From assembly GCA_963702425.1 (NCBI GenBank), contig CAVPCQ010000019.1, positions 96,001-160,000 of the forward strand: 64,000 nucleotides of DNA. The letters are read 5' to 3'. Position 1 is the stretch's first letter; the number at the start of each line of letters is the position of its first letter. The notes under the pieces are model-generated. The model was not told the DNA's origin, did not search any database, and saw nothing but the letters and a program-made list of their open reading frames with translations. A program made the position numbers and the translations under genes. Shown here piece by piece: positions 1 through 64,000 of the stretch. Origin of the DNA: an uncultured Acidobacteriota bacterium. GTDB taxonomy: Bacteria > Acidobacteriota > Polarisedimenticolia > J045.

Positions 1-813
1 GGCGCGATGATCGTCGCTCCGCTGATGCTGCCGATCATGGGCCTGGCGTTCGGGACGAGCATCGCCGACCGCAGGGCGATGGCGAGCTCGATCACCGTGT
101 CGCTCGGGGGCATCGCGGCCGCGATCGCCGTCGGGCTGGTGTTGTCGCTGCCGATCCGGTCGTTGCTCCACGTCGAAGCCAGCACGCAGATCATGGCGCG
201 CACCTCCCCGCGGCTGATCGACCTGCTGGCGGCCCTGGCGACCGGCCTCGCCGGCGGCTTCGCGACCAGCCGGAAGGACGTCTCCGATACGCTGCCCGGG
301 GTGGCCATCGCGATCTCGCTGGTCCCGCCGCTCACCAACGCCGGGATCCTGCTCGCGGCCGGTCGGGTCGAGTTGGCGCTCGGGAGCCTGCTGCTCTTCG
401 TCACGAACTTCCTGGCGATCGTGCTGACCGGCACGCTGCTGTTCGCGGTCATGGGCTTCCCGCGCGCCGCCCTGAGCGAGGCGTCGCCGAAGGCGCGACG
501 GAACGCGCTGGCCCTGGTCCTGACACTCGTGCTCGTCATTGCCGTGCCGCTAGGTTCGTCCAGCTACCGGGCGGTGACCGACTCGCTGGCCGAGCAGCGC
601 GCCGCGAAGGCCGCGCGCGCCTGGATCCGGGGGAGCGACTACCGGCTCGTGTCGGCGCGAGGCGAGAGAACCTTCGTGCGCGTGACCGTCGCGGGGCAGG
701 GGGACCTGCCGCCCCTCGACGACCTCCAGGCGGCGCTTCGCGGCCGGCTCTGCGGCAAGTCGCTTGCCGTCGACGCGGTAACGGAGTTCAGGAGGACCGT
801 GCCCATCGAATAG
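1..813 (+). CDS. DUF389 family membrane protein (5' end probably outside window)
   Basis: GAMIVAPLMLPI, DLLAALATGLAG and LPGVAIAISLVPPL motifs; several TM helices; frame open from base 1. Confidence 0.8.
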   Translation, partial: GAMIVAPLMLPIMGLAFGTSIADRRAMASSITVSLGGIAAAIAVGLVLSLPIRSLLHVEASTQIMARTSPRLIDLLAALATGLAGGFATSRKDVSDTLPGVAIAISLVPPLTNAGILLAAGRVELALGSLLLFVTNFLAIVLTGTLLFAVMGFPRAALSEASPKARRNALALVLTLVLVIAVPLGSSSYRAVTDSLAEQRAAKAARAWIRGSDYRLVSARGERTFVRVTVAGQGDLPPLDDLQAALRGRLCGKSLAVDAVTEFRRTVPIE

Positions 814-871
814 GCGAGACGGTGCGCTCGGAAACGCGGCCGCCGATCGCGCGGCGGCGGAAGCCCCCCCC

Positions 872-2335
872 TCATGCGTCATCCCGTGCCGGGAGCGCGT
901 CCAGCCCCGCGCTGCGCGCCGAGTCCTCCATCCGCTGTACCAGCACCCGCTTCGCGTCGTCGCCGAGGCGCGAGGGGCGCCACGCCGCGACGAGCCGCTC
1001 GACCTCGCGCGTCGCGCGCGCCCGCAGCGGGAGCGCGCCCTCCTCGCGCCAGCGCGCCTCGGAGGCGCGGTCGATGACCGGCCCGGGGAACCGGATCTGG
1101 CTCGCGAGGTGCCGCCGCGTGTGCGCGGCGATCAGCAGGTGCTTCTCGCGCAGCAGCTCCTCGAGCAGCGGTCGCGCCGGGAAGTCGTCGCGCGGCTCGA
1201 TCCCCTGCACCAGCCGCAGCGCCATCCCGCAGGCCTCGTTGTCGACGACCAGCTTCTCCAGGCTCTGCGCGTTCTCGAGGTCGAGCATGCCGGGTCCCGA
1301 GACGGAGTTCACTCCGGAGAGCGCGGCCAGCACCGCGCCGGCGCCGGTCTCGAGCCCGGCCTGGGCGTCGAGCGCCTTGGCGTCGCTGAGCGCGATGTAG
1401 GCCTGGGTCGGCAAGCCGAGCTGGCGGCCGATCTCGTTCGCGCCGCAGGCCAGCATCATCGTCTCGATCGCACCCAGCGGGGCGGTCTCATAGCGGATGT
1501 CGAAGACCGCGGCCGAGCAGCCCCAGAGCAGCGGCGCGCCCGGCGCGGCGAGCTGTGCGATCACGACGCCGCTCAGGTTCTCGGCGGCGTGCTGCACGAG
1601 CGTGCCGACCAGCGTCACCGGGGCGAGGAATCCGGAGAAGGGGACCGCGACGACCTCGACCGGGATCCCGGCGCGCGCGCAGTCGACGAGGTTCGAGACG
1701 GTCGACTCGCTCCACTGCAGGGGCGAGGTCGGGCAGCAGGTGAAGAGCGCGAGCGGCCGCGCGCGCAGCGCCGCCTCGCTGCCGCGCGCGACGACGAGCA
1801 GGTCGCGCATCACCGCGAAGGCCTCGGCGGTGAAGGCCCCGGTCACGACCGGCTTCTCGCCGTAGAGCAGGGCGAGAAAGAGCCGGTAGCTGTCGGAGAT
1901 CGCGGCCGGAACGTCGGCCGGGATGAAGGCGGTGCTCTGCGCTGCGAGGTGCGGAAGCCCGGCGACGAGTTTCGCGTAGCGGACGTAGTCGGCGGTGACG
2001 GGCGCGCGCAGCTCGCCGGTGGCGCCGTCGAGGATCCGGATCGCGGCGGAACCCGGCGTGAAGTGGACGTTCCAGCCGGAGAAGTCGTGGGTCGGCTCGC
2101 CCGTCACGTCGAACAGACGGAAGGCGTGCGGCACGGTGGCCAGGGCGCAGTCGACGAGATCGCCCGGCAGACGGGCCCGGCGCGACGCGCGGTCGACCTC
2201 GGCGCCGTGGCCGGCGAGCAGATCGAGCACGCCGTCGTGGTGGATCTCGACGCCGAGGGTCGCGAGGACGTCCCGGGCCTCGGAGACGATCCGGTCGGCG
2301 AGGCGGTCGTCGAGCAGGCGGAGGGTCGGGCGCAT
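872..2335 (-). CDS. Trimethylamine methyltransferase (MttB) superfamily protein, non-pyrrolysine
   Basis: 487 aa; APVTLVGTLVQHAAENLSG, GLPTQAYIALSDAKALDAQAGLE and GPGMLD..SLEKLVVDNE motifs; Leu, not an amber codon, before SDAK. Confidence 0.9.
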   Translation of the reverse strand: MRPTLRLLDDRLADRIVSEARDVLATLGVEIHHDGVLDLLAGHGAEVDRASRRARLPGDLVDCALATVPHAFRLFDVTGEPTHDFSGWNVHFTPGSAAIRILDGATGELRAPVTADYVRYAKLVAGLPHLAAQSTAFIPADVPAAISDSYRLFLALLYGEKPVVTGAFTAEAFAVMRDLLVVARGSEAALRARPLALFTCCPTSPLQWSESTVSNLVDCARAGIPVEVVAVPFSGFLAPVTLVGTLVQHAAENLSGVVIAQLAAPGAPLLWGCSAAVFDIRYETAPLGAIETMMLACGANEIGRQLGLPTQAYIALSDAKALDAQAGLETGAGAVLAALSGVNSVSGPGMLDLENAQSLEKLVVDNEACGMALRLVQGIEPRDDFPARPLLEELLREKHLLIAAHTRRHLASQIRFPGPVIDRASEARWREEGALPLRARATREVERLVAAWRPSRLGDDAKRVLVQRMEDSARSAGLDALPARDDA

Positions 2336-2420
2336 GGTGGAAGGATGCGCGAAGGGCGGGGGGGCGGTCCACGTCTCTGGCTGCCTATCATGCCGTCATT
2401 TTTCGTGATAAAGTGACGGC

Positions 2421-3584
2421 ATGGTTGCCGCCCGCCTCTACCCCCGGCTGCTCCGTCCCCCCCGTGGCAGCTTCTTCCTCTTCGGCGTCCGCGGCGCGGG
2501 GAAGAGCACGTGGGCCGAACAGCACTTCCGCGCGGCGCGGCGCATCGACTTGCTCGACGAAGGCGTCCACCACGAGCTGCTCGGGGATCCCGCGCTCTTC
2601 GCAGCCCAGCTCCTGGACCTGCCCCGGGGGACCTGGGTGCTCGTCGACGAAGTCCAGCGCATTCCCAGCCTGCTCAACGAGGTCCACCGGCTGATCGAGC
2701 AGCGCGGTCTGCGCTTCGCCCTGCTCGGGTCGAGCGCGCGCAAGCTGAAGGCGGCCGGGACCAACCTGCTGGCCGGGCGCGCGACCTGGAAGACGATCTT
2801 CCCGTTCACGCCGGAGGAGCTGGGCGGCGACTTCTCCCTCGAAGCGGTCCTCACGCGCGGGAGCATCCCGCTGGTCTGGAGCGCGGAGGACCCGCGCCGG
2901 GCTCTCGAGGCCTATGTGCAACTCTACCTGCGGGAGGAGATCCGCGCCGAGGCGCTGGTGCGCAACCTCCCCGGGTTCGTGCGCTTCCTGCCGATCGCCG
3001 CGCTCTTCCACGGGCAGGTCGTGAACGTCTCCGGCATCGCACGCGACGCCGGGACGGCGCGGACGACCGTGGTCGGCTACCTCGACATCCTCGAGGACAC
3101 CCTGCTCGCCACGCGGCTGCCGGCCTACGAGGCGCGCCTGAGAGTGCGCGAGCGAAAACACCCGAAGCTCTACTGGGTCGATCCCGGGCTCGTGCGCGCT
3201 GCCAAGCGGCAGCTCGGTCCGCTGGCGATCGAGGAGCGAGGCGCGCTGCTGAAAGGATGGCTCTTCACCCTGCTCCGGACCTATGCCGAGGAGCGGGAGC
3301 TGTACGACGAGATCTTCTACTGGTCGCCGCCCTCCGCATCCGCGACGGAGGTCGACTTCCTGCTTCGCCGGGGACGTGAGTTTCTCGCGCTCGAGGTCAA
3401 GTCCTCGGCGCGCGCAGTGCCCGAGCTGACGAAGGGGCTGCGCGCGATCTCCGACCTGCCGCGCCTCGTGCGCCGGATCGCCGTCTACGCGGGGCCGCGC
3501 TCGCTGACGACGCCGGAGGGAATCGAGGTCTGGCCGGTCCGCCGCTTCCTGGAAGAACTCGCCGGGGGCACGCTCTGGCCCTGA
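2421..3584 (+). CDS. AAA+ ATPase with C-terminal DUF4143 (PD-(D/E)xK-like) domain
   Basis: Walker A GVRGAGKS, Walker B VDEVQR, LLGSS, LAGRA, PKLYWVDPG, EVDFL..ALEVK. Confidence 0.88.
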   Translation: MVAARLYPRLLRPPRGSFFLFGVRGAGKSTWAEQHFRAARRIDLLDEGVHHELLGDPALFAAQLLDLPRGTWVLVDEVQRIPSLLNEVHRLIEQRGLRFALLGSSARKLKAAGTNLLAGRATWKTIFPFTPEELGGDFSLEAVLTRGSIPLVWSAEDPRRALEAYVQLYLREEIRAEALVRNLPGFVRFLPIAALFHGQVVNVSGIARDAGTARTTVVGYLDILEDTLLATRLPAYEARLRVRERKHPKLYWVDPGLVRAAKRQLGPLAIEERGALLKGWLFTLLRTYAEERELYDEIFYWSPPSASATEVDFLLRRGREFLALEVKSSARAVPELTKGLRAISDLPRLVRRIAVYAGPRSLTTPEGIEVWPVRRFLEELAGGTLWP

Positions 3585-3641
3585 GGCGGGCGCTGACCCG
3601 GCTTGCTGTCGCAGCCGCCTTCCGAAATTCCGAGCCGATCG

Positions 3642-5832
3642 CTACGGGCAGGTCGCCGGCGCCGCCGCGATCCCCGCGTCGCGCGACCCGAGCTGCGAGG
3701 GGCTGCCGGAGTCGTAGCTCCCGCCCTCGCAGCCGCTCGCGCGCACCACGTAGAAGAACCCCGACGCCGGGGCCGGGACCGCAGTGTCGTCGATTGCGCT
3801 CGCAGCGATGTTGTTCGCGAGGCAGGCGTCCACCGCGGCGGCGAAGTTCCCGCGCGTGGCGACGAGCGTGGTCAGCGCTCCGCGAACGACGTCGAACGAG
3901 GTGCCGCGCGCCGCGGCGGCCCAGGCCAGGCGCGCGACCCTGCCGGGCAGCGGGGCCAGGCGGAGATCCGCAACGAGCCCCGGCCGGCAGCCCACGGAGA
4001 AGCCGGAGATCTGGTAGTTGTCGATGCGCGTCGGCGCGGGGTCGGCCGGCGACGGATTCGAGTAGATCCCCGCGGCGATCACCTTCGACAGCTCGGCCGC
4101 GCTGAGCGATCGCGACGCGGCCGGGTTCGGGACCAGCCGCGCGTCCGCGACGGCGCCGGGATCGACCGCCAACGGCACGAAGGTCATCGTGGGACCGATC
4201 GGTCCGGTGCCCAGCATGCCGTGGGTCACCGCCTGCGTGGTGTTGCCCGCCAGCGCCTGTCCGTGGACGAACCACTGCCCGGTCGAGAGCTGGAAAGCGA
4301 ACTGCAGCGCGGGACCGGCGCTGGCCGCATCCCCGTTCGCGTAGTCGACGGACACCGACGCGCCGTTGAGGTCGATGCTGGACGCGTTGTTCGAGGCCAG
4401 GAACTCGTTGGTGAAGAGCAGCGCGTCGCCTCGCCCCTGCGCCGTGGGGTCCGCCGCGAGGAAGTCGTTCTCCAGGAACAGGTGCCCGGACCCGAACTGC
4501 GAGCCGGCATCGTCCTGCGAAGTCAGCTTGGCGGCATTCACGCCGTCGTTCAGCGCGAACTCGGCGGAAGGCCCGCTGGGGTTCACGGTGCCGGCGAGGA
4601 AGCCCCAGCCCGTCGCGAGTGTCGAGGCGTCGTCGGCCTGCCCGTCGAACGTCTCGGTGAAGCTCCTCGGCACGACGGTGGGCGTGTAGGCCTCGGCCCG
4701 CGCGGTGAAGAGCCCCGATGCGCCGTCGACGCCGCCCGCCACCAGCACCTGCCCGTTGGAGAGAACCGTCGCCGAGTGCGACTCGCGCGCGACCGCCATG
4801 GAGCCCGTGCGCGACCACGCACCCGACTGCGGGTCGAAGATCTCGCAGCGCGGGATGTCGACGAACGAGTGCAGCTGGACCTGCTCGCCGCCGATGGCCA
4901 GCGCGCGGCCGTCCTCGAGGGCGACCAGGGGGAAGTACATCCGCGCGTCGAACATGTCGGGAACCGGGGTCCAGGTCGCCGTCGCGGGGTCGCCGACGTC
5001 GCTGGCGCCGTTGATCGCGCCCCACGTGTCCATGCCCCCGGCTGCCAGGACCTGCCCGGAGGAGAGGGTCGCCGCCGCGTGGCTGGAGCGGCCGACCGTC
5101 ATCAGGCCGCCGTCGGTCCACTGGTTGGTCCGGGGATCGAAGATCTCGGTGGTGTCCCAGCCGACCGCGTCGCCGCCGACCGCCATCACGCGTCCGTCGG
5201 GGAGGAGCGCCGCGGCGTGGGAGGCTCGCGCCTGGAGCATCGGTCCCGTGACCGACCACGCGCCGGTCGCGGGATCGTAGATTTCTCCGTTCGGGGCCGC
5301 CGCGGCGCAGCCCGCGGCGTTACACCCTCCGACCACGAGGACGCGCCCGTCCTTCAGCAGCGTCGCGGTGAAGTAGTAGCGCGGCGACGCCATGCTCGCC
5401 GCGGGGGACCAGAGCTTCGTTGCAGGGTTCCAGAGCTCGGCCGTCGCCGTGGGGCCCGCAACATCGGCGATCCCCTCCCATGACGAGGACGCGGCCGTCG
5501 CGGAGCGTGACCGCCTGGTGGTAAGCGCGCGCCCGGCTCATCGAACCGGCCGGGGTCCACGTGCCGGTCGCGGCGTCGTACAGCTCCGCCTCGGCGAGGT
5601 AGACCGTCTTGTTGCCGTGCGGCACGGGTACGATGCTGAGGCCCCCGATGGCCAGCGCCCGGTTTCCCGGCAGCGCGGCCAGCGGGAACTCGTTACGGGG
5701 CTTGAGCATCGCGCCGGTCTCGGACCAGGTGCCGGGGGCACCGGCGAGGCACACCGGGGCGAGCAGCGCCGCGACGAGGAACGCGACGGAGATCCTTGCG
5801 CCGGATCCGGTCCAACTGCGGCGAGCGGCCAT
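3642..5832 (-). CDS. Secreted Kelch-repeat beta-propeller protein with Cys-containing C-terminal domain; one frameshift near 5473
   Basis: ORF 5320..5874 gives the signal peptide and first repeats, ORF 3642..5393 the rest. Removing one G from GGAGGGGAT restores VMGGIADVAGPTATAELWNPAT. Repeats of R..H.ATLL.DGRVLV.GG; GGAGG RBS before ATG 5832. Confidence 0.85.
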
Positions 5833-5949
5833 GATCGACTCCTCCGTCGAATGTTGGACCGCCGCCTGTCGCATGGGGGGGGAAGAGGGCGACAGGCGGC
5901 GGTCTTGGTGCAGTTCCTCGGTCCTCTGAGGGGGGTGTCAGTCTTCTAC

Positions 5950-5965
5950 TGCAACATGAATGCCA
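5950..5965 (-). promoter_or_regulatory. Sigma-54 -24/-12 promoter of the Kelch gene
   Basis: Minus strand TGGCATTCATGTTGCA (GG-N10-GC) about 120 bp upstream of the ATG, next to a bEBP gene. Confidence 0.75.
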
Positions 5966-6094
5966 TCGCATCGATAGGGACGAGCCGCGGAAACGGCGCC
6001 TGCGAGCGGGTCCGGGCCACCGCGTGGTCCCGCCGGCGTATGAAAACCCCGACGAGGCCCCGGCCGATGCTCTAAAATTCGGACAGACGTCGTC

Positions 6095-7498
6095 TCAGGA
6101 ACGACCGCCGACTTCGAGCCCCAGCCTCTTGATCTTGTAGGCGATGTCGCTGCGCGAAAGGCCGAGCTGCCGGGCGGCCTCGGCCTGGACGCCGCCAGCC
6201 ACGCGCAGCGCGCGTCCGACCAGTTGCTTCTCGATCGACTCCAGGGTGGCGCGGATGTCGATCGGGGCCGGGAATGCCGCGTCCCAGTCCACGGACGCCG
6301 GCCCGGCCGACGCCGCAGCCGTCGCCGCCCCGCGGACGGCCACCGGTCCGATGTCCTCGAGCCCGATCTCCTCTCCCGTCGCGAGGATCAGCGCCCGCTC
6401 GACGATGTTGCGCAGCTCGCGGATGTTCCCGGGGAACGCATACCCCGAGAGGGCGTGGAGCGCCGCAGGAGCGACGCGGCGCGGGGCGGCGCTCATCGCG
6501 TGCGAGAACTGGCGGATGAAGTGCTCGACGAGTTCCGGCAGGTCCTCGATGTGTTCGCGCAGCGGCGGGACGGGGAGCGGCACGACCGCCAGCCGGTAGT
6601 ACAGGTCCTCGCGAAAGGCCCCCGCGGCGATGCGGGCCGCGAGGTCGCGGTGGGTCGCCGAGAGGATCCGGACGTCGACCTTGACCGGCTTGTGCGCACC
6701 CAGGCGCAGGACCTGCCCGTCGGTCAGCACGCGGAGCAGCTTGGCCTGCAACGCGAGCGGCATCTCGCCCGCTTCGTCGAGGAACAGCGTTCCGTGGTGG
6801 GCCGCCTCGAAGAGGCCCTGGCGGCTCCGGTCGGCCCCCGTGAACGCGCCCTTCTCGTGGCCGAACAGCTCGCTCTCGAGCAGGCTCTCGGGAAAGGCGG
6901 CACAGTTGATGGCGACGAAGGGGCCGGCGCGGCGCGCGCTCCCGTCATGAATCGCGCGGGCGACCAGCTCCTTCCCGGTTCCGGTCTCGCCGGTGATCAG
7001 GACGGTTGCCCCGGTCGGGGCCACGCGCGCGATCCGTTCCCGCACGGCCCCGATCGCTGCGCTCGTGCCCAGGATCTCGCCGGCGGAGCCCAGGCGCCGC
7101 ACCTCGTGGTGCAGCCGATCGTTCTCGCGGACCAGGTGCGCCCGCTCGGCGGCGCGGCGGACGACGGCCTTCACGACTTCCGGCATGAAGGGCTTGGTGA
7201 TGAAGTCGAACGCGCCGCGCCGCATCGCCTCGACCGCCAGGTCCACCGTGGCGAACGCGGTCAGGACCACCACGGGCAGCGCGGGATCGGCGTCATGGCA
7301 GGCGTCGAGGACCGCGAGGCCGTCCCCGTCGGACAGCCGGTAGTCGGTCAGGACGATGTCGAACGCGGCGGAGCCGACGATCTGGAGCGCCTGCGCGACC
7401 CCCTCGGCCTCGGTGACCTCGTGCCGCTCCTGGGCGAGGATCATCGCCAAGATCTGCCGCATGTGGATTTCGTCGTCGACCACCAGGATCCGCGCCAT
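6095..7498 (-). CDS. Sigma-54-dependent response regulator (NtrC/Fis family)
   Basis: Receiver [54 protein letters not shown]-terminal HTH. Confidence 0.95.
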
Positions 7499-7527
7499 TC
7501 GCGCTCCTCCGAGGGACGCCCGGGATC

Positions 7528-8829
7528 TCAGTCCGCGGGGACCCAGAAGGTGAACTGCACGCCGTCCGCCTCGTTCCGTGACAGGGTGAGGTCGCCTCCG
7601 TGCGCACGCGCGATGTTGCGCGAGATCGCGAGCCCGAGGCCTGTGCCGGTCCGCTTGGTCGTGAAGAACGGCTCGAAAATCCGGTCCGACGCGCTCTCCG
7701 CGATGGGCGTGCCGCTGTTGAGCACCGTCAGTGCCACGCGCCGGGAGGCGACTCCCTGCGGTTCCTCGCGTGCTCCGAGGACCACGCGTCCGCCGCTTCC
7801 CGTCGCCTCGATCGCGTTGAGCACGAGGTTGAGCAGCGCCTGCTGCAGCTGAAAGAGGTCGAGGCCCGCGGAGAGACCGGCCGGACACTGGACCTCGAGC
7901 GTCACTCCCAGCTCCGCGGCCCGCGCGCGCGCGATTCCGGCGACGTACGCGAGGAGCGGCTCGATCGCACAGACCTGCCTGTCCGGCGGCCGGGCGCGGG
8001 CGTAGGCCAGGAAGTCGTCCGTCAGCTTCTCGAGCCGCGCCGCCTCGGCCCCGGCGATCGCGAACAGCTTCTCGCGGTCGGCCTCGCCCAGCTCTCCGCG
8101 CTGGGCCGCCGCGACCGAGCTGGCGATCATCCCGACGGGATTGCGGATCTCGTGCGCGATCGAGCTGGACAGTCGGCCGACGGCGGCGAGCTTCTCCTCG
8201 GCGATCAGCCGGTCGCGCGTCCGGTGCAGCTCCTCCATGCTCGCCGTGAGCTTCAGCTCCTCGCGGTGCAACTGGCCGGCGAGGAACCAGACCACCAGCC
8301 CGACGAGGACGAAGATCAGCGCGATCGTGGCGGCCTCGAAGTACTCACCCGGCATGATCGGGCCCTGCGCGAGGTCGAAGTCCCACGGCTGGTAGACCAC
8401 CAGCGCGGAGACGACCAGCAGAACGCCGATCAGGCCGGTCAGCGAGAAGCGGAACCCGGCCGCGATCACCGCCGGGATCATCAGGATCGGGTACGGACTG
8501 TCCACGGTCTGGCGCAGCGAAGATGCGAGCTGGGCGAACGCGATCGTGACCCACACCGAGGCGATCGAGTAGAAGCGCATCGCGCGCGGGCCGAGCGGCC
8601 GGCGCAGGGAGCGAAGCCAGACCAGCGCCGCCCCCTCGAGCAGGAAGAAGCACCCCAGGACGATCAGCACGCGGCGCGAAGGGAAGCCGAGCACCGGCTC
8701 GAACAGGACGTGGACCCCGACGAGCGCCGCCACCGCCGAGAGCGTGAGCAGGGCGAGCACCGACTCCTGCCGCTTGAAGCGCTGGAACGCGGAGCTGTCG
8801 GTCACGCGGGGGGGCTCCGTGGGGGACAC
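7528..8829 (-). CDS. Membrane sensor histidine kinase
   Basis: N-terminal TM helices; H-box AHEIRNP; NLVLNA; [15 protein letters not shown]. Confidence 0.93.
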
Positions 8830-8931
8830 CGATCGGCCGCCGGGCGCGGCCTCCCGGCCGCGCTCCCGGAGAGGGACCGGATCTTGTCACGGAAGCCGGC
8901 CGGTCGCGACGCGGCGGGCGCCGGGATCGTG

Positions 8932-8947
8932 CGGCACGGGGGTCGCA
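8932..8947 (+). promoter_or_regulatory. Possible sigma-54 promoter upstream of PAP2 gene
   Basis: CGGCACGGGGGTCGCA has GG-N10-GC spacing; chance match possible in GC-rich DNA. Confidence 0.4.
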
Positions 8948-9078
8948 TTCCGACCGGGACCGTGCGAGCGGCCCTGGGGATCGCCAACGGCTCGACGATC
9001 CTCGGCAGCGACACCGGTGCCGTTGGCGCCGATTAAGACTGCGTAGTCGCGCTCGCCCGTCAGGAGTAGTCTCGGTCC

Positions 9079-10014
9079 GTGCGAGCGGAACAGGCGGTCG
9101 CGAGGATGCTGGTCGTGACCCTCCTGGCGGCGTTTTCGCCGGGTCTGGGTGCATACGCCGGGCCGTTCGACCCGAAGGCAGCCGCACCGGTCGACGCGAA
9201 GCCGGCCGCCCCGGCTGAGCCCCGCCCGTACTGGCGACAGAACCTCTTCCGCAGGATCTGGTTCGACCAGCGCCCCCTCCTTCTCGACTGGTGGCCCGCG
9301 GAGTTCGCGCGGCCCAACTTCTCCGTCCCGCTCGGCTTCACGACCCTCGTCGCGCTGACCTCGGACTGGGGCGACACCGGCGGGATCGACGTCACGATCG
9401 AGCGCACCATCCACGGTCAGTGCGGGACCCGCTGCACGAGCGCGAGCAACGCGCTGACGACCCTTGGCAACTGGCCGGTGCTCGCCGCGGGGATGGGGAT
9501 CGCGTGGTGGGCCGGAGCGCGCGCGGGCAACGAGCGCCTCGCCGAAGCGTCGAGCCTCGGTCTCGAAGCGCTGGCGACGACGGGCCTCTGGAACGAGGCG
9601 CTCAAGCAGCTCACGGCGCGCGCCCGTCCGCCCGGCGGGTCGCTCGGCGCCTTCTGGAACTACGGCGGGGCGCCGCCCGGGCAGGAGCTCGGCTCGTTCC
9701 CATCCGGCCACGCCCAGACCGCCTTCACCGTCGCGGCGGTCTACGCGACGGTCTATCGCGACCGGCCGTGGGTCGCGTGGCTGGCGTACGGCACGGCGTC
9801 GATGATCTCGCTCTCGCGGGTCTCGCTGGGTCGGCACTTCCCGACCGACGTCATCGTCGGCGGGATGCTCGGCGCGAGCGTCGGACGCTTCACCGTCGCC
9901 CGGGCCCACGGCGACCCGCACGCCGGCCGGGCGCTGCGCGGGATGCAGGGCTGGCAGCCGTCCATCGATCTCGGGCGCGGGACCTACGCGGTCTACTACG
10001 GGCGGACTTGGTAG
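9079..10014 (+). CDS. PAP2-family phosphatase, exported/membrane
   Basis: K..TARARP, SFPSGH, SRVSLGRHFPTDV motifs; N-terminal signal-like segment. Confidence 0.9.
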   Translation: MRAEQAVARMLVVTLLAAFSPGLGAYAGPFDPKAAAPVDAKPAAPAEPRPYWRQNLFRRIWFDQRPLLLDWWPAEFARPNFSVPLGFTTLVALTSDWGDTGGIDVTIERTIHGQCGTRCTSASNALTTLGNWPVLAAGMGIAWWAGARAGNERLAEASSLGLEALATTGLWNEALKQLTARARPPGGSLGAFWNYGGAPPGQELGSFPSGHAQTAFTVAAVYATVYRDRPWVAWLAYGTASMISLSRVSLGRHFPTDVIVGGMLGASVGRFTVARAHGDPHAGRALRGMQGWQPSIDLGRGTYAVYYGRTW

Positions 10015-10288
10015 ACCGAGAGCCGCGCGGCCGGCTCGCGCCGAGCGCGGCTTCGGGCGTCCCCGAGGCGGTGCCGGACGGAGCATGCTTCGGGCAGCGG
10101 CGTGCCGCGGGGGGCCCTCCCCGGAGGGGCGACGCGAACCCGTCCCCGCGAAGCAGAGCGAACCAGTCGGGACGAAGCGGGCAGAGCAAGCCCGAAGAAA
10201 ATGAACAAAAAAGGATAAATAAAGACACTTACGGTTAATCGTGATCAACTCCTCTTGAGAACCCTGGACCCGCGTCGCAGGTTTCCAC

Positions 10289-10317
10289 TTGCACATCGGT
10301 CCAAAGCCCCGTATCAA
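10289..10317 (+). promoter_or_regulatory. Possible sigma-70-type promoter of the peptide cassette
   Basis: TTGCAC-N17-TATCAA, preceded by an AT-rich tract at about 10195-10240. Confidence 0.3.
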
Positions 10318-10438
10318 TCTGTGGAAAGCCGCACCAGTACTGTTGATTACGGCGGCATAAGAGTTCGGTCAGGACGCGGCTGGCGTCTCACTTACGAGAC
10401 CGAGCCGAACCTGAGCGGGCTTCGGGAGGATCAAGACC

Positions 10439-10627
10439 ATGAGCGCCCCATCTCGGCTTCCTCGTCGCCCCTATCGTCGGCCGAGCGTGAAGACGCTTGA
10501 CACCCGGGCGCTTCTGGAGGCCCTCGGCCCTGCCCACTGCGACTACGGCCCCAGCCCCGAGAATCCCACCGGGGGTGGCCACGGCCACGGCAACGGCCAC
10601 GGCCACGGCCCCGGCCACGGTCACTAG
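10439..10627 (+). CDS. Putative RiPP precursor peptide (YxxP leader, Gly/His-rich tail)
   Basis: 62 aa; GGGAGGA RBS; leader PYRRPSVKTL; tail GGGHGHGNGHGHGPGHGH; directly upstream of kinase and PqqD genes. Confidence 0.7.
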   Translation: MSAPSRLPRRPYRRPSVKTLDTRALLEALGPAHCDYGPSPENPTGGGHGHGNGHGHGPGHGH

Positions 10628-10669
10628 GTCCCGCCGCACTCGGGGCCAGCCGCCCCGGCAGTGAGTTGA

Positions 10670-11771
10670 GTGCCAGCGCGACGTTTCCAGATCCTAGACG
10701 CCACGATCGAACTGCGCGGCCCCGCTGCGTCGGTCGAGCCGATTGCATACGCCTACCGCCGCTTCGCCGCGGACGAGTCCCTTCCCCCCGAAAGGGGAAC
10801 GGCGGCGGTTCCCGACGCCCCCCCATCCGTCAACGGCCGCCCGATCGGTCCGATCGACGGGTATGACCCCGCGCTGCAGCTCTACAGCGAGTTCCTCCTC
10901 GAGACGCGCCGCCTCATTACTTCGACGGCGCTGATTCACGGTGCCAGTCTTGTCGACTCGTCCGGAGGGGCGACGCTCATCGCTGCGCCGTCCGCTCACG
11001 GAAAGACCTCGCTCGCGCTGGCCCTGCTCGCGCGGGGCCAGCGCCTGCTCAGCGACGACTACTCGCCGCTGGACCTCCGGACCGGCGACGTCCGCCCCTT
11101 CCCGCGCGCCGTGGCGGTCGATCCCGGACGGCAGCGCGCCCCTTCCCGCAGTCTTCCGCGCCGCCGCGGCGCGGCCGGGTACTCCGCGGCTCCTGGGGAA
11201 GGTGCTGCTCGACATCGGGGAGGTCCTGGGGGAGGACGCGCTGCAGCGCGAGCCGGCCCCGCTGCGTCGCGTGGTGCTGTTGACCGGCGACACGGCGCAT
11301 GCCCTCGATCGCGAGCCGCGGGTCGACCTGCGGGTCGGCGCCCTCGCCGAGCACTCCCTCCGCCTCGAGCGGGCGCTGGAGGGGGTTCCCGGCGTCGCCG
11401 TGGCGGACCGCGGGACGCGGGGCGCGATGCGCATCTGGATCCTCTCGCTCGACCTCTCGCACCGCCCCTCCGAGCCCCTTTCCCGCCTCTTCGACGACCC
11501 GGCGATCGTCTTCGTCGAGCGCTGGGGCGAGGCGACGCCGGCGTTCGAAGGGGAGCCGGAGTCGCGCCCGATCCCGCGCTCCGAAGCGGCACTGCTGCTG
11601 GCCCGCGAGATGCTCAACCGCCGCGAGGGCGGGGGGGCGCTGGCGGCCTACGGCGGTCGGCTCGCCCCGCTCGTCCTCGACCTGGCCGGGGCGCTGCGGG
11701 ATGCCGTCTGCTTCTCGGTCAAGCCCGGGGGGGACCTTGACCGGACCGCTGCGATGACCGAGAACTTGTAG
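10670..11771 (+). CDS. HPr-kinase-like P-loop kinase; one frameshift near 11120
   Basis: IHGASL, APSAHGKT, LLSDD, PFPRAV in ORF 10670; continues in ORF 10941..11771 (IPDGSAPLP...REMLNR). Confidence 0.78.
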
Positions 11772-11802
11772 GGAAGACGCGAAGGACCGCGACGAGGCTC
11801 CC

Positions 11803-12078
11803 ATGCCGGCCCAGACCGACCGCCCGCGCGCCCAGGATCTCCTGACGGGGCGGGACCTCAAGGACGAGTACGTTCTTCTCGGGCGCACCGGGGACCGGCT
11901 CCACGTGCTCAACGACACGGCGCGGGAGATCTTCCTGCTCTGCGACGGCCGCCGGACGATCGCCGAGATCGTGTGCACGATCACCGAGCGGTTCGAGGTC
12001 ACGGAAGAGCAGGCCGCCGACGACGTGCGGGCCACGCTCTCGGAGTTCGTCGCGCTCGGGATCGTCACGCTCGACTGA
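11803..12078 (+). CDS. PqqD family protein / stand-alone RiPP recognition element
   Basis: 91 aa; LHVLNDTAREIFLLCDGRRTIAEIV..ITERFEV..A.DDV..L..LGIV signature. Confidence 0.92.
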   Translation: MPAQTDRPRAQDLLTGRDLKDEYVLLGRTGDRLHVLNDTAREIFLLCDGRRTIAEIVCTITERFEVTEEQAADDVRATLSEFVALGIVTLD

Positions 12079-12138
12079 GCGGGCCGAGGCGAGCGTCGTG
12101 CTGTGCGACGAATCGTCGCCAGCGCTTCGCGCGGGGCG

Positions 12139-12363
12139 CTACGGCCTTCTTGCTCCCGACACGTCCCGGATTTCTCTCAACAGCAGGGCCACGACGAAGA
12201 GCAGGGCGACCACCGAGAACTCCAAGAGTCGACTAGGTGCGTACCTTCCCTGAAGCACCGTGTAACCGACAATGTTCGCCAACTTCTCCCAGACCGCCAG
12301 ACCTGCGAGCAGGAACGCCCCAACGAACAGGACGCGGCAAAGGACGCTCGTCAGCAGTTTCAT
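12139..12363 (-). CDS. Small two-TM membrane protein, unknown function
   Basis: 74 aa, two hydrophobic segments, GGAGG RBS. Confidence 0.65.
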   Translation of the reverse strand: MKLLTSVLCRVLFVGAFLLAGLAVWEKLANIVGYTVLQGRYAPSRLLEFSVVALLFVVALLLREIRDVSGARRP

Positions 12364-12374
12364 CGTTCCGCCTC

Positions 12375-12662
12375 CTAGCCCCGGGGAATCAGGCTGGCGT
12401 TCCACAGTTCGCCGGTCGCCACGCTGAACACGACCATGCGGACATTCAGGCTATCGTCCTGGAACCACAGTTGCACCAGATCCGGATACTGCGGCGCACT
12501 TGAAACCCCCACGAGCCGCCCCCACTCCGGCGGGATCGAAGCGGGGGTGCGGAGTACCTCCTTCGCAACCCCCGCCTTTGGAGCAGTCGGCAGTTTCTGG
12601 CACGCCGGCATCAGCGCGACGAGAGCCAGGATCAGCAGGACCCCAACGATTCGACGTGACAT
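12375..12662 (-). CDS. Small lipoprotein, unknown function
   Basis: Signal MSRRIVGVLLILALVALMPA-C; GGAGGA RBS. Confidence 0.7.
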   Translation of the reverse strand: MSRRIVGVLLILALVALMPACQKLPTAPKAGVAKEVLRTPASIPPEWGRLVGVSSAPQYPDLVQLWFQDDSLNVRMVVFSVATGELWNASLIPRG

Positions 12663-12762
12663 GGACAATCCTCCTCGTGCGGGAGAGTCGCTGCGGGCGA
12701 TTGCACGCATGTTTCGCGCGGGGGATTCCCCCTCCTCCGGCAGCGACCCGCATCGCACGGCC

Positions 12763-12778
12763 TGCAATACCATAGCCA
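12763..12778 (-). promoter_or_regulatory. Sigma-54 promoter of the lipoprotein/membrane-protein pair
   Basis: Minus strand TGGCTATGGTATTGCA (GG-N10-GC) 100 bp upstream of ATG 12662. Confidence 0.6.
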
Positions 12779-12788
12779 CCGGCGCAGG

Positions 12789-13790
12789 TCAACCCCCGGC
12801 GCGATCACCTCGGTGGGGCCCGCAGCAGCGGGCGCACGATCCCCGCTGGCCGCCGGTGGCAGGTCGGGTGTCGGTCGCCCGTCCCTCGTCCGCCTTGCGA
12901 GTCAAAGAGATGCCGAAGCCGATGATGCCCCGCGTCCCTTCGCGCCAGCGGACGGTCTGCCAGGTGGAGTTCGACAGCGTGGCCGTGAGCACGGCGAGGG
13001 GCATCGGCTGATGCTCCGGCGTGCGCCGCACCCGGCGCGGTGGCCGCCCCGGACCGGCCGCGCGAGGGCGCGGCGGCAGCGGCGTCTGCCGGGGGGCCAG
13101 ACGGAGATGTCGGCCGTGACGTCTGCGGCATAGGACAAGCCGCACGCCGTCAGCGCCTCGCGGAACGCCGTCGTCGCACCGTACCCCGCGTCCGCGACGA
13201 CGGGGGCGTGCGGCAGATCGTCGGCCAACAGGTCGTCCAGCAGGCTGATCGCCAGCGACCACTTGGTCTGGAACCGAACCGCTATCAGAGTCCCCGCCGC
13301 TTCACGCCGCGTTGGCGGCCGAAATCGCCACGGCGACGTGGCAGTTGTCCTGCTCGCCGAGCGGGCCGCAGTACTGCCGCGCGCCCCCCACCGAAAACTG
13401 ACCCCTCTTCGGCATCCCGGTGTCGTCGATGAGCCACGCTTCCACCGGAGCGTGCCGCACGAGTTGGGTCAGCGCGTGATCCCGTGCCACGCGGATCACG
13501 TCGTTCGCCTCTCCGGCCTCGTTGGCGACGAATTGGTGCAAGGACTGGTGCTGCGCCGCTGCCCGCCGCGGATCGAGCCGGGCCGCCATCCGCTCCACGC
13601 TCTTCCACTCGCCGGTCAGGAGCAGCCCCATCAGGTACCCGCGCAGGGGATCGTGCCGGTCGGCATGGCCGAGCACCGCACGGACCCGCGACACGAACTC
13701 CGCCAAGCGGCCTTACGGCGGCGCAGCAGCCCGGCTCATGCGCCGATGCTCGCACAGGCGCGCTCAACCCGTCACCTTCTGACGCAGTAG
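12789..13790 (-). mobile_element. Degraded IS701-family element
   Basis: KSVERMAARL, IDDTGMPKRG..SVG.ARQYCGPLG..DNC, ADAGYG, WQTVRWREGTRG spread over several frames; end CTACTGCGTCAGA at 13790. Confidence 0.85.
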
Positions 13791-14230
13791 TTCTGGGCGG
13801 AGGAGCGACCAAAGCCTCGGGGCCGACCGGCGGCTTCTGACCAATAGCGTGGACCGACCGCTCCGAGATGTGTCAGCGTCGGGAAACGCCAGCCTGCGTA
13901 TGTCAGGCTTTCAGAAGAACCTGCGTCTCCAGCCGCGTCATCATGCCGATCAATTCTTCCCTCTCCGCGGCCGCTCGGAGGCCTCCGCGGCGACAGTCTC
14001 GGGGCGTGCCCCGGGACTGGAAGACCGGCAGAGCCGATCGAAGTTCGACCGGCAGAACTTCCTGGAGCCCGCAACGGCACTCGCGGCCACCCATGATGTC
14101 CGGGGCGCGAGAGCGTCGATCGCATCGTCAACTTCACGGGCGATCCCATCCCGTCGTCACTGGTCCGGCACCGACGGCCGCCAGACCATGAAGCCCTGAT
14201 CCGGTACGGCATCCAACCAAACGCCCGACT

Positions 14231-14575
14231 TCACGCATTCGTTCCGGTCTTCTCGGCGCCAGTCGCGGGCTTTCTGGCTGCTGATGCCGCACTCATTGAC
14301 TCCTTCGAACTCGCAGCCGATCGCGACTGCCGCACGAGGATGTCGGCGAGACGAACGGTTTGCGCTCCGGTCTCGAGGATGTGTGCCCCGTTGGAGAGGC
14401 GTTCGACAACGACCTCGCACATCCTCTGGCGGGGGAAGTTCATCATCCACCCGCTGCAGGGCTACCCGTCCCACGGCAGCCACCACACCGATCGGCTCTT
14501 CGAAGTCGTCAGTCGGCGCTACGGCCAGTGCTCGACGGTCGCCGCTTCCGCCAGGCCTTTCAGCGAACTGCTCGC
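14231..14575. pseudogene. Two IS21 istB remnants in opposite orientations
   Basis: Minus: ERLSNGAHILETGAQTVRL. Plus: GY..DRLFEVVSRRYGQCSTV..RPFSE, similar to 33900-34010. Confidence 0.6.
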
Positions 14576-14847
14576 CGATTTCTGCGACCCTGACAGCCCC
14601 GAGCGGATCCGGCGCTTCAGTTGGCATGACGACGTCCATCCGCCCGGGTGCGCCCGCCCGCGACGCTCTCCGTGGCTGGAGTCGGTGCGAGCGCCGGGAA
14701 CGACTCTCGTCGCCGACACCGAAGGCTCGCTCGCGACGAGCCCCATCTCCGCGCTCTCGGAACTCCGGCAAGACAGCCCGACTATGCTAAACTCGCCAAC
14801 CAGTTGCGTCTGCCGCGGGCGGGCCAGCGCTAGACCGCCGAGGATCG

Positions 14848-16392
14848 ATGATGGATGAACTGGCCGAGTTGAGGCGACGCCTGGCCGAAGCGCACGCGGG
14901 CGGCGGCTCGGAACGAACTGCCAAACAGCATGCTTCCGGGAAGCTCACCGCCCGCGAGCGCATCGAGTTGCTGTGCGATCAGGGCAGTTTCGAAGAATCC
15001 GGAGCGTTCGTGGTCCATCGTTGCCGAGAGTTCGGTATGGATCGTCGCACGATCGCAGGAGACGGGGTAGTGACAGGGCTCGCACTGGTCGATGGGCGGC
15101 CCGTCGCGGTGTTTGCGCAGGACTTCACCGCTTTCGGCGGCACGCTGTCGGAACCACATGCCGGGAAGATCTGCAGCATCATGGACCGGGCGATCAGCAT
15201 CGGATGCCCGATCATCGGCTTGAACGACTCCGGCGGGGCGCGCATTCACGAAGGACCGGCAAGTCAGGCAGGCTACGCCGAGATCTTCTGGCGCAACACG
15301 ATCGCGTCAGGGGTTGTGCCGCAGATCTCCGTGATCATGGGCCCCTGCGCCGGCGGAGCCACATATTCGCCGGCGATCACCGATTTCACGATCATGGTTG
15401 CCGAGACTTCCTACATGTTCATCACGGGACCAGATGTCGTGCGTCAGGTGATCCGCGAAGAGGTGACGAAGGAGGCACTGGGGGGGCCAGTGGTTCACGC
15501 CAGCAAGAGTGGCGTGGCCCACTTCATCGCTTCAAGTGATGCTGAAGCGCTGGAATTGGTACGGTCGCTGCTCTCGTTCCTGCCTTCAAGCAACCGCAGC
15601 GATCCTCCGCGGCGTCGGCCCGATCCCGATCCGCTGAGGCTCGACGAGGGCTTGCGTACCCTGATCCCCGACGAGCCGCAGAAGCCATACAACGTGAAAG
15701 ATCTCATCCGCCGCCTCGTAGACAACGGGGAGTTTTTCGAGGTGCATGAGAGGTGGGCTCGCAATCTCGTGGTGGGCATTGCCCGACTCGACGGCCAGCC
15801 GATCGGGATCGTGGCGAATCAGCCCGCGTTTCTGGCCGGCGTCCTGGACATCGATGCCTCGCGCAAGGGTACGCGCTTCGTTCGCTTCTGCGATTGCTTC
15901 AACATTCCTCTCGTGGTACTGGAAGACGTGCCCGGATTCCTGCCGGGTACCGGGCAAGAGCACGGTGGGATCATCTCGCACGGTGCGAAGTTGCTGTTCG
16001 CTTTTGCGGAGGCGACCGTACCCAAGTTGACGGTCATCACGCGCAAGGGCTACGGAGGAGCCTACTGCGTCATGGCGAGCAAGCATGTGCGCGGGGACCT
16101 CAACCTGGCCTGGCCGGGGGCGGAGATCGCGGTGATGGGCGCCGAATCGGCAGTCGAGATCCTGTATCGGAACGAGCTGAGCGGGGCCGCCGATCGAGAC
16201 GATCTCAAGCGCGAACTCTCCGCGGGGTACCGAGCCGCATACGGAAACCCCTATGTGGCTGCGGAGCGAGGCTACATTGACGCGGTGATCGACCCCGCAG
16301 AAACACGTTACCGACTGATCGTCGGGCTGCGACGGTTGGAGACCAAGGTGGACGCACTCCCGCGGAAAAAGCACGGTAACATGCCGGTCTGA
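14848..16392 (+). CDS. pccB: Acyl-CoA (propionyl/methylmalonyl-CoA) carboxyltransferase beta subunit
   Basis: GKLTARERI, DSGGARIHEG, GPCAGGA, DVPGFLPG, AEIAVMG, terminal KKHGNMP. Confidence 0.92.
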   Translation: MMDELAELRRRLAEAHAGGGSERTAKQHASGKLTARERIELLCDQGSFEESGAFVVHRCREFGMDRRTIAGDGVVTGLALVDGRPVAVFAQDFTAFGGTLSEPHAGKICSIMDRAISIGCPIIGLNDSGGARIHEGPASQAGYAEIFWRNTIASGVVPQISVIMGPCAGGATYSPAITDFTIMVAETSYMFITGPDVVRQVIREEVTKEALGGPVVHASKSGVAHFIASSDAEALELVRSLLSFLPSSNRSDPPRRRPDPDPLRLDEGLRTLIPDEPQKPYNVKDLIRRLVDNGEFFEVHERWARNLVVGIARLDGQPIGIVANQPAFLAGVLDIDASRKGTRFVRFCDCFNIPLVVLEDVPGFLPGTGQEHGGIISHGAKLLFAFAEATVPKLTVITRKGYGGAYCVMASKHVRGDLNLAWPGAEIAVMGAESAVEILYRNELSGAADRDDLKRELSAGYRAAYGNPYVAAERGYIDAVIDPAETRYRLIVGLRRLETKVDALPRKKHGNMPV

Positions 16393-16587
16393 TCGGATCG
16401 TACCCGGTGGTGCGGCGCGACGACACTGGATCGCGTTCTACCTTGAGCTGCGGGAGCATGGAGGTGGGGCGGGGGTGATTACGATCATGGGAGACACAGT
16501 CCGTCCCGCGGTGCGGGCCATCAAGTCCGTTCCGAGAACCCGGACCGGCAAGCGCGTTTCCATCGACGAGGAAGCCGAGAAGGCGCG

Positions 16588-17793
16588 ATGAGCCAGGGTA
16601 GTGCGGTGCCCGTGCTCATGTACCACGGCGTCGGTCCCGGGATTCCCGGCTGGCGTTGGAACTCCCTGGTCATGCCGGTGGACGTGTTCGAGGACCAACT
16701 TCGATGGCTCGGCCGGGAGGGCTACCGGGCGGCGGATCTCGACGATCTCCACCGGCACATGAGTGGGACGGTGACGCTGCCCCCGAAGTCGGTCGTACTC
16801 ACGTTCGACGACGGATACCTCGACAACTGGGTCCATGCAGCCCCCCTTCTCGAGCAGCACGGCTTTCGCGGGACGGTCTTCGTCAATCCCGAGTTCGTCG
16901 ATCCGCGGGACGTCGTGCGACCCACGCTCCGCGACGTGCGCGAGGGTCGATCGCGATTGGAGGATCTCGAGAGCCGGGGGTTCCTCTCGTGGGAAGAGCT
17001 CAAGCGGCTGACGGCGTCCCGGGTCCTGCTGGCCGAGTCCCACCTTCTCACACACACCTGGTATCCGGTCGGGGCGGAGGTCGTGGACTTCCACCGACCT
17101 GGAGATGGCCAGTACTGGCTGGACTGGAACGCCGCGCCCGAGCGCAAGCCGTTCTACCTACTCGATCCCGACGCGAGCCGGGTGCCGTGGGGTGTTCCGA
17201 TCTACGAGCACAGGAAATCGATGGAGGCGCGCTGCTACCACCCCGACCCCGAAGAGGCCAGTGTTCTTGCCGAGCACGTCGCCTCGCGAGGCGGCCCGGA
17301 CTTCTTCGCGGGGAGCGGTTGGCGGGAGGAACTTCGCCGCCGCCTCATGGCGTACCGGGAGACGGCGGGGGTCCGCGGCCGCGCCGAGTCGGATGACGAG
17401 AGGCGGACCCGGCTGCTGGCCGAGGTCGTGGACTCGAAGCGGATCCTGGAAGAGCGGCTCGGGCGCCCGATCCGGCACCTCTGCTGGCCGGGTGGCGGCT
17501 ACGACGAGATGGCGCGCGAGGCCGCCGATGCGCATTACCTGACGACCACCCTCCGCTCACACGAGGGGCCGGAGCGCCGCAACCGCCCCGGCGAGGACCC
17601 GCGGAGGATCCGGCGCTGGGGCGCGCCGGACGACGAGCGCGGGGATACGGTCCACTGGTACGGCGGCCGCTACCTGGTGAGATATCTCGACGAGTTTCGG
17701 GGTGTGCCATTCGCGCGGACGCGGCGACAGGTCATCAAGGCGACCTCGCTCGCCCGGCGGGCGCTCGGCATGCGGCCGCCGCGAGGACGTTGA
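16588..17793 (+). CDS. Polysaccharide deacetylase (NodB/CE4) family
   Basis: VPVLMYH, LTFDDGYLDN, ESHLLTH, CWPGG. Confidence 0.88.
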   Translation: MSQGSAVPVLMYHGVGPGIPGWRWNSLVMPVDVFEDQLRWLGREGYRAADLDDLHRHMSGTVTLPPKSVVLTFDDGYLDNWVHAAPLLEQHGFRGTVFVNPEFVDPRDVVRPTLRDVREGRSRLEDLESRGFLSWEELKRLTASRVLLAESHLLTHTWYPVGAEVVDFHRPGDGQYWLDWNAAPERKPFYLLDPDASRVPWGVPIYEHRKSMEARCYHPDPEEASVLAEHVASRGGPDFFAGSGWREELRRRLMAYRETAGVRGRAESDDERRTRLLAEVVDSKRILEERLGRPIRHLCWPGGGYDEMAREAADAHYLTTTLRSHEGPERRNRPGEDPRRIRRWGAPDDERGDTVHWYGGRYLVRYLDEFRGVPFARTRRQVIKATSLARRALGMRPPRGR

Positions 17794-17829
17794 GCGGGGT
17801 CACGGTCCGGCGCCCACGGAGGGAACGCG

Positions 17830-19335
17830 GTGCTGAAAAACGTAGGAGCGACCTGGGGCAAAGTCCTCGTCAGCATCCTGCTGTCGTACATCCTCACGCC
17901 CTTCATCATCTCGACGCTCGGCCAGGAGCGCTATGGGGCCTGGGTCTTGATCAACTCGATCATGGGGTATCTGGCGATCCTCGCGCTGGGAGTCCCCGCG
18001 GCGTCGGTACGCTACCTCTCGGAGGCGCTGGCCCGGAAGGATCTCGAGGACTTCAACCGGACATCAGGGGCTTGCGGAGGACTGTACGTTGTCCTTGGCG
18101 GCGCGGCGCTCGTTGCGACACTCCCGCTGTTCCTCTTTTTCACGACATACGATCTGGACGCCGCGGTGCGGGCCGACGCGTACCTTGCTTTTGTGCTCGT
18201 TGGCGCAGCGAGCGCCGTAGGATTCTACGCGCTGTTGCCTGCAGGGATCCTGAGCGCCAAGAGCGCATTCGTGGCGCTGAGCGGCATCCAGGTCTTCACC
18301 CAGGTTCTCCGTTTCGCGGTGACGATCGTCGGGCTTCGGATGGAGGCGTCGATCGCCCTGCTCGCAGCAATTCAAGTCGGTCTTGCGTTCGTTGAGTTCA
18401 TCGTGTCGGCTATGTACTTGAGGCGCACGTATCCCGAGATTCGACTCGGCCGGCCGAGGTTCGACCCCGGGCGAATTCGGAAGATTTTCTCCTTCAGTGT
18501 CTACGTGCTGCTCCTGAGCCTCGGGCTCCGGCTTCACTTCCAGACCGACGCGATCGTGATCGGCGGCCTCCTCGACGTCCGTGAAATCCCCTACTTCGAT
18601 GTCGCGAACAGCCTGCTTCTGTATCTGATGGAGTTTGTCGTTGCCATTGGCGCCGTGTTGATGCCGGCCGCTTCGCGGCACGGCACTCTCGGCGAATGGA
18701 ACGTGCTGCGGGACCTCTACTTCAAGTGGGCGAAGATCGCGGTTTCCCTGACGTGCGTCGCGGCGCTCTATCTCATGGTCTTCGGTCCGGCGTTCATCGG
18801 AAGATGGATCGGTCCTTCCTTCACTGAACCCGCGGGGCTCGTGCTGCGGATCCTGGTCGTGGCAAACCTGCTGTTCCTCCCGGCCCGTGGCGTTGCGATC
18901 CCGCTTCTCCTGGGGATCGGCCAGGCGCGGGTGGCCATGTTCTCGTTTGCCGGTTTCGCCATCCTGAACCTCGTCGCCAGCCTGGCGCTGGCACGCCCGC
19001 TCGGGCTCGCCGGGGTGGCTATCGGCACGGCGGTGCCGATCGCGCTGTTCGCGGTTCATGTGCTCGCCTACGCGGCCCGGAAGGTGCAGGCGCGGGTCGG
19101 CTCCTTCTTCCTCTACGTTTTCGGCAGGAACCTGCTCGCGCTCGGGGCAGGGCTCCTGATACTGCGAGCGTCCCAGGTGTGGTTCGACATGAGCGGCTAT
19201 CCGGGGCTCGTAGCGGCGGGGTTCTTCACCGTTGGCCTTGCGGCCGTACTCTGGGTCGGGTTCGTGCACCGTCGCGACCCGCACCTCGATCTGTTCGCAG
19301 AGGTTCGCGCGAGGCTTGGGCGAGGTGCCGCATGA
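17830..19335 (+). CDS. wzx: Wzx-type oligosaccharide flippase
   Basis: 501 aa, about 12-14 TM; TPFII..LG.ERYGAW; QTDAIVIG. Confidence 0.85.
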   Translation: MLKNVGATWGKVLVSILLSYILTPFIISTLGQERYGAWVLINSIMGYLAILALGVPAASVRYLSEALARKDLEDFNRTSGACGGLYVVLGGAALVATLPLFLFFTTYDLDAAVRADAYLAFVLVGAASAVGFYALLPAGILSAKSAFVALSGIQVFTQVLRFAVTIVGLRMEASIALLAAIQVGLAFVEFIVSAMYLRRTYPEIRLGRPRFDPGRIRKIFSFSVYVLLLSLGLRLHFQTDAIVIGGLLDVREIPYFDVANSLLLYLMEFVVAIGAVLMPAASRHGTLGEWNVLRDLYFKWAKIAVSLTCVAALYLMVFGPAFIGRWIGPSFTEPAGLVLRILVVANLLFLPARGVAIPLLLGIGQARVAMFSFAGFAILNLVASLALARPLGLAGVAIGTAVPIALFAVHVLAYAARKVQARVGSFFLYVFGRNLLALGAGLLILRASQVWFDMSGYPGLVAAGFFTVGLAAVLWVGFVHRRDPHLDLFAEVRARLGRGAA

Positions 19336-20513
19336 CGGCGAGCTTGCTGCTGATTGCCTGGTTCCTCGTGGGGGGCGCCCTGGCCGCCGCGGCGGCGGAG
19401 ATCGTATGCCGGGCCGTCCTGCGCGCTCGCCATCGGCGCTTCGTGTACATTCCGCGGTGGCGCGTTCAAGTCGAACTGAACCCAGATTACCACCCCGCAC
19501 TGAACGGCACCGTGATGTTCGAGACGAATCGGTTCGGGCAGCGCGGCGACGATCCGCCGGCTGGCGACGGCATCTTCCGAGTCTTGGCGTCGGGTGGTAG
19601 CGCAGTCGAGTGCTTCCTTCTCGATGGCCCCCGTTCTTGGCCGGCCGTTCTGGAGTCGGTCCTGTCGGAGCGCGAGGCTTGCGCGCTGCTCCACGCGCGC
19701 TGCGTTCACGTTGCCAACATCGGGCGCTCCGGGATCGACACGGAGAAACTCGCGGAAGTCTTTGAGTCGGGCACTTTTCCGGCAGATCGGTACGATATCG
19801 TCCTAATCATGACCGGCGCGGCGGACGTTCTCCGGTGGCTCGCCGCGGGCGCGGCCGCGGATCCGCCCGTCCCACAGCCATCGCTCGACGAGGTGTTCCA
19901 CTGGCGAAGCGACTCGCTGTACGGGTGGAGGCCTTCGAGCGCCGCGTCAGTCAAGGTGGCGAAGATGCTCGTGCGCGCGTTCGTGCGTCCCGTCGAAACC
20001 CGCCGGGATGGCGGAGGCTGGATGATCGCGGCGCGTGCCTCTCGGGTAGCCACGACGAGTTTCATCGAGGACGTTCCGGATCCGGCGCCGATGTACCGTC
20101 ACTACGAGGAGGCGCTCGGGCGGGCGATCCGAGCGGCAGCACGGAGGGCCGACCGTGTCCTGGTCGTCGAACAAGCGTGGTTTGACCGGAATCCCACTCC
20201 GGAGGAGGCGCTCCAACTCTGGAACCCCGCCCTCGGGGCTCCGTGGAAGGACGGTGGCAAGGCGTTCTATTCCCATGACCTCGCGATGCGCCTCATGCGC
20301 GGATTGACGGATGCGACGCGGCGGACGGCTGAGGCCTGCGGGGTCGAGTTCATGGATTTGCGGCCTCACGTGCCTGGCAACCGCGAAACCTTCTACGACA
20401 TGTTCCACTACACGAACGAGGGGGCGGCTATCGTCGGCCGAGCAGTTGCGGATCGGATACTCGAGATCAGCAGCCGATACGAATCCGCTTCCCGCGTGGA
20501 TGAGCGTGCATGA
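19332..20513 (+). CDS. SGNH/GDSL-like hydrolase/acyltransferase
   Basis: TM anchor, TNRFGQRG, GGSAVE, FYDMFHYT; ATGA coupling to wzx. Confidence 0.75.
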   Translation: MTASLLLIAWFLVGGALAAAAAEIVCRAVLRARHRRFVYIPRWRVQVELNPDYHPALNGTVMFETNRFGQRGDDPPAGDGIFRVLASGGSAVECFLLDGPRSWPAVLESVLSEREACALLHARCVHVANIGRSGIDTEKLAEVFESGTFPADRYDIVLIMTGAADVLRWLAAGAAADPPVPQPSLDEVFHWRSDSLYGWRPSSAASVKVAKMLVRAFVRPVETRRDGGGWMIAARASRVATTSFIEDVPDPAPMYRHYEEALGRAIRAAARRADRVLVVEQAWFDRNPTPEEALQLWNPALGAPWKDGGKAFYSHDLAMRLMRGLTDATRRTAEACGVEFMDLRPHVPGNRETFYDMFHYTNEGAAIVGRAVADRILEISSRYESASRVDERA

Positions 20514-21514
20514 GAGTACTGGTCGTCGAGAACCTGTGGGATAGCGAGCCCATCTGGTGGCTGCGCCACATCGTCACCGAGGCCCGCGACTGCGAGCTCG
20601 ATGTGCTCAAACTCTCCGAAGAACGCCCACTGCGCGCTGCTCTCCCGATCATGCGCCTCTGGATCTCAGTCCTCCGGGATTACGACGCGGTGGTCACCCA
20701 GCAGGACGGATACTCGACCCTCGCCCTTGCGTTCCTTCGTCGCTTTGCGCTCCGCCGCGACTGCCGCCACTACGTCAACGAGTTTATTACTCGCGAGCCC
20801 GAGTCGTCGCTCTACTCCAGGCTCAAGTACGCCTTCCTCCGCTTCGCAATGCACTCTGTGCAGGGAGTGTTTTGCTGTTCCCGTCGAGAAACGACTCTCT
20901 ACCCCCGAATCCTCGGGATGGATCCCTCGCGCTTCCACTTCGCGCCGCTCGCCACGGACCCCGCCTTCCTCGAGCAACCGGAGCAGGATCCGGGCGACTA
21001 CCTCATCGCAGCGGGGAGGACCGGCCGAGACTACGCGACCTTGATCGACGCAGTGCGTGGGCTTCCTATTGGCGTCGTGCTCGTGGCTGCGCCGGGAAAC
21101 CTCCACTCGATCACGATCCCGGAGAACGTCAGCGTCCGCACGAACATCCCGCTCCGCGACCTGCTCGCCCTAACGGCTCGGGCGAGATTCGCGGTCCTGC
21201 CCCTTCAGGATCGTCCGGTCTCCATCGGGCAGAGCGTTCTCCTTCAGGCCATGTCGCTCGGCAAGGCGACGATCGCGACCAGGACCACCGGAACCGAGGA
21301 CTACCTCCGGGACGGCGTCACCGGTTTCCTGGTCCCGCCTCGGGACTCGGCGGCCATGCGGAGCGCCATCGAGCGACTTGCCGGGGATCAGGCACTTGCG
21401 GACCGCATGGGAGAGGCGGCGCGGCGGGAGGTGCGTTTGCGCCACCACCCGAGGATCCAGGCGACCCGGATTGCCTCGGTAGTCCGGCGGGACGGGGGGT
21501 CTCGCCCACCGTAA
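20510..21514 (+). CDS. GT4 glycosyltransferase; stop codon lies within an IS66 end
   Basis: RDYATL, GQSVLLQAM.LGK, DGVTGFLVPP; TAA lies inside GTAAGCGG. Confidence 0.88.
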   Translation: MRVLVVENLWDSEPIWWLRHIVTEARDCELDVLKLSEERPLRAALPIMRLWISVLRDYDAVVTQQDGYSTLALAFLRRFALRRDCRHYVNEFITREPESSLYSRLKYAFLRFAMHSVQGVFCCSRRETTLYPRILGMDPSRFHFAPLATDPAFLEQPEQDPGDYLIAAGRTGRDYATLIDAVRGLPIGVVLVAAPGNLHSITIPENVSVRTNIPLRDLLALTARARFAVLPLQDRPVSIGQSVLLQAMSLGKATIATRTTGTEDYLRDGVTGFLVPPRDSAAMRSAIERLAGDQALADRMGEAARREVRLRHHPRIQATRIASVVRRDGGSRPP

Positions 21515-21981
21515 GCGGTCCGGGAGCGGCGTTCTTCCCCTCGGCGTGACGGTCGTCTACGAATAGCCCCGCGCCCGGCGATCGGGCGGGCCGTGAAGAC
21601 GGCGAGGAGCGGGGCGTGTCGGTTCTCGAGACAGGCGTGTGCGGCGGAGCGAGCGGGACTGGGCGGCGATCCTGCGGCGGTACGAAGCGAGCGGGTTGGG
21701 TTCGCGGGCGTTCTGCCGGCAGGAAGGGGTGGCGGCGAGCAGCTTCCAGCGCTGGCGCCAGCGACTCCGCGGCCAGCGAGCGGTGCGTCGTCGCGCTCGG
21801 TTCGTGGAGCTGGTGCCGCCGCCGGCACCGGAGACGGCCGTGGCCAGGCCCGGCAGTTCCGGCTGGTCCCTGGAGCTGGAGCTCCCCGGCGGCGTCATCG
21901 TCCGTTGGGGGGGGAGCCGATGTTCCTGTCGTCGGCACCGCCGCGGATCCTGGCCTACCGCGAGCCGGTGGACATGCGCAA
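21511..21981 (+). mobile_element. Truncated IS66 element A (left end, tnpA, start of tnpB)
   Basis: Begins GTAAGCGGTCC; TnpA W..ILRRYEASGL..FCRQEG..FVEL..LELPGG; TnpB MFLS..YREPVDMR. Confidence 0.85.
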
Positions 21982-22580
21982 TTATGCCGGGCACATCGTT
22001 ATGCGGAGTCCAGTGGTGGCATCGCGTCGCGTGCAAGGCGTTGAGGAGTGAGTCGCATAGGGTTATCCTGAGGGACACCGTTGGTAGGGGGTCGCCTGCA
22101 ACCGCTGGACTCACTCGGATCGCATCGCGGCGTTCTGGACAATCTCCAGCGCCGTCCCACCGTATTTGACGTTGTTCGCGGCCAGGATTCGCAAGGCTTG
22201 GCTCCTGGTTGTAGCATCGAGTCAGGGTGGGCCATGCTTCCGCCGCCTCCGAGTGTCCTCGCAACAACAAGGAGGACCGATCTTGGCCGGCCACAGCAAG
22301 CCCCCCCGAGGACGCGCGCCCGTCGTGCTTTCCACTCCGTCGTCGTCGCTTCGCTCCTGCGCCTCCGCAGAGAGAACGATCAACAACCCAGAACTAGGAA
22401 CGTCTTCGCGCTGCCCTCGGAGACAACTTGAAGCAGCGACGCTGTACCCCAAGTTTCAGCCAACATGCCATGAAGTCGTAACATCGACACTCCATGGCAG
22501 CGTGGAGCGATCGACCGAGCTGCGTTGACCCGGCAGCGGTCCGCTCGTCGCCGGGTCCGGCCGCAAGAAGGGGGAGAGGT

Positions 22581-24385
22581 ATGAAGCGCCTCACCCAGGT
22601 CCTGATGTCGCTGGCAGTCGCCGGCCTCATTCTCTACGCTCTCCTGCGCCACTTCGACATCCAGCAGACAATCGCATCGATCCGCACGGCACAGCCGCAG
22701 ATGCTGGTGCTAGGTTTCGCTCTGATGATGTTTTCCTATCTCCTCCGTGGAGCGCGGTGGCCAATCTGGGAACGCAGCCTGACTTTCTGGGACTCGTTGC
22801 GAGTAATCCTGATTGGGTTCATGGGCAACAACATCCTGCCTGCCCGCCTAGGTGAAATCCTGCGGGCGCACTGCGCGGCGGCCAAGACCAGTGACGATCA
22901 TGGGCGCACGGCCATTCTCGCGTCCATCACGGCCGAGCGGCTCCTCGACGGGCTGATCCTGGCCTTTTCTAGTCTCGTCGGGCTTGCGCTCGTACCTGTC
23001 GACCGTCGGCTTCAGTGGGTACTGCTCGTGGTGTCGGCAGCGTTCGCAGCACTCACCTCGGGGCTCATCTTGGGCATCAAGTTCCACGAGCGCATTCGGT
23101 CTTTCGTCGCCGTCGTGAACCACCGGTTCCCAGGCCACATGACCGCCTTCGCGATGGAGAAATCGACATACTTCCTGGAAGGCCTCCTCCCGCTGGGAAT
23201 GACGTCGCGCATGATCACTGCCATTGGTGCCACCGTGATCATCTGGAGCGTTGAGCTTGGCTCCTACTATTTCATTGGCGTGGCTGTCTGGAATGACATG
23301 AACCTGAGGACCGCCCTCCTCTTCCTGGTCGTCGTCAACTTCGCATCGCTCGTACCGTTCACGATGGGTGGTATCGGAACGATCGAGGCCGCTGCGACGG
23401 CGTTCCTGATTAGTTCGGGAGTTCCTCGTTACCTTGCCCTCGCGATGGTGCTGCTGCAGCACGCGGGGCAGTACTTTTTCACGACGATTGCCGGGGGTCT
23501 GCTTTACCTGACTGGCGGCTTCTACCGTATACCGCTCACTCAGCCCAAGGCCTTCGCAGCCCCGATCAGACGACCGAGCGAGCCGGCACCTTCCTGTGTT
23601 GTGGAAGAAGCGCGCTCGGATCTACGCCGGCTCAGCACCGCAGCGCAGCTGAACCGGCACCTCTCAGCGAGATCCTGCTCTCGATCGTTATCCCGGCGTA
23701 CAACGAGCAGGCCCGCCTGCCTCGCACCGTACTTGAGACAGTTCTTTGGTGCACAACGCACAATGTCGACTTTGAACTAATCATCGCTGACGACGGCAGC
23801 CGCGACGCGACGCTAGAGCTGGCACGGTTGTTCGAGGAGGGCGACGTCCGAATCCGGGCCCTCGCCTGCCCACATCTCGGGAAGGGCGCCACCGTGCGCA
23901 TGGGGATGCTCAATGCCAAAGGCCGATTTGTGCTGTTCATGGATGCGGACGGGGCCACACCGCTGGACGAGATACCGAAGCTGTTGGCGGCCCTCGGCCA
24001 GAGACATGACATAGCGATCGGCTCGAGGGTCGTCCAGCATCCCGGCGAGACTGAAGTCAGGGCTGCGCTGCACCGGCGCTTGATCGGGCGTGTTTTCGCG
24101 TTCTTCGTCAATGTCTTCGCCATCGGCGGCATCGCGGACACGCAGTGCGGTTTCAAGATGTTCCGCCACGAGGCGGCGATCGCGGGCTTCTCCCGCCAGA
24201 AGCTGGCGGGCTTTGCCTTTGACGTCGAGATTCTGTTCATCGCGCGGCAGCTGTCACTGTCGATCATCGAGATCCCTGTGAACTGGGTCGCGCAACCGGG
24301 TTCCAAGGTCAGTCTCGTCAGGGACTCGATTAGAATGTTGCTAGAGATCAGTCGCATTCGGTGGTTACACCGAAACATCCGTTAG
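22581..24385 (+). CDS. Flippase-like (LPG synthase TM) domain fused to dolichyl-phosphate glucosyltransferase-like GT2; frameshift near 23652
   Basis: GFMGNNILPARLGEILR, ERLLD, PFTMGGIG; shifted frame reads LSIVIPAYNE..ADDGSRD..GKGATVR..MDADG..DTQCGFK..FAFDVE. Confidence 0.82.
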
Positions 24386-24502
24386 CCGGAATGCCGGAGT
24401 CCTGACCTACGCAGGATCATTTCTGCAACACCGGAGCCTCGAAGTGGAGCCGGAGGTCCGTTCGCGGGTAGATCGGCGCGTCGTCGTTGACGAAGGTGTG
24501 AG

Positions 24503-24647
24503 GCGGAACGAGATCTCGTCGACGCCGATGACGTAGAGGTTCTCCAGGCGCTGGGGATCGAGGCGCTCCTGGACGATCCGCGTCACGATCGTGCCGACGG
24601 TCCGCCAGTCGATGCCCATCAGCAGCCGCACCGCCGTTCGGTCCACC
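24503..24647 (-). pseudogene. ISL3-family transposase fragment
   Basis: AVRLLMGIDWRTVGTIV...VIGVDEISFR. Confidence 0.7.
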
Positions 24648-24704
24648 GTAAGCGGTCCGGGAGCGGCGTTCTTCCCCTCGGCGTGACGGTCGTCTACGAA
24701 TAGC
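24648..24704 (+). mobile_element. Second copy of IS66-A left end (57 bp)
   Basis: Matches 21511 onward, GTAAGCGGTCC...TACGAATAGC. Confidence 0.85.
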
Positions 24705-25025
24705 TGGCAGTTCCGGCGATCGTGATCACGCGATCCGGGATCGTAATCACTGATTCCGCTGATGGTGATCACGCGTCGGAGCGAAGCGACGGTCGGTTCG
24801 TTCTGGTTTCGCCTCCTGTCAAGGCTCGGCAGATTCTAACGCGGGATCCCGATCGGTTGAAGGCTGGGTGGCAGCAGGGCCTGTGGGGCCTGTGGGCGGC
24901 GCGGCCGTTCGCGCTGTCCAAGGGGCGGTGGGAAACGCGGCGTCATGCGTTTTCCAGGGCCCCGCCAGGATCCGTAGGCCGTCGCGCGTCAGCGCGAGTT
25001 CGGAGCGCAGCGACGATCATCGGGT
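24705..25025 (-). mobile_element. IS21-family downstream end with subterminal repeats and structured non-coding region
   Basis: TGGCAGTTCCGG terminus, GTGATCAC..TCCG repeats; inverted homologue at 42322-42633 follows istB. Confidence 0.75.
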
Positions 25026-25105
25026 TGTGGAGCGTCACTCTGGGGTCCGGAAGTGAAGGGGCGACGTTTCGGACTGTGCTGCTGAAGAGAGCCGTGGCGG
25101 GCTAA

Positions 25106-26398
25106 GGGCTTGTAACGAAATTAGGTGACTAGTTGTGATCTCCCGCGAGGAAGGATACTGTAGTTCCAGTCGCCGTGGAATTGTTTCTGGCTTCAGGTTG
25201 ATCGCGCCCATCTGTGCCGCCGTCGGCTTGACTGCTTTGGGATACGTTCTGACAGTGTCCAGTACACATCGTACCTTGAGTCCGGTCGCCGTGGTTCGGG
25301 TGGCCGCGATGTGGTTGACGACTGCCGCATGGGTGAGCAATGGCTGGCCGCGCCAGTTTTCTGTGATGAACGAGAACAGCCGGTGCTCGATTTTGTTCCA
25401 TTTGCTCGTGCCCGGAGGAAGATGGCAGACCGAAATCATCAGTCCCGTCTGTCGGGCCAACTGCTGGAGCCCCCATTTCCAAAGTCGGATGCGGGGGCCG
25501 TTGCTGCCGCCGCCGTCGGCGGTGATGAGCAGTGACGGGGCACGCTGGTAATGCTGACGACCCAACTCGCCCCACCAGCGACGGATGGTCGCCGCCACGA
25601 AGGCGGCGGTATCGTGGTCCACCCCCACGCTGACCCAGCCCTGATTGCGACCAAGTCAAACACGCCGTAGGGGATGGCCTCGCCGGTCCGGGCTCCAGGA
25701 AGTCATGGACCGGCAGTACCGGAGATCCTTGCGGTCGCCAGTTTTGGCCCGGATTCTTGAAACCGTCCACCAGTTCTTTCTTTTTCGTGTCCACTGAGAT
25801 GACCGGTTGGCCGTGCTTCAACTGGGGCTTCTCACGCGGGTTGATGTGCTCGAACTGAGCGTCTCGGTCGGGGTGGGCTGGCCCCCTCATAGCGTCTTCC
25901 GGTTGGCCTGCAGGCTGTAGTCCAGATCGTGTTCAAGCCCCGCCACCAACGTATGGCTGACTTCGAACCCCTGCCCGTTCAACTCACCGGCCAAATGGCG
26001 CGTACTCTTGCTCGTCCACCGCAACGGAGACTCGGGATCCCGCGTGTTACTGGCTCGACCAACTCTTCCAACGCCGCCGCCAGCCCGGGCACCACAATGG
26101 TCATCCGTTTTCGGCCCGCACCAGGACGGCGCACCCGGTCGGCGGGCAACGGCTTCTTCTGGGTCAGCTCTTCCAGCCCGCGAACAATTGTGTTGCGCGC
26201 AAGGCCGGTCGCGCGGGCGACAACGGCAATACCCCCACGCCCAAGCGCTTGCGCCTCCGCACCAGCCCACAACCGGCGATGGCGCTCGTCCATCGAAGGC
26301 AGCAAAGCGCGATACTTCGCGCGAATTCCTTGTTCGACTTCCATGAAACCAAAATCCCAGAGACTGGCCTTATGGTCAAGTTATATCTTTACGAGCCC
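25106..26398 (-). mobile_element. ISAzo13-family element, multiply frameshifted
   Basis: DERHRRLWAGAEA..GRGG, ISVDTKKKE, ITADGGGSNG, PPGTSKWNKIEHRLFS; IRs GGGCTTGTAACGA / TCTTTACGAGCCC; TAA on both flanks. Confidence 0.92.
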
Positions 26399-26475
26399 TA
26401 AGCTGCGCGTCGCGTTTTCCGGCACGCAGGTTAGCCCGCCACGGAGGAGCGTGGCGATCGAGGGTCAGTCTCGTT

Positions 26476-27264
26476 TTGCGGCGCGATGCCCCTCGAGCGC
26501 CACCACCCAGCGTCAGTTTACTCGACCTCGAGCTCGGGGACTATTGCGTCGCGATCGAGCGCCGCGGCTGGGAGGTGGCGGGGCTGATCGCGGAGTCCGG
26601 GGTGTGCTGTCCCCGTTGCGGGTCGTCTCCGGGGTGCACGCGGGCTCATGCGTGGCGCCACCGCGGTCCGGTGCGCGACTTGGCCGCCCATCGGGTGTTC
26701 GCGGACGTCCCGGTGCTGCGGGTGATGTTCTGTACCGGGGCCACGATCTCGTTGATGCCGGCGGCGTTGTGGCGTGGGCGAAGCACGATCGCCTCGGTCG
26801 TGGCCGCGGCCGGGCAACTGCTGGCCCACGGACTCGAGCGCGGCCACGACTGGGTGCGCGTTCAGATCCCCGGCGGGCCTGGCGTCTCGCGCAGCACGCT
26901 CGGTCGGTGGCGTGAGGCGGTCGTGCCGCGCGTGTCGGCCGCGGCGCTGGCGCTCGTCGCGCTGCCGCCAGGGGCCGATGGGCAGTCCTGCGCGGAGCCG
27001 GTGGAGAGGATGGCGCGGCTCGCGGCCGCGCTGACGCCGCGCGTGCTGGCCGGCTTCCGAGCCCGCTTCGGCCGGGCGGTGCTCGACCTGGCGCGCCCCC
27101 TCGCGCGGCGCGAGGTCCACGACGCCAGCGCTACCGATCCCGGGTCGTCTCGCTCCGGCCCCGCCACCCGCAACGGGCGGACCCCGTCTTCCGCGCGGCG
27201 CAAGGTCCCGCTCGCGCCCCCGGGGACCGCCCCGGGACGGGCGCGCGAAGGAGACGACGGATGA
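26476..27264 (+). CDS. Transposon-associated hypothetical protein (CxxC, DUF6431-like)
   Basis: CPRCG, RVMFC..TISLMPA, STLGRWR; ATGA overlap with transposase; start uncertain. Confidence 0.55.
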   Translation: MRRDAPRAPPPSVSLLDLELGDYCVAIERRGWEVAGLIAESGVCCPRCGSSPGCTRAHAWRHRGPVRDLAAHRVFADVPVLRVMFCTGATISLMPAALWRGRSTIASVVAAAGQLLAHGLERGHDWVRVQIPGGPGVSRSTLGRWREAVVPRVSAAALALVALPPGADGQSCAEPVERMARLAAALTPRVLAGFRARFGRAVLDLARPLARREVHDASATDPGSSRSGPATRNGRTPSSARRKVPLAPPGTAPGRAREGDDG

Positions 27265-28088
27265 TTGAAGACAAGTCCCGGCCCCCACGACCCGGCGCCC
27301 GTGATTGGGCGGTGTTTCGGTACGGACTGATCAGCGAGGCCCTGCGTCCGCTCGCCGGTCAGCCGGTCTCCGAGCTGCTGGCGCGGCGGGCGGCGCAGCA
27401 GCACGCCCTGCCCGACGGCATGCTGCGCCGCTTCAGCGCCGCGACCCTGCGCAGCTGGCTGATCCGCTACCAGCGCGAAGGGCTCGACGGCCTGTTGCCG
27501 CGCAGCCGCGCCGACAAAGGCACCTTCCGCAAGATCGACGACGATCTCGGCGAGCTGATCGCCCGGCACCGCGTCCAGCACCGGCAGCTCTCGGTCAAGC
27601 TCTTCTAGCAGGTGTTGCATCAGGACGACGTCCTGCCCGCCGGCAAGCGGGTCTGCGAGGCCACCCTGCGCCGCTTCCTCCGACTGCGCGGGCTCGACCG
27701 CCCGGTGCGCGGGATCGACAAGGCCCGGGCCAAGTACGAGATGCCCCACCCCAACGACCTCTGGATCGGTGACTTCATGCACGGCCCGTTGGTCGGTACG
27801 GGATCGTCGAAGCGCAAGGCGATCCTCTGCGGGATCATCGACGATCACTCCCGCGTCCTCGTCGGCGGCCGCTTCGCGCTCGGCGAAGAGACCGCCGACC
27901 TGCTCCACACGCTGCGCGACGCCCTGGCCACCTTTGGGGTGTGCAAGCGCTTCTACTGTGATTCTGTGCCGCGGCACAGAATCACAGTTCTGTGCCCTGG
28001 CCCGTTATGTGGCGTGGCCACGCGCAATGCGGCGTCGTGATCGCCTGGCCATCGATTCCGCGTGGCCACCGCCACATAACGGGGCTCG

Positions 28089-29102
28089 TCAAAGGGCGTC
28101 GAGCCAGTCGAGCAGAGCCGCGTCGCTATTCCATGACTTCTTGCCTTGTGACTTCTGCATGGCCACTGGCGGTGCGCAGGAAGCGAGTGCTGCCTCCTTG
28201 ATTCGCGCGGTGATTTCCGCGTAGCGGTTGGTCGTTTCGAGGCGAGCATGACCAAGCCACGCACGGATGACGTTGATCTCGACGCCTGCCTCGAGCAGGT
28301 GAACGGCGGTCGTGTGACGGAAGACATGCGGGGTGACGCGCCGCCCGCGTCGGCGGGAATCGGCATCGAACGCGGCAGCATGCCTTCGAACGACCTTGTG
28401 AATACCGAAGCGCGTAAGCGGGCCGCCGACGGTGGACCGAAACACCGGGTCATCGGGGGCGGCGTTGCCGCCCGTTTCGTCGAGGAGCGCGTGCAGTGCG
28501 GTAGCCGTTTCCTGCCACAGTGGGCATGTACGCCACTTGTCACCCTTGCCGTGCAGCCGCACACGGTACGGACCATCGAGGTCGAGGTTACCGACGCGCA
28601 GGTCGGCGACCTCCTGTGCCCGTGCCCCGGTGTTGTAGAGGAAGAGCAGCAGCGTGCGGTCGCGTGCGGCCGTGCGCGGCCCGAGCGGCCATCGATCGAA
28701 CAGCAGCTCGACGTCGCGCTGCTCGAGATGGAACGTTTCGGGCGGCGCAACGCGCTTGCCGGGGATGCGCATCACCTGCTCGGCGACGGGCAGCATCTCT
28801 GGCACCCGCCCCCCGATGTAGTTGAAGAATGAGTGCAGGATCGCGAGCCGCTGGTTGCGCGTGCGGGGGTGGTTATGCCGGTCCTGCTCGAGCGCGTCGA
28901 GAAAGTGCAGGACGCTGTCGGCCGTGAGCGTTTCGAGCGGCAGCCGCGCGATGCTGTCCCTGGCTCCTTGGGCAACGGAGCATAGGTAGAGGCGGATGCC
29001 GTCGCGATAGCTGGCGATCGATGAGGGACGAAGACCCCGTGTCGAACGCAGGTGGTCGAGGAAGTACGACCGGACGAGTTGGCCGAGCGTGAGGGTGCTC
29101 AT
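28089..29102 (-). CDS. Tyrosine recombinase RitC
   Basis: LYNTGARAQE, HGKGDKWR, TPHVFRHT, WLGH, NRY. Confidence 0.93.
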   Translation of the reverse strand: MSTLTLGQLVRSYFLDHLRSTRGLRPSSIASYRDGIRLYLCSVAQGARDSIARLPLETLTADSVLHFLDALEQDRHNHPRTRNQRLAILHSFFNYIGGRVPEMLPVAEQVMRIPGKRVAPPETFHLEQRDVELLFDRWPLGPRTAARDRTLLLFLYNTGARAQEVADLRVGNLDLDGPYRVRLHGKGDKWRTCPLWQETATALHALLDETGGNAAPDDPVFRSTVGGPLTRFGIHKVVRRHAAAFDADSRRRGRRVTPHVFRHTTAVHLLEAGVEINVIRAWLGHARLETTNRYAEITARIKEAALASCAPPVAMQKSQGKKSWNSDAALLDWLDAL

Positions 29103-30064
29103 CGTAAACGCCCGATGGCGGAGGAGGCTTCGAAGCGCCGACCGCCACGTAGAGCAGATCAGGGGTGATCGTGAGGTAGACCGCGGTGGACTCGGGTCTT
29201 GCGTGGCCCATGAAGGTCGAAAGCTGCAGCAGGCGTGCTCCGGGATCGGCGCCGGAACGGTACCAGCGGAGTAGCGTATTCACGGCGAACGAATGACGCA
29301 GATCGTGGACCCGCGGTGCCGCCAGCGACTCCAGGCCCAACTGCGGCACGATCTGCCGAAACACCCGACCGATCGTCTGTCGTCTCAACCGCGCGGTCGA
29401 CCACACCGTCAGGAGCGGGGCATCGTCGACGAGTCCGCCATCGATGTTGCGGCGGCGCGCAAGGTAGGACGTGAGCGCCTCATGCAATCGCGGACCGAAA
29501 GGGACCAACCGATCCTTCCCGAACTTGGTGTTGCGCACGACGAGAAGCCGACGCCGCGGATCGAAGTCCGACACATCGAAGCGACAGACCTCGCCGACGC
29601 GCAGCCCGAGGCCGTAAAGCAAGGCGAAGGCGAGATGGAAGCTCTGTCCGCGGAGACGCGTGCCGGGCAGATCGGGGAGCGCGGCCGCGAGTTGCAACAG
29701 CCGACTTGCGTGCTCCGGACCGAACAAGACGGCATGCCGCCGGACCCTCGCGTCGCGGCAGCACCCGCAACGGCGAGTGCTCCAGGGTGCCTCGCGCGAC
29801 GAGCCACTCGAAGAAGCGGCGCAGGACGCCGACGAGGTGGTTGAAGCTTCGAGGATGATGGCGTGGCCGCGAGCAGAGGAAGGCCTCGACGATCGTGGGC
29901 GTGACCTCCGAGAGCGAGTGAACGCCCGCGGCAGACAAGCAGCGATCGAACAGGGCGAGCGCCGCGGCCTCGGTGTCGAAGCGTCGCCCGAGCGCACGCC
30001 GGTGCGCGACGAAGCGAGCGGCTTCGCCCGCCACCGGACCGGACGAGCCTTCGGCGGGCCTCAT
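29099..30064 (-). CDS. Tyrosine recombinase RitB, frameshifted near 29740 and near the 3' end
   Basis: LYGLGLRVGE, TKFGKDRLVP, HDLRHSFA, FMGH, VY. Confidence 0.85.
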
Positions 30065-31320
30065 AGGAGGTCCTCGATGTCGCCGAGCGCGACCTCGCGC
30101 AGGTCTTCGACAGCCGCCTTGGCGTAGATCCGCGTCGAGGATGTCTGGCGGTGGCCAAGGAAGTCACCGACCACCTGGAGTGTGAATCCGGCGTCCACCA
30201 ACCGTTGTGCGCACGTGTGCCGCAGCGTGTGCGACCCAGCGTGCCGCACCTCCACGCCCGCCCGTTTCAGCACTCGGGTCGCGCGGGAAGAAACGATCTG
30301 GTGCGTGACAGCGACACGCGGGGCCCGCGCGGAGAGGAAGACGTGACGCGCGATCGTCTGCGGTCGTCCGCGCCGGATGTAGTCGATCAATGCATCGGCG
30401 ACATCGGCTCGCAACGGATACGCCGCGGCGTGGCCCGCCTTGCGTGAGCGCACATGCAATGTAGCAGTCCGCCAATCCAGGTCGTCGAGCGTCAGAGCGG
30501 CGACTTCGCTGGCCCGCAGCCCATATACAGCGAGCAGCAGCAACATCGCGAGATCCCGGCGCCCCAGAGCCGATCGGGTGTCGATCGACCGCAGCGTCCG
30601 CGCGAGGTCCTCGGTGCTGATCGACCGGGGAACGCCGGAGAGAGCGTACCGGAGTGGCCCGTCAACGGTCGCAGCGAGGTCCCGAGCGATGACTCGCTCG
30701 CGGAACAGGTAGCGAAGGAACGAGCGCAGGGCGGAGCAGGTCGGGCCGAGAGAATTCGCTGCGACCGTCGATCTGCGCTCCTCGATGAACAGGTCCAGGA
30801 TCGCGGGCGTGAGTCCGGAGGCATCGCCGACACCACGGCCGCCGATGAAGCGCTCGAAGAACGACAACTGCGTTGCGTAGCCAGCGACTGTCGCAGGCGC
30901 CAATCCCCGCTCGTGCCGCAGATGTCGCTCGAAACCGGGTGCCCAACGCGACAGCGGGAACTCATCCGGCATGTCCGCAACTCCGTCCGACCGAACGACT
31001 CGAAGGAAGTGCCCGACGACGCTGCGGATCTCGGCAAGGTAGCGGCTGCGTGGCACGGAAGCAGCGTGTGACCTCGATCGCCGCCGCCAACACGCCTCGG
31101 CAAATGGCTGAAGGAGCTTTTCCAAACCACCGATCTCCGCGACGTGCCTTCTGTGGGCAAAGTCCCCCAACCGAACGAGCAACGGCACCCGACGGTGAAT
31201 GCACCGCGGGCTGTACTGGTGCGCGTCAAGCCAGCCCACGTACGTCTCGACGGCATTCTTGAGCCACGAAGCCTCGATGCGATCGATGGTTTCGGGTAGG
31301 GCGAAGAATCGGTCGAGCAT
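30061..31320 (-). CDS. Tyrosine recombinase RitA
   Basis: RRDLAML..YGLRASE, HTLRH, FLGH, RIYAK. Confidence 0.93.
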   Translation of the reverse strand: MLDRFFALPETIDRIEASWLKNAVETYVGWLDAHQYSPRCIHRRVPLLVRLGDFAHRRHVAEIGGLEKLLQPFAEACWRRRSRSHAASVPRSRYLAEIRSVVGHFLRVVRSDGVADMPDEFPLSRWAPGFERHLRHERGLAPATVAGYATQLSFFERFIGGRGVGDASGLTPAILDLFIEERRSTVAANSLGPTCSALRSFLRYLFRERVIARDLAATVDGPLRYALSGVPRSISTEDLARTLRSIDTRSALGRRDLAMLLLLAVYGLRASEVAALTLDDLDWRTATLHVRSRKAGHAAAYPLRADVADALIDYIRRGRPQTIARHVFLSARAPRVAVTHQIVSSRATRVLKRAGVEVRHAGSHTLRHTCAQRLVDAGFTLQVVGDFLGHRQTSSTRIYAKAAVEDLREVALGDIEDLL

Positions 31321-32082
31321 GGTCCGTCTCCTTTTCCCCGATGCGCGGGGAGGCGGGCCATGCTCACTCTGCTGGTCCCCGTTATGTGGCGGTGGCCACG
31401 CGGAATCGATGGCCAGGCGATCACGACGCCGCATTGCGCGTGGCCACGCCACATAACGGGCCAGGGCACAGAACTGTGACAACGGCCCGGCCTTTTCCTC
31501 CCAGTACCTGGCCGAGACCTGTGCCCGGATCGGCGTCACGCTGCTGCACTCCGAGCCCTACGACGCCCCCTCGCGCGGCAAGATCGAGCGCTTCTTCCGC
31601 ACCGTCCGCCTGCGCTTCCTGCCGCTCGTCACCGACGACGAGCTCGTCGGGCTCGAGACACTCCAGGAGCGCTTCGAGCGCTGGCTGCGCGACGACTACC
31701 ACTTCAAGCGCCACAACGGCATCGGCATGAAGCCGATCGACCGCTATCTCGCCGGCGCCCAGGAAACCCTCGTCGAGCGCCTCGCCCCCGAAGAACTCGA
31801 CCACGCCTTCATGGGACGCCTCGTCCGCGTCGTCCGCAACGACGCCACCGTCAAGATCGACGGCACCTTCTACGAGGTCCCGCCCGACTTCATCGGCGCC
31901 CGCGCCGACCTGCGCTTTCCCGTCGGACGGCCCGACGAGCTCTTCCTCTACCAGGACGACCGCCCGGTCGGACCGATCAAGCCGGTCGATCCGGCCCACA
32001 ACGCACGCTTCCACGCCCCGCCGGTCAGCGTCTCCTACGCCGACCTCGCGCGCCGCCGGCAGGAAGCAGACGGGGAGCGGCC

Positions 32083-32877
32083 ATGATCGAAGCCCGCTTC
32101 GGCCTCAAACGCCGCCCCTTCGACAAGCAGATCGCGACCCGCGACCTCTATCCCTGGCCCGGACTCGACGAACTCGCCGCCCGCTTCGAGATGATCAAGC
32201 AGGCCCGCGGCATCATGCTCGTCACCGGCGAGCCCGGCACCGGCAAGACCGTCGCCCTGCGCCGCTTCGTCGACTCCCTCAACCACGAGCACTACAAGGT
32301 CGCCTACCTCCCGCTGTCCACCGTCACCAACCTCGACTTCTACGTCCAGCTCAATCGCGCCCTCGGGGGACAGGACGTCCGCGGCAAGAGCCTGCTCTTC
32401 GAAGAAATCCAGAAAGGGGTCGCCCAGCTCGCCGCCCAGGGCAAGATCCCCGTCGTCGCCCTCGACGAGGCCGATCTGCTCCGCTCCCCGCTCTTCGACG
32501 AGCTGCGCATCCTGCTCAACTTCGAGATGGACTCCAAGGACCCCCTCATCACCGTCCTCGCCGGGCAGCCCCAGCTCCTGGCCAAGCTCGCCCTCCGCGT
32601 CCATCTCCCTTTCCGCCAGCGCGTCGCCATGCGCTACCGCATGCCCCCGCTCGACGAACACCACACCAAGGGCTACGTCGAACACCACCTGCGCCTCGCC
32701 GGCCGCAAACAACGGCTCTTCACCGACGAAGCCACCCTCCAACTCTTCGTCCAGTCCGGCGGCGTCCCGCGCGCGATCAACAACCTCGCCCTCACCGCCC
32801 TGTACAACGCCGCGGCCCAGAGCAAGGACCTCGTCGAACTCGACGACGTCGTCGCCGCCGCCAAGGAGATCGCCTGA
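32083..32877 (+). CDS. ExeA/GspA-like AAA ATPase (transposon helper)
   Basis: FGLKRRPF, GEPGTGKT, LDEA, LAGQP, GGVPRAINNL. Confidence 0.9.
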   Translation: MIEARFGLKRRPFDKQIATRDLYPWPGLDELAARFEMIKQARGIMLVTGEPGTGKTVALRRFVDSLNHEHYKVAYLPLSTVTNLDFYVQLNRALGGQDVRGKSLLFEEIQKGVAQLAAQGKIPVVALDEADLLRSPLFDELRILLNFEMDSKDPLITVLAGQPQLLAKLALRVHLPFRQRVAMRYRMPPLDEHHTKGYVEHHLRLAGRKQRLFTDEATLQLFVQSGGVPRAINNLALTALYNAAAQSKDLVELDDVVAAAKEIA

Positions 32878-33140
32878 TGACCGTCCACGGACTCCCCGAC
32901 GATGACGAGCGCGATCGGATCCTGAGCTACCTCGCCGAGCGCCTCCCCGGCTACCCCTTCGACGAACACGTCGACGGACCCTTCGTCGACGAGCTGCTCG
33001 ACGACTTCCCGCTGCTCGACATCCTCGAGCAGATCAAACGCTTCCGCTGGTACCACGCCAACCAGAGCCTCGCCCTCGCCCGCAATCCGCGCGGCGCCCT
33101 CCGTCGCTGGATCGGACGCACCTACGCCCAGACCGTCTGA
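32877..33140 (+). CDS. 87-aa conserved transposon-associated protein
   Basis: Coupled to the ATPase; near-identical copy at about 41226-41489; paralogue at 34202-34452. Confidence 0.8.
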   Translation: MTVHGLPDDDERDRILSYLAERLPGYPFDEHVDGPFVDELLDDFPLLDILEQIKRFRWYHANQSLALARNPRGALRRWIGRTYAQTV

Positions 33141-33361
33141 CCGCTCGCACCAGCCTCGCGGCTTCAGGCCAGCGTGACGGATCCTCGATCGTCACGCTGG
33201 CCTCTTCTTCCTGGCGTCCCCGCAATCCGCAGCAAAGACGGAAGCCACGCTGCGCTGCCTGCACGCAGCAAGCCGGCCGTCACACTGCAATGCATGCCAT
33301 CCAACAATCTGTCTCGCAGACCTGCAGGCCATCCGGCGGCAGCAGAATGTGACGGGTTACA

Positions 33362-34527
33362 CTCCGCCCGCATGCGCTCGACAGCTACGACACGCTGCAG
33401 CCGGAAGGGACCGATGACGACCCGCGCTGACGACGGTCTGCTGGCCCGCGCCCGGCGTCTCGGGCTGTACGGCCTGCTCGCCCGCTGGGACGAGGTCCAG
33501 GGGCAGGACTGGCTCCCCGGCCTGCTCGGCGCCGAAGAACACGAGCGCCGGCGCCGCGGCTTCGAACGCCGGCTGCGCCGGGCCTGGCTGACCCGCTTCA
33601 AGCCCATGGCCGACTTCGACTGGGACTGGCCCAAGAAGATCGACCGGGAGCAGGTCGAGGAGCTCTTCGCCTGCGCTTCCTCGACGAGGCCGCCAACGTG
33701 GTCTTCTGTGGCCCCAACGGGGTCGGGAAGATCATGATCGCCAAGAACCTCGCCCACCAGGCCGCCCTCGCGCCGGTCACACCGTCCGCTTCATCACCGC
33801 CAGCGACACTGCTCAACGACCTCGCCGCCCAGGACGGACCCGGCGCGCTCAAGCGTCGCTTCGTCGCTACGCCCGCCCGCGTCTGCTCGGCATTGACGAG
33901 CTCGGCTACCTGGCCTACGACAACCGCACGCCGACCTGCTCTTCGAGGTCGTCAGCCGGCGCTACGGCCAGGCCTCGACGATCGTGACGACCAACAAGAC
34001 CTTCGCGAATCGAACCAGGTCTTTCCCAACGCAGCCTGCGTCGTCACCCTGGTCGACCGCCTCGTCCACAACTCCGAGATCGTGCCGATCGAGGGCCAGC
34101 CGTATCGGCTGAAGGAGGCCCAGGAGAAGGCGGCCGCACGGGCCCGTGAGCGCGCCCATCGCAAGTCCGCCCCCGCCCCAAACGCTGAAGGAGGATCCGC
34201 TGTGGCTCACGTACCACTCCCCGACGAAACCGCTACCGCGGTCCTCGACTACCTCGCGCAGAACCTGCCCGGCTACCCCTCGACCCCGAGGTCGATACGG
34301 CCTTCGTCGATGAACTCCTCGACGACTTCGCCGACCTCGATGTGCTCGAGCAGCTCAAACGCTTCCGCTGGTACTACGACAACCGGCCGCTCGCGAACAT
34401 CCGCAACCCCCGCGGCGCGATCCGCGCCTGGATCCGCCGCGCCCAGCGCTGATCCCCGCCGCCAACGCCGATGGCGGGCTCACGCGCCAACAGCCAGAAC
34501 GCCGCGCTTCCTGACAGCCGGCAACAC
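33362..34527 (+). mobile_element. istB: Truncated IS21-type element: istA tail, frameshifted istB (from 33414), small gene, right end
   Basis: LRPHALDSYDTL; FDWDWPKKID, GPNGVGK, DELGY, LVDRLVHNSEIVPIEGQPYRLKEA; end CTGACAGCCGGCAACA. Confidence 0.8.
34202..34452 (+). CDS. Paralogue of the 87-aa protein; frameshift near 34279
   Basis: LDYLAQNLPGYP..FVDELLDDF..LEQLKRFRWYY..RNPRGAIRAWIRR. Confidence 0.7.
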
Positions 34528-34549
34528 ACGTCACAGTGTCCACCTGATC

Positions 34550-34787
34550 AAGGTGTCGGCGGCCGTCCGAGCGGCGGGACCCGGCGCCCGCCGGAGGCGT
34601 CGCTCCCACCAGCGCAGCGTCCAGACCGGCACCCCAGAGCGCCGCGACAACTCCGCCCAACTCCAGCCCCCGCGCTCGCGGCGCGACAACCATGACCTCA
34701 TCCGCTCCGGATCTTGGCGTCGTCTCATGACCGCCACGATCCCTCATGGCGCGCGTCAGCGGAAGACGGGCATCACACGACGGTTAC
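34550..34787 (-). mobile_element. Truncated IS66 element B (left end and partial tnpA)
   Basis: End GTAACCGTCG; WAELSRRSGVPVWTLRWW; matches about 42835-43072. Confidence 0.8.
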
Positions 34788-34789
34788 CA

Positions 34790-34948
34790 GTGATCACGAT
34801 GCCCGGAATCCCTGATCGCGATCCCGGAATCCCTGATCAGGATCCCGGAATCCGCGATCACGATGCCCGGAATTGGTGATCACGATCCCGGAATCCCTGA
34901 TTACGATGCCCCGGAACGAGCGATCACGCGATGGTCCGGCAACCGCCA
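34790..34948. repeat. About seven tandem 21-23 bp repeats forming an IS21-family end
   Basis: Unit about TGATCACGAT(G)CCCGGAATCC with no spacers, ending CCGGCAACCGCCA. Confidence 0.8.
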
Positions 34949-35050
34949 CCGCTCCTCGCCGTCTTCACGGCCCGCCCGATCGCCGGGCGCGGGGCTATTC
35001 GTAGACGACCGTCACGCCGAGGGGAAGAACGTCGCTCCCGGACCGCTTAC
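34949..35050 (-). mobile_element. Third, inverted copy of IS66-A left end
   Basis: Reverse complement of about 21511-21612, ends CCGCTTAC. Confidence 0.85.
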
Positions 35051-35129
35051 GCACCTCGCCAGTTCAACCTGGCATTCGACGTCGCGGCGGTGCGGAGCAT
35101 GACACCGGAGGATCGGGCGCGGGCGGTCA

Positions 35130-35301
35130 GGTTGACCCCTACACCTACCTGGTCGACGTATTGCAGCGGGTCGACAGCCACCCAGCGAGCGACGTGGCCG
35201 CCTTGACCCCGCGGCTGTGGAAGGAGCAGTTCGCCGCGGCCCCCCGGCGGGGCTGAGCATTTCGACCCGGCTGTCCACTACGCCGTTCGCTGACCGCTTA
35301 C
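35130..35301 (+). mobile_element. IS66 right end with TnpC C-terminus
   Basis: VDPYTYLVDVLQRVDSHPASDVAALTPRLWK; terminus GACCGCTTAC. Confidence 0.8.
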
Positions 35302-35401
35302 GCTACTGCGACGGTAGGAGACGTTGCCGTCGCCCAAGCAGAGAATCAGCAACTGGCAAGTCGCGGTCATCCGCACCCCTTCCGGCCACCTGCAGGTGCG
35401 A

Positions 35402-36977
35402 TCAGGGCTTGACGTCGGTCCGCTCTGTACCATGTACGTCAGCCGGAGGATCGCCGGCTCCCCCTCCCGAACCAAACGCGGAGCACTGTGCATTGAAGCC
35501 ACAGCCGATCTGGGTGCTGTCGCTGGGCCCGGAGTAGGCGCCCACGTATGAGGGGTAGCCGCCTCCCCGCCCACCGCTCATCGCCGGGGACCCGGCCCTC
35601 GGCTTGAATCTGTGATTGGCGGGATCCTCTAGCTGAGGGTCGACACGTCGCGAGTTCGATTCGTCCTTCAATCCTGCTCCGCAATGCGATAGCATGTGGT
35701 TCTGCCAGGATGCCCATGTTGAGAAGTCATTCGGCCCATTCTGCCAGCGGACCGCAGTGTCAGCGGCGGGCCAGTACAGGTTGTAGTCGAATACTACGAA
35801 CCGGGCGCACCAATCGTCGTTGCCCCAATTGTTGTCGATGTAGTTCCAGCCGACAGGAGGATCACCCAGGAATAGGTTGTTGAAAAGCTCGTTTCCGGAT
35901 CCGGCCGGAGAATCCTGGCGGTAGTCCCACGAACTCGTGTTGGGCGAGTAGATCGTGTTGTTGTACACCTTGTCGTTGGCCAGGGGCCCCACATCGCCGT
36001 GGAGAATGCCACCCGCGTCGTCCACGATATTGTGGTGGATTTCGTTCCCGGTCCCCTCGCTCTTGTTGTGGCCGAACTTGCCCTCTCCGCCCCGCGCCAG
36101 ATTGTAGCGGAACACGCCTTCCCTGTTCGGGCCCTTAAAGTAGAAAGTGTAGGTCGATTGCTCGGAACTCGGGAGAAAGCTGTTGGACCAGATGAAATCG
36201 TTGCGCTCGATGAGCGCGCCCCGAGTCGAGTAGAGGTGGATTCCGTCGGGATGCTCGTGACGACCGTTGTAGAAATAGGAGTTCGGGTATTCCCCGAATC
36301 CAGCGTAGTTGTAGGGACCGCCGTTCTGGCAGGTGTTGTCAACGACGAACATGTTTTCTCGAATGACCAGCCCGTCCACATAACCTTCTCCGACCGACCA
36401 CTGGGTTATCAAGTTGGCGTCGTTGAAGGTCCCGAGCGCGGACGGACAGATGAACTTCACTCTTTCAATGATGATCCCATCGCAGCCGTTCTGGCCGTTG
36501 GCCCCCGGTCTTCCGGTGGCCCACTCGATGTTGATCCTGCCGTGTACTTCAAGGTCCGAGATCGTGATGAACTGGGTGGGCACCGCATCCAGACCGTTGA
36601 TCGTGATGGCATCGTGCAAGAAGCTGTCTGGGATGATACGGGCTAACTCGCCGGGAGCGCTCCTGGTAAGTGATCCGCTGACTATCGGACCAGCCTCCAA
36701 CCTTGGGCTCGAATCCGTACCGGTTGCCTGCGGGACCGCGGTAGTTGCCACCCTTGGCGTAGCACACGTGATTCCCAGCACCGCTGGCGCGCGCAGCCTG
36801 TCCACACCGGTTGAAGGTGGCGCAGGCGTCGGTCGTTGCGTTCGTGCACCCTCTGGCATCATCTCCGGTGGGCGAGATGTAGAAGTCGCGAGCCCAACCC
36901 ATCCCGGGGACTGCGGTCACGAACAGAAGCACTGCCAGGATCCTGCAACCCTTCGATCGGCCGATGGCTGCCGTCAT
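35402..36977 (-). CDS. Secreted right-handed beta-helix protein (lyase/glycanase-like); frameshift near 36666
   Basis: Signal peptide, FYISPTGDD, YAKGGNY, HPDGIH, IHHN, VYNNT, DYNLY, DPQL..GSPA..VGAY; Asn-rich, lower GC. Confidence 0.8.
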
Positions 36978-37030
36978 GCCGAACACCGTACTCCCCACGA
37001 TGGCCTCCCATCATCCCAGGGTGAAATGAA

Positions 37031-37046
37031 AGCAATAATGATGCCA
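37031..37046 (-). promoter_or_regulatory. Sigma-54 promoter of the beta-helix gene
   Basis: Minus strand TGGCATCATTATTGCT (GG-N10-GC) about 55 bp upstream of the ATG. Confidence 0.7.
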
Positions 37047-37411
37047 GCATTATGTACCGCCCTGCATGGCTCGTCCAGCGCCAAGGAAATCGAAGCACTC
37101 TTACGATCTCGTACCCATGAACGCGGTTTCGTGCTGGATCGCGCGAGAGATCCGGGAGGGCCAGGCGGCGCCCAGACGGTATCGCTACCGGCAAGTGCGA
37201 GGCCACGAGCCCAGTTCCTCCCCGTTCTCCGGATACCTCAGGGCGCGACGAGGGGGCAACCCGTGGTGGACGAACTCCAGGACCATCACCGCCAGTCTGG
37301 CGACGACTACGCTTTCACGCACGGCGGCCTCCTCGGCCAACTCGCTCCCCCACCGTGACACCGTGTCCGGCCGGCGAGCCGCAAGAGAACGCAACGATCA
37401 GGACGAGACCC

Positions 37412-39076
37412 TCATTCTTCGGCGCCCTCAAAGCAGAGCTTCTCCGACATCTTGGCATCCGTCGCGGAGGGCGGCCCGGCGGGAGAATCGGCCCATTCTG
37501 CGTCAGGCTGGGCCTCGTAGAAGGTGTACTGTCCCACGCGCCACGAGGACAGTCTCGTCCATCGGCGGAACACCTCGACGGCCTCGGAAGGGGTGGTGGG
37601 CACCTCCCGGAGGCTCCAGTCGATGCCGCCCGGAGTCGGTTCCCCCAGCAGGTCGGAGAGCACGCAAACCTTTCCTCCTCGCGCACGGGTGGCGGCCACA
37701 ATCCGGAGCTTCGGTAGCCAGGATTCGCGACCGAACGTCTGTGCCTCCCGGGACACGTTGAACAGGCGGATGCCGCTGAAGTAGAGAGTCGGCGCCCAGA
37801 CGTCCGCATGAAGTGCTGCCCACCCACGATCAGGAGCGAACCTCTCGGGTTCCGTTTCAAAGCCTCGCGTCCCAGGGTAGTCCGGAGGCCGCCCTCGCGG
37901 GCGAGGATCGGAACGAGTCCCGTGCCCACGTTGGTAATCCCTAACGCCACGAGTGCCACTGCAGGTAGCGCAAGATTGCGCGTGTGGCTCTTCCACGCAG
38001 CCTGGATGCCTGCAACTAAGAGCAGGGAGATAAGCGGGAGGCTAGGCGCGAACCTCTCGATGTCCGAACCCTGATAGGACGCCGCAAAGAGGGCGTTGAA
38101 TAGAACGGCGGGGGCGGCGCAGGCCGAGAACCGGACCAGGGCATCTCCCTCCGGGACAGGGACTGTACGATCCCGAAGCCTGCGAAGAGGACCCCCACAC
38201 CCAGAAGCGTCGCCCAGCACAGTCCCCAGATGAGTATCGGCCCGTCGACGAGTTGCGGGTCATTCAGGATCAGGCCCTTGGCGCTGGTGCCGAACTCCCC
38301 GAGATGCAGGAATGCGGCAATGAACCCGAAAACGGCACGAAAGACGCCCACCACACTAAGAGCCGGGGCGACCCCGTGGCTGCTCGACCACAACCATGTC
38401 GCGAACCCCGAGATGGTAGTCGCGGGCTGAGAGACGACGTATCCAACAGAGGCCAGGGCGCCGATCGACCCAGTCGTGAGCCCTCCCAGTAGGGCAGAGC
38501 GCACGAGCCTCCGCCATACAGAACCTTCGGAGAAGACGAACGCGCAGATGACCAGGCTCGGGAGCAGCAGGGGCGCCGTCCCCAGGTTCCCCATGAAAGG
38601 GTCATCAGGCCCGCACTGGCAAGCCCCAGCCCCCAGGACCACGGACGTCCTTCCGGATGGGCCAGTGCCGAGATGGCAGCCAACGCCAGGGCCGGCCCGG
38701 TGCTGTATGGGGTTCCCGATCCGCCATACCAGAGAGCGAACTGCGACAGGGCAACGATCGCCGCCGCCGGGAGGCCCGCCCGGTCCAGGCCGAAGCGGGC
38801 GGCGGTCCTGTACGTCACGCCGACGAGGAGCACGGTACCGACGGAGCTCATCACCCGCAGGAGTAGGATGGGATCGACGTCGCACCCCGCGGCCCGTAGT
38901 ACCCGGAACAGGATGTGGCCGGATGCTTGCCACAGCAGATGGCCGGAGTCCACGCGGCCGGCGGTGATGTCCCATGCGTACCATGGCGCGTCGCTGTACC
39001 AGTAGGGGTTGAGCACGTAGAAGGCCGCTGCTAACACGACGGCGAGGATCGAAAAGCGCCAAGCTCTCCCTCCCAT
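37412..39076 (-). pseudogene. Multi-TM GT-C-like membrane protein, several frameshifts
   Basis: YSDAPWYA..GHLLW after the first TM; hydrophobic pieces across ORFs 38270, 38016, 37315 and 37412; ERF..P motif. Confidence 0.5.
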
Positions 39077-39562
39077 TGCGGCACCCTCCTTCATCTTGCG
39101 GGAACCTGTGGCGAAGCGGTCGCCGCAACCGTGCGGCGTCCCACAACTCGCGACACTCGCTCCTCCTCAGGGCACCGACCGTGATGCACGTTGGGGGCAC
39201 CAGAAGCAGGAGAAGTCCCGGCCGCACCTCGGGGCCCCAGCCCTCGGCCACCGGTACGGCCATCGAGCCGGCGAAACCCACGGCGGCCGACGCCCCCATC
39301 GGCCCGCCCGGGCCGCCGCTCTACATTTCGACGCGCTACTCACCTTCGGCCTCCCACCACTTCTGCGCGGCCAGAGCCGCAGAGGGGACGGCGCGCTCAC
39401 GGGCGGATGAGTCATCGAACATGCCCTTCTCCCGCGTTCGGAGGATACGGCGAATCCTCGACAGGGAGAACCTGATCCGACTTTCGGCGGACCCTGTAGT
39501 CAGCGGTACTCGGCGGATCCGTCCCGATTGCGGTGGAAAAAGGAAAGTGGCGTAACCTCCTG

Positions 39563-40708
39563 CTAGTGTGGTGATTCATTCTTGGCTTTACAACGAGCGA
39601 TCTTGCGTAGGATGCTTGCCGCCGACGCGGTCCAGATGAATGGCTTGGGGTCGCGGTTATTGTGCCTGATGAAGTCGTTGATCGCGCGAACCAGCGAGGG
39701 CACGTTCCTGAACGTCCCGCGGCGGATGCGTTTGCGTGTGATCTCCGCGAACCAGCGTTCGACGAGGTTGAGCCACGACGAGCTGGTCGGGATGAAGTGA
39801 AGGTGGAAGCGCGGATGCTGTGCGAGCCACGCGCGAACGACCGGGTGCTTGTGCGTTCCGTAGTTATCGAGGACGAGGTGCAGTTCCCGGCGTCGCGGCG
39901 TCGAGCGGTCGATTTCCTGAAGGAAACTGAGGAAGTCCGCGTGCTTGTGGGCTGGCTTGCAGCTCCCGATGACGTTCCCGTCGAGGACATTGAGCGCGGC
40001 GAACAGTGTTGTGGTTCCATGACGCACGTAGTCGTGCGTCCGGGTCGTCGGCCGACCCGACATCATTGGCAGAGCGGGCTGGGTGCGATCGAGAGCTTGG
40101 ACCTGGCTTTTTTCGTCCACACACAGGACGAGCGCCTTGTCCGGGGGGTCCAGATAGAGGCCGACGACATCGCGCAGCTTCTCGATGAACGCGGGATCGC
40201 GGCTCAGCTTGAACGTCTTCACCCGATGCGGCTGCAGGCCATGCGACTGCCAGATGCGGACTACCGTCGATTGACTCACGCGTTGCGCCTTGGCCATCGC
40301 GCGCGTACTCCAGTGCGTCGCGTCCTTGGGCACCGTCTGAAGCGTCGCCGTCACGATCGCGTCGACTTTCCGCGCACCGATGGGCCGCAGTCCTCCTCCC
40401 CGGCGCGGTTCGTCCTTCAGCAGTCCTCGAACTCCACTCGCTGCGAAGCGCTGCCGCCAGCGAAACACCGTGGGTCGGGACACACCCAACCGTTTCGCGA
40501 GGGCGTTGTTCGACTCCCCCGCGGCCGCCCCGAGCGCGATCGCGGCGCGCACGGCGATTCGCTGCTGTGTCCGGCCATTGTTCACCATGGCCTCCAGCAA
40601 TGCACGCTCGCCGCGGGGTACCTTCAGAGATTCCGCTGGGCTCCACATGCCGCGATGGTACTAGCCCACCCGGCTTATTGCAACCTCAAGAATGACTCAT
40701 TACACTAG
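39563..40708 (-). mobile_element. Intact IS630-family element (transposase 39563..40648)
   Basis: HWSTR, LCVDEKSQ, HDYVRHGT, LDNYGTHK, SSWLNLVERWF; ends TAGTGT..ACACTA in CTAG sites. Confidence 0.95.
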
Positions 40709-40777
40709 CGAAGCAGTTCGCCCGAGAAGGGCGAGGAGGGTTGCGCCATTAAGGACGGTATCACGACTGAGGCGGAG

Positions 40778-40991
40778 GTGGTGTCGTTCCGCCGGAACCT
40801 GCGGCAGCTGGTGAAGGATCGGATCCGGGAGGCGATCGAGGTCGCCCTGGACGAAGAGCTGGGCGAGGCACTGGGGGCGCCGAAGTCGGGCCGAACGGCC
40901 AGCCGACGGGGCTACCGGCACGGCACGGAAGAGCGGCTGGTGACCACGGAAGCGGGCAGCCGGACGCTGCGCGTGCCGCGGGGTCGGATGC
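40778..40991 (+). pseudogene. IS256-family transposase N-terminal fragment
   Basis: LDEELGEALGA..R..RRGYRHG..R..TEAG..LRVPR, cut by a TGT transposon end. Confidence 0.75.
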
Positions 40992-41998
40992 TGTAACCCG
41001 TCACATTCTGCTGCGGCCGGATGGCCTGCAGGTCTGCGCGACAGATTGTTGGATGGCATGCCTTGCAGCGTGACCGCCGGCTTGCGGCTTGCAAGCAGCG
41101 CAGCGTGATCTTCAGCGTTGCGGCGGATTCGGGCGCTCGCAGCGGGCGGCGGCGGAAAGAGAAGGCCAGCGTGACGATCGAGGATCCGTCACGCTGGCCT
41201 GAAGCCGCGAGGCTGGTGCGAGCGGTCAGACGGTCTGGGCGTAGGTGCGTCCGATCCAGCGACGGAGGGCGCCGCGCGGATTGCGGGCGAGAGCGAGGCT
41301 CTGGTTGGCGTGGTACCAGCGGAAGCGTTTGATCTGCTCGAGGAGGTCGAGCAGCGGGAAGTCGTCGAGCAACTCGTCGACGAAGGGTCCATCGACGTGT
41401 TCGTCGAAGGGGTAGCCGGGGAGGCGCTCGGCGAGGTAGCTCAGGATGCGTTCGCGCTCGTCATCGTCGGGGAGTTCGTGGACGGTCATCAGGCGATCTC
41501 CTTGGCGGCGGCGACGACGTCGTCGAGTTCGACGAGGTCCTTGCTCTGGGCCGCGGCGTTGTACAGGGCGGTGAGGGCGAGGTTGTTGATCGCGCGCGGG
41601 ACGCCGCCGGACTGGACGAAGAGTTGGAGGGTGGCTTCGTCGGTGAAGAGCCGTTGTTTGCGGCCGGCGAGGCGCAGGTGGTGTTCGATGTAGCCCTTGG
41701 TGTGGTGTTCGTCGAGCGGGGGCATGCGGTAGCGCATGGCGACGCGCTGCCGGAAAGGGAGGTGGACGCGGAGGGCGAGCTTGGCCAGGAGCTGGGGCTG
41801 CCCGGCGAGGACGGTGATGAGGGGGTCCTTGGAGTCCATCTCGAAGTTGAGCAGGATGCGCAGCTCGTCGAAGAGCGGGGAGCGGAGCAGATCGGCCTCG
41901 TCGAGGACGACGACGGGGATCTTGCCCTGGGCGGCGAGCTGGGCGACTCCTTTCTGGATTTCGTCGAAGAGCAGGCTCTTGCCGCGGACGTCCTGTCC
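40992..41998 (-). mobile_element. Inverted partial copy of the ExeA transposon right part
   Basis: Near-identical to about 32368-33361: ATPase 3' part, 87-aa gene, TGTAACCCGTCAC end. Confidence 0.9.
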
Positions 41999-42633
41999 GC
42001 CGCGGCGACGGCTCGTCCGGGCGCCTGCTCGCCCGGCTCGCCAAGCTCGATCTGCTGGTGATCGACGACTGGCTGCTCTCGCCGCTCCAGGACGCCGAGC
42101 GCCGCGACCTGCTCGAGGTGATCGAGGACCGTGCCGAGCGCGGCTCGACACTCCTAGCCGGCCAGCTCCCGGTCAAGGCCTGGCACGAGGTGATCGGCGA
42201 AGCGATGCTCGCCGAGGCGATCCTCGACCGCCTCGTCAACCGCGCGCACAAGATCGATCTCAAAGGACCCTCGCAACGCGAGATCCGCAGTCCCCTCCGC
42301 GGTGGAGACAAGGCCCGATGACCGTCGCTTCGCTCCGACCCCGCGCTCACGCGCGCTGGCCTGTGGATCCTGGCGGGGCCGTGGAAAACGCATGACACCG
42401 CGTTTCCCACCGCCCCTTGGACGGCGCGAACCACCGCGCCGCCCACAGGCCCCACAGGCCCTGCTGCTGCCCTCGCTTCAACCGACCGAAATCCCGCGTT
42501 AGAATCGCCCGAGCTTCGACAGGAGGCGAAACCAGAACGAACCGACCGTCGCTTCGCTCCGACGCGTGCTCACGATCAACGGAATGGGTGATCACGATCC
42601 CGGATCAGGCGCTCACGATCGCCGGAACCGCCA
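41999..42633 (+). mobile_element. istB: IS21 istB 3' fragment with downstream end
   Basis: LLVIDDW..RRDLLEVIEDR..GQLPV..AILDRLVNRAHKIDLKGPS; terminus CCGGAACCGCCA. Confidence 0.85.
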
Positions 42634-43072
42634 ATAATTGCGGAAGTCCACGGCCCGGCAGCACAGGAACACCCGGTGCCGCCCCCCGAGACTCAGCATC
42701 CGGCGTCGAGCACCTGGAGCAGCCGAGCGAGATGCTCCTCGTCGAAGCCGCACGGCACTGTCACGCGGCGGCCGGAGCGCGTCACGACCTCGAACGGTGT
42801 CGTGCCCGGCGGCGTCACGATTTCCACCGCGGCGAAGGTGTCGGCGGCCATCCGAGTGCCGGGACCCGGCGCCCGCCGGAGGCGTCGCTGCCACCAGCGC
42901 AGCGTCCAGACCGGCACCCCAGAGCGGCGCGACAACTCCGCCCAACTCCAGCCCCCGCGCTCGCGGCGCGACAACCATGACCTCATCCGCTCCGGATCTT
43001 GGCGTCGTCTCATGACGGCCACGATCCCTCAGGGCGCGCGTCAGGGAAAGACGGGCATCACACGACGGTTAC
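42634..43072 (-). mobile_element. IS66 element B: left end, tnpA (42693..43022), tnpB start
   Basis: GTAACCGTCG end; TnpA VTVPCGFDEEHLARLL; TnpB RVFLCCRAVDFR. Confidence 0.85.
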
Positions 43073-43328
43073 GGTCTGATGGTGGCAGGCGGGAGTCGCC
43101 TGGAAGCACGCGGCCGTCGCGTGGTCTCCCTCAGAGCGCCCCGTTGCCCCCTGCTTTCAGACGACACTCGCGACCGAGTCGGAAAAAGTTGCCCACAGGA
43201 CATCTCGCCCGGTGGGTCAAGTCGGCCCGACGCCGGTGCGGGGGGCGTCCTACGGCGCAGGCTCCTAGCCGGCAGAAGCAAGTGTCGTAGCGCAGGGCTG
43301 ATCTCAAGCGCCGCCGTCACTCATCCAC

Positions 43329-44678
43329 TTACCGTCGTTCCATTTCGTTGATAACGAATCGATGCTTGCCCGCCGTCGTGCGCTCGATCGCTGGTACCGC
43401 ACGGAGCGTCAGGTGCACACCTGGGCCGGTCAGCGCTGATAGTCGCGGTTGCAACTCGACGGCCAAGGCGTCGAGGCGCTCGCGGACCCCCGTCTCTTGG
43501 GCCGGTACGATGAGCAGGTCGATCTGGTCGGGTCTCGACTGCCGGAACTGGAAGTGACGAATCCAATCCTGACCATACAGCAGGCGTACGAAAAAAGTCG
43601 GGAAGATCTTACGTCCGTCGGGCGCGCGGAAAAAGTCGCCTTGGCGGCCGACGCCCATCTCCATCAGGGGGTAGCCGCGCCCGCAAGGGCAGCGGCCCGA
43701 TTTCGCGGCGCCGAGATCGCCCAGGTCGTAGCGAAGCAGCGGCTGTGCCGGGTTGTGCAGCGGCGTCACCACGATGTGCCGCGCGCTGCTCTCACCCTCG
43801 GGATCTCCGACGAACTCCACCCGATTGAGGCCTGAGAACACATGCATGTTTCCTGCAGGACACTCGCAGGAGACACCAGGCGCTTCGCGACAGCCGTATT
43901 GATCGAAAACCGGACAACCGAAGGCCCGGGAAATGACAGCCCGGAACTCGGGCAGCAGAGGTTCTGCGGAGCAGTAGACCCCTTTGAGTCCCGTTGGCTT
44001 CAGGCCGCGCGCCAGCACCCAGCGCGCGAAATCGGCCGCGACGGAAGCGTAGGCGTAGACGACCGTGGGACGGAAGCGCTCCATTGTCTGCCACCACGAT
44101 TCGATCGCGCGATCGTCGTATGCGTAGACCGGGAGGTTGACCTGACCGCGGAGCCTTCGCTGCCAGGCACGCCAGCCGCCGGTACCAGGGACGTAGTTGC
44201 CTTGGCCGCCCCACAGGCCGAGACAGACCTCGCCCTGCCTCCAGCCACACCACGTGAAGCAGTGGATCAGGAACGCTTCAGCGACATCGAAGAGCAGGTC
44301 CGAAACCAGGAAGTTGACAGGCTGTCCCGTCGATCCACCACTAGACATCTTGCGAGCCGCCGTGGAGGATTCATTCTCCGGCTTGAGATCATCAAAACAG
44401 CTGCGCAAGGTCTCGCGCGTCAGCACGGGCAGTCTCTCCCAGTCGGTGGGGAAGTGCATCGTACGCGGATCGAGACCGAGCTCACGGAAGAGGTGCCTGT
44501 AGTAGGGCACTTCGACCGCCGCGTAGCTGGCGACGCGCCGTGCCAGCTCGTCGCCGTAGGTGGATAACTGGTCCTCCGGCCACCATTGGTGCGTCTCCAG
44601 GTTCGCGACCAGGCGAGCGACCCGGGGTTGCCTCCACCGGAAGACCATGGTCGACAGCTGTTCGAAGCTGTGACTCAT
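43329..44678 (-). CDS. CapK/phenylacetate-CoA ligase-like adenylating enzyme
   Basis: VPYYR, SSGGSTGQP, DQYGCRE, PLLRYDLGD, AGKHRFVI. Confidence 0.9.
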   Translation of the reverse strand: MSHSFEQLSTMVFRWRQPRVARLVANLETHQWWPEDQLSTYGDELARRVASYAAVEVPYYRHLFRELGLDPRTMHFPTDWERLPVLTRETLRSCFDDLKPENESSTAARKMSSGGSTGQPVNFLVSDLLFDVAEAFLIHCFTWCGWRQGEVCLGLWGGQGNYVPGTGGWRAWQRRLRGQVNLPVYAYDDRAIESWWQTMERFRPTVVYAYASVAADFARWVLARGLKPTGLKGVYCSAEPLLPEFRAVISRAFGCPVFDQYGCREAPGVSCECPAGNMHVFSGLNRVEFVGDPEGESSARHIVVTPLHNPAQPLLRYDLGDLGAAKSGRCPCGRGYPLMEMGVGRQGDFFRAPDGRKIFPTFFVRLLYGQDWIRHFQFRQSRPDQIDLLIVPAQETGVRERLDALAVELQPRLSALTGPGVHLTLRAVPAIERTTAGKHRFVINEMERR

Positions 44679-45856
44679 CTCATCGACTCCCGGCCCTGCG
44701 CGGCGCCAGACGTTCCCCGCTCGTACAGCTCCTCGTAGCGGCGGACAACCTGGTCGAGCGCAAACCCCTCCAGCACCGAATTCCGCGCATGGCGTGAAAG
44801 CCGTGCGCGAAGCTCCCCGTCGTCGAGCAGACGCGCCAAAGCGGCGGCAAGCGCCGGAGGATCCCCCGGAGGAACCAGCAGACCGTCTTCGCCATCGCGG
44901 ACGACCTCTGAGATCGCTCCGACCCGGGTGGCCGCGACCGGCAGCCCCGAAGCCATCGCTTCGAGGACGACGATCGGCAGTCCCTCTCGCCGCGAGGACA
45001 GCACGAAGACATCCGCGGCGCGCAGCAGCTCAGGCACGTCGGTGCGACTGCCACAGAATGCCACGCAATCCGACAGGCCGCGACCGGCCGCTTCGCGCGC
45101 CAGAACCTCACGCAGTTCCCCGTCACCGACCAAGAGCAGATCGACCGCGCGGCCCGCGGAGCGTAGAAGCGCCAACGCGGAGAACAACGAGGGGTAGTCC
45201 TTCGCTTCCACGAGCCTTCCCACGCTGATCAGACGTCCTCCGGCGGGACGCCCTGCTGCCCCGGACGACCCACGCGAGCCCCCGTCGGCCGGGTGGAACA
45301 CCGACGTATCCACACCGTTCGGGATGACCCGGACAGCTTTCGTCGGCACCCGCAGCTCGCGGACGAAGTACTCTTTCAGCTCGTGCGAAACCGTGACCAG
45401 AAAGTCGGCGTGGCGCGCGGCATGACGACAACCGTCCTGCAATCGCAACGAACGGGAGATCGAGTACTTTGCGTGCTCCGTGCATCCCACGATCGGAATG
45501 CGAGCCCAGCGAGCCGCGCGCCAGATGTAGGTGTAGAGGGGGATGTGGTGGATGTGAAGAACGTCCAGACGGAGCCAGCGCAGGCGCGCCGCGAGATAGA
45601 GTGGGTTCGCGAACCGGCGCACGCCGCAGTTGTGCAGCTGGTAGAAACGCAGTGAGCGTTGTGTGAGGTAGTCCGGTAGCGGCCCAGGCCCCGGGAACAT
45701 CATCAGAATGCAGGACTCGAACCGAGACCGATCGAGGCGCCGGCAGATCTCGGCCGCGGCCGTTTCGGAGCCCCCCAGATTCTCGCTGTATACAAGGTGA
45801 GCCACCCGACATTTCCGGCGCGGCGGGCCAATTGCATTCGGGTCCGCAGACATCAC
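44675..45856 (-). CDS. GT4 glycosyltransferase
   Basis: IPNGVD, VGRL, SSRREGLPIVVLEAMASG. Confidence 0.93.
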   Translation of the reverse strand: MMSADPNAIGPPRRKCRVAHLVYSENLGGSETAAAEICRRLDRSRFESCILMMFPGPGPLPDYLTQRSLRFYQLHNCGVRRFANPLYLAARLRWLRLDVLHIHHIPLYTYIWRAARWARIPIVGCTEHAKYSISRSLRLQDGCRHAARHADFLVTVSHELKEYFVRELRVPTKAVRVIPNGVDTSVFHPADGGSRGSSGAAGRPAGGRLISVGRLVEAKDYPSLFSALALLRSAGRAVDLLLVGDGELREVLAREAAGRGLSDCVAFCGSRTDVPELLRAADVFVLSSRREGLPIVVLEAMASGLPVAATRVGAISEVVRDGEDGLLVPPGDPPALAAALARLLDDGELRARLSRHARNSVLEGFALDQVVRRYEELYERGTSGAAQGRESMR

Positions 45857-45899
45857 TCCGTCCGTCTGTCCAGCGCGAGTATCTCCTCGCCGAACCGTT

Positions 45900-46553
45900 T
45901 CAGCTCGGCGTCCCCGGCGGTGGAGAGCCGGGTCCAGCGCTCTCCCTCGCGGCGACCGACGGGGCCGCGTCGAGCGAGACCTTGCGGGCCGGGTTGCCCA
46001 TCACGGTGATGTCATCCACCACGGGACGCTGCACCACGCTCCCGGCGCCGACGGTGCAGTTGCAGCCCACATCGGCCATGATCACCGCATCCTGCCCGAT
46101 CCATGAGTTCCGGCCGATCCGGATCGTTTCGAACTGCTCGCCGACCTCATTGCCCCGCGAACGCTGCTCGGGGCGACCGTGCTGGTACTTGCCGGAGAGC
46201 ACCGAGACACGGGCACCGAAGAGCACATCCTGCCCGATCTGGGAGTAGCCGATTATGGAAAACGCGCCGACCACGGTCCTCGGGCCAATCGACACGTTGC
46301 GATGGGCCAGCATGGTGCCGAAGTTCAGCACCGCGTCCGGCGACACGTCGACGCAGCTGGACCAATAGTATGCCGCACGGAGGTAGACACCGAGGGGCGT
46401 CGGCACGAGACAGAGCAACTCCTTGCATGCGCCGAAAACCCGTTCTGTCTCGGGACCCAGCACGAGCTTCTCGATCCAGGTCAGCAGAACCAGCGGTGAC
46501 AAGATCGACCAAGCCAGGCCGAACAGGATCCGCTTCGAGATAGTCCGCAACAC
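45900..46553 (-). CDS. Hexapeptide-repeat O-acyltransferase
   Basis: IRIGRNSWIG..VGAGSVV..GNPAR; AGGAGG RBS before GTG. Confidence 0.88.
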   Translation of the reverse strand: MLRTISKRILFGLAWSILSPLVLLTWIEKLVLGPETERVFGACKELLCLVPTPLGVYLRAAYYWSSCVDVSPDAVLNFGTMLAHRNVSIGPRTVVGAFSIIGYSQIGQDVLFGARVSVLSGKYQHGRPEQRSRGNEVGEQFETIRIGRNSWIGQDAVIMADVGCNCTVGAGSVVQRPVVDDITVMGNPARKVSLDAAPSVAARESAGPGSPPPGTPS

Positions 46554-46587
46554 TAGATCGAGCCTCCTGGACCGCGGCAAGCGCCTG

Positions 46588-47499
46588 TCATGATTGCGGC
46601 CCGGGAGAGCCGGCACGCAAAGTCGCGGCCAGGAATCGCACGAACTGCGGGGCGATGATCCGGCGGCCCCGCTCGTCGAGGTGGGCCCCATCGCCCGTGT
46701 AGGCCGGGGAGAGGGCGATCACCGTCCGCCCCTTTGCGGACGTTGATTCGAGCACGCCGTCAGGACCGGTGGCCTCGATTTTGGCCAGATCGAAAAGCGG
46801 TTCGCGGCCGTCGTACTCCCGCCTGAGGAGATCGTTGTAGGCTTCCCGCTGGACGTTGAAGTCCTGCGTCGTCGGCCGGCCGAGAGCGCGCTTGGCGGCG
46901 GTGCGCCACCAGGGCTCGCGGGACTCAAGCGGCACCGTGACATGGAACAAGCGCAGATTGGGATACCGGCTCCGGAGATCCGAGGCCATCTCTCTGTAGC
47001 GCCGGAACAACGCCTCGACATCGGTGTCCGGCCTGAAGTCAGCGTAACAGAGCTTCAGGCCGGCCAGCTCGAAGGCCGAAGCCCGCCCCGCATCAAGCCG
47101 GTGAGCGAAGTCAGCCATCTTGCCTGCCGGATCACCGTTGCGACCGACCGTGAAGTGGTAGACGCCCGCGGCCGCGCTCGGAGCCGACGGCTCCAGGCCG
47201 ATCAGCGCAGGCGGAGCCTGCGAGGTCGGTCGAATCTCCTCGATTCCGCGGAGAATGTTGCTCCCCACCGACTGGTGTCCGAACAAGACTCGCCGGCCGG
47301 CGAGATCCTCCCAGATCGCAGTCGGGAGGGCCTCGGTCGCCTCCGCGTGTCCATCAGTACGCACAGCGGTCCCCTTATCGCAACCTGCAGTCAGCGCTAC
47401 CGCAAGCAGCATCAGGAAGCTCAGACACGTGGCGCCCGCGCCAGTGCGCCCGCACGCGACCGCAGCGGAGAATGCTGGGGTACGAGAACGTCTCTCCAT
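46588..47499 (-). CDS. SGNH-like exported protein/lipoprotein
   Basis: LTAGC lipobox, FGHQSVG, KLCYAD, DGAHL. Confidence 0.65.
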   Translation of the reverse strand: MERRSRTPAFSAAVACGRTGAGATCLSFLMLLAVALTAGCDKGTAVRTDGHAEATEALPTAIWEDLAGRRVLFGHQSVGSNILRGIEEIRPTSQAPPALIGLEPSAPSAAAGVYHFTVGRNGDPAGKMADFAHRLDAGRASAFELAGLKLCYADFRPDTDVEALFRRYREMASDLRSRYPNLRLFHVTVPLESREPWWRTAAKRALGRPTTQDFNVQREAYNDLLRREYDGREPLFDLAKIEATGPDGVLESTSAKGRTVIALSPAYTGDGAHLDERGRRIIAPQFVRFLAATLRAGSPGPQS

Positions 47500-47529
47500 A
47501 GTCTGGCGATCCTACCTGCCGGAACGCGA

Positions 47530-48348
47530 TCACACAAGCCGGGGTGGTGGCTCGGCCACGGACCGGGTGAGGATGCGCTCGAACAACGCGTCGGTCGCCG
47601 ACACGTCGTCGTGCACTCCGATCCGCGGAAGCAGCGCGGGGAATGAGGCTGGCCCCCACCATCCTCCTCCGACGGTGACGCTGGCGGGGAAGATCCGCTG
47701 CGCCAAGTCGACGGCCGCTCGGTTGATGCGACCGAGCGGGTAGGCGAAGAACTCGCAGGGTCGCCCGGTCCATGACTCCACCGCTTCGCGCGACAGCAGC
47801 ATCTCCTGCTCGGCCTGGGCAACGTCGACGAGGTCCAGCTTGGCGTGCGACACAGTGTGCGCCCCGAACTCGATGCCGTCGCGGGCCAGCGCACGCACGT
47901 CGTCTACTCGCAGGAACTCACCACGCCGGTTCGTCCCTTCCAGTGTCCAGTCGCGTACCAGGAAGATCGTGGCACGGACACCGTGCTCCTCGAGGACCGG
48001 CCAGGCAAGCGTGAGATTGTCGCGCCATCCGTCATCGAAGGTCAGGACGACCACAGGCGGATCTTCCGGTGCCGGGGGAGCGGTGCGCAATTCACCCAAG
48101 GTGACGACCTTCCAACGTCGAGTGAGCCAGGCCACCTGGCGGGAGAAGGAAGACTGCCGAACGAACATCCCGGGGTAGATTCCCTCGCATGAAGCGTCGT
48201 CAGCGAGAATGCGGTGGTACATGAGTATCGCCGCTCGACCGCGCTGGCGGGCCAGGACGCGGCCGTTGGCTCCACTGGCATGCGACCAGGAAGCCGCCGC
48301 CCGGCGGGCGAGGCGGTGAAAGCGGTCGCGCAGTGCCGGACGATTCAC
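47530..48348 (-). CDS. Polysaccharide deacetylase
   Basis: ILMYHR, LTFDDGWRDN, GAHTVSH, FAYP. Confidence 0.9.
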   Translation of the reverse strand: MNRPALRDRFHRLARRAAASWSHASGANGRVLARQRGRAAILMYHRILADDASCEGIYPGMFVRQSSFSRQVAWLTRRWKVVTLGELRTAPPAPEDPPVVVLTFDDGWRDNLTLAWPVLEEHGVRATIFLVRDWTLEGTNRRGEFLRVDDVRALARDGIEFGAHTVSHAKLDLVDVAQAEQEMLLSREAVESWTGRPCEFFAYPLGRINRAAVDLAQRIFPASVTVGGGWWGPASFPALLPRIGVHDDVSATDALFERILTRSVAEPPPRLV

Positions 48349-49514
48349 CGCCGGGACTCCGTGGCCGCGCGCTCGACGGCTCGCCCGACCCGCTCCAACT
48401 CCACCGCCGTCAGCGTCGGGTAGACGGGCAACGTCAGCAGCCTGGCCGCCACCGACTCGGCGCCAGGAAAGCCGTCGCTGTGATTGACGAAGTGCGGGCG
48501 CAGAGCGGGAATCTGGCAGATCGTTCCCGGGTACATCGCCGACGCAGCGACACCCTGACGGTGCAGCGCCTTCAGCGCGACGTCCCGACTCTGCCGATCG
48601 GGCGCCAACACCGGAAACCGCAACGGCCCGGGGGCGCGCGCCGGTGCGGGGACGACCCAACCGCGGCACCCGGCCACCCGCGCGGCGAGCGCGGAGGCCG
48701 CGATCGTGCGCCGCGCGATCCAAGAGGAAAGCTGCGGGAAGCAGCGGCTACCCAGTTCGCGTTGCCAGGTCCAGAACGGTCGCGACATGTCAAACGCCGG
48801 CTGATACACCGTGGCGCCGAGTCCCAGAAAGGGCAGTGCCTCGGGGAGCCGGTAGAGCGCCGGACGGGCGAGCATCGCCGTCACCGCCAGGGCCAGGGCA
48901 TCCGACCAGCCGCCCCGCCGACTGCGAGGTGTGGTTACCTCCCACTCCGCGGGGTGGACCAGAGCACCTCCTCCGCCCAGCGGGAGTGGCTTGCCCCGCC
49001 CGAACGACCAGAGGCGGGCGCTGATCGCCGGTACGGGCGCGGCGTCGGGCCAAGCCTGAGCGGCATCCTCGATGATCGGCGCTCTTGGATCGGATGCCGC
49101 AAGGCGGGCCGCAAGTGCAGGCAACTCGGGGTCCGGCGCGAAGAGATGGACCAGCAGAATCCCGGCCGCCCTGGAGAGATCGAGCCCTTCGAGGTGCCGG
49201 GCGCTCATCGCGAGTGTCTGTGGATCGATGTCGTACGCTCGCACCTTCAGGCCTGCTCGCACGACAGCGGCGGGGACGCTCCAACAGGTGTAGGCCGGGA
49301 CCACGACCTCCGTTCGGCCTTCCCGTCGCAGTGCATGAAGCGCGGCGGCGAGCGCGGCACGACCGCTGCCGAATAGAGCGACTGCGCTGTTCGCCGTGCC
49401 ACGAGCCAGTTCATCCGTCCAATCGGGACGCGATCCCGCACCTGTCGCTATCGCGCTCGTGGCGACCTGCGCGGGCCCGAAGGGAAGGGCGTTGGGGGGG
49501 ATCAGCCGGATCAT
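48345..49514 (-). CDS. DegT/DnrJ-type PLP-dependent aminotransferase family
   Basis: GSGRAAL, PAYTC, IEDAAQA, SFGRGKPL, LLTLP. Confidence 0.85.
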   Translation of the reverse strand: MIRLIPPNALPFGPAQVATSAIATGAGSRPDWTDELARGTANSAVALFGSGRAALAAALHALRREGRTEVVVPAYTCWSVPAAVVRAGLKVRAYDIDPQTLAMSARHLEGLDLSRAAGILLVHLFAPDPELPALAARLAASDPRAPIIEDAAQAWPDAAPVPAISARLWSFGRGKPLPLGGGGALVHPAEWEVTTPRSRRGGWSDALALAVTAMLARPALYRLPEALPFLGLGATVYQPAFDMSRPFWTWQRELGSRCFPQLSSWIARRTIAASALAARVAGCRGWVVPAPARAPGPLRFPVLAPDRQSRDVALKALHRQGVAASAMYPGTICQIPALRPHFVNHSDGFPGAESVAARLLTLPVYPTLTAVELERVGRAVERAATESRR

Positions 49515-50860
49515 GAAGCTCGCGGTGTCGCCGTGGGCGCCGGCGGCGGTTGGTCGTTCTTCGCTGAGAGGCCTTCCACGCTGGCCAGCAGGGCGATGAG
49601 GATCCACAGCATGGGGTAGTACAGCGTGGAAATGAAGGCTCCGGCCACCAGTACGGCGAAGATCCCCGCCAGACACGCCGTCGCGAGCAATGCGGGCTGC
49701 ATCCCGGCAATCTCTCGGGCGGCCCTCCGGCGCAAGCGGGCCGCCGCGCGCACACACGATGCGATCAGCCCCGAGAAGAGAAGCGTACCGACCACCCCCT
49801 GCTCGGACAGAAGGGTGAAGAACAGGGAATGCGCGGCGCGGCCCCACATGTGCTCGCCCCGGGCCTTTCGCATGACGTCCTCGTACAGCGGAGCCTGGAT
49901 GCCGTAGTTGCGGGTACCGACGCCGGTGACCGGGTGGTCGAGGAACATCCGCCACGCCAGACCCCACGAATAGAGCCTCGCGTCCCCGGTATCTCCTTCC
50001 TGATCTGCTGTCTCAATCGAGCGAATCTCCGTCCAGTACTGTTCGGGGGCGGCGAACCACAGCGCGAGGGCGGCGGCGCCGACAGCCAACGCAATTCTCC
50101 CCCGGTGGGGACCTGTCACCAGCATGAACACACCGAGCGCCGCCAGTCCAACGAAGCCGCCGCGCGAGAGGGAGGAGACCACTGCAGCCAGCAGCAGCCC
50201 GATCGATCCTACCAAGAGCAGGCGGACGAGCGGACGGCGGTGCGTCCCAATCAGATAGATGGCGACTCCCATCGCAGCGTTGAAGGCCAGGGCCAAGTCA
50301 TTCTCGTCCTCCATCCAGGCACCGAGACCCCTACCTTGATGCAACACGGCATAGATGGCCATCGGCACGTGCAGGAACACGTAGGTTGTCAGCAACAGCC
50401 GTACTCCCGCCAAGTCCATCGGAAGAACGGCCAGCGGAATGATGCAGCCGACCGTCATGATCGCGAAATCCTCGAAACCCCAGAACGCAAACGCGCGGTT
50501 CAGCGCCCACGGAACGTTCCATGCCATCACACCGACCAGCGCCAACATGTACCACATCTGTCGCGGAAGCGGTCTCTTGCCGCCCAACAGGACCGCACCC
50601 GCTCCCCACAGGGCGGCGAGCACGCCCAGCCTCAACGCGCCCAGGGCGGGGACCCAAGCCATTGGCCTTCCGAGTTCGACCGTCAGGTAGTAGAGGCAAG
50701 GCGCCAACCTGCCGATCCCGGTGGAGGTGTCCGAGCCTGATTTCGGGAACCGCGGACTCTGCGTCGGACCGGCAGCTCCCGCGCCCCCCGCGTGACGCGC
50801 TTCTGATGGTTGAGATGCTCGCACGAACGGGGTCCGCGTCACCGTGCGGTCGGGGACCAC
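49511..50860 (-). CDS. O-antigen ligase/Wzy polymerase family
   Basis: ENDLA, SLSRGG, R..W..HPVTGVG, AHSLFFTLLSEQG. Confidence 0.88.
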   Translation of the reverse strand: MVPDRTVTRTPFVRASQPSEARHAGGAGAAGPTQSPRFPKSGSDTSTGIGRLAPCLYYLTVELGRPMAWVPALGALRLGVLAALWGAGAVLLGGKRPLPRQMWYMLALVGVMAWNVPWALNRAFAFWGFEDFAIMTVGCIIPLAVLPMDLAGVRLLLTTYVFLHVPMAIYAVLHQGRGLGAWMEDENDLALAFNAAMGVAIYLIGTHRRPLVRLLLVGSIGLLLAAVVSSLSRGGFVGLAALGVFMLVTGPHRGRIALAVGAAALALWFAAPEQYWTEIRSIETADQEGDTGDARLYSWGLAWRMFLDHPVTGVGTRNYGIQAPLYEDVMRKARGEHMWGRAAHSLFFTLLSEQGVVGTLLFSGLIASCVRAAARLRRRAAREIAGMQPALLATACLAGIFAVLVAGAFISTLYYPMLWILIALLASVEGLSAKNDQPPPAPTATPRAS

Positions 50861-51981
50861 GCCACTACGCGCTCACCGCGCAGAAAGCGGTACCACGCCA
50901 CGATGATCGATAGGTTGACCATGACGAAATAGTACCAGGCTCGGCCCAGGGGCAGGCGCTGCAACGTAGGCAGCGCGGGAGTGGCGAGCGCCAGCGTGTA
51001 GGCGGCAAGCTGCGTCAAGAACAGTGCGAGAAACCAGGCCGACCCTGCCGCAAGCCAGGCCGACGTCGCCAGGAACAGCAGCATCGCCCATGGAACGGTC
51101 CAGCGCGCGAGCTTGTGCGAAAAAAGCTGCCAAGCGAAGAGACCGTAGCGAAACACATTGAGCAAATCAACCGCAGAGAAGAACGCGGTCAAGCCGCGTA
51201 CCACGGTGCGGACCTTGCGCTCGAATTCGGAGCCGCGGGCCGACAGATCCGTGTAGCAGCCGACCGCCTCCTCGTCGATCACGGCGCGCAGTCCGGATCG
51301 TACCGAAGCGAACACGGTGCAGAAGTCGCTCGGCAGGCGGTCGGAAAAGCCGTGACATGCGCTTCGTCGCGCTGCGAAGAAGGACCCGCTCAGCCCGACC
51401 AGAGATCCGGCGGCGGACTCCAGCCGGCGCAGCAACATTTCGTAGCGCACATAAAGCCCCTCTGCCGCGGGCCGGCCTAGCGGGTCGATCAAGCGGTCGG
51501 TGGAGCTGACGCAACCGACCTCCGGGTCGGCGAAGCTGCGGACGATCGTGGCAAGCCCGTGCCGTTCAAGCACGGTGCTGACATCGGTGAACACGAGGAC
51601 CTCTCCCGAAGCACGCGTGAGGGCCTGCAGCTGGGCCATCTCCTTGCCCCCACGCGAGGAGAGCCGGACCAGCAGCACGCCGGCGGCAGCGAACTCCTCC
51701 TCGACGATCTGGGCGGTCCCATCCGTAGACGCGTCGTCCGCGACCAGAATCTCGAGTCGGTCGCGTGGGTAGTGTTGTTCGAGCAGATTACCGAGTTTCT
51801 GCCGAAGCTGCGCGGCCCCATTGTGCACTGCCACGATGACGCTCAGCCGCGGAAAGATATCGGCGCGCTGCGGCCTTCTTTGGCGCATGCTGGTCAGCAG
51901 CCAGAGCACCAACGGGTATCCGGCATAGGCGTAGCCGATCCACAACGCCGCCAGTGCCAGTAGCGCAATGCCCGTTCGCAT
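50839..51981 (-). CDS. GT2 glycosyltransferase, membrane-bound
   Basis: YAGYP, DDASTDGT, GK, VFTD, ERKVR, SHKLARW. Confidence 0.9.
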   Translation of the reverse strand: MRTGIALLALAALWIGYAYAGYPLVLWLLTSMRQRRPQRADIFPRLSVIVAVHNGAAQLRQKLGNLLEQHYPRDRLEILVADDASTDGTAQIVEEEFAAAGVLLVRLSSRGGKEMAQLQALTRASGEVLVFTDVSTVLERHGLATIVRSFADPEVGCVSSTDRLIDPLGRPAAEGLYVRYEMLLRRLESAAGSLVGLSGSFFAARRSACHGFSDRLPSDFCTVFASVRSGLRAVIDEEAVGCYTDLSARGSEFERKVRTVVRGLTAFFSAVDLLNVFRYGLFAWQLFSHKLARWTVPWAMLLFLATSAWLAAGSAWFLALFLTQLAAYTLALATPALPTLQRLPLGRAWYYFVMVNLSIIVAWYRFLRGERVVAWSPTAR

Positions 51982-52069
51982 CACCCCACCGATCTCGGCA
52001 TCGGCCGGCCGAGCGCGGAATCGTGTTGGCGACGCGGAGGACCCGGGGCCGGCGCGTTCCGCCCGGTGC

Positions 52070-52888
52070 TCAATCACCCTCCTGCGCCCGACTACGGTAG
52101 TAATCTCCGTATCTGCTGTCCGCGAGGGTCGAACCATCGACCAGGTTGGGTCGAACGTCGTTGAGCACCGTCCCAATCAGCGGCAGCCCTTCCAGCGCCG
52201 TGAGGGCTTCCTCGAACAATGAGCGAGGGGTATGTTCCGAGCGTACTACCAACAGGATGGCGTCGGCCACAGCGCCCAGCAGAATCGCATCCTGAAACGG
52301 CATCAACGGAGGGGTGTCGATCACGATCTGGTCGAAGGTCCTGCGCAACTCATCAATCATCTCCCGCATCTGTTGTCCGCCGAAGTGGATGGTGGGGTCC
52401 GCCAGTGGGGATCCGGCACCGAGCACGGCAAGAGTGGAATCCGGGAGCGTCACCCAAGCCTGGCCGAGCGGCAGCCCGGCCGACAGAACGTCAGCGAGAC
52501 CGACGCTGAGCGGAGGAACGGTCCAGCGGGTGGGGCCCGGCTTGCGCAGGTCCGCGTCGATCAGCAGCGTTCGAGTTCCCAGCTTCATTGAGCAGGCCAA
52601 AGCGAGATTGAGCGCAACCAGCGACTTCCCGTCACCGCTCGTCGGGCTCGTGACCATGACGACGGCGCGCGATGACGCCCCTCCCAGCCCGATGATCGAC
52701 CGCAAGCGGCGGAACTGCTCCGCCGCCGGCGACGCCGGCCCCGCCTCGACAGCGATAGAAACACCCTTGCGAAGACGATGGCCCGGTGGCGTCGGCGGCG
52801 TTTCAGATCCACGGCGCTCGCGCGGACTAGCCGTCGACTCCACGCCGGAGCCGGGGTCGGGATGCGGTGAGTCTCGGTCCGACAGCAT
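52070..52888 (-). CDS. CpsD/CapB BY-kinase (split Wzc cytoplasmic domain)
   Basis: AEQFRRLR, TSPTSGDGKS, IDADLRKP, IDTPP, Tyr cluster YGDYY. Confidence 0.92.
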   Translation of the reverse strand: MLSDRDSPHPDPGSGVESTASPRERRGSETPPTPPGHRLRKGVSIAVEAGPASPAAEQFRRLRSIIGLGGASSRAVVMVTSPTSGDGKSLVALNLALACSMKLGTRTLLIDADLRKPGPTRWTVPPLSVGLADVLSAGLPLGQAWVTLPDSTLAVLGAGSPLADPTIHFGGQQMREMIDELRRTFDQIVIDTPPLMPFQDAILLGAVADAILLVVRSEHTPRSLFEEALTALEGLPLIGTVLNDVRPNLVDGSTLADSRYGDYYRSRAQEGD

Positions 52889-52901
52889 GGCAGGCACACT
52901 C

Positions 52902-54422
52902 TCAGCGCGGGAAAAGGACCACGGCGGCGGCGAATAGGAGCGCGGAGACGAGGGAGGCTGTCAGGTTCCAGAGGTAGCGGCGCAACCGCCGGGCCCGCAT
53001 CTCGGGGGTCATGATCCGTCCGATCACCACGAGCACCGGGACGGGTGCCAAGAGCCGGAGGCCGGTCCGCGAGAAGATCTTCGGGGCCAGGAGGGCCGAA
53101 AAGACGATCGGCGCGACCATCAGCGCACACCCTGTTGCGACCCCGAGCAGCAAGACGATCTGCGGCACCGGTCTGATCGGACGCAGCGGCGGGACGGCCC
53201 TCTCCATGACCTGGAACTGCTCACCCAGGCGGACTTCCTCGACCTTCTCCGAGCCCCGGGCCGATTCGAGCATGCCTTGATAATACTTGAACTTTTCCTT
53301 CAGCACGTCGTAGCCCTTGGTCAGCTCGGCGAGCTGCTGTTCCACGTTTGGCGTATTCTCGATGCGCCGCTGGTACAGCGCGATGTCCGCGCGAATCCGT
53401 GACCTATCCTCAGTCAGGCGTGCGATCTCACGCTCCGCGGACCGAAGTTGAGCTGTGAGTGAAGCGCCGACGCCGCTTGTTGCAGCGGAGTCGCTTGGGG
53501 CCGCGTCGCCGGCTGCAGCGATCGAATCCTGCAACTCGGCGATCTGGCGTTGGTGGGCGCGGACGGCCGGGTGCGCGTCAGAATAGCGAGACCGCAGCGC
53601 GTCCAACTCGGTGCGTAGACGGGCCAGCTGTGCAGCAGGCGATTCCGCTGTGCCGGAGCCCGCCGGAACAGCGGGCGCTTCCGCCAGTGCCCGAAGCTGC
53701 GCCGCCAGCAGATCCCGGCGATCCACCGCCTGAGCCAACTCACGCTCGTTGTTCTCGAGTCCGTTCTGGCGGCCCTCCAGGAGTCGGATGTTCGCTTCCA
53801 TCTGATCAACGGAATCGTAGAGGTGCCGACCTTTGAACTCGGCGATCGTCTGCTCTTGCCGCTCCAATTCCGCGCGGGTCTCGTCGGCCAGGGACACCAT
53901 GACCGAAGTGGTCGTGCGCGCTGCGGCGGAGCGCGCACGCAGGTTCTCCTCGATGAATAGCTCGCCGAGCGTGTTGACAAGCCGGGCGGTTCGCTCGGGA
54001 TCGCTGTCACGGTAGGTCAGGGCGAACACGCCGGTGCCGCGCTGGGCGTCGAAACGGATGATCTCCGCCGTCAGCCGTCCACGGATCTCGTCGAAGAGCT
54101 CCAGCCGCTCTGCTTCTTCCGCAGACTTGCCGAATACATCCGCCGCGAGCCGGACCAGATAAGGGCGGCTGAGTACCGCCTCTCGTAGCGAGGCGAGCCG
54201 CATGCCCATGTCGTCGGTGACCTGGCTTCGGACCATTTGAAGCGGGATCTGGGATGGGGCCACGAAGATCGTGGTCGTCGCCTCGTAAGTCTTGGGGGAA
54301 ACCCGCAGCAGTGCCGTAGCACCGAGCAGGCCGATCGCTGCACCGAAGACCAGCGTCCACCAGGACACCAGGATTCGATCGGCGATCTCGAGGATTGGCG
54401 CCAGTTTGGGCGTGACCATCAT
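52902..54422 (-). CDS. Polysaccharide chain-length determinant (GumC/Wzc-N)
   Basis: Two TM helices around a coiled coil; PKTYEA, RYSDAHP, P.VEQQLAEL, PLRPIRP. Confidence 0.9.
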   Translation of the reverse strand: MMVTPKLAPILEIADRILVSWWTLVFGAAIGLLGATALLRVSPKTYEATTTIFVAPSQIPLQMVRSQVTDDMGMRLASLREAVLSRPYLVRLAADVFGKSAEEAERLELFDEIRGRLTAEIIRFDAQRGTGVFALTYRDSDPERTARLVNTLGELFIEENLRARSAAARTTTSVMVSLADETRAELERQEQTIAEFKGRHLYDSVDQMEANIRLLEGRQNGLENNERELAQAVDRRDLLAAQLRALAEAPAVPAGSGTAESPAAQLARLRTELDALRSRYSDAHPAVRAHQRQIAELQDSIAAAGDAAPSDSAATSGVGASLTAQLRSAEREIARLTEDRSRIRADIALYQRRIENTPNVEQQLAELTKGYDVLKEKFKYYQGMLESARGSEKVEEVRLGEQFQVMERAVPPLRPIRPVPQIVLLLGVATGCALMVAPIVFSALLAPKIFSRTGLRLLAPVPVLVVIGRIMTPEMRARRLRRYLWNLTASLVSALLFAAAVVLFPR

Positions 54423-54700
54423 GCGTGGGACTTCGCTTCTCCTCGACCCTTTGGTGGCCGGTCCGGCGCTTCGTACAATAGGGCAAACTACCGGCGCGGG
54501 CCAGCGCATGCGGCCGGAAGGCGCAGTGGGGGGCGGCCCGGCGAACGCCCGTCTCACCGGCTCCGGAATGGCGACCCAGCGCCGCGGGACAGCAGCCCTG
54601 CCGAGGATCGCTCCGAGCAGGCGCGAATCACGCGGTACGCGACGACTGAGAGGGCCCGCGAGGCGGTGTACAATGCCATTCGCGCTCTTCACCGCGCCGC

Positions 54701-55768
54701 ATGGAATCCGGCACTGAGAGCAGGAGGATTGACGTGGCCGTCGTAGTCAGCGAGGCCACTAACGTCGACGCCGAAGCCTGGGATGCATTTGTCGCGGTAG
54801 CCCTCCGGGCCACCTCCTACCAGCGCTGGGCGTGGCAACGCATCTATAAGAACGAGTTCGGGCTCGAGGCGTACTACCTGATCGCGAGGGAGGAGGGGGC
54901 CATCTGCGGCATCCTGCCCTTGGTTCGGCAGTCGAATCCGGTGCAAGGACCCTACCTGGTATCGCTCCCCTTCGTGAATTACGCCGGGTTACTGGCCAGC
55001 GGACCGGCATCGACTCCGGCGTTGCTGGCGTACGCAGAGGGGCTCGGGCGCGCGATCGGTGCCCGCCATACGGAGCTTCGGCCGATGCCCGGCGCCGACC
55101 TGAAGTTGCCGCACACCCTGCGGAAGGTCCGCGCCAGCCTGGTTCTGCCCACTCGCCCCGACGAACTCTGGAAGCAGCTCGGTTCCAAGCTGCGTTCCCA
55201 GATCAAGCGGCCGCAGAAGGAGGGGATGACGGTGGAAGAGGGGGGTGTCGAGCTGCTGGACGATTTCTATCGCGTTCTGTCCGTGAAATGGCGCGACCTT
55301 GGCTCCCCCCTCTTTCACAAGGGGTTCTTCGATGCCCTGCTCAGGACCTTCGGCGGCGAAAACCGCATCTTCGTTGTGCGTTATAGGGGCACCGCCGTCG
55401 CTGCCGGTTGGCTGAACTGCTTCCGGTCGACCTCTGAGATGATGTGGGCGGGTACCCTGCCTCGCTACGACCGGCTGAGCCCAAACATGCTCCTCTATTG
55501 GAAGGCGCTGGCCAGTTCGATCGAGCGGGGCGACGCGATCTTCGATTTCGGACGGTCGACTGCTGACAGCGGGACCCACCGTTTCAAGATGCAATGGGGC
55601 TCGGTTTCGGAGCCGTTGCCATGGTATTACCTTGCAGCCGGCGTCGCATCCGTCGCTGGGACCACGGAAGGCCGAGCGGCGGCCTTGCTCCGCCGGGCTT
55701 GGAAACGCCTACCCCTTTCGATCACGCAGTCGCTGGGTCCTCATCTAGCACGAAGGCTGCCGCTATGA
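54701..55768 (+). CDS. FemAB-related GNAT protein (XrtA/PEP-CTERM-associated type)
   Basis: GILPL, SLPFVNYAG, KLRSQIKR, PNMLLYW, FDFGRS, FKMQWG. Confidence 0.88.
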   Translation: MESGTESRRIDVAVVVSEATNVDAEAWDAFVAVALRATSYQRWAWQRIYKNEFGLEAYYLIAREEGAICGILPLVRQSNPVQGPYLVSLPFVNYAGLLASGPASTPALLAYAEGLGRAIGARHTELRPMPGADLKLPHTLRKVRASLVLPTRPDELWKQLGSKLRSQIKRPQKEGMTVEEGGVELLDDFYRVLSVKWRDLGSPLFHKGFFDALLRTFGGENRIFVVRYRGTAVAAGWLNCFRSTSEMMWAGTLPRYDRLSPNMLLYWKALASSIERGDAIFDFGRSTADSGTHRFKMQWGSVSEPLPWYYLAAGVASVAGTTEGRAAALLRRAWKRLPLSITQSLGPHLARRLPL

Positions 55769-55802
55769 AGCGGGGACGCAGTGATCGCGTCCGCGATGAA
55801 CG

Positions 55803-57017
55803 GTGCAGACGCCACTTCCGGGACCCAGTCCCGACGGAGAGGAGTTGATGTCCTCACCGGTCTCTCGCCGCCGCGGGCCGTTGCGCGTGCTTCACTTGCG
55901 GGACACGGACCGCTTGTGCGGGCCGGGCAAGACGATCCGGGAGACAGTGAGACTCAACAGCGATGTCGACGTCTCCTACGAGGTGGCCGCATTCGGTGCC
56001 GCAGATCAGAACCCGTTCCTTCGGGCGATGGCACCCTATTGCCCAGTGTTCGGACTCCCCGATGGCGCCGCGGGCATGGTCCGAGGGATCGTCGAAGTGG
56101 CGAGGCACATCCGCAGGGAGAACATCGCGTTGATCCACGCGCACGAGTTCCGAACCGACGTGCTTTCAGTCTTGGTGGGAGCGCTGACTCGGGTCCCTGT
56201 TGTCACCACGTTGCACGGTTTCATTCCGATCGATCCCAAGCGAGCGCTGTATCGCCAACTGAACCTCCTCTTGATGCGCCGCATGAGGGCCGTGTTTGCC
56301 GTTTCCAGGGCCATGGAGCGTGAGTTGGTCCAGCGCGGCTTGAACCCCGCTCGGATCAAGCTGGTGCGGAACTGCATTGCGCTGGAGTCGTATCCTGCCG
56401 GGTACCGCTCGCACGCCTTGCGTGGTCTGCCTGGGCTGGCGGAACCGGCGCTGCTCGTCGGTCACGTCGGGCGTATGAGCGCGGAGAAGGGACAACGCGA
56501 ACTCGCCAAGGTGTTCCCACAGGTACTGGCGCAACTGCCCCACGCGCGGTTGATCTTCGTGGGGGATGGTCCGGATGTCGACCTCGTGCGCGAACTGGCC
56601 GCCCGGGGCGCCGCGGCCGAGGCGATCCGCCTCCTCGGTTACCGCAACGACATCAAGGAGATCTTCGGCGACCTCGACCTGCTCGTGCTCAACTCGACCA
56701 CCGAAGGCCTTCCGAACGTTGTCCTCGAGGCCATGGCCCTCGGCGTGCCGGTCGTGGCCACGTCGGTCGGTGGAACCCCCGAGTTGATCCAAGACGGCGC
56801 CACGGGCTGGCTCGTCCCTGTCCACGATTCGCTCAGCCTGGTGGAGGCGATCGTCCACGCCCTCTCGGACCGCCAGGAGGCCCGCCAGCGTGCCGCGCGC
56901 GGGCGCCGAACGGTTGAGTCGGAGTTCGACATGCCGGTCCTGATTCGACGCACCCACGAGATCTACCGCGAGCTGCTGGGCAGGAATGGAGGGGAAGATG
57001 GCCGCACGCCACAATAG
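55803..57017 (+). CDS. GT4 glycosyltransferase (start may be 55848)
   Basis: GPGKTI, VGRMSAEKG, EGLPNVVLEAMA. Confidence 0.92.
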   Translation: MQTPLPGPSPDGEELMSSPVSRRRGPLRVLHLRDTDRLCGPGKTIRETVRLNSDVDVSYEVAAFGAADQNPFLRAMAPYCPVFGLPDGAAGMVRGIVEVARHIRRENIALIHAHEFRTDVLSVLVGALTRVPVVTTLHGFIPIDPKRALYRQLNLLLMRRMRAVFAVSRAMERELVQRGLNPARIKLVRNCIALESYPAGYRSHALRGLPGLAEPALLVGHVGRMSAEKGQRELAKVFPQVLAQLPHARLIFVGDGPDVDLVRELAARGAAAEAIRLLGYRNDIKEIFGDLDLLVLNSTTEGLPNVVLEAMALGVPVVATSVGGTPELIQDGATGWLVPVHDSLSLVEAIVHALSDRQEARQRAARGRRTVESEFDMPVLIRRTHEIYRELLGRNGGEDGRTPQ

Positions 57018-57233
57018 CTGGTTTGTCCGTCGATTCTCGGTTCCTCCAATCCCCTCAGCGCAACCGCTCAGGGCTGGCTCCCGAGCAGCGGCGCGCCCGG
57101 GAACTCTGCCGTATTGTCCACGAAGTCACCCGGGCGGAACGGGAACGACGACGGGCCGGTCCGGCAATCGGACGCCAGGTATTGTGACCGTGCCCTTCAA
57201 GTACCTGGCGCTAGGGTGAGGGGGTCGGGGCGC

Positions 57234-58628
57234 ATGTCGTTGCGCGACAGAGTGTTTGAAGCAAGCCCGCACTCGATTCGCGTGCTCGGGTTCAACGCCT
57301 ATGCGGTGCGACTGCGCTGGCAGCGAGAACGCGGCCCCCTGCGCCAGCGCATCGACCAACTCGAGGCAGTGGATCGCCTCGGCCGTTCCCTGGTCGCCTC
57401 CTATCAACTCGAGCAGCTCAACGCGCTCCTGAGCTGGGCCCGCGAACGTGTGCCCTACTATCGTGAGAGTCCGGAGTATTCGACGCTCCCCGCTTTGTCG
57501 AGCCTCGACGACCTGGATCGGTTACCCAAGTTGCAGCGGCGCGTCATTCAGTCGCAGCAGCACCGCTTGCATGCCGAGAGGACGAGCCTGCACCACGGGC
57601 ACACGAGTGGAACGACGGGCAGCCCACTCCAGCTTGTCTACGATCTGCCCCAGCGCGTGTGGAACCGCGCCGCTGAAAAGATCGTACGGATACGGGCCGG
57701 CCTCTCTCCCGCTGACCGTGTCGCCGTGGTCTGGGGACGTCGCCTGATCGCAGCGGACCGGACAACCGCTCCGTTCTGGATCCCGAACTGGGCTGATCAC
57801 GAGCTCTGGCTCTCGGCGTTCCACATCTCGCCGAAGACGGCGTCGGTCTACTTCGATGCCATCGCGAGATTCCGCAGCTCTGCGTTGGAGACCTATCCGT
57901 CGATCGCGTACCTGCTGGCCTGCCTGGCGCGCGATCAGAAGATCCGCGTTCGGATTCCTCGCGTATTGACCACCTCAGAGACGCTCTTTCCCTTTCAACG
58001 GGCGCTGATCGAAGAGGTCTTCGGGGCCGAGGTGTTCGACTACTACGGCTGCGCAGAGCGCGTCGCGTTCGCGGTGGAGTGCCGGCGCCACGATGGACTG
58101 CACCTTCTCGAGGGCTATGGCTACGTTGAGCCGACTGTTTCCGGGCAGCGGGAGGGAGGCAAGCCGCTGGTGGCCACTGGCCTGACGAATCGCGGCATGC
58201 CGCTCCTGCGCTACGAGATGCACGACGTGACCGAGGTCCTGGAGGAGCCCTGCCCTTGCGGGCTTGCCAGCCGTCGGCTGGCCCCGGTGACGACCAAGCG
58301 AGAAGACGCGCTCGTCACACCCGATGGACGTCTTGTCAGCTCCTCCGTTCTGACACACCCGTTCAAGCCGCTGGTGGGTGTCCGACGATCGCAGATCGAG
58401 CAGGAAGCGCTGGACCGTGTCGTGGTCCGGCTGGAGACGACGACGGGATTCGACGAACGTCAGTCTCAGGGCTTGCTCGCAGAGCTGCAGGAGCGTCTGG
58501 GGGTGGGCGTCGCGATCAGCATTGTGACGGTCGACGAGATTGCCCAGGAATCGAGTGGCAAGTTCCGCTGGGTGATCAGCCGTGTGAAGGGACCGCACCA
58601 GATCGGAGAGCTGGGAGGACGATCGTGA
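57234..58628 (+). CDS. Second CapK/phenylacetate-CoA ligase-like enzyme
   Basis: VPYYR, TSGTTGSP, DYYGCAE, MPLLRY, SGKFRWVI. Confidence 0.9.
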   Translation: MSLRDRVFEASPHSIRVLGFNAYAVRLRWQRERGPLRQRIDQLEAVDRLGRSLVASYQLEQLNALLSWARERVPYYRESPEYSTLPALSSLDDLDRLPKLQRRVIQSQQHRLHAERTSLHHGHTSGTTGSPLQLVYDLPQRVWNRAAEKIVRIRAGLSPADRVAVVWGRRLIAADRTTAPFWIPNWADHELWLSAFHISPKTASVYFDAIARFRSSALETYPSIAYLLACLARDQKIRVRIPRVLTTSETLFPFQRALIEEVFGAEVFDYYGCAERVAFAVECRRHDGLHLLEGYGYVEPTVSGQREGGKPLVATGLTNRGMPLLRYEMHDVTEVLEEPCPCGLASRRLAPVTTKREDALVTPDGRLVSSSVLTHPFKPLVGVRRSQIEQEALDRVVVRLETTTGFDERQSQGLLAELQERLGVGVAISIVTVDEIAQESSGKFRWVISRVKGPHQIGELGGRS

Positions 58629-58653
58629 TTCGCCGGCGCGGCGTCGAGCGTCC

Positions 58654-59883
58654 GTGATGAAGCTCCTGTGGGTAGGACACTTCCTGCCCTGGCCGCTCCG
58701 GGGCGGCTCGAACATCCGCTCGTATCACCTGATTCGCGAGGCCGCTCGAGGAGCCGAGGTCTCCCTACTGAGTTTCAATCAGCGGGATCTTCTCGGCGAT
58801 GAGCAGTGCGTCCGGGAGGCCGAGCGTGCGCTCCTGGAACATTGTGTTCGGGTAAAGTCCCTTCCCATCCCGGCGGAAGCAGGCCGGCTGCACCGCGAGC
58901 GGGTCGCACTCCGGAGCCTGTTGCGCGGCGCCTACGATGAGGTGTGGTTCTCCTCCTTCGCAATGCGCCAGGCGATCGCGGACGAATGGCACCGGTTCGC
59001 TCCCGACGTCGTGCACTTCGACACGGTTGGCTTGGCGCAGTATGCGGAGACAGTCCCCGGTCCGGGCCGAGTACTGAACCACCACAACGTGGAATCCCAC
59101 ATGATGCGCCGGCGCGCGGAACAGGAGCGCCGGGGCCCGCGTAAAGTGTTCATGGCTCTGCAGGCGCGCCGTCTGGCGGACCTGGAACGGCGCGTGGCCC
59201 CGTGGTTGGCCGCGCACCTCGTGGTCTCGGACCTCGACCGCGAGCGGCTGGCAGCGGTCATTCCCGCCGCACGCTCCTTCGTAATCCCCAACGGCGTCGA
59301 CCTGGAGTACTTTGCCCCGGTCCCGCCCACACGCACGTGTCGTCCCGAATCGACGATCTTCGTCGGGGGGCTCAACTGGTACCCGAACCTCAAGGCGGCG
59401 CGCTGGTTTCTGGATCAGGTCTTCCCTCGCGTCGTCGAGTCGCATCCCGCGGCCACATTCACGCTCATCGGCCGGGATCCACCGGGGGACTTGCAGCAGC
59501 GCGCCGCGCGAGACTCGCGCGTCCGCGTGCTGGGTGAGGTGGAGGATATCAGGACGCACGTGCGCGATTGCGCGGTGTACGTTTGCCCGATCCACGACGG
59601 CGGTGGCACTCGGCTGAAGATCCTCGACACGCTGGCCCAGGCGATGCCGTTGGTCGCGACCCGCATGGCGGTCGAAGGGGTCGGCGTGGAAGACGGTGTC
59701 CACGCCGTACTGGCGGACGATGCCGCGGGCTTCGCCTCCGCAGTGAGCCGGTTGTTTCGCGAACCCGCGCAGGGAGCGGCGCTGGGTCGTGCCGGGCGCG
59801 AACTCGTGTCCCGTGATTTCAGCTGGGACAGGATCGGCCGTGATCTGCGAGCGGTCTACGCCGCGGCGGCTGGGAGGGGTTGA
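58654..59883 (+). CDS. GT4 glycosyltransferase
   Basis: PWPLRGG, HNVES, IPNGVD, GGGTRLKIL. Confidence 0.9.
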   Translation: MMKLLWVGHFLPWPLRGGSNIRSYHLIREAARGAEVSLLSFNQRDLLGDEQCVREAERALLEHCVRVKSLPIPAEAGRLHRERVALRSLLRGAYDEVWFSSFAMRQAIADEWHRFAPDVVHFDTVGLAQYAETVPGPGRVLNHHNVESHMMRRRAEQERRGPRKVFMALQARRLADLERRVAPWLAAHLVVSDLDRERLAAVIPAARSFVIPNGVDLEYFAPVPPTRTCRPESTIFVGGLNWYPNLKAARWFLDQVFPRVVESHPAATFTLIGRDPPGDLQQRAARDSRVRVLGEVEDIRTHVRDCAVYVCPIHDGGGTRLKILDTLAQAMPLVATRMAVEGVGVEDGVHAVLADDAAGFASAVSRLFREPAQGAALGRAGRELVSRDFSWDRIGRDLRAVYAAAAGRG

Positions 59884-59888
59884 GCGCA

Positions 59889-61769
59889 ATGTGTGGACTC
59901 GTCGCCTGGTTGCGGAGGAATCATCCCCAAGCGGTTGAGCGGGACGTGCTGGAACGAGCCACCGCGCTGCTGGCCCACCGAGGGCCGGATGACTCGGGAA
60001 TCCTGGTGGATGGCGAGGCGGGCCTTGGGCACCGCAGACTCTCCGTAATCGACCTGGCAGGAGGCCATCAGCCGATGGTCGGCCCCTCCGGCAGGACCTG
60101 GATCGCGTACAACGGAGAGGTTTTCAACTTCCGAGAGCTGCGCGGTGAGCTCGAGGGACGCGGAGTGCGATTCAGCACCTCGTCGGATACCGAGGTGCTG
60201 ATCGGGTTATACGAGGAATTCGGCGTCGAGTTCGTGCAGCGGCTCAACGGGATGTTCGCCGCAGCGATCTGGGATCAGCGCGACCGCTCGCTCGTGTTGA
60301 TTCGAGACCGCCTGGGGGTCAAGCCGCTCTACGTGTGGGAGAGTCCCGACGGCGTCGTCGCCGCCTCGGAGATCAAGGCGATCCTGGCTTTTCCGGGCGC
60401 TCCCCGCCAGCTCGAACCCGAATCCCTGGCCGAATTCGTGCGATTTCGTCAACTGAGCGGTGGTCGGACGATGTTTGCCGGCGTCCGGGCGATGGAACCG
60501 GGGACCGTTGAGGTCTTTCGCCGGGACGCTCACCGGGTCACGCGCTACTGGACCCTGCCACGCCCGGAACCAGCGAGGGCGCCACGCGACCCGCGCGCTG
60601 TGGCGGAGGAGCTGCGAGCACTATTGACCGACGCAGTCCGGTTGCGCCTGGTAGCCGATGTCCCGCTGGGCTCATTCAACAGCGGTGGATTGGATTCGAG
60701 CCTGGTGACCTCGCTGATGGCTCGCGAGGTCAGCGAACCAGTGCGCACCTTCGCCGTAGGCTTCGAGGATCCAGCCTGGGACGAGCGACCTCACGCGCGC
60801 CGCCTGGCGGACGGGCTCAACGTGCTGCACGAGGAGGTGGTTGCCGATGCGGCGGGGTTCGCCCGCGAGCTGCCGTCCAGCATCTGGCACCACGACGAGC
60901 CGCTCAATCACGCGAACTCGGTGCTGATCCGGCGCTTGAGTTGGTACGCTCGCCAGAAAGTGACAGTGGTCCTGACCGGCGAGGGGGCGGACGAGTTCTT
61001 CTCCGGCTATCCCCGGTACCGCCTGCTCAAAGCGCTGGGGACGCTGCGCCGCTGCGGGGCGTGGCCCGAGGCGTTGCTGGCGCCGATGCTGCGGCCTCTG
61101 CGCCAGCGCAAGGCACAGATGATCGCCGGGGTACTTGGGCAGCCGGACGACGTCCTTATTGCAGAGAATGCCGGATATGTCCTGAACCGCGATCTGATCG
61201 GGCTCTGCAACGGCGAGCCGCTTGCTGCGCGTCTGGCCCTGGTGCCGAGGGACGAGGACTTGCTCTGGCGTCTGATGGCCTTCGAGTCCGTCACGTACCT
61301 GCACAACGTGCTCGAACGTATGGACAAGATGTCGATGGCCCATGGCCTCGAAGCGCGCGTGCCATTCCTCGACTACCGCATTGTCGAGTTCGCCGCACGC
61401 TTGCCGTCAAATGTGCGCGCCCCGGGCTTGCAACGAAAGGCGTTGGTCAAGGCCGCGGCGCGCGGCCTGGTGCCAGACGACATCATCGACCGGCCCAAGT
61501 CCGGGTTCGGAGTGCCTCTCGCGCAGTGGATGCGCCAGGACTCTGCCCTGGGCTGCTACCTCGACATGCTGCTCGAAGCGAGAACGTCGCAGCGGGGGTG
61601 GTGGGATAACCTGCGGCTGCAACGGCTGGTGAAGGAGCACCGCGACGGTGCCGATCACAGCGAGCTACTGTGGGGAATCACGAACTGCGAGCTGTGGGCG
61701 CGGAAATTGTTGGATCAGTCCGATCCGGGCGGCGGTGGCGCAGTCGACCTGGGCCCGGGAACCCGTTGA
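59889..61769 (+). CDS. asnB: Asparagine synthase (glutamine-hydrolysing)-type amidotransferase
   Basis: MCG N-terminus, HRGPDD, HRRLSVID, NGE, RDRLGVKPLY, SGGLDSS, TGEGADE, EARVPFLD. Confidence 0.93.
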   Translation: MCGLVAWLRRNHPQAVERDVLERATALLAHRGPDDSGILVDGEAGLGHRRLSVIDLAGGHQPMVGPSGRTWIAYNGEVFNFRELRGELEGRGVRFSTSSDTEVLIGLYEEFGVEFVQRLNGMFAAAIWDQRDRSLVLIRDRLGVKPLYVWESPDGVVAASEIKAILAFPGAPRQLEPESLAEFVRFRQLSGGRTMFAGVRAMEPGTVEVFRRDAHRVTRYWTLPRPEPARAPRDPRAVAEELRALLTDAVRLRLVADVPLGSFNSGGLDSSLVTSLMAREVSEPVRTFAVGFEDPAWDERPHARRLADGLNVLHEEVVADAAGFARELPSSIWHHDEPLNHANSVLIRRLSWYARQKVTVVLTGEGADEFFSGYPRYRLLKALGTLRRCGAWPEALLAPMLRPLRQRKAQMIAGVLGQPDDVLIAENAGYVLNRDLIGLCNGEPLAARLALVPRDEDLLWRLMAFESVTYLHNVLERMDKMSMAHGLEARVPFLDYRIVEFAARLPSNVRAPGLQRKALVKAAARGLVPDDIIDRPKSGFGVPLAQWMRQDSALGCYLDMLLEARTSQRGWWDNLRLQRLVKEHRDGADHSELLWGITNCELWARKLLDQSDPGGGGAVDLGPGTR

Positions 61770-61993
61770 GACGAGGTCCGCGGACGCGGGGTGATCCGAC
61801 CATTGGCCCGTTTCCCCTCCGGCGTGAGTCGAACGGCCCGGCAGGCTCAACGACACGACGCGGGCGCTCTTCTTGCCCTGCGACCGCCGCGGGACGATCC
61901 GCGAGATCGCGCGCGCGAGGATCGAGCGATTCAAGGTCACGGAACACCAGGCGCACGGCGACGCGCGGGCCACGCTGTCGAAGTCGGCCGCTC

Positions 61994-63238
61994 TCAGGAT
62001 CGCCACGCCCAGCCCAGCGCGCCGAGGCGTTCGCGCCAGCGGGTCACCTTCGCCCCGTCCCATCCCAGCAGGAGCACCGTCGTTACGAACAGCGCGGCCA
62101 GCGCTTTCGCGCGCAGAAGTGCCCGCTCTGCTTCGCCACGCACCGCCGCGTCCGCACCGAACTCGCGCAGCACCCGGCGGACCAGGAACGCCGCGCCCCC
62201 TCCGGGGGGATCGATCAGGCAAAGGTGCGAAACGTGCTCGAGCGGCCACCACGGTTCGTCCTCGAGGGGCAGGGAAGCGCCCAGGCTCAGGGCGTGGTCG
62301 GCCAGGCGGCGCCGGAGGGCCGTACGCGGCCAGGGGGACCGGGGGGGCGAGGGAGGGACTGCGGTGCCCCAGAGCGACGCGGAAAGCCCCAGCACGTGCC
62401 TGAGGAATCCGCGGGCCCCCGCCTGGTCGGCGACCGCAGCCAGGCGGCAGTCGCCGCCGCCGTCGTTGGCACAGCCGGCCCCCGCCGCCATCCGAGATCG
62501 GGCCACGTCGGACAGGTCACGGATCGCCTGCCCCGGTCCTTGACAGGCGTGCCAGGCGAGGTACACCACCTCGTCGTCCGCGGGCGGGAGCAGAACGGTC
62601 CCCGCGCGGATTTCCGCGCTCCGGGCCTCGCGCCACCAGCGCTCGACGTCGAACCGCACGGGGGAGTCGCCCGGCGTGACCTCCCAATGCAACTCGATCA
62701 TCCGGCCCACCCGCCGCTCCGGGTGGATCCACGACGCGTGGAACGGCTCGAACGGCATACGTCTGCCGGAGGTGAGCCGGAACCCCGCTTCGGCGAGCAC
62801 GCGCTCGGCCGCCGGCTGATCCGCTCGTCGCACCAGCAGGTCGATGTCCCGGGCCGCGCGCAGCCACGGCAGGCGGTAGAACCGCTCCGCCAGCGCAAGC
62901 CCCTTCAACGCGATCACCGGGATCCCGTGGCGGCGGAATCCGTCAAGCACCTGACCGGCGACGACGACCTGCGTCAGGCAATTCGTCTGGGCGTCCGCAA
63001 CGAGCGCCTCGAATGCCTCGCGATCGCGCGCCGGCACGATCTCCTGCGGTGCGCGCTCGAGCACGAATTCCGCAACGATCGGCGCGGCGCGGTGAAGTGA
63101 CGCGACCGTGCGCAGCCGCGTCCAGTCGATGCCGGAGAAGTCGGCCGGGCCGAGTGGCCCTGCGTCGCGGTGCGGATCGCACGCCATGGCGACGAGATGG
63201 AGCTCGGGGGCGGCCACGTGATTCGATGAGCGCTTCAT
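61994..63238 (-). CDS. Uncharacterised nucleotidyltransferase family (NTP_transf_5-like)
   Basis: LKGLALA..Y..PWLR..DIDLLV, IELHW, YLAWH, IRDLSDV. Confidence 0.85.
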   Translation of the reverse strand: MKRSSNHVAAPELHLVAMACDPHRDAGPLGPADFSGIDWTRLRTVASLHRAAPIVAEFVLERAPQEIVPARDREAFEALVADAQTNCLTQVVVAGQVLDGFRRHGIPVIALKGLALAERFYRLPWLRAARDIDLLVRRADQPAAERVLAEAGFRLTSGRRMPFEPFHASWIHPERRVGRMIELHWEVTPGDSPVRFDVERWWREARSAEIRAGTVLLPPADDEVVYLAWHACQGPGQAIRDLSDVARSRMAAGAGCANDGGGDCRLAAVADQAGARGFLRHVLGLSASLWGTAVPPSPPRSPWPRTALRRRLADHALSLGASLPLEDEPWWPLEHVSHLCLIDPPGGGAAFLVRRVLREFGADAAVRGEAERALLRAKALAALFVTTVLLLGWDGAKVTRWRERLGALGWAWRS

Positions 63239-64000
63239 GGCGCTGGAAGCCTAGCATTGCGCCGGCCGCAGGCGGGCCGCAGCGTTTCGTGCCCGCGCCT
63301 CGAGAGCCTCCACGGCGAGCGCCCGTCGTCGGGCCGAGAGTGCTGCAGCTCGTCGGCGACGGGCGGGCCCGCGATGCGGCGAAAGCGCTGCTCGAGCAGC
63401 CGACAAGACAGCGAGCACCGCAGTTCAGGACCGGCTCCACTGCCGCACTCCAGGACCAGGACTCCGTGCGTGCTCGGGGAACCACATCACGATCACTCGG
63501 GCTGACCTGATTGGGGGGAAGGGCATGCGCACCGCCGCGATCCGGAACGGGGCCTGTGACCTCTGGTCGCTTCAGCCTGCGCAGCGCCGGGCGTCTTTTC
63601 CGCCGCGTTGGCGAGTTGGCGAGCGTCGGCGCCGCTTCACGACCCGGAGGCGGTTCACCTGCGGGATCTCTCGCCGGGCTGGAGGGACGACTCTTGCAAG
63701 GCGCCCGCCGCTGGATCACTGGGGGCCTCCTGTTCCGGAGCGATCGTCCCGGGCGAGCCGCCCCGGCCGGCCAGGCGGATTGGGGAGGGCATCCCTGCGG
63801 TCACCGCGCGGCATGGGCCGACCTTTTCGCTGCGCTTTCGTCAGTCAGCGCTCCGAGCCGGGGCCAGTGCCTCGCGTCCCATCGCTCCCGGGTGTCCTCT
63901 TCCGGACACCCGGGGAATGTGCCGGATAAAGGCTGATAAGCCGGAACGATTCCGGATTTTTGAGTCTTCTTTCGGTTGAGAATCTGAAGAATCGGCGTAT

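Follow-up and report, generated by a model that had tools for sequence, protein, structure and literature searches.

The only role described so far for HprK-like precursor kinases, and for the PqqD proteins that partner them, is the tailoring of lasso peptides. In the phosphorylated lasso clusters (paeninodin, pseudomycoidin and Bsf), a short precursor that carries Y-x-x-P-x-(L/V) close to its N-terminus is encoded together with a discrete PqqD-type RRE (B1) and an HprK-like kinase carrying a His/Lys/Asp/Asp motif; NTP_transf_5 is a frequent further partner (PMC9266682 and PMC10368454). The same papers describe the His/Lys/Asp/Asp residues as needed for catalysis by the lasso kinases. In PMC10368454, the B1 RRE accelerates phosphorylation of the precursor by its kinase, and Tyr is not accepted by one studied kinase; in PMC9266682, a precursor Ser is phosphorylated and then glycosylated by PsmK and the nucleotidyltransferase-like PsmN.

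The kinase–PqqD pairing is also curated in NCBIfam as HPr-rel-A (TIGR04352 for the kinase, TIGR04353 for the PqqD chaperone). Our literature search for an HPr kinase with PqqD or an RRE returned lasso papers only. Searches for an 'HprK-related kinase', for HprK with PqqD, for PqqD combined with a C25 peptidase and exopolysaccharide, and for genome mining with RRE, kinase and Acidobacteria returned no paper. All of these searches covered the main text of papers outside subscription journals.

We analysed a 64,000-nt stretch of DNA from an uncultured Acidobacteriota bacterium (the window), in which a kinase–PqqD pair follows a small peptide gene. With a probability of roughly 0.55, we read this trio as a cut-down form of a so far undescribed system for modifying peptides, resembling a paeninodin-type lasso pathway minus the lasso-forming enzymes, in which the peptide would be guided by the RRE, modified by the kinase and tied to exopolysaccharide (EPS).

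The peptide, kinase and PqqD genes

The features of the window on which the analysis rests are as follows.

10424..10429, + strand: Shine-Dalgarno-like GGGAGG, 9 nt 5′ of the peptide-gene ATG (direct reading)
10439..10627, + strand: small peptide gene, 62 aa, with RBS (family alignment and codon comparison)
10577..10624, + strand: tandem repeat (GGCCAC) x 8, period 6, 8 copies, 88% matches, encoding the Gly/His tail
10670..11125, + strand: HprK-like P-loop kinase, N-terminal part (frame 2), with His, GK(T) and DD motifs
11123..11128, + strand: single-base frameshift site in the kinase, where the two frames meet
11127..11771, + strand: kinase, C-terminal part (frame 0), matched by no Pfam or NCBIfam model (0 families)
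11803..12078, + strand: stand-alone PqqD-family protein (RRE), PF05402 59.7 bits (cut-off 23.4)
61994..63238, − strand: NTP_transf_5 (PF14907) gene, 136.8 bits, 50 kb from the trio

An earlier, sequence-only reading of this DNA had proposed a 62-aa ORF with an RBS, a PYRRPSV stretch and a Gly/His tail, followed by a P-loop kinase and a stand-alone RRE of the PqqD family. All three linked genes were found where that reading had placed them, the RBS and the peptide reading included.

The N-terminal half of the peptide contains Y12-x-x-P15-x-V17 and an LLEALGPA block, while its C-terminal half is variable. The ORF is kept beside the kinase–PqqD pair in four of four same-genus genomes (G001–G004), and AAGGGAG occupies in relatives the place of the window's GGGAGG. 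Over a 27-codon block, the four relatives differ in 0–8 codons, all of the differences being synonymous; between the window and these relatives there are 10–12 synonymous and 7 non-synonymous codon changes. Judged by this codon comparison, the peptide gene is real and under purifying selection in the annotated frame, and a spurious-ORF reading of 10439–10627 was dropped on the conservation and the pattern of synonymous change. A sigma-54 regulator gene is encoded upstream of the peptide gene. No sigma-54 promoter with intact GG/GC was found in the 424 nt 5′ of the gene in the window, and the scan in relatives gave poor, non-conserved matches only. Consensus scans for sigma-70 promoters and terminators gave 0 sites, and the Rfam scan of 9800–12600 gave 0 matches.

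The kinase is HprK-like. Its His, GK(T) and DD columns, invariant in eight relatives, are kept in the window fragment. The predicted fold of an intact orthologue matches HprK/P (3tqf, 1kkm and 2qmh) and ATP-PEPCK, and a profile search matched PDB 1ko7 with about 75 profile positions aligned. The window-type kinase thus matches the P-loop core of HprK/P in sequence and in predicted fold; unlike HprK/P, it continues into a further C-terminal domain, some 240 aa long and without a model, and its substrate would be a small peptide and not HPr. The motif shared with the lasso kinases PadeK, ThcoK and BsfK is taken from their description in PMC10368454.

The kinases and most of the PqqD proteins score beneath the cut-offs of the curated models. 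The window kinase reaches 23.5 bits against Hpr_kinase_C (Pfam cut-off 33.3) and 22.9 bits against TIGR00679 (cut-off 240). The best-scoring kinase models here are those of HPr-rel-A, whose pairing is the same; against TIGR04352 HprK_rel_A (cut-off 200), the window fragment scores 38.2 bits and three other kinases score 43.5, 57.1 and 53.5 bits. Against TIGR04353 (cut-off 35), the PqqD proteins score 27.9 (window), 22.0, 36.2 and 34.5 bits, only that of locus L076 (36.2) passing.

The frameshift in the kinase is real in this assembly, although contigs from two other studies lack it: one base is missing at 11126 in one contig (X2) and at 11128 in the other (X1). These contigs differ from the window by 45 and 30 letters, respectively, over about 1.1 kb. 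The kinase is therefore intact in near relatives, and the frameshift of the window would be an assembly error or a strain-level lesion. Same-genus orthologues, to which the C-terminal part is 46–47% identical in all four cases, are single-frame proteins of 403–406 aa in G001, G002 and G004; the gene has an in-frame TGA in G003.

A PqqD profile built from nine relatives matches solved PqqD structures and the lasso B1 proteins TfuB1 and TbiB1. The top NCBIfam match of the window protein is TIGR03859 (42.9 bits, cut-off 46). The window protein thus shares the PqqD fold with the PqqD/PqqA system of PQQ biosynthesis; unlike PQQ loci, there is no radical SAM PqqE and no PqqB or PqqC beside it. The window peptide is presumably also unlike the short PqqA. 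A weak PqqD-like match of our own HMM at 61828–62400 was dropped after Pfam did not confirm it.

Modelling of the RRE–leader complex, suggested in the sequence-only reading, passed the mark and stayed weak. The model of PqqD with the peptide scored 0.53 against 0.00 for the best control, with at least 89% contact agreement between runs and a partner pLDDT of 55–56. Of 80 solved complexes, 58 reach the mark, as do two of 110 mismatched pairs; passes at ≤0.60 comprise seven of the 80 solved complexes and both of the passing mismatches, so that a score in this range gives weak support for binding. The pass may reflect likeness only, because solved lasso RRE–leader complexes exist.

A peptide family with variable tails

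The peptide is one of a family whose N-terminal half reads Y-x-x-P-x-V ... LLEALGPA and whose tail varies. In an alignment of 23 members, Y, P and G are invariant and E and A nearly so. None of the 23 is matched by a Pfam or NCBIfam model, and NCBIfam has no precursor model for the peptide. A database search gave 112 protein clusters at E≤1e-3, all labelled 'hypothetical' or unnamed, with 0 functional names. The family is thus widespread and without a name. The ESM Atlas returned unnamed clusters only, with scores of 0.80–0.83, which serve as leads.

Peptide and kinase go together. Among 119 genomes of the class, the peptide is present in 56 and the kinase (E≤1e-10) in 62, with 55 carrying the two together; when only strong kinase matches (E≤1e-30) are counted, both are present in 54, the peptide only in two, the kinase only in two and neither in 61, counts that span related genomes and so overstate independence. 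The sequence-only reading had staked itself on a small ORF beside homologous kinase–PqqD pairs, and the neighbourhood scan found one: besides co-occurring with the kinase in 55 of the 56 peptide-bearing genomes, the peptide ORF adjoins it by coordinates in 16 genomes. It lies directly 5′ of the kinase in the window, G001–G004, L072, L073, L076, L081, L085, L102–L105, L107 and L108. L102 is a Chloroflexota locus, and the association thus reaches beyond the acidobacterial class. Many family members are remote from any kinase or PqqD gene and stand beside housekeeping genes.

Together these loci present the general gene-level features of a RiPP: a conserved recognition region with a variable core, an RRE and a co-encoded modifying enzyme. 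Which residue would be phosphorylated, proposed earlier as Tyr, Ser, Thr or His, could not be named from the sequences. No Ser or Thr is conserved across the kinase-adjacent peptides. Tyr is frequent among them and not universal: after the GPA block it is the sole hydroxyl residue in two kinase-adjacent peptides (the second copy in L081, and L107), and the kinase-adjacent peptide of L102 has no Tyr.

The Gly/His tail, with six His in Gly-His spacing within the last 15 residues, had been put forward as a feature of the system that may bind metal. The peptide could accordingly be a His-rich metallochaperone or metallophore to which kinase and PqqD are secondary. Consistent with this, a contig of about 92% identity (X5) retains the repeat in frame with 6 nt, or two residues, fewer, and Gly/His/Arg repeat tails also occur in two other families of the class (L075 and L070). 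The tail is missing, however, from all four same-genus orthologues, which end differently, and in a database peptide that shares 91% identity with the query across the 69% that aligns, a Gly/Arg tail takes its place. The tail is also prone to slippage because it is encoded by a simple hexanucleotide repeat, and no metal-handling gene lies nearby. We regard the metal-binding explanation as very doubtful. As far as these comparisons go, the tail is a repeat that is specific to this lineage, sits on a hypervariable C-terminus and is no family feature; as a defining feature of the system, the six-His tail was ruled out by the orthologue ends, the Gly/Arg-tailed near relative and the hexanucleotide repeat.

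Comparison with lasso systems

The small precursor with its motif near the N-terminus, the discrete RRE and the kinase are as in the phosphorylated lasso clusters, and so is the frequent NTP_transf_5 partner. On the lasso leader test, Y-x-x-P-x-V is present in the peptide, and the place of the expected Thr(−2), 15 residues on from the Tyr, is taken by a nearly invariant Glu. The family shows no Thr, Ile or Val at a fixed −2 position, and no acidic residue is conserved 7–9 residues past any candidate core start. Unlike the lasso precursors, the family has neither a conserved ring-forming Asp/Glu nor a conserved C-terminal Ser, and its conserved block contains the nearly invariant Glu and a GPA motif.

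The enzymes differ as well. In agreement with the sequence-only reading, the roughly 8 kb around the trio contain no gene for a cyclase, a peptidase or a radical SAM enzyme. Asn_synthase is absent from the first 50 kb of the window. The genome has five Asn_synthase genes, none of which reaches the NF033561 macrolactam-cyclase cut-off; the one inside the window (59880–61769) is of AsnB type because it has strong GATase_6/7 domains. Transglut_core3 (B2, PF13471) has a single match in the genome, on contig C12, away from the trio. In 11 extended loci, scanned with five HMMs of our own and a few Pfam models (Asn_synthase being outside the scan), only the kinase, PqqD, C25, NTP_transf_5 and FN3-like families were found beside the peptide. 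Unlike in the phosphorylated lasso clusters, no Asn-synthase-like cyclase or transglutaminase-like B2 lies near the trio; the peptide is partnered instead by a C25 peptidase and an FN3-like protein that is secreted, and the setting is EPS loci. A lasso-precursor reading was dropped in the light of the missing nearby cyclase or B2, Thr(−2) and conserved ring Asp/Glu, and the non-lasso status claimed earlier for the peptide held.

The trio could instead be what is left of a decayed paeninodin-type lasso cluster that has lost B2 and the cyclase and makes no product. The Y-x-x-P-x-V leader, kinase and B1-type PqqD occur together as in phosphorylated lasso clusters; another contig of the genome carries a lasso-like locus (PqqD, a Ser-ending precursor, kinase, NTP_transf_5 and Transglut_core3); and the kinase is frameshifted in the window and has a stop in G003. 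Decay would not explain the purifying selection on the peptide, its association with the kinase in 55 of the 56 peptide-bearing class genomes and into Chloroflexota, or the single-frame kinases of G001, G002, G004 and two environmental contigs; the missing Asp/Glu at core positions 7–9 and the missing fixed −2 Thr/Ile/Val also speak against it. We consider such decay highly improbable.

Exopolysaccharide setting and a possible pathway

In the window, the trio is flanked by genes for PAP2, a histidine kinase, the sigma-54 regulator, a DDE_5 remnant, a carboxyltransferase, a deacetylase and a flippase. The sequence-only reading had taken the trio as the whole system; in relatives with fuller loci, it is joined by NTP_transf_5 and by two secreted proteins, one FN3-like and the other a C25 (PorU-like) peptidase. 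The counterpart of the window NTP_transf_5 gene in the same-genus genome G004 is about 4 kb from the trio, and by this gene order the window gene is likely an accessory of the peptide system. In the literature, PF14907 appears in a phosphonate biosynthesis context, among the matches listed. The FN3-like protein was considered as a hidden modifying enzyme and set aside: its model is predicted to be all-beta (pLDDT 77.8), matches FN3/Ig tandems only and suggests no enzyme fold.

The chain-length genes Wzz, Poly_export and AAA_31 adjoin the trio's relatives, and the trio of G004 abuts an EPS cluster that corresponds to 44–63 kb of the window. Six of seven tested kinase–PqqD pairs without an adjacent peptide lie directly behind a same-strand Bac_transf priming sugar transferase. 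From gene neighbourhoods, then, the setting of the peptide system is exopolysaccharide loci, which had gone unnoticed in the earlier reading.

This setting also fits a further alternative, in which the peptide is no natural-product precursor but a small cytoplasmic protein of the EPS pathway. Its N-terminal half would be the functional part, and PqqD would serve it as chaperone or partner. Phosphorylation would control or prime the assembly of the polysaccharide, either as a switch or by providing a handle such as an acceptor for sugar transfer. The chain-length genes, the EPS cluster beside the G004 trio and the Bac_transf genes before six of the seven peptide-less pairs all fit. So does the conserved block, which extends beyond the usual RRE-binding motif to GPA-x-x-Y/F-G; a block of this length is unusual for a pure leader, and the conserved half could itself be functional. 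Also in its favour, the tails are of low complexity and rich in Gly, with Arg or His, and no exporter gene was recognised in the scanned loci. On the other side, family peptides are multi-copy with hypervariable C-termini, some of them Cys-rich, as is typical of RiPP cores, and our literature search found no precedent for a PqqD-bound regulatory peptide. The secreted C25 peptidase and the secreted FN3-like protein stand beside the peptide in the fuller loci, thus suggesting an extracellular fate. We judge the EPS-protein explanation possible though unlikely.

Under our preferred reading, that of an RRE-guided, kinase-modified peptide system, PqqD would act as the RRE and bind Y-x-x-P-x-V in the N-terminal half of the peptide, a step for which the complex model gives weak support. 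It would present the peptide to the HprK-type kinase which, by homology to the lasso kinases, may phosphorylate a hydroxyl residue just past the GPA block; in the window peptide the acceptor could be Y36, S39 or T44. In the fuller loci, gene linkage suggests that the phosphopeptide is probably decorated further by NTP_transf_5 and then handled outside the cell, probably by the secreted C25 (PorU-like) peptidase and the FN3-like protein. In a more specific version, which we offer as speculation and think rather improbable, the family would define a new class of ribosomal peptide, and the phosphopeptide would be the acceptor for a sugar or sugar-phosphate from NTP_transf_5, from the adjacent Bac_transf or from both, giving a peptide-primed or peptide-capped exopolysaccharide that the C25 peptidase and the FN3-like protein process or attach at the surface.

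In one acidobacterial class, over 50 genomes keep the kinase–PqqD pair that is described from lasso clusters together with a conserved peptide family of its own, with no lasso machinery seen alongside; sporadic cases occur in Chloroflexota and Actinomycetota. For the curated pairings of an 'HprK-related kinase' with PqqD, so far unexplained, the family offers a specific substrate candidate that can be tested. It may point to a novel type of phosphorylated and perhaps also glycosylated peptide, or to a peptide link in the assembly of exopolysaccharides.

The peptide gene and its neighbourhood

The three linked genes proposed in the sequence-only reading are present, on one strand and in the order peptide, kinase, PqqD.

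Features of the trio and its flank (window coordinates, strand, description)
10424–10429, +, GGGAGG ribosome-binding site (RBS), 9 nt 5′ of the ATG of the peptide gene
10439–10627, +, small peptide gene, an ORF of 62 codons
from 10670, +, HprK-like kinase gene, first part, starting 42 bases past the stop of the peptide gene; HPr-kinase models match around the P-loop only
to 11771, +, kinase gene, second part, in another frame; the frame changes near 11123–11128
11803–12078, +, PqqD protein of 91 aa (PF05402, 59.7 bits)
13302–13706, −, remnant of a DDE_5 transposase

The window kinase scored below the cut-offs of both Hpr_kinase_C (23.5 versus 33.3 bits) and TIGR04352 HprK_rel_A (38.2 versus 200 bits), and its second part matched no Pfam or NCBIfam model. 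The flanks of the trio carry genes for a PAP2 phosphatase, a histidine kinase, a sigma-54 response regulator, a carboxyltransferase, a polysaccharide deacetylase and a flippase, along with two small unassigned genes on the opposite strand. As the earlier reading had claimed, domain scans of these flanks found no cyclase, peptidase or radical SAM enzyme.

Judged from sequence conservation, the 62-codon ORF is a real gene. In searches with the C-terminal part of the kinase, each of the four same-genus genomes yielded an orthologue at 46–47% identity, and 22 of the 56 other relatives searched yielded weaker ones; in each of the four genomes a small ORF with a good RBS is situated directly upstream of the kinase. 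In the alignment, the window peptide is 52–54% identical to these four orthologues, with 28 invariant columns that include Y12, P15, V17 and the unbroken block L25–C34. Over a block of 27 codons the four relatives are 0–8 codons apart, with synonymous differences only; between them and the window, 10–12 codons differ synonymously and 7 non-synonymously, and third positions account for most of the changes. Sequences 3′ of the conserved block have diverged completely between the window peptide and its same-genus orthologues.

The two kinase frames meet at 11123–11128. Environmental contigs from sequencing runs X1 and X2 (two studies), which are 30 and 45 letters off the window over about 1.1 kb, are each missing one base (at 11128 in X1 and 11126 in X2) and thereby have the kinase in a single frame. 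An unbroken kinase frame is likewise seen in the same-genus genomes G001, G002 and G004. The window frameshift is either an assembly error or a strain-level lesion. In-frame stops were seen in the orthologues of same-genus G003 (one TGA; C19:233662–234843) and of two other genomes, G116 (one TAG) and G006 (one TAG and one TAA); with the window frameshift, they hint at frequent breakage, or frequent mis-assembly, of the kinase gene in these MAGs.

A peptide family co-occurring with the kinase

Weaker matches to a profile of the five peptides, over the N-terminal half, came from 33 of the 119 class genomes. We then aligned 23 peptides gathered from 20 fetched loci, which share the motif Y-x-x-P-x-(V/I)-x-(T/S), four variable residues and (I/L)(L/I)E-x-(L/I)-G-P-A, usually with an aromatic residue and then Gly a few positions after GPA. 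Their C-terminal 10–40 residues vary: some ends are rich in Gly together with Arg or His, some are rich in Cys, and others are short and Pro/Phe-rich. None of the 23 matched any Pfam or NCBIfam model. The 23-peptide profile found at least one copy (maximum five) in 56 of the 119 class genomes; in a sample of the phylum the peptide was present in 27 of 401 genomes, 20 of the 27 belonging to the window's own class. A protein database yielded 112 clusters at E ≤ 1e-3, every given name being ‘hypothetical protein’; two records carry the names Acidobacteria bacterium Mor1 and Candidatus Polarisedimenticolia, which places the class. With a narrower profile, MAGs bearing the labels Dermatophilaceae, Anaerolineales and Chloroflexota added further members.

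The Gly/His tail of the window peptide, encoded by eight copies of GGCCAC, is confined to the window's lineage. A contig of run X5, ∼92% identical, is 6 nt shorter at this repeat and stays in frame, and a database peptide 91% identical over 69% of the query has a Gly/Arg tail in place of Gly/His. The core idea of the sequence-only reading, a non-lasso RiPP system with its own kinase and RRE (RiPP recognition element), survives, while the His tail fails as a defining feature. The (GGCCAC)n repeat (10554–10620) draws many short unrelated metagenome contigs, which produce a depth spike with loose ends, and contig depth there is uninformative on this organism.

At E ≤ 1e-10, a kinase profile built from eight sequences matched 62 of the 119 class genomes (strongly in 56), and a kinase match was present in 55 of the 56 peptide-bearing genomes. 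With the strong set, 54 genomes have both genes, two the peptide only, two the kinase only and 61 neither, figures that overstate independence since the genomes counted are kin; entire families are all-or-none for both. By profile-match coordinates, 16 genomes have the peptide and kinase on one strand and no more than about 500 nt apart.

In another genome (L074, G109:C391, 6876–7445, minus strand), large genes flank three family members in tandem whose Cys-rich tails differ; such multiple copies with variable cores are typical of RiPP precursors. A second member is encoded in the window's own genome (L008, contig C3, 5548–6116), a 66-aa peptide with a Gly/Ser/Arg-rich tail directly 3′ of another PqqD gene. 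Exopolysaccharide (EPS) export genes, Wzz-like and Poly_export-like by similarity to locus L080, run divergently upstream of it; no kinase is adjacent, and an additional kinase copy is at the edge of contig C10.

Gene arrangements and exopolysaccharide setting

The genes occur in three arrangements. The full set comprises, in order, a secreted protein (no Pfam family), sometimes a PqqD, the peptide, the kinase, a Peptidase_C25 protein, PqqD and NTP_transf_5. It was found in 11 loci (L072, L076, L081, L085, L103–L106 and L109–L111), one of them followed by an ATP-sulfurylase/APS kinase, and its core also in a Chloroflexota contig (L102). The C25 protein has 1,170–1,540 aa and the T9SS sortase PorU as its top NCBIfam match (218 bits; cut-off 420). 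The second arrangement, the peptide–kinase–PqqD trio, was seen only in the window's genus. In the third, the genes are split: PqqD and peptide stand alone (contig C3 of the own genome; L080), or kinase and PqqD do, and the genome then encodes the peptide at another site next to housekeeping genes. In six of seven tested kinase–PqqD pairs, the gene just before the pair, in the same orientation, encodes a Bac_transf priming sugar transferase. The order Bac_transf, HprK-like kinase, PqqD is conserved on one strand in L018, L019, L114, L115, L117 and L118, where no peptide gene is adjacent and the peptide is encoded elsewhere; in L115 and L117 the next gene encodes an HTH_17-domain response regulator.

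All arrangements are surrounded by Wzz, Poly_export, AAA_31 chain-length and glycosyltransferase genes. The EPS cluster of the window (44000–63300) contains an AAA_31 chain-length gene, glycosyltransferases, a FemAB-like acetyltransferase, an AsnB-type asparagine synthase and NTP_transf_5. In G004 the trio directly abuts the counterpart of this cluster (window 44–63 kb), with an NTP_transf_5 gene about 4 kb downstream of PqqD, whereas in the window the transposase remnant and about 40 kb of other genes intervene, which points to rearrangement in this lineage.

Relation to lasso pathways and predicted function

The present system resembles the tailoring half of phosphorylated lasso pathways but lacks three of the features that define lasso clusters, a cyclase, a B2 leader peptidase and a ring-forming core. 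The nearest models, the NCBIfam ‘HPr-rel-A’ kinase and PqqD models, score it under their cut-offs. Neither the peptide family nor this gene set turned up in the literature searched (subscription journals and supplements excluded).

His, Gly-Lys and Asp-Asp motifs are invariant in all eight kinase sequences, and the N-terminal fragment of the window kinase keeps them; a review and a primary paper describe these residues as conserved and required in lasso precursor kinases (PMC9266682, PMC10368454). Modelled with AlphaFold (pLDDT 79.6), the intact G004 kinase has a fold that matches those of HprK/P catalytic domains and ATP-dependent PEP carboxykinases; by sequence, only about 75 positions align with solved HprK/P. 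The PqqD profile matches solved PqqD proteins and the lasso B1 proteins (RREs) TfuB1 and TbiB1. The same sources report that the B1 RRE accelerates precursor phosphorylation (PMC10368454), and that a precursor Ser is first phosphorylated and afterwards glycosylated by a kinase together with a nucleotidyltransferase-like enzyme (PMC9266682).

Prediction of the PqqD–peptide complex gave a score of 0.53 (best control 0.00), which may reflect likeness to the already solved lasso RRE–leader complexes and not binding. Contact agreement between runs was at least 89% and partner pLDDT 55–56. Of 80 solved complexes, 58 attain the mark used, as do two of 110 mismatched pairs; seven of the 80, and both mismatches, passed with scores at 0.60 or under. 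The prediction weakly suggests that PqqD may bind the peptide.

On the observed gene set, with its conservation, linkage, catalytic motif and folds, we place a predicted order of steps. PqqD would bind the Y-x-x-P-x-V region, the kinase would phosphorylate a hydroxyl residue soon after the GPA block (the conserved LLEALGPA stretch), and NTP_transf_5 would add to the phosphate. Among 13 distinct kinase-adjacent peptides, 12 have a candidate acceptor Tyr 3–6 residues past the GPA-type block (G-P-A, G-H-A or G-S-T), the L102 peptide being without Tyr. This Tyr is the sole hydroxyl residue past the block in two, and most have Ser or Thr within 1–3 residues after it. The C25 peptidase and the FN3-like protein, the secreted upstream protein of the full set, would act extracellularly. 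The latter has a signal-peptide-like N-terminus, as read from its sequence, and a model of three beta-sandwich domains (pLDDT 77.8); because this model resembles FN3/Ig tandems only, the protein is unlikely to be a modifying enzyme.

Two further loci with PqqD genes were observed in the window's own genome. The lasso-like L007 (contig C12, 7592–10928) holds a PqqD (NF033536, 76.2 bits; cut-off 80), an 81-codon ORF whose product has a Y-x-x-P-x-L-x-x-x-G-x-x-x-x-x-T leader and ends in Ser, genes for an HprK-like kinase and NTP_transf_5, and the only Transglut_core3 (B2) gene of the genome. Genes for a glycosyltransferase, a deacetylase and sulfotransferase-like proteins come after it, and the 18 kb fetched contain no Asn-synthase-like cyclase. 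L096 (contig C6, 3501–9841, minus strand) encodes PqqD, a radical SAM/SPASM enzyme and then a 38-aa Cys-containing ORF, also with Y-x-x-P-x-V at its N-terminus; downstream is a Peptidase_C25 plus fn3 protein, suggesting that several PqqD-dependent peptide systems of this organism make use of C25 peptidases. For the present system, the EPS setting and the additional partner genes alter the expected nature of the product relative to the sequence-only reading.
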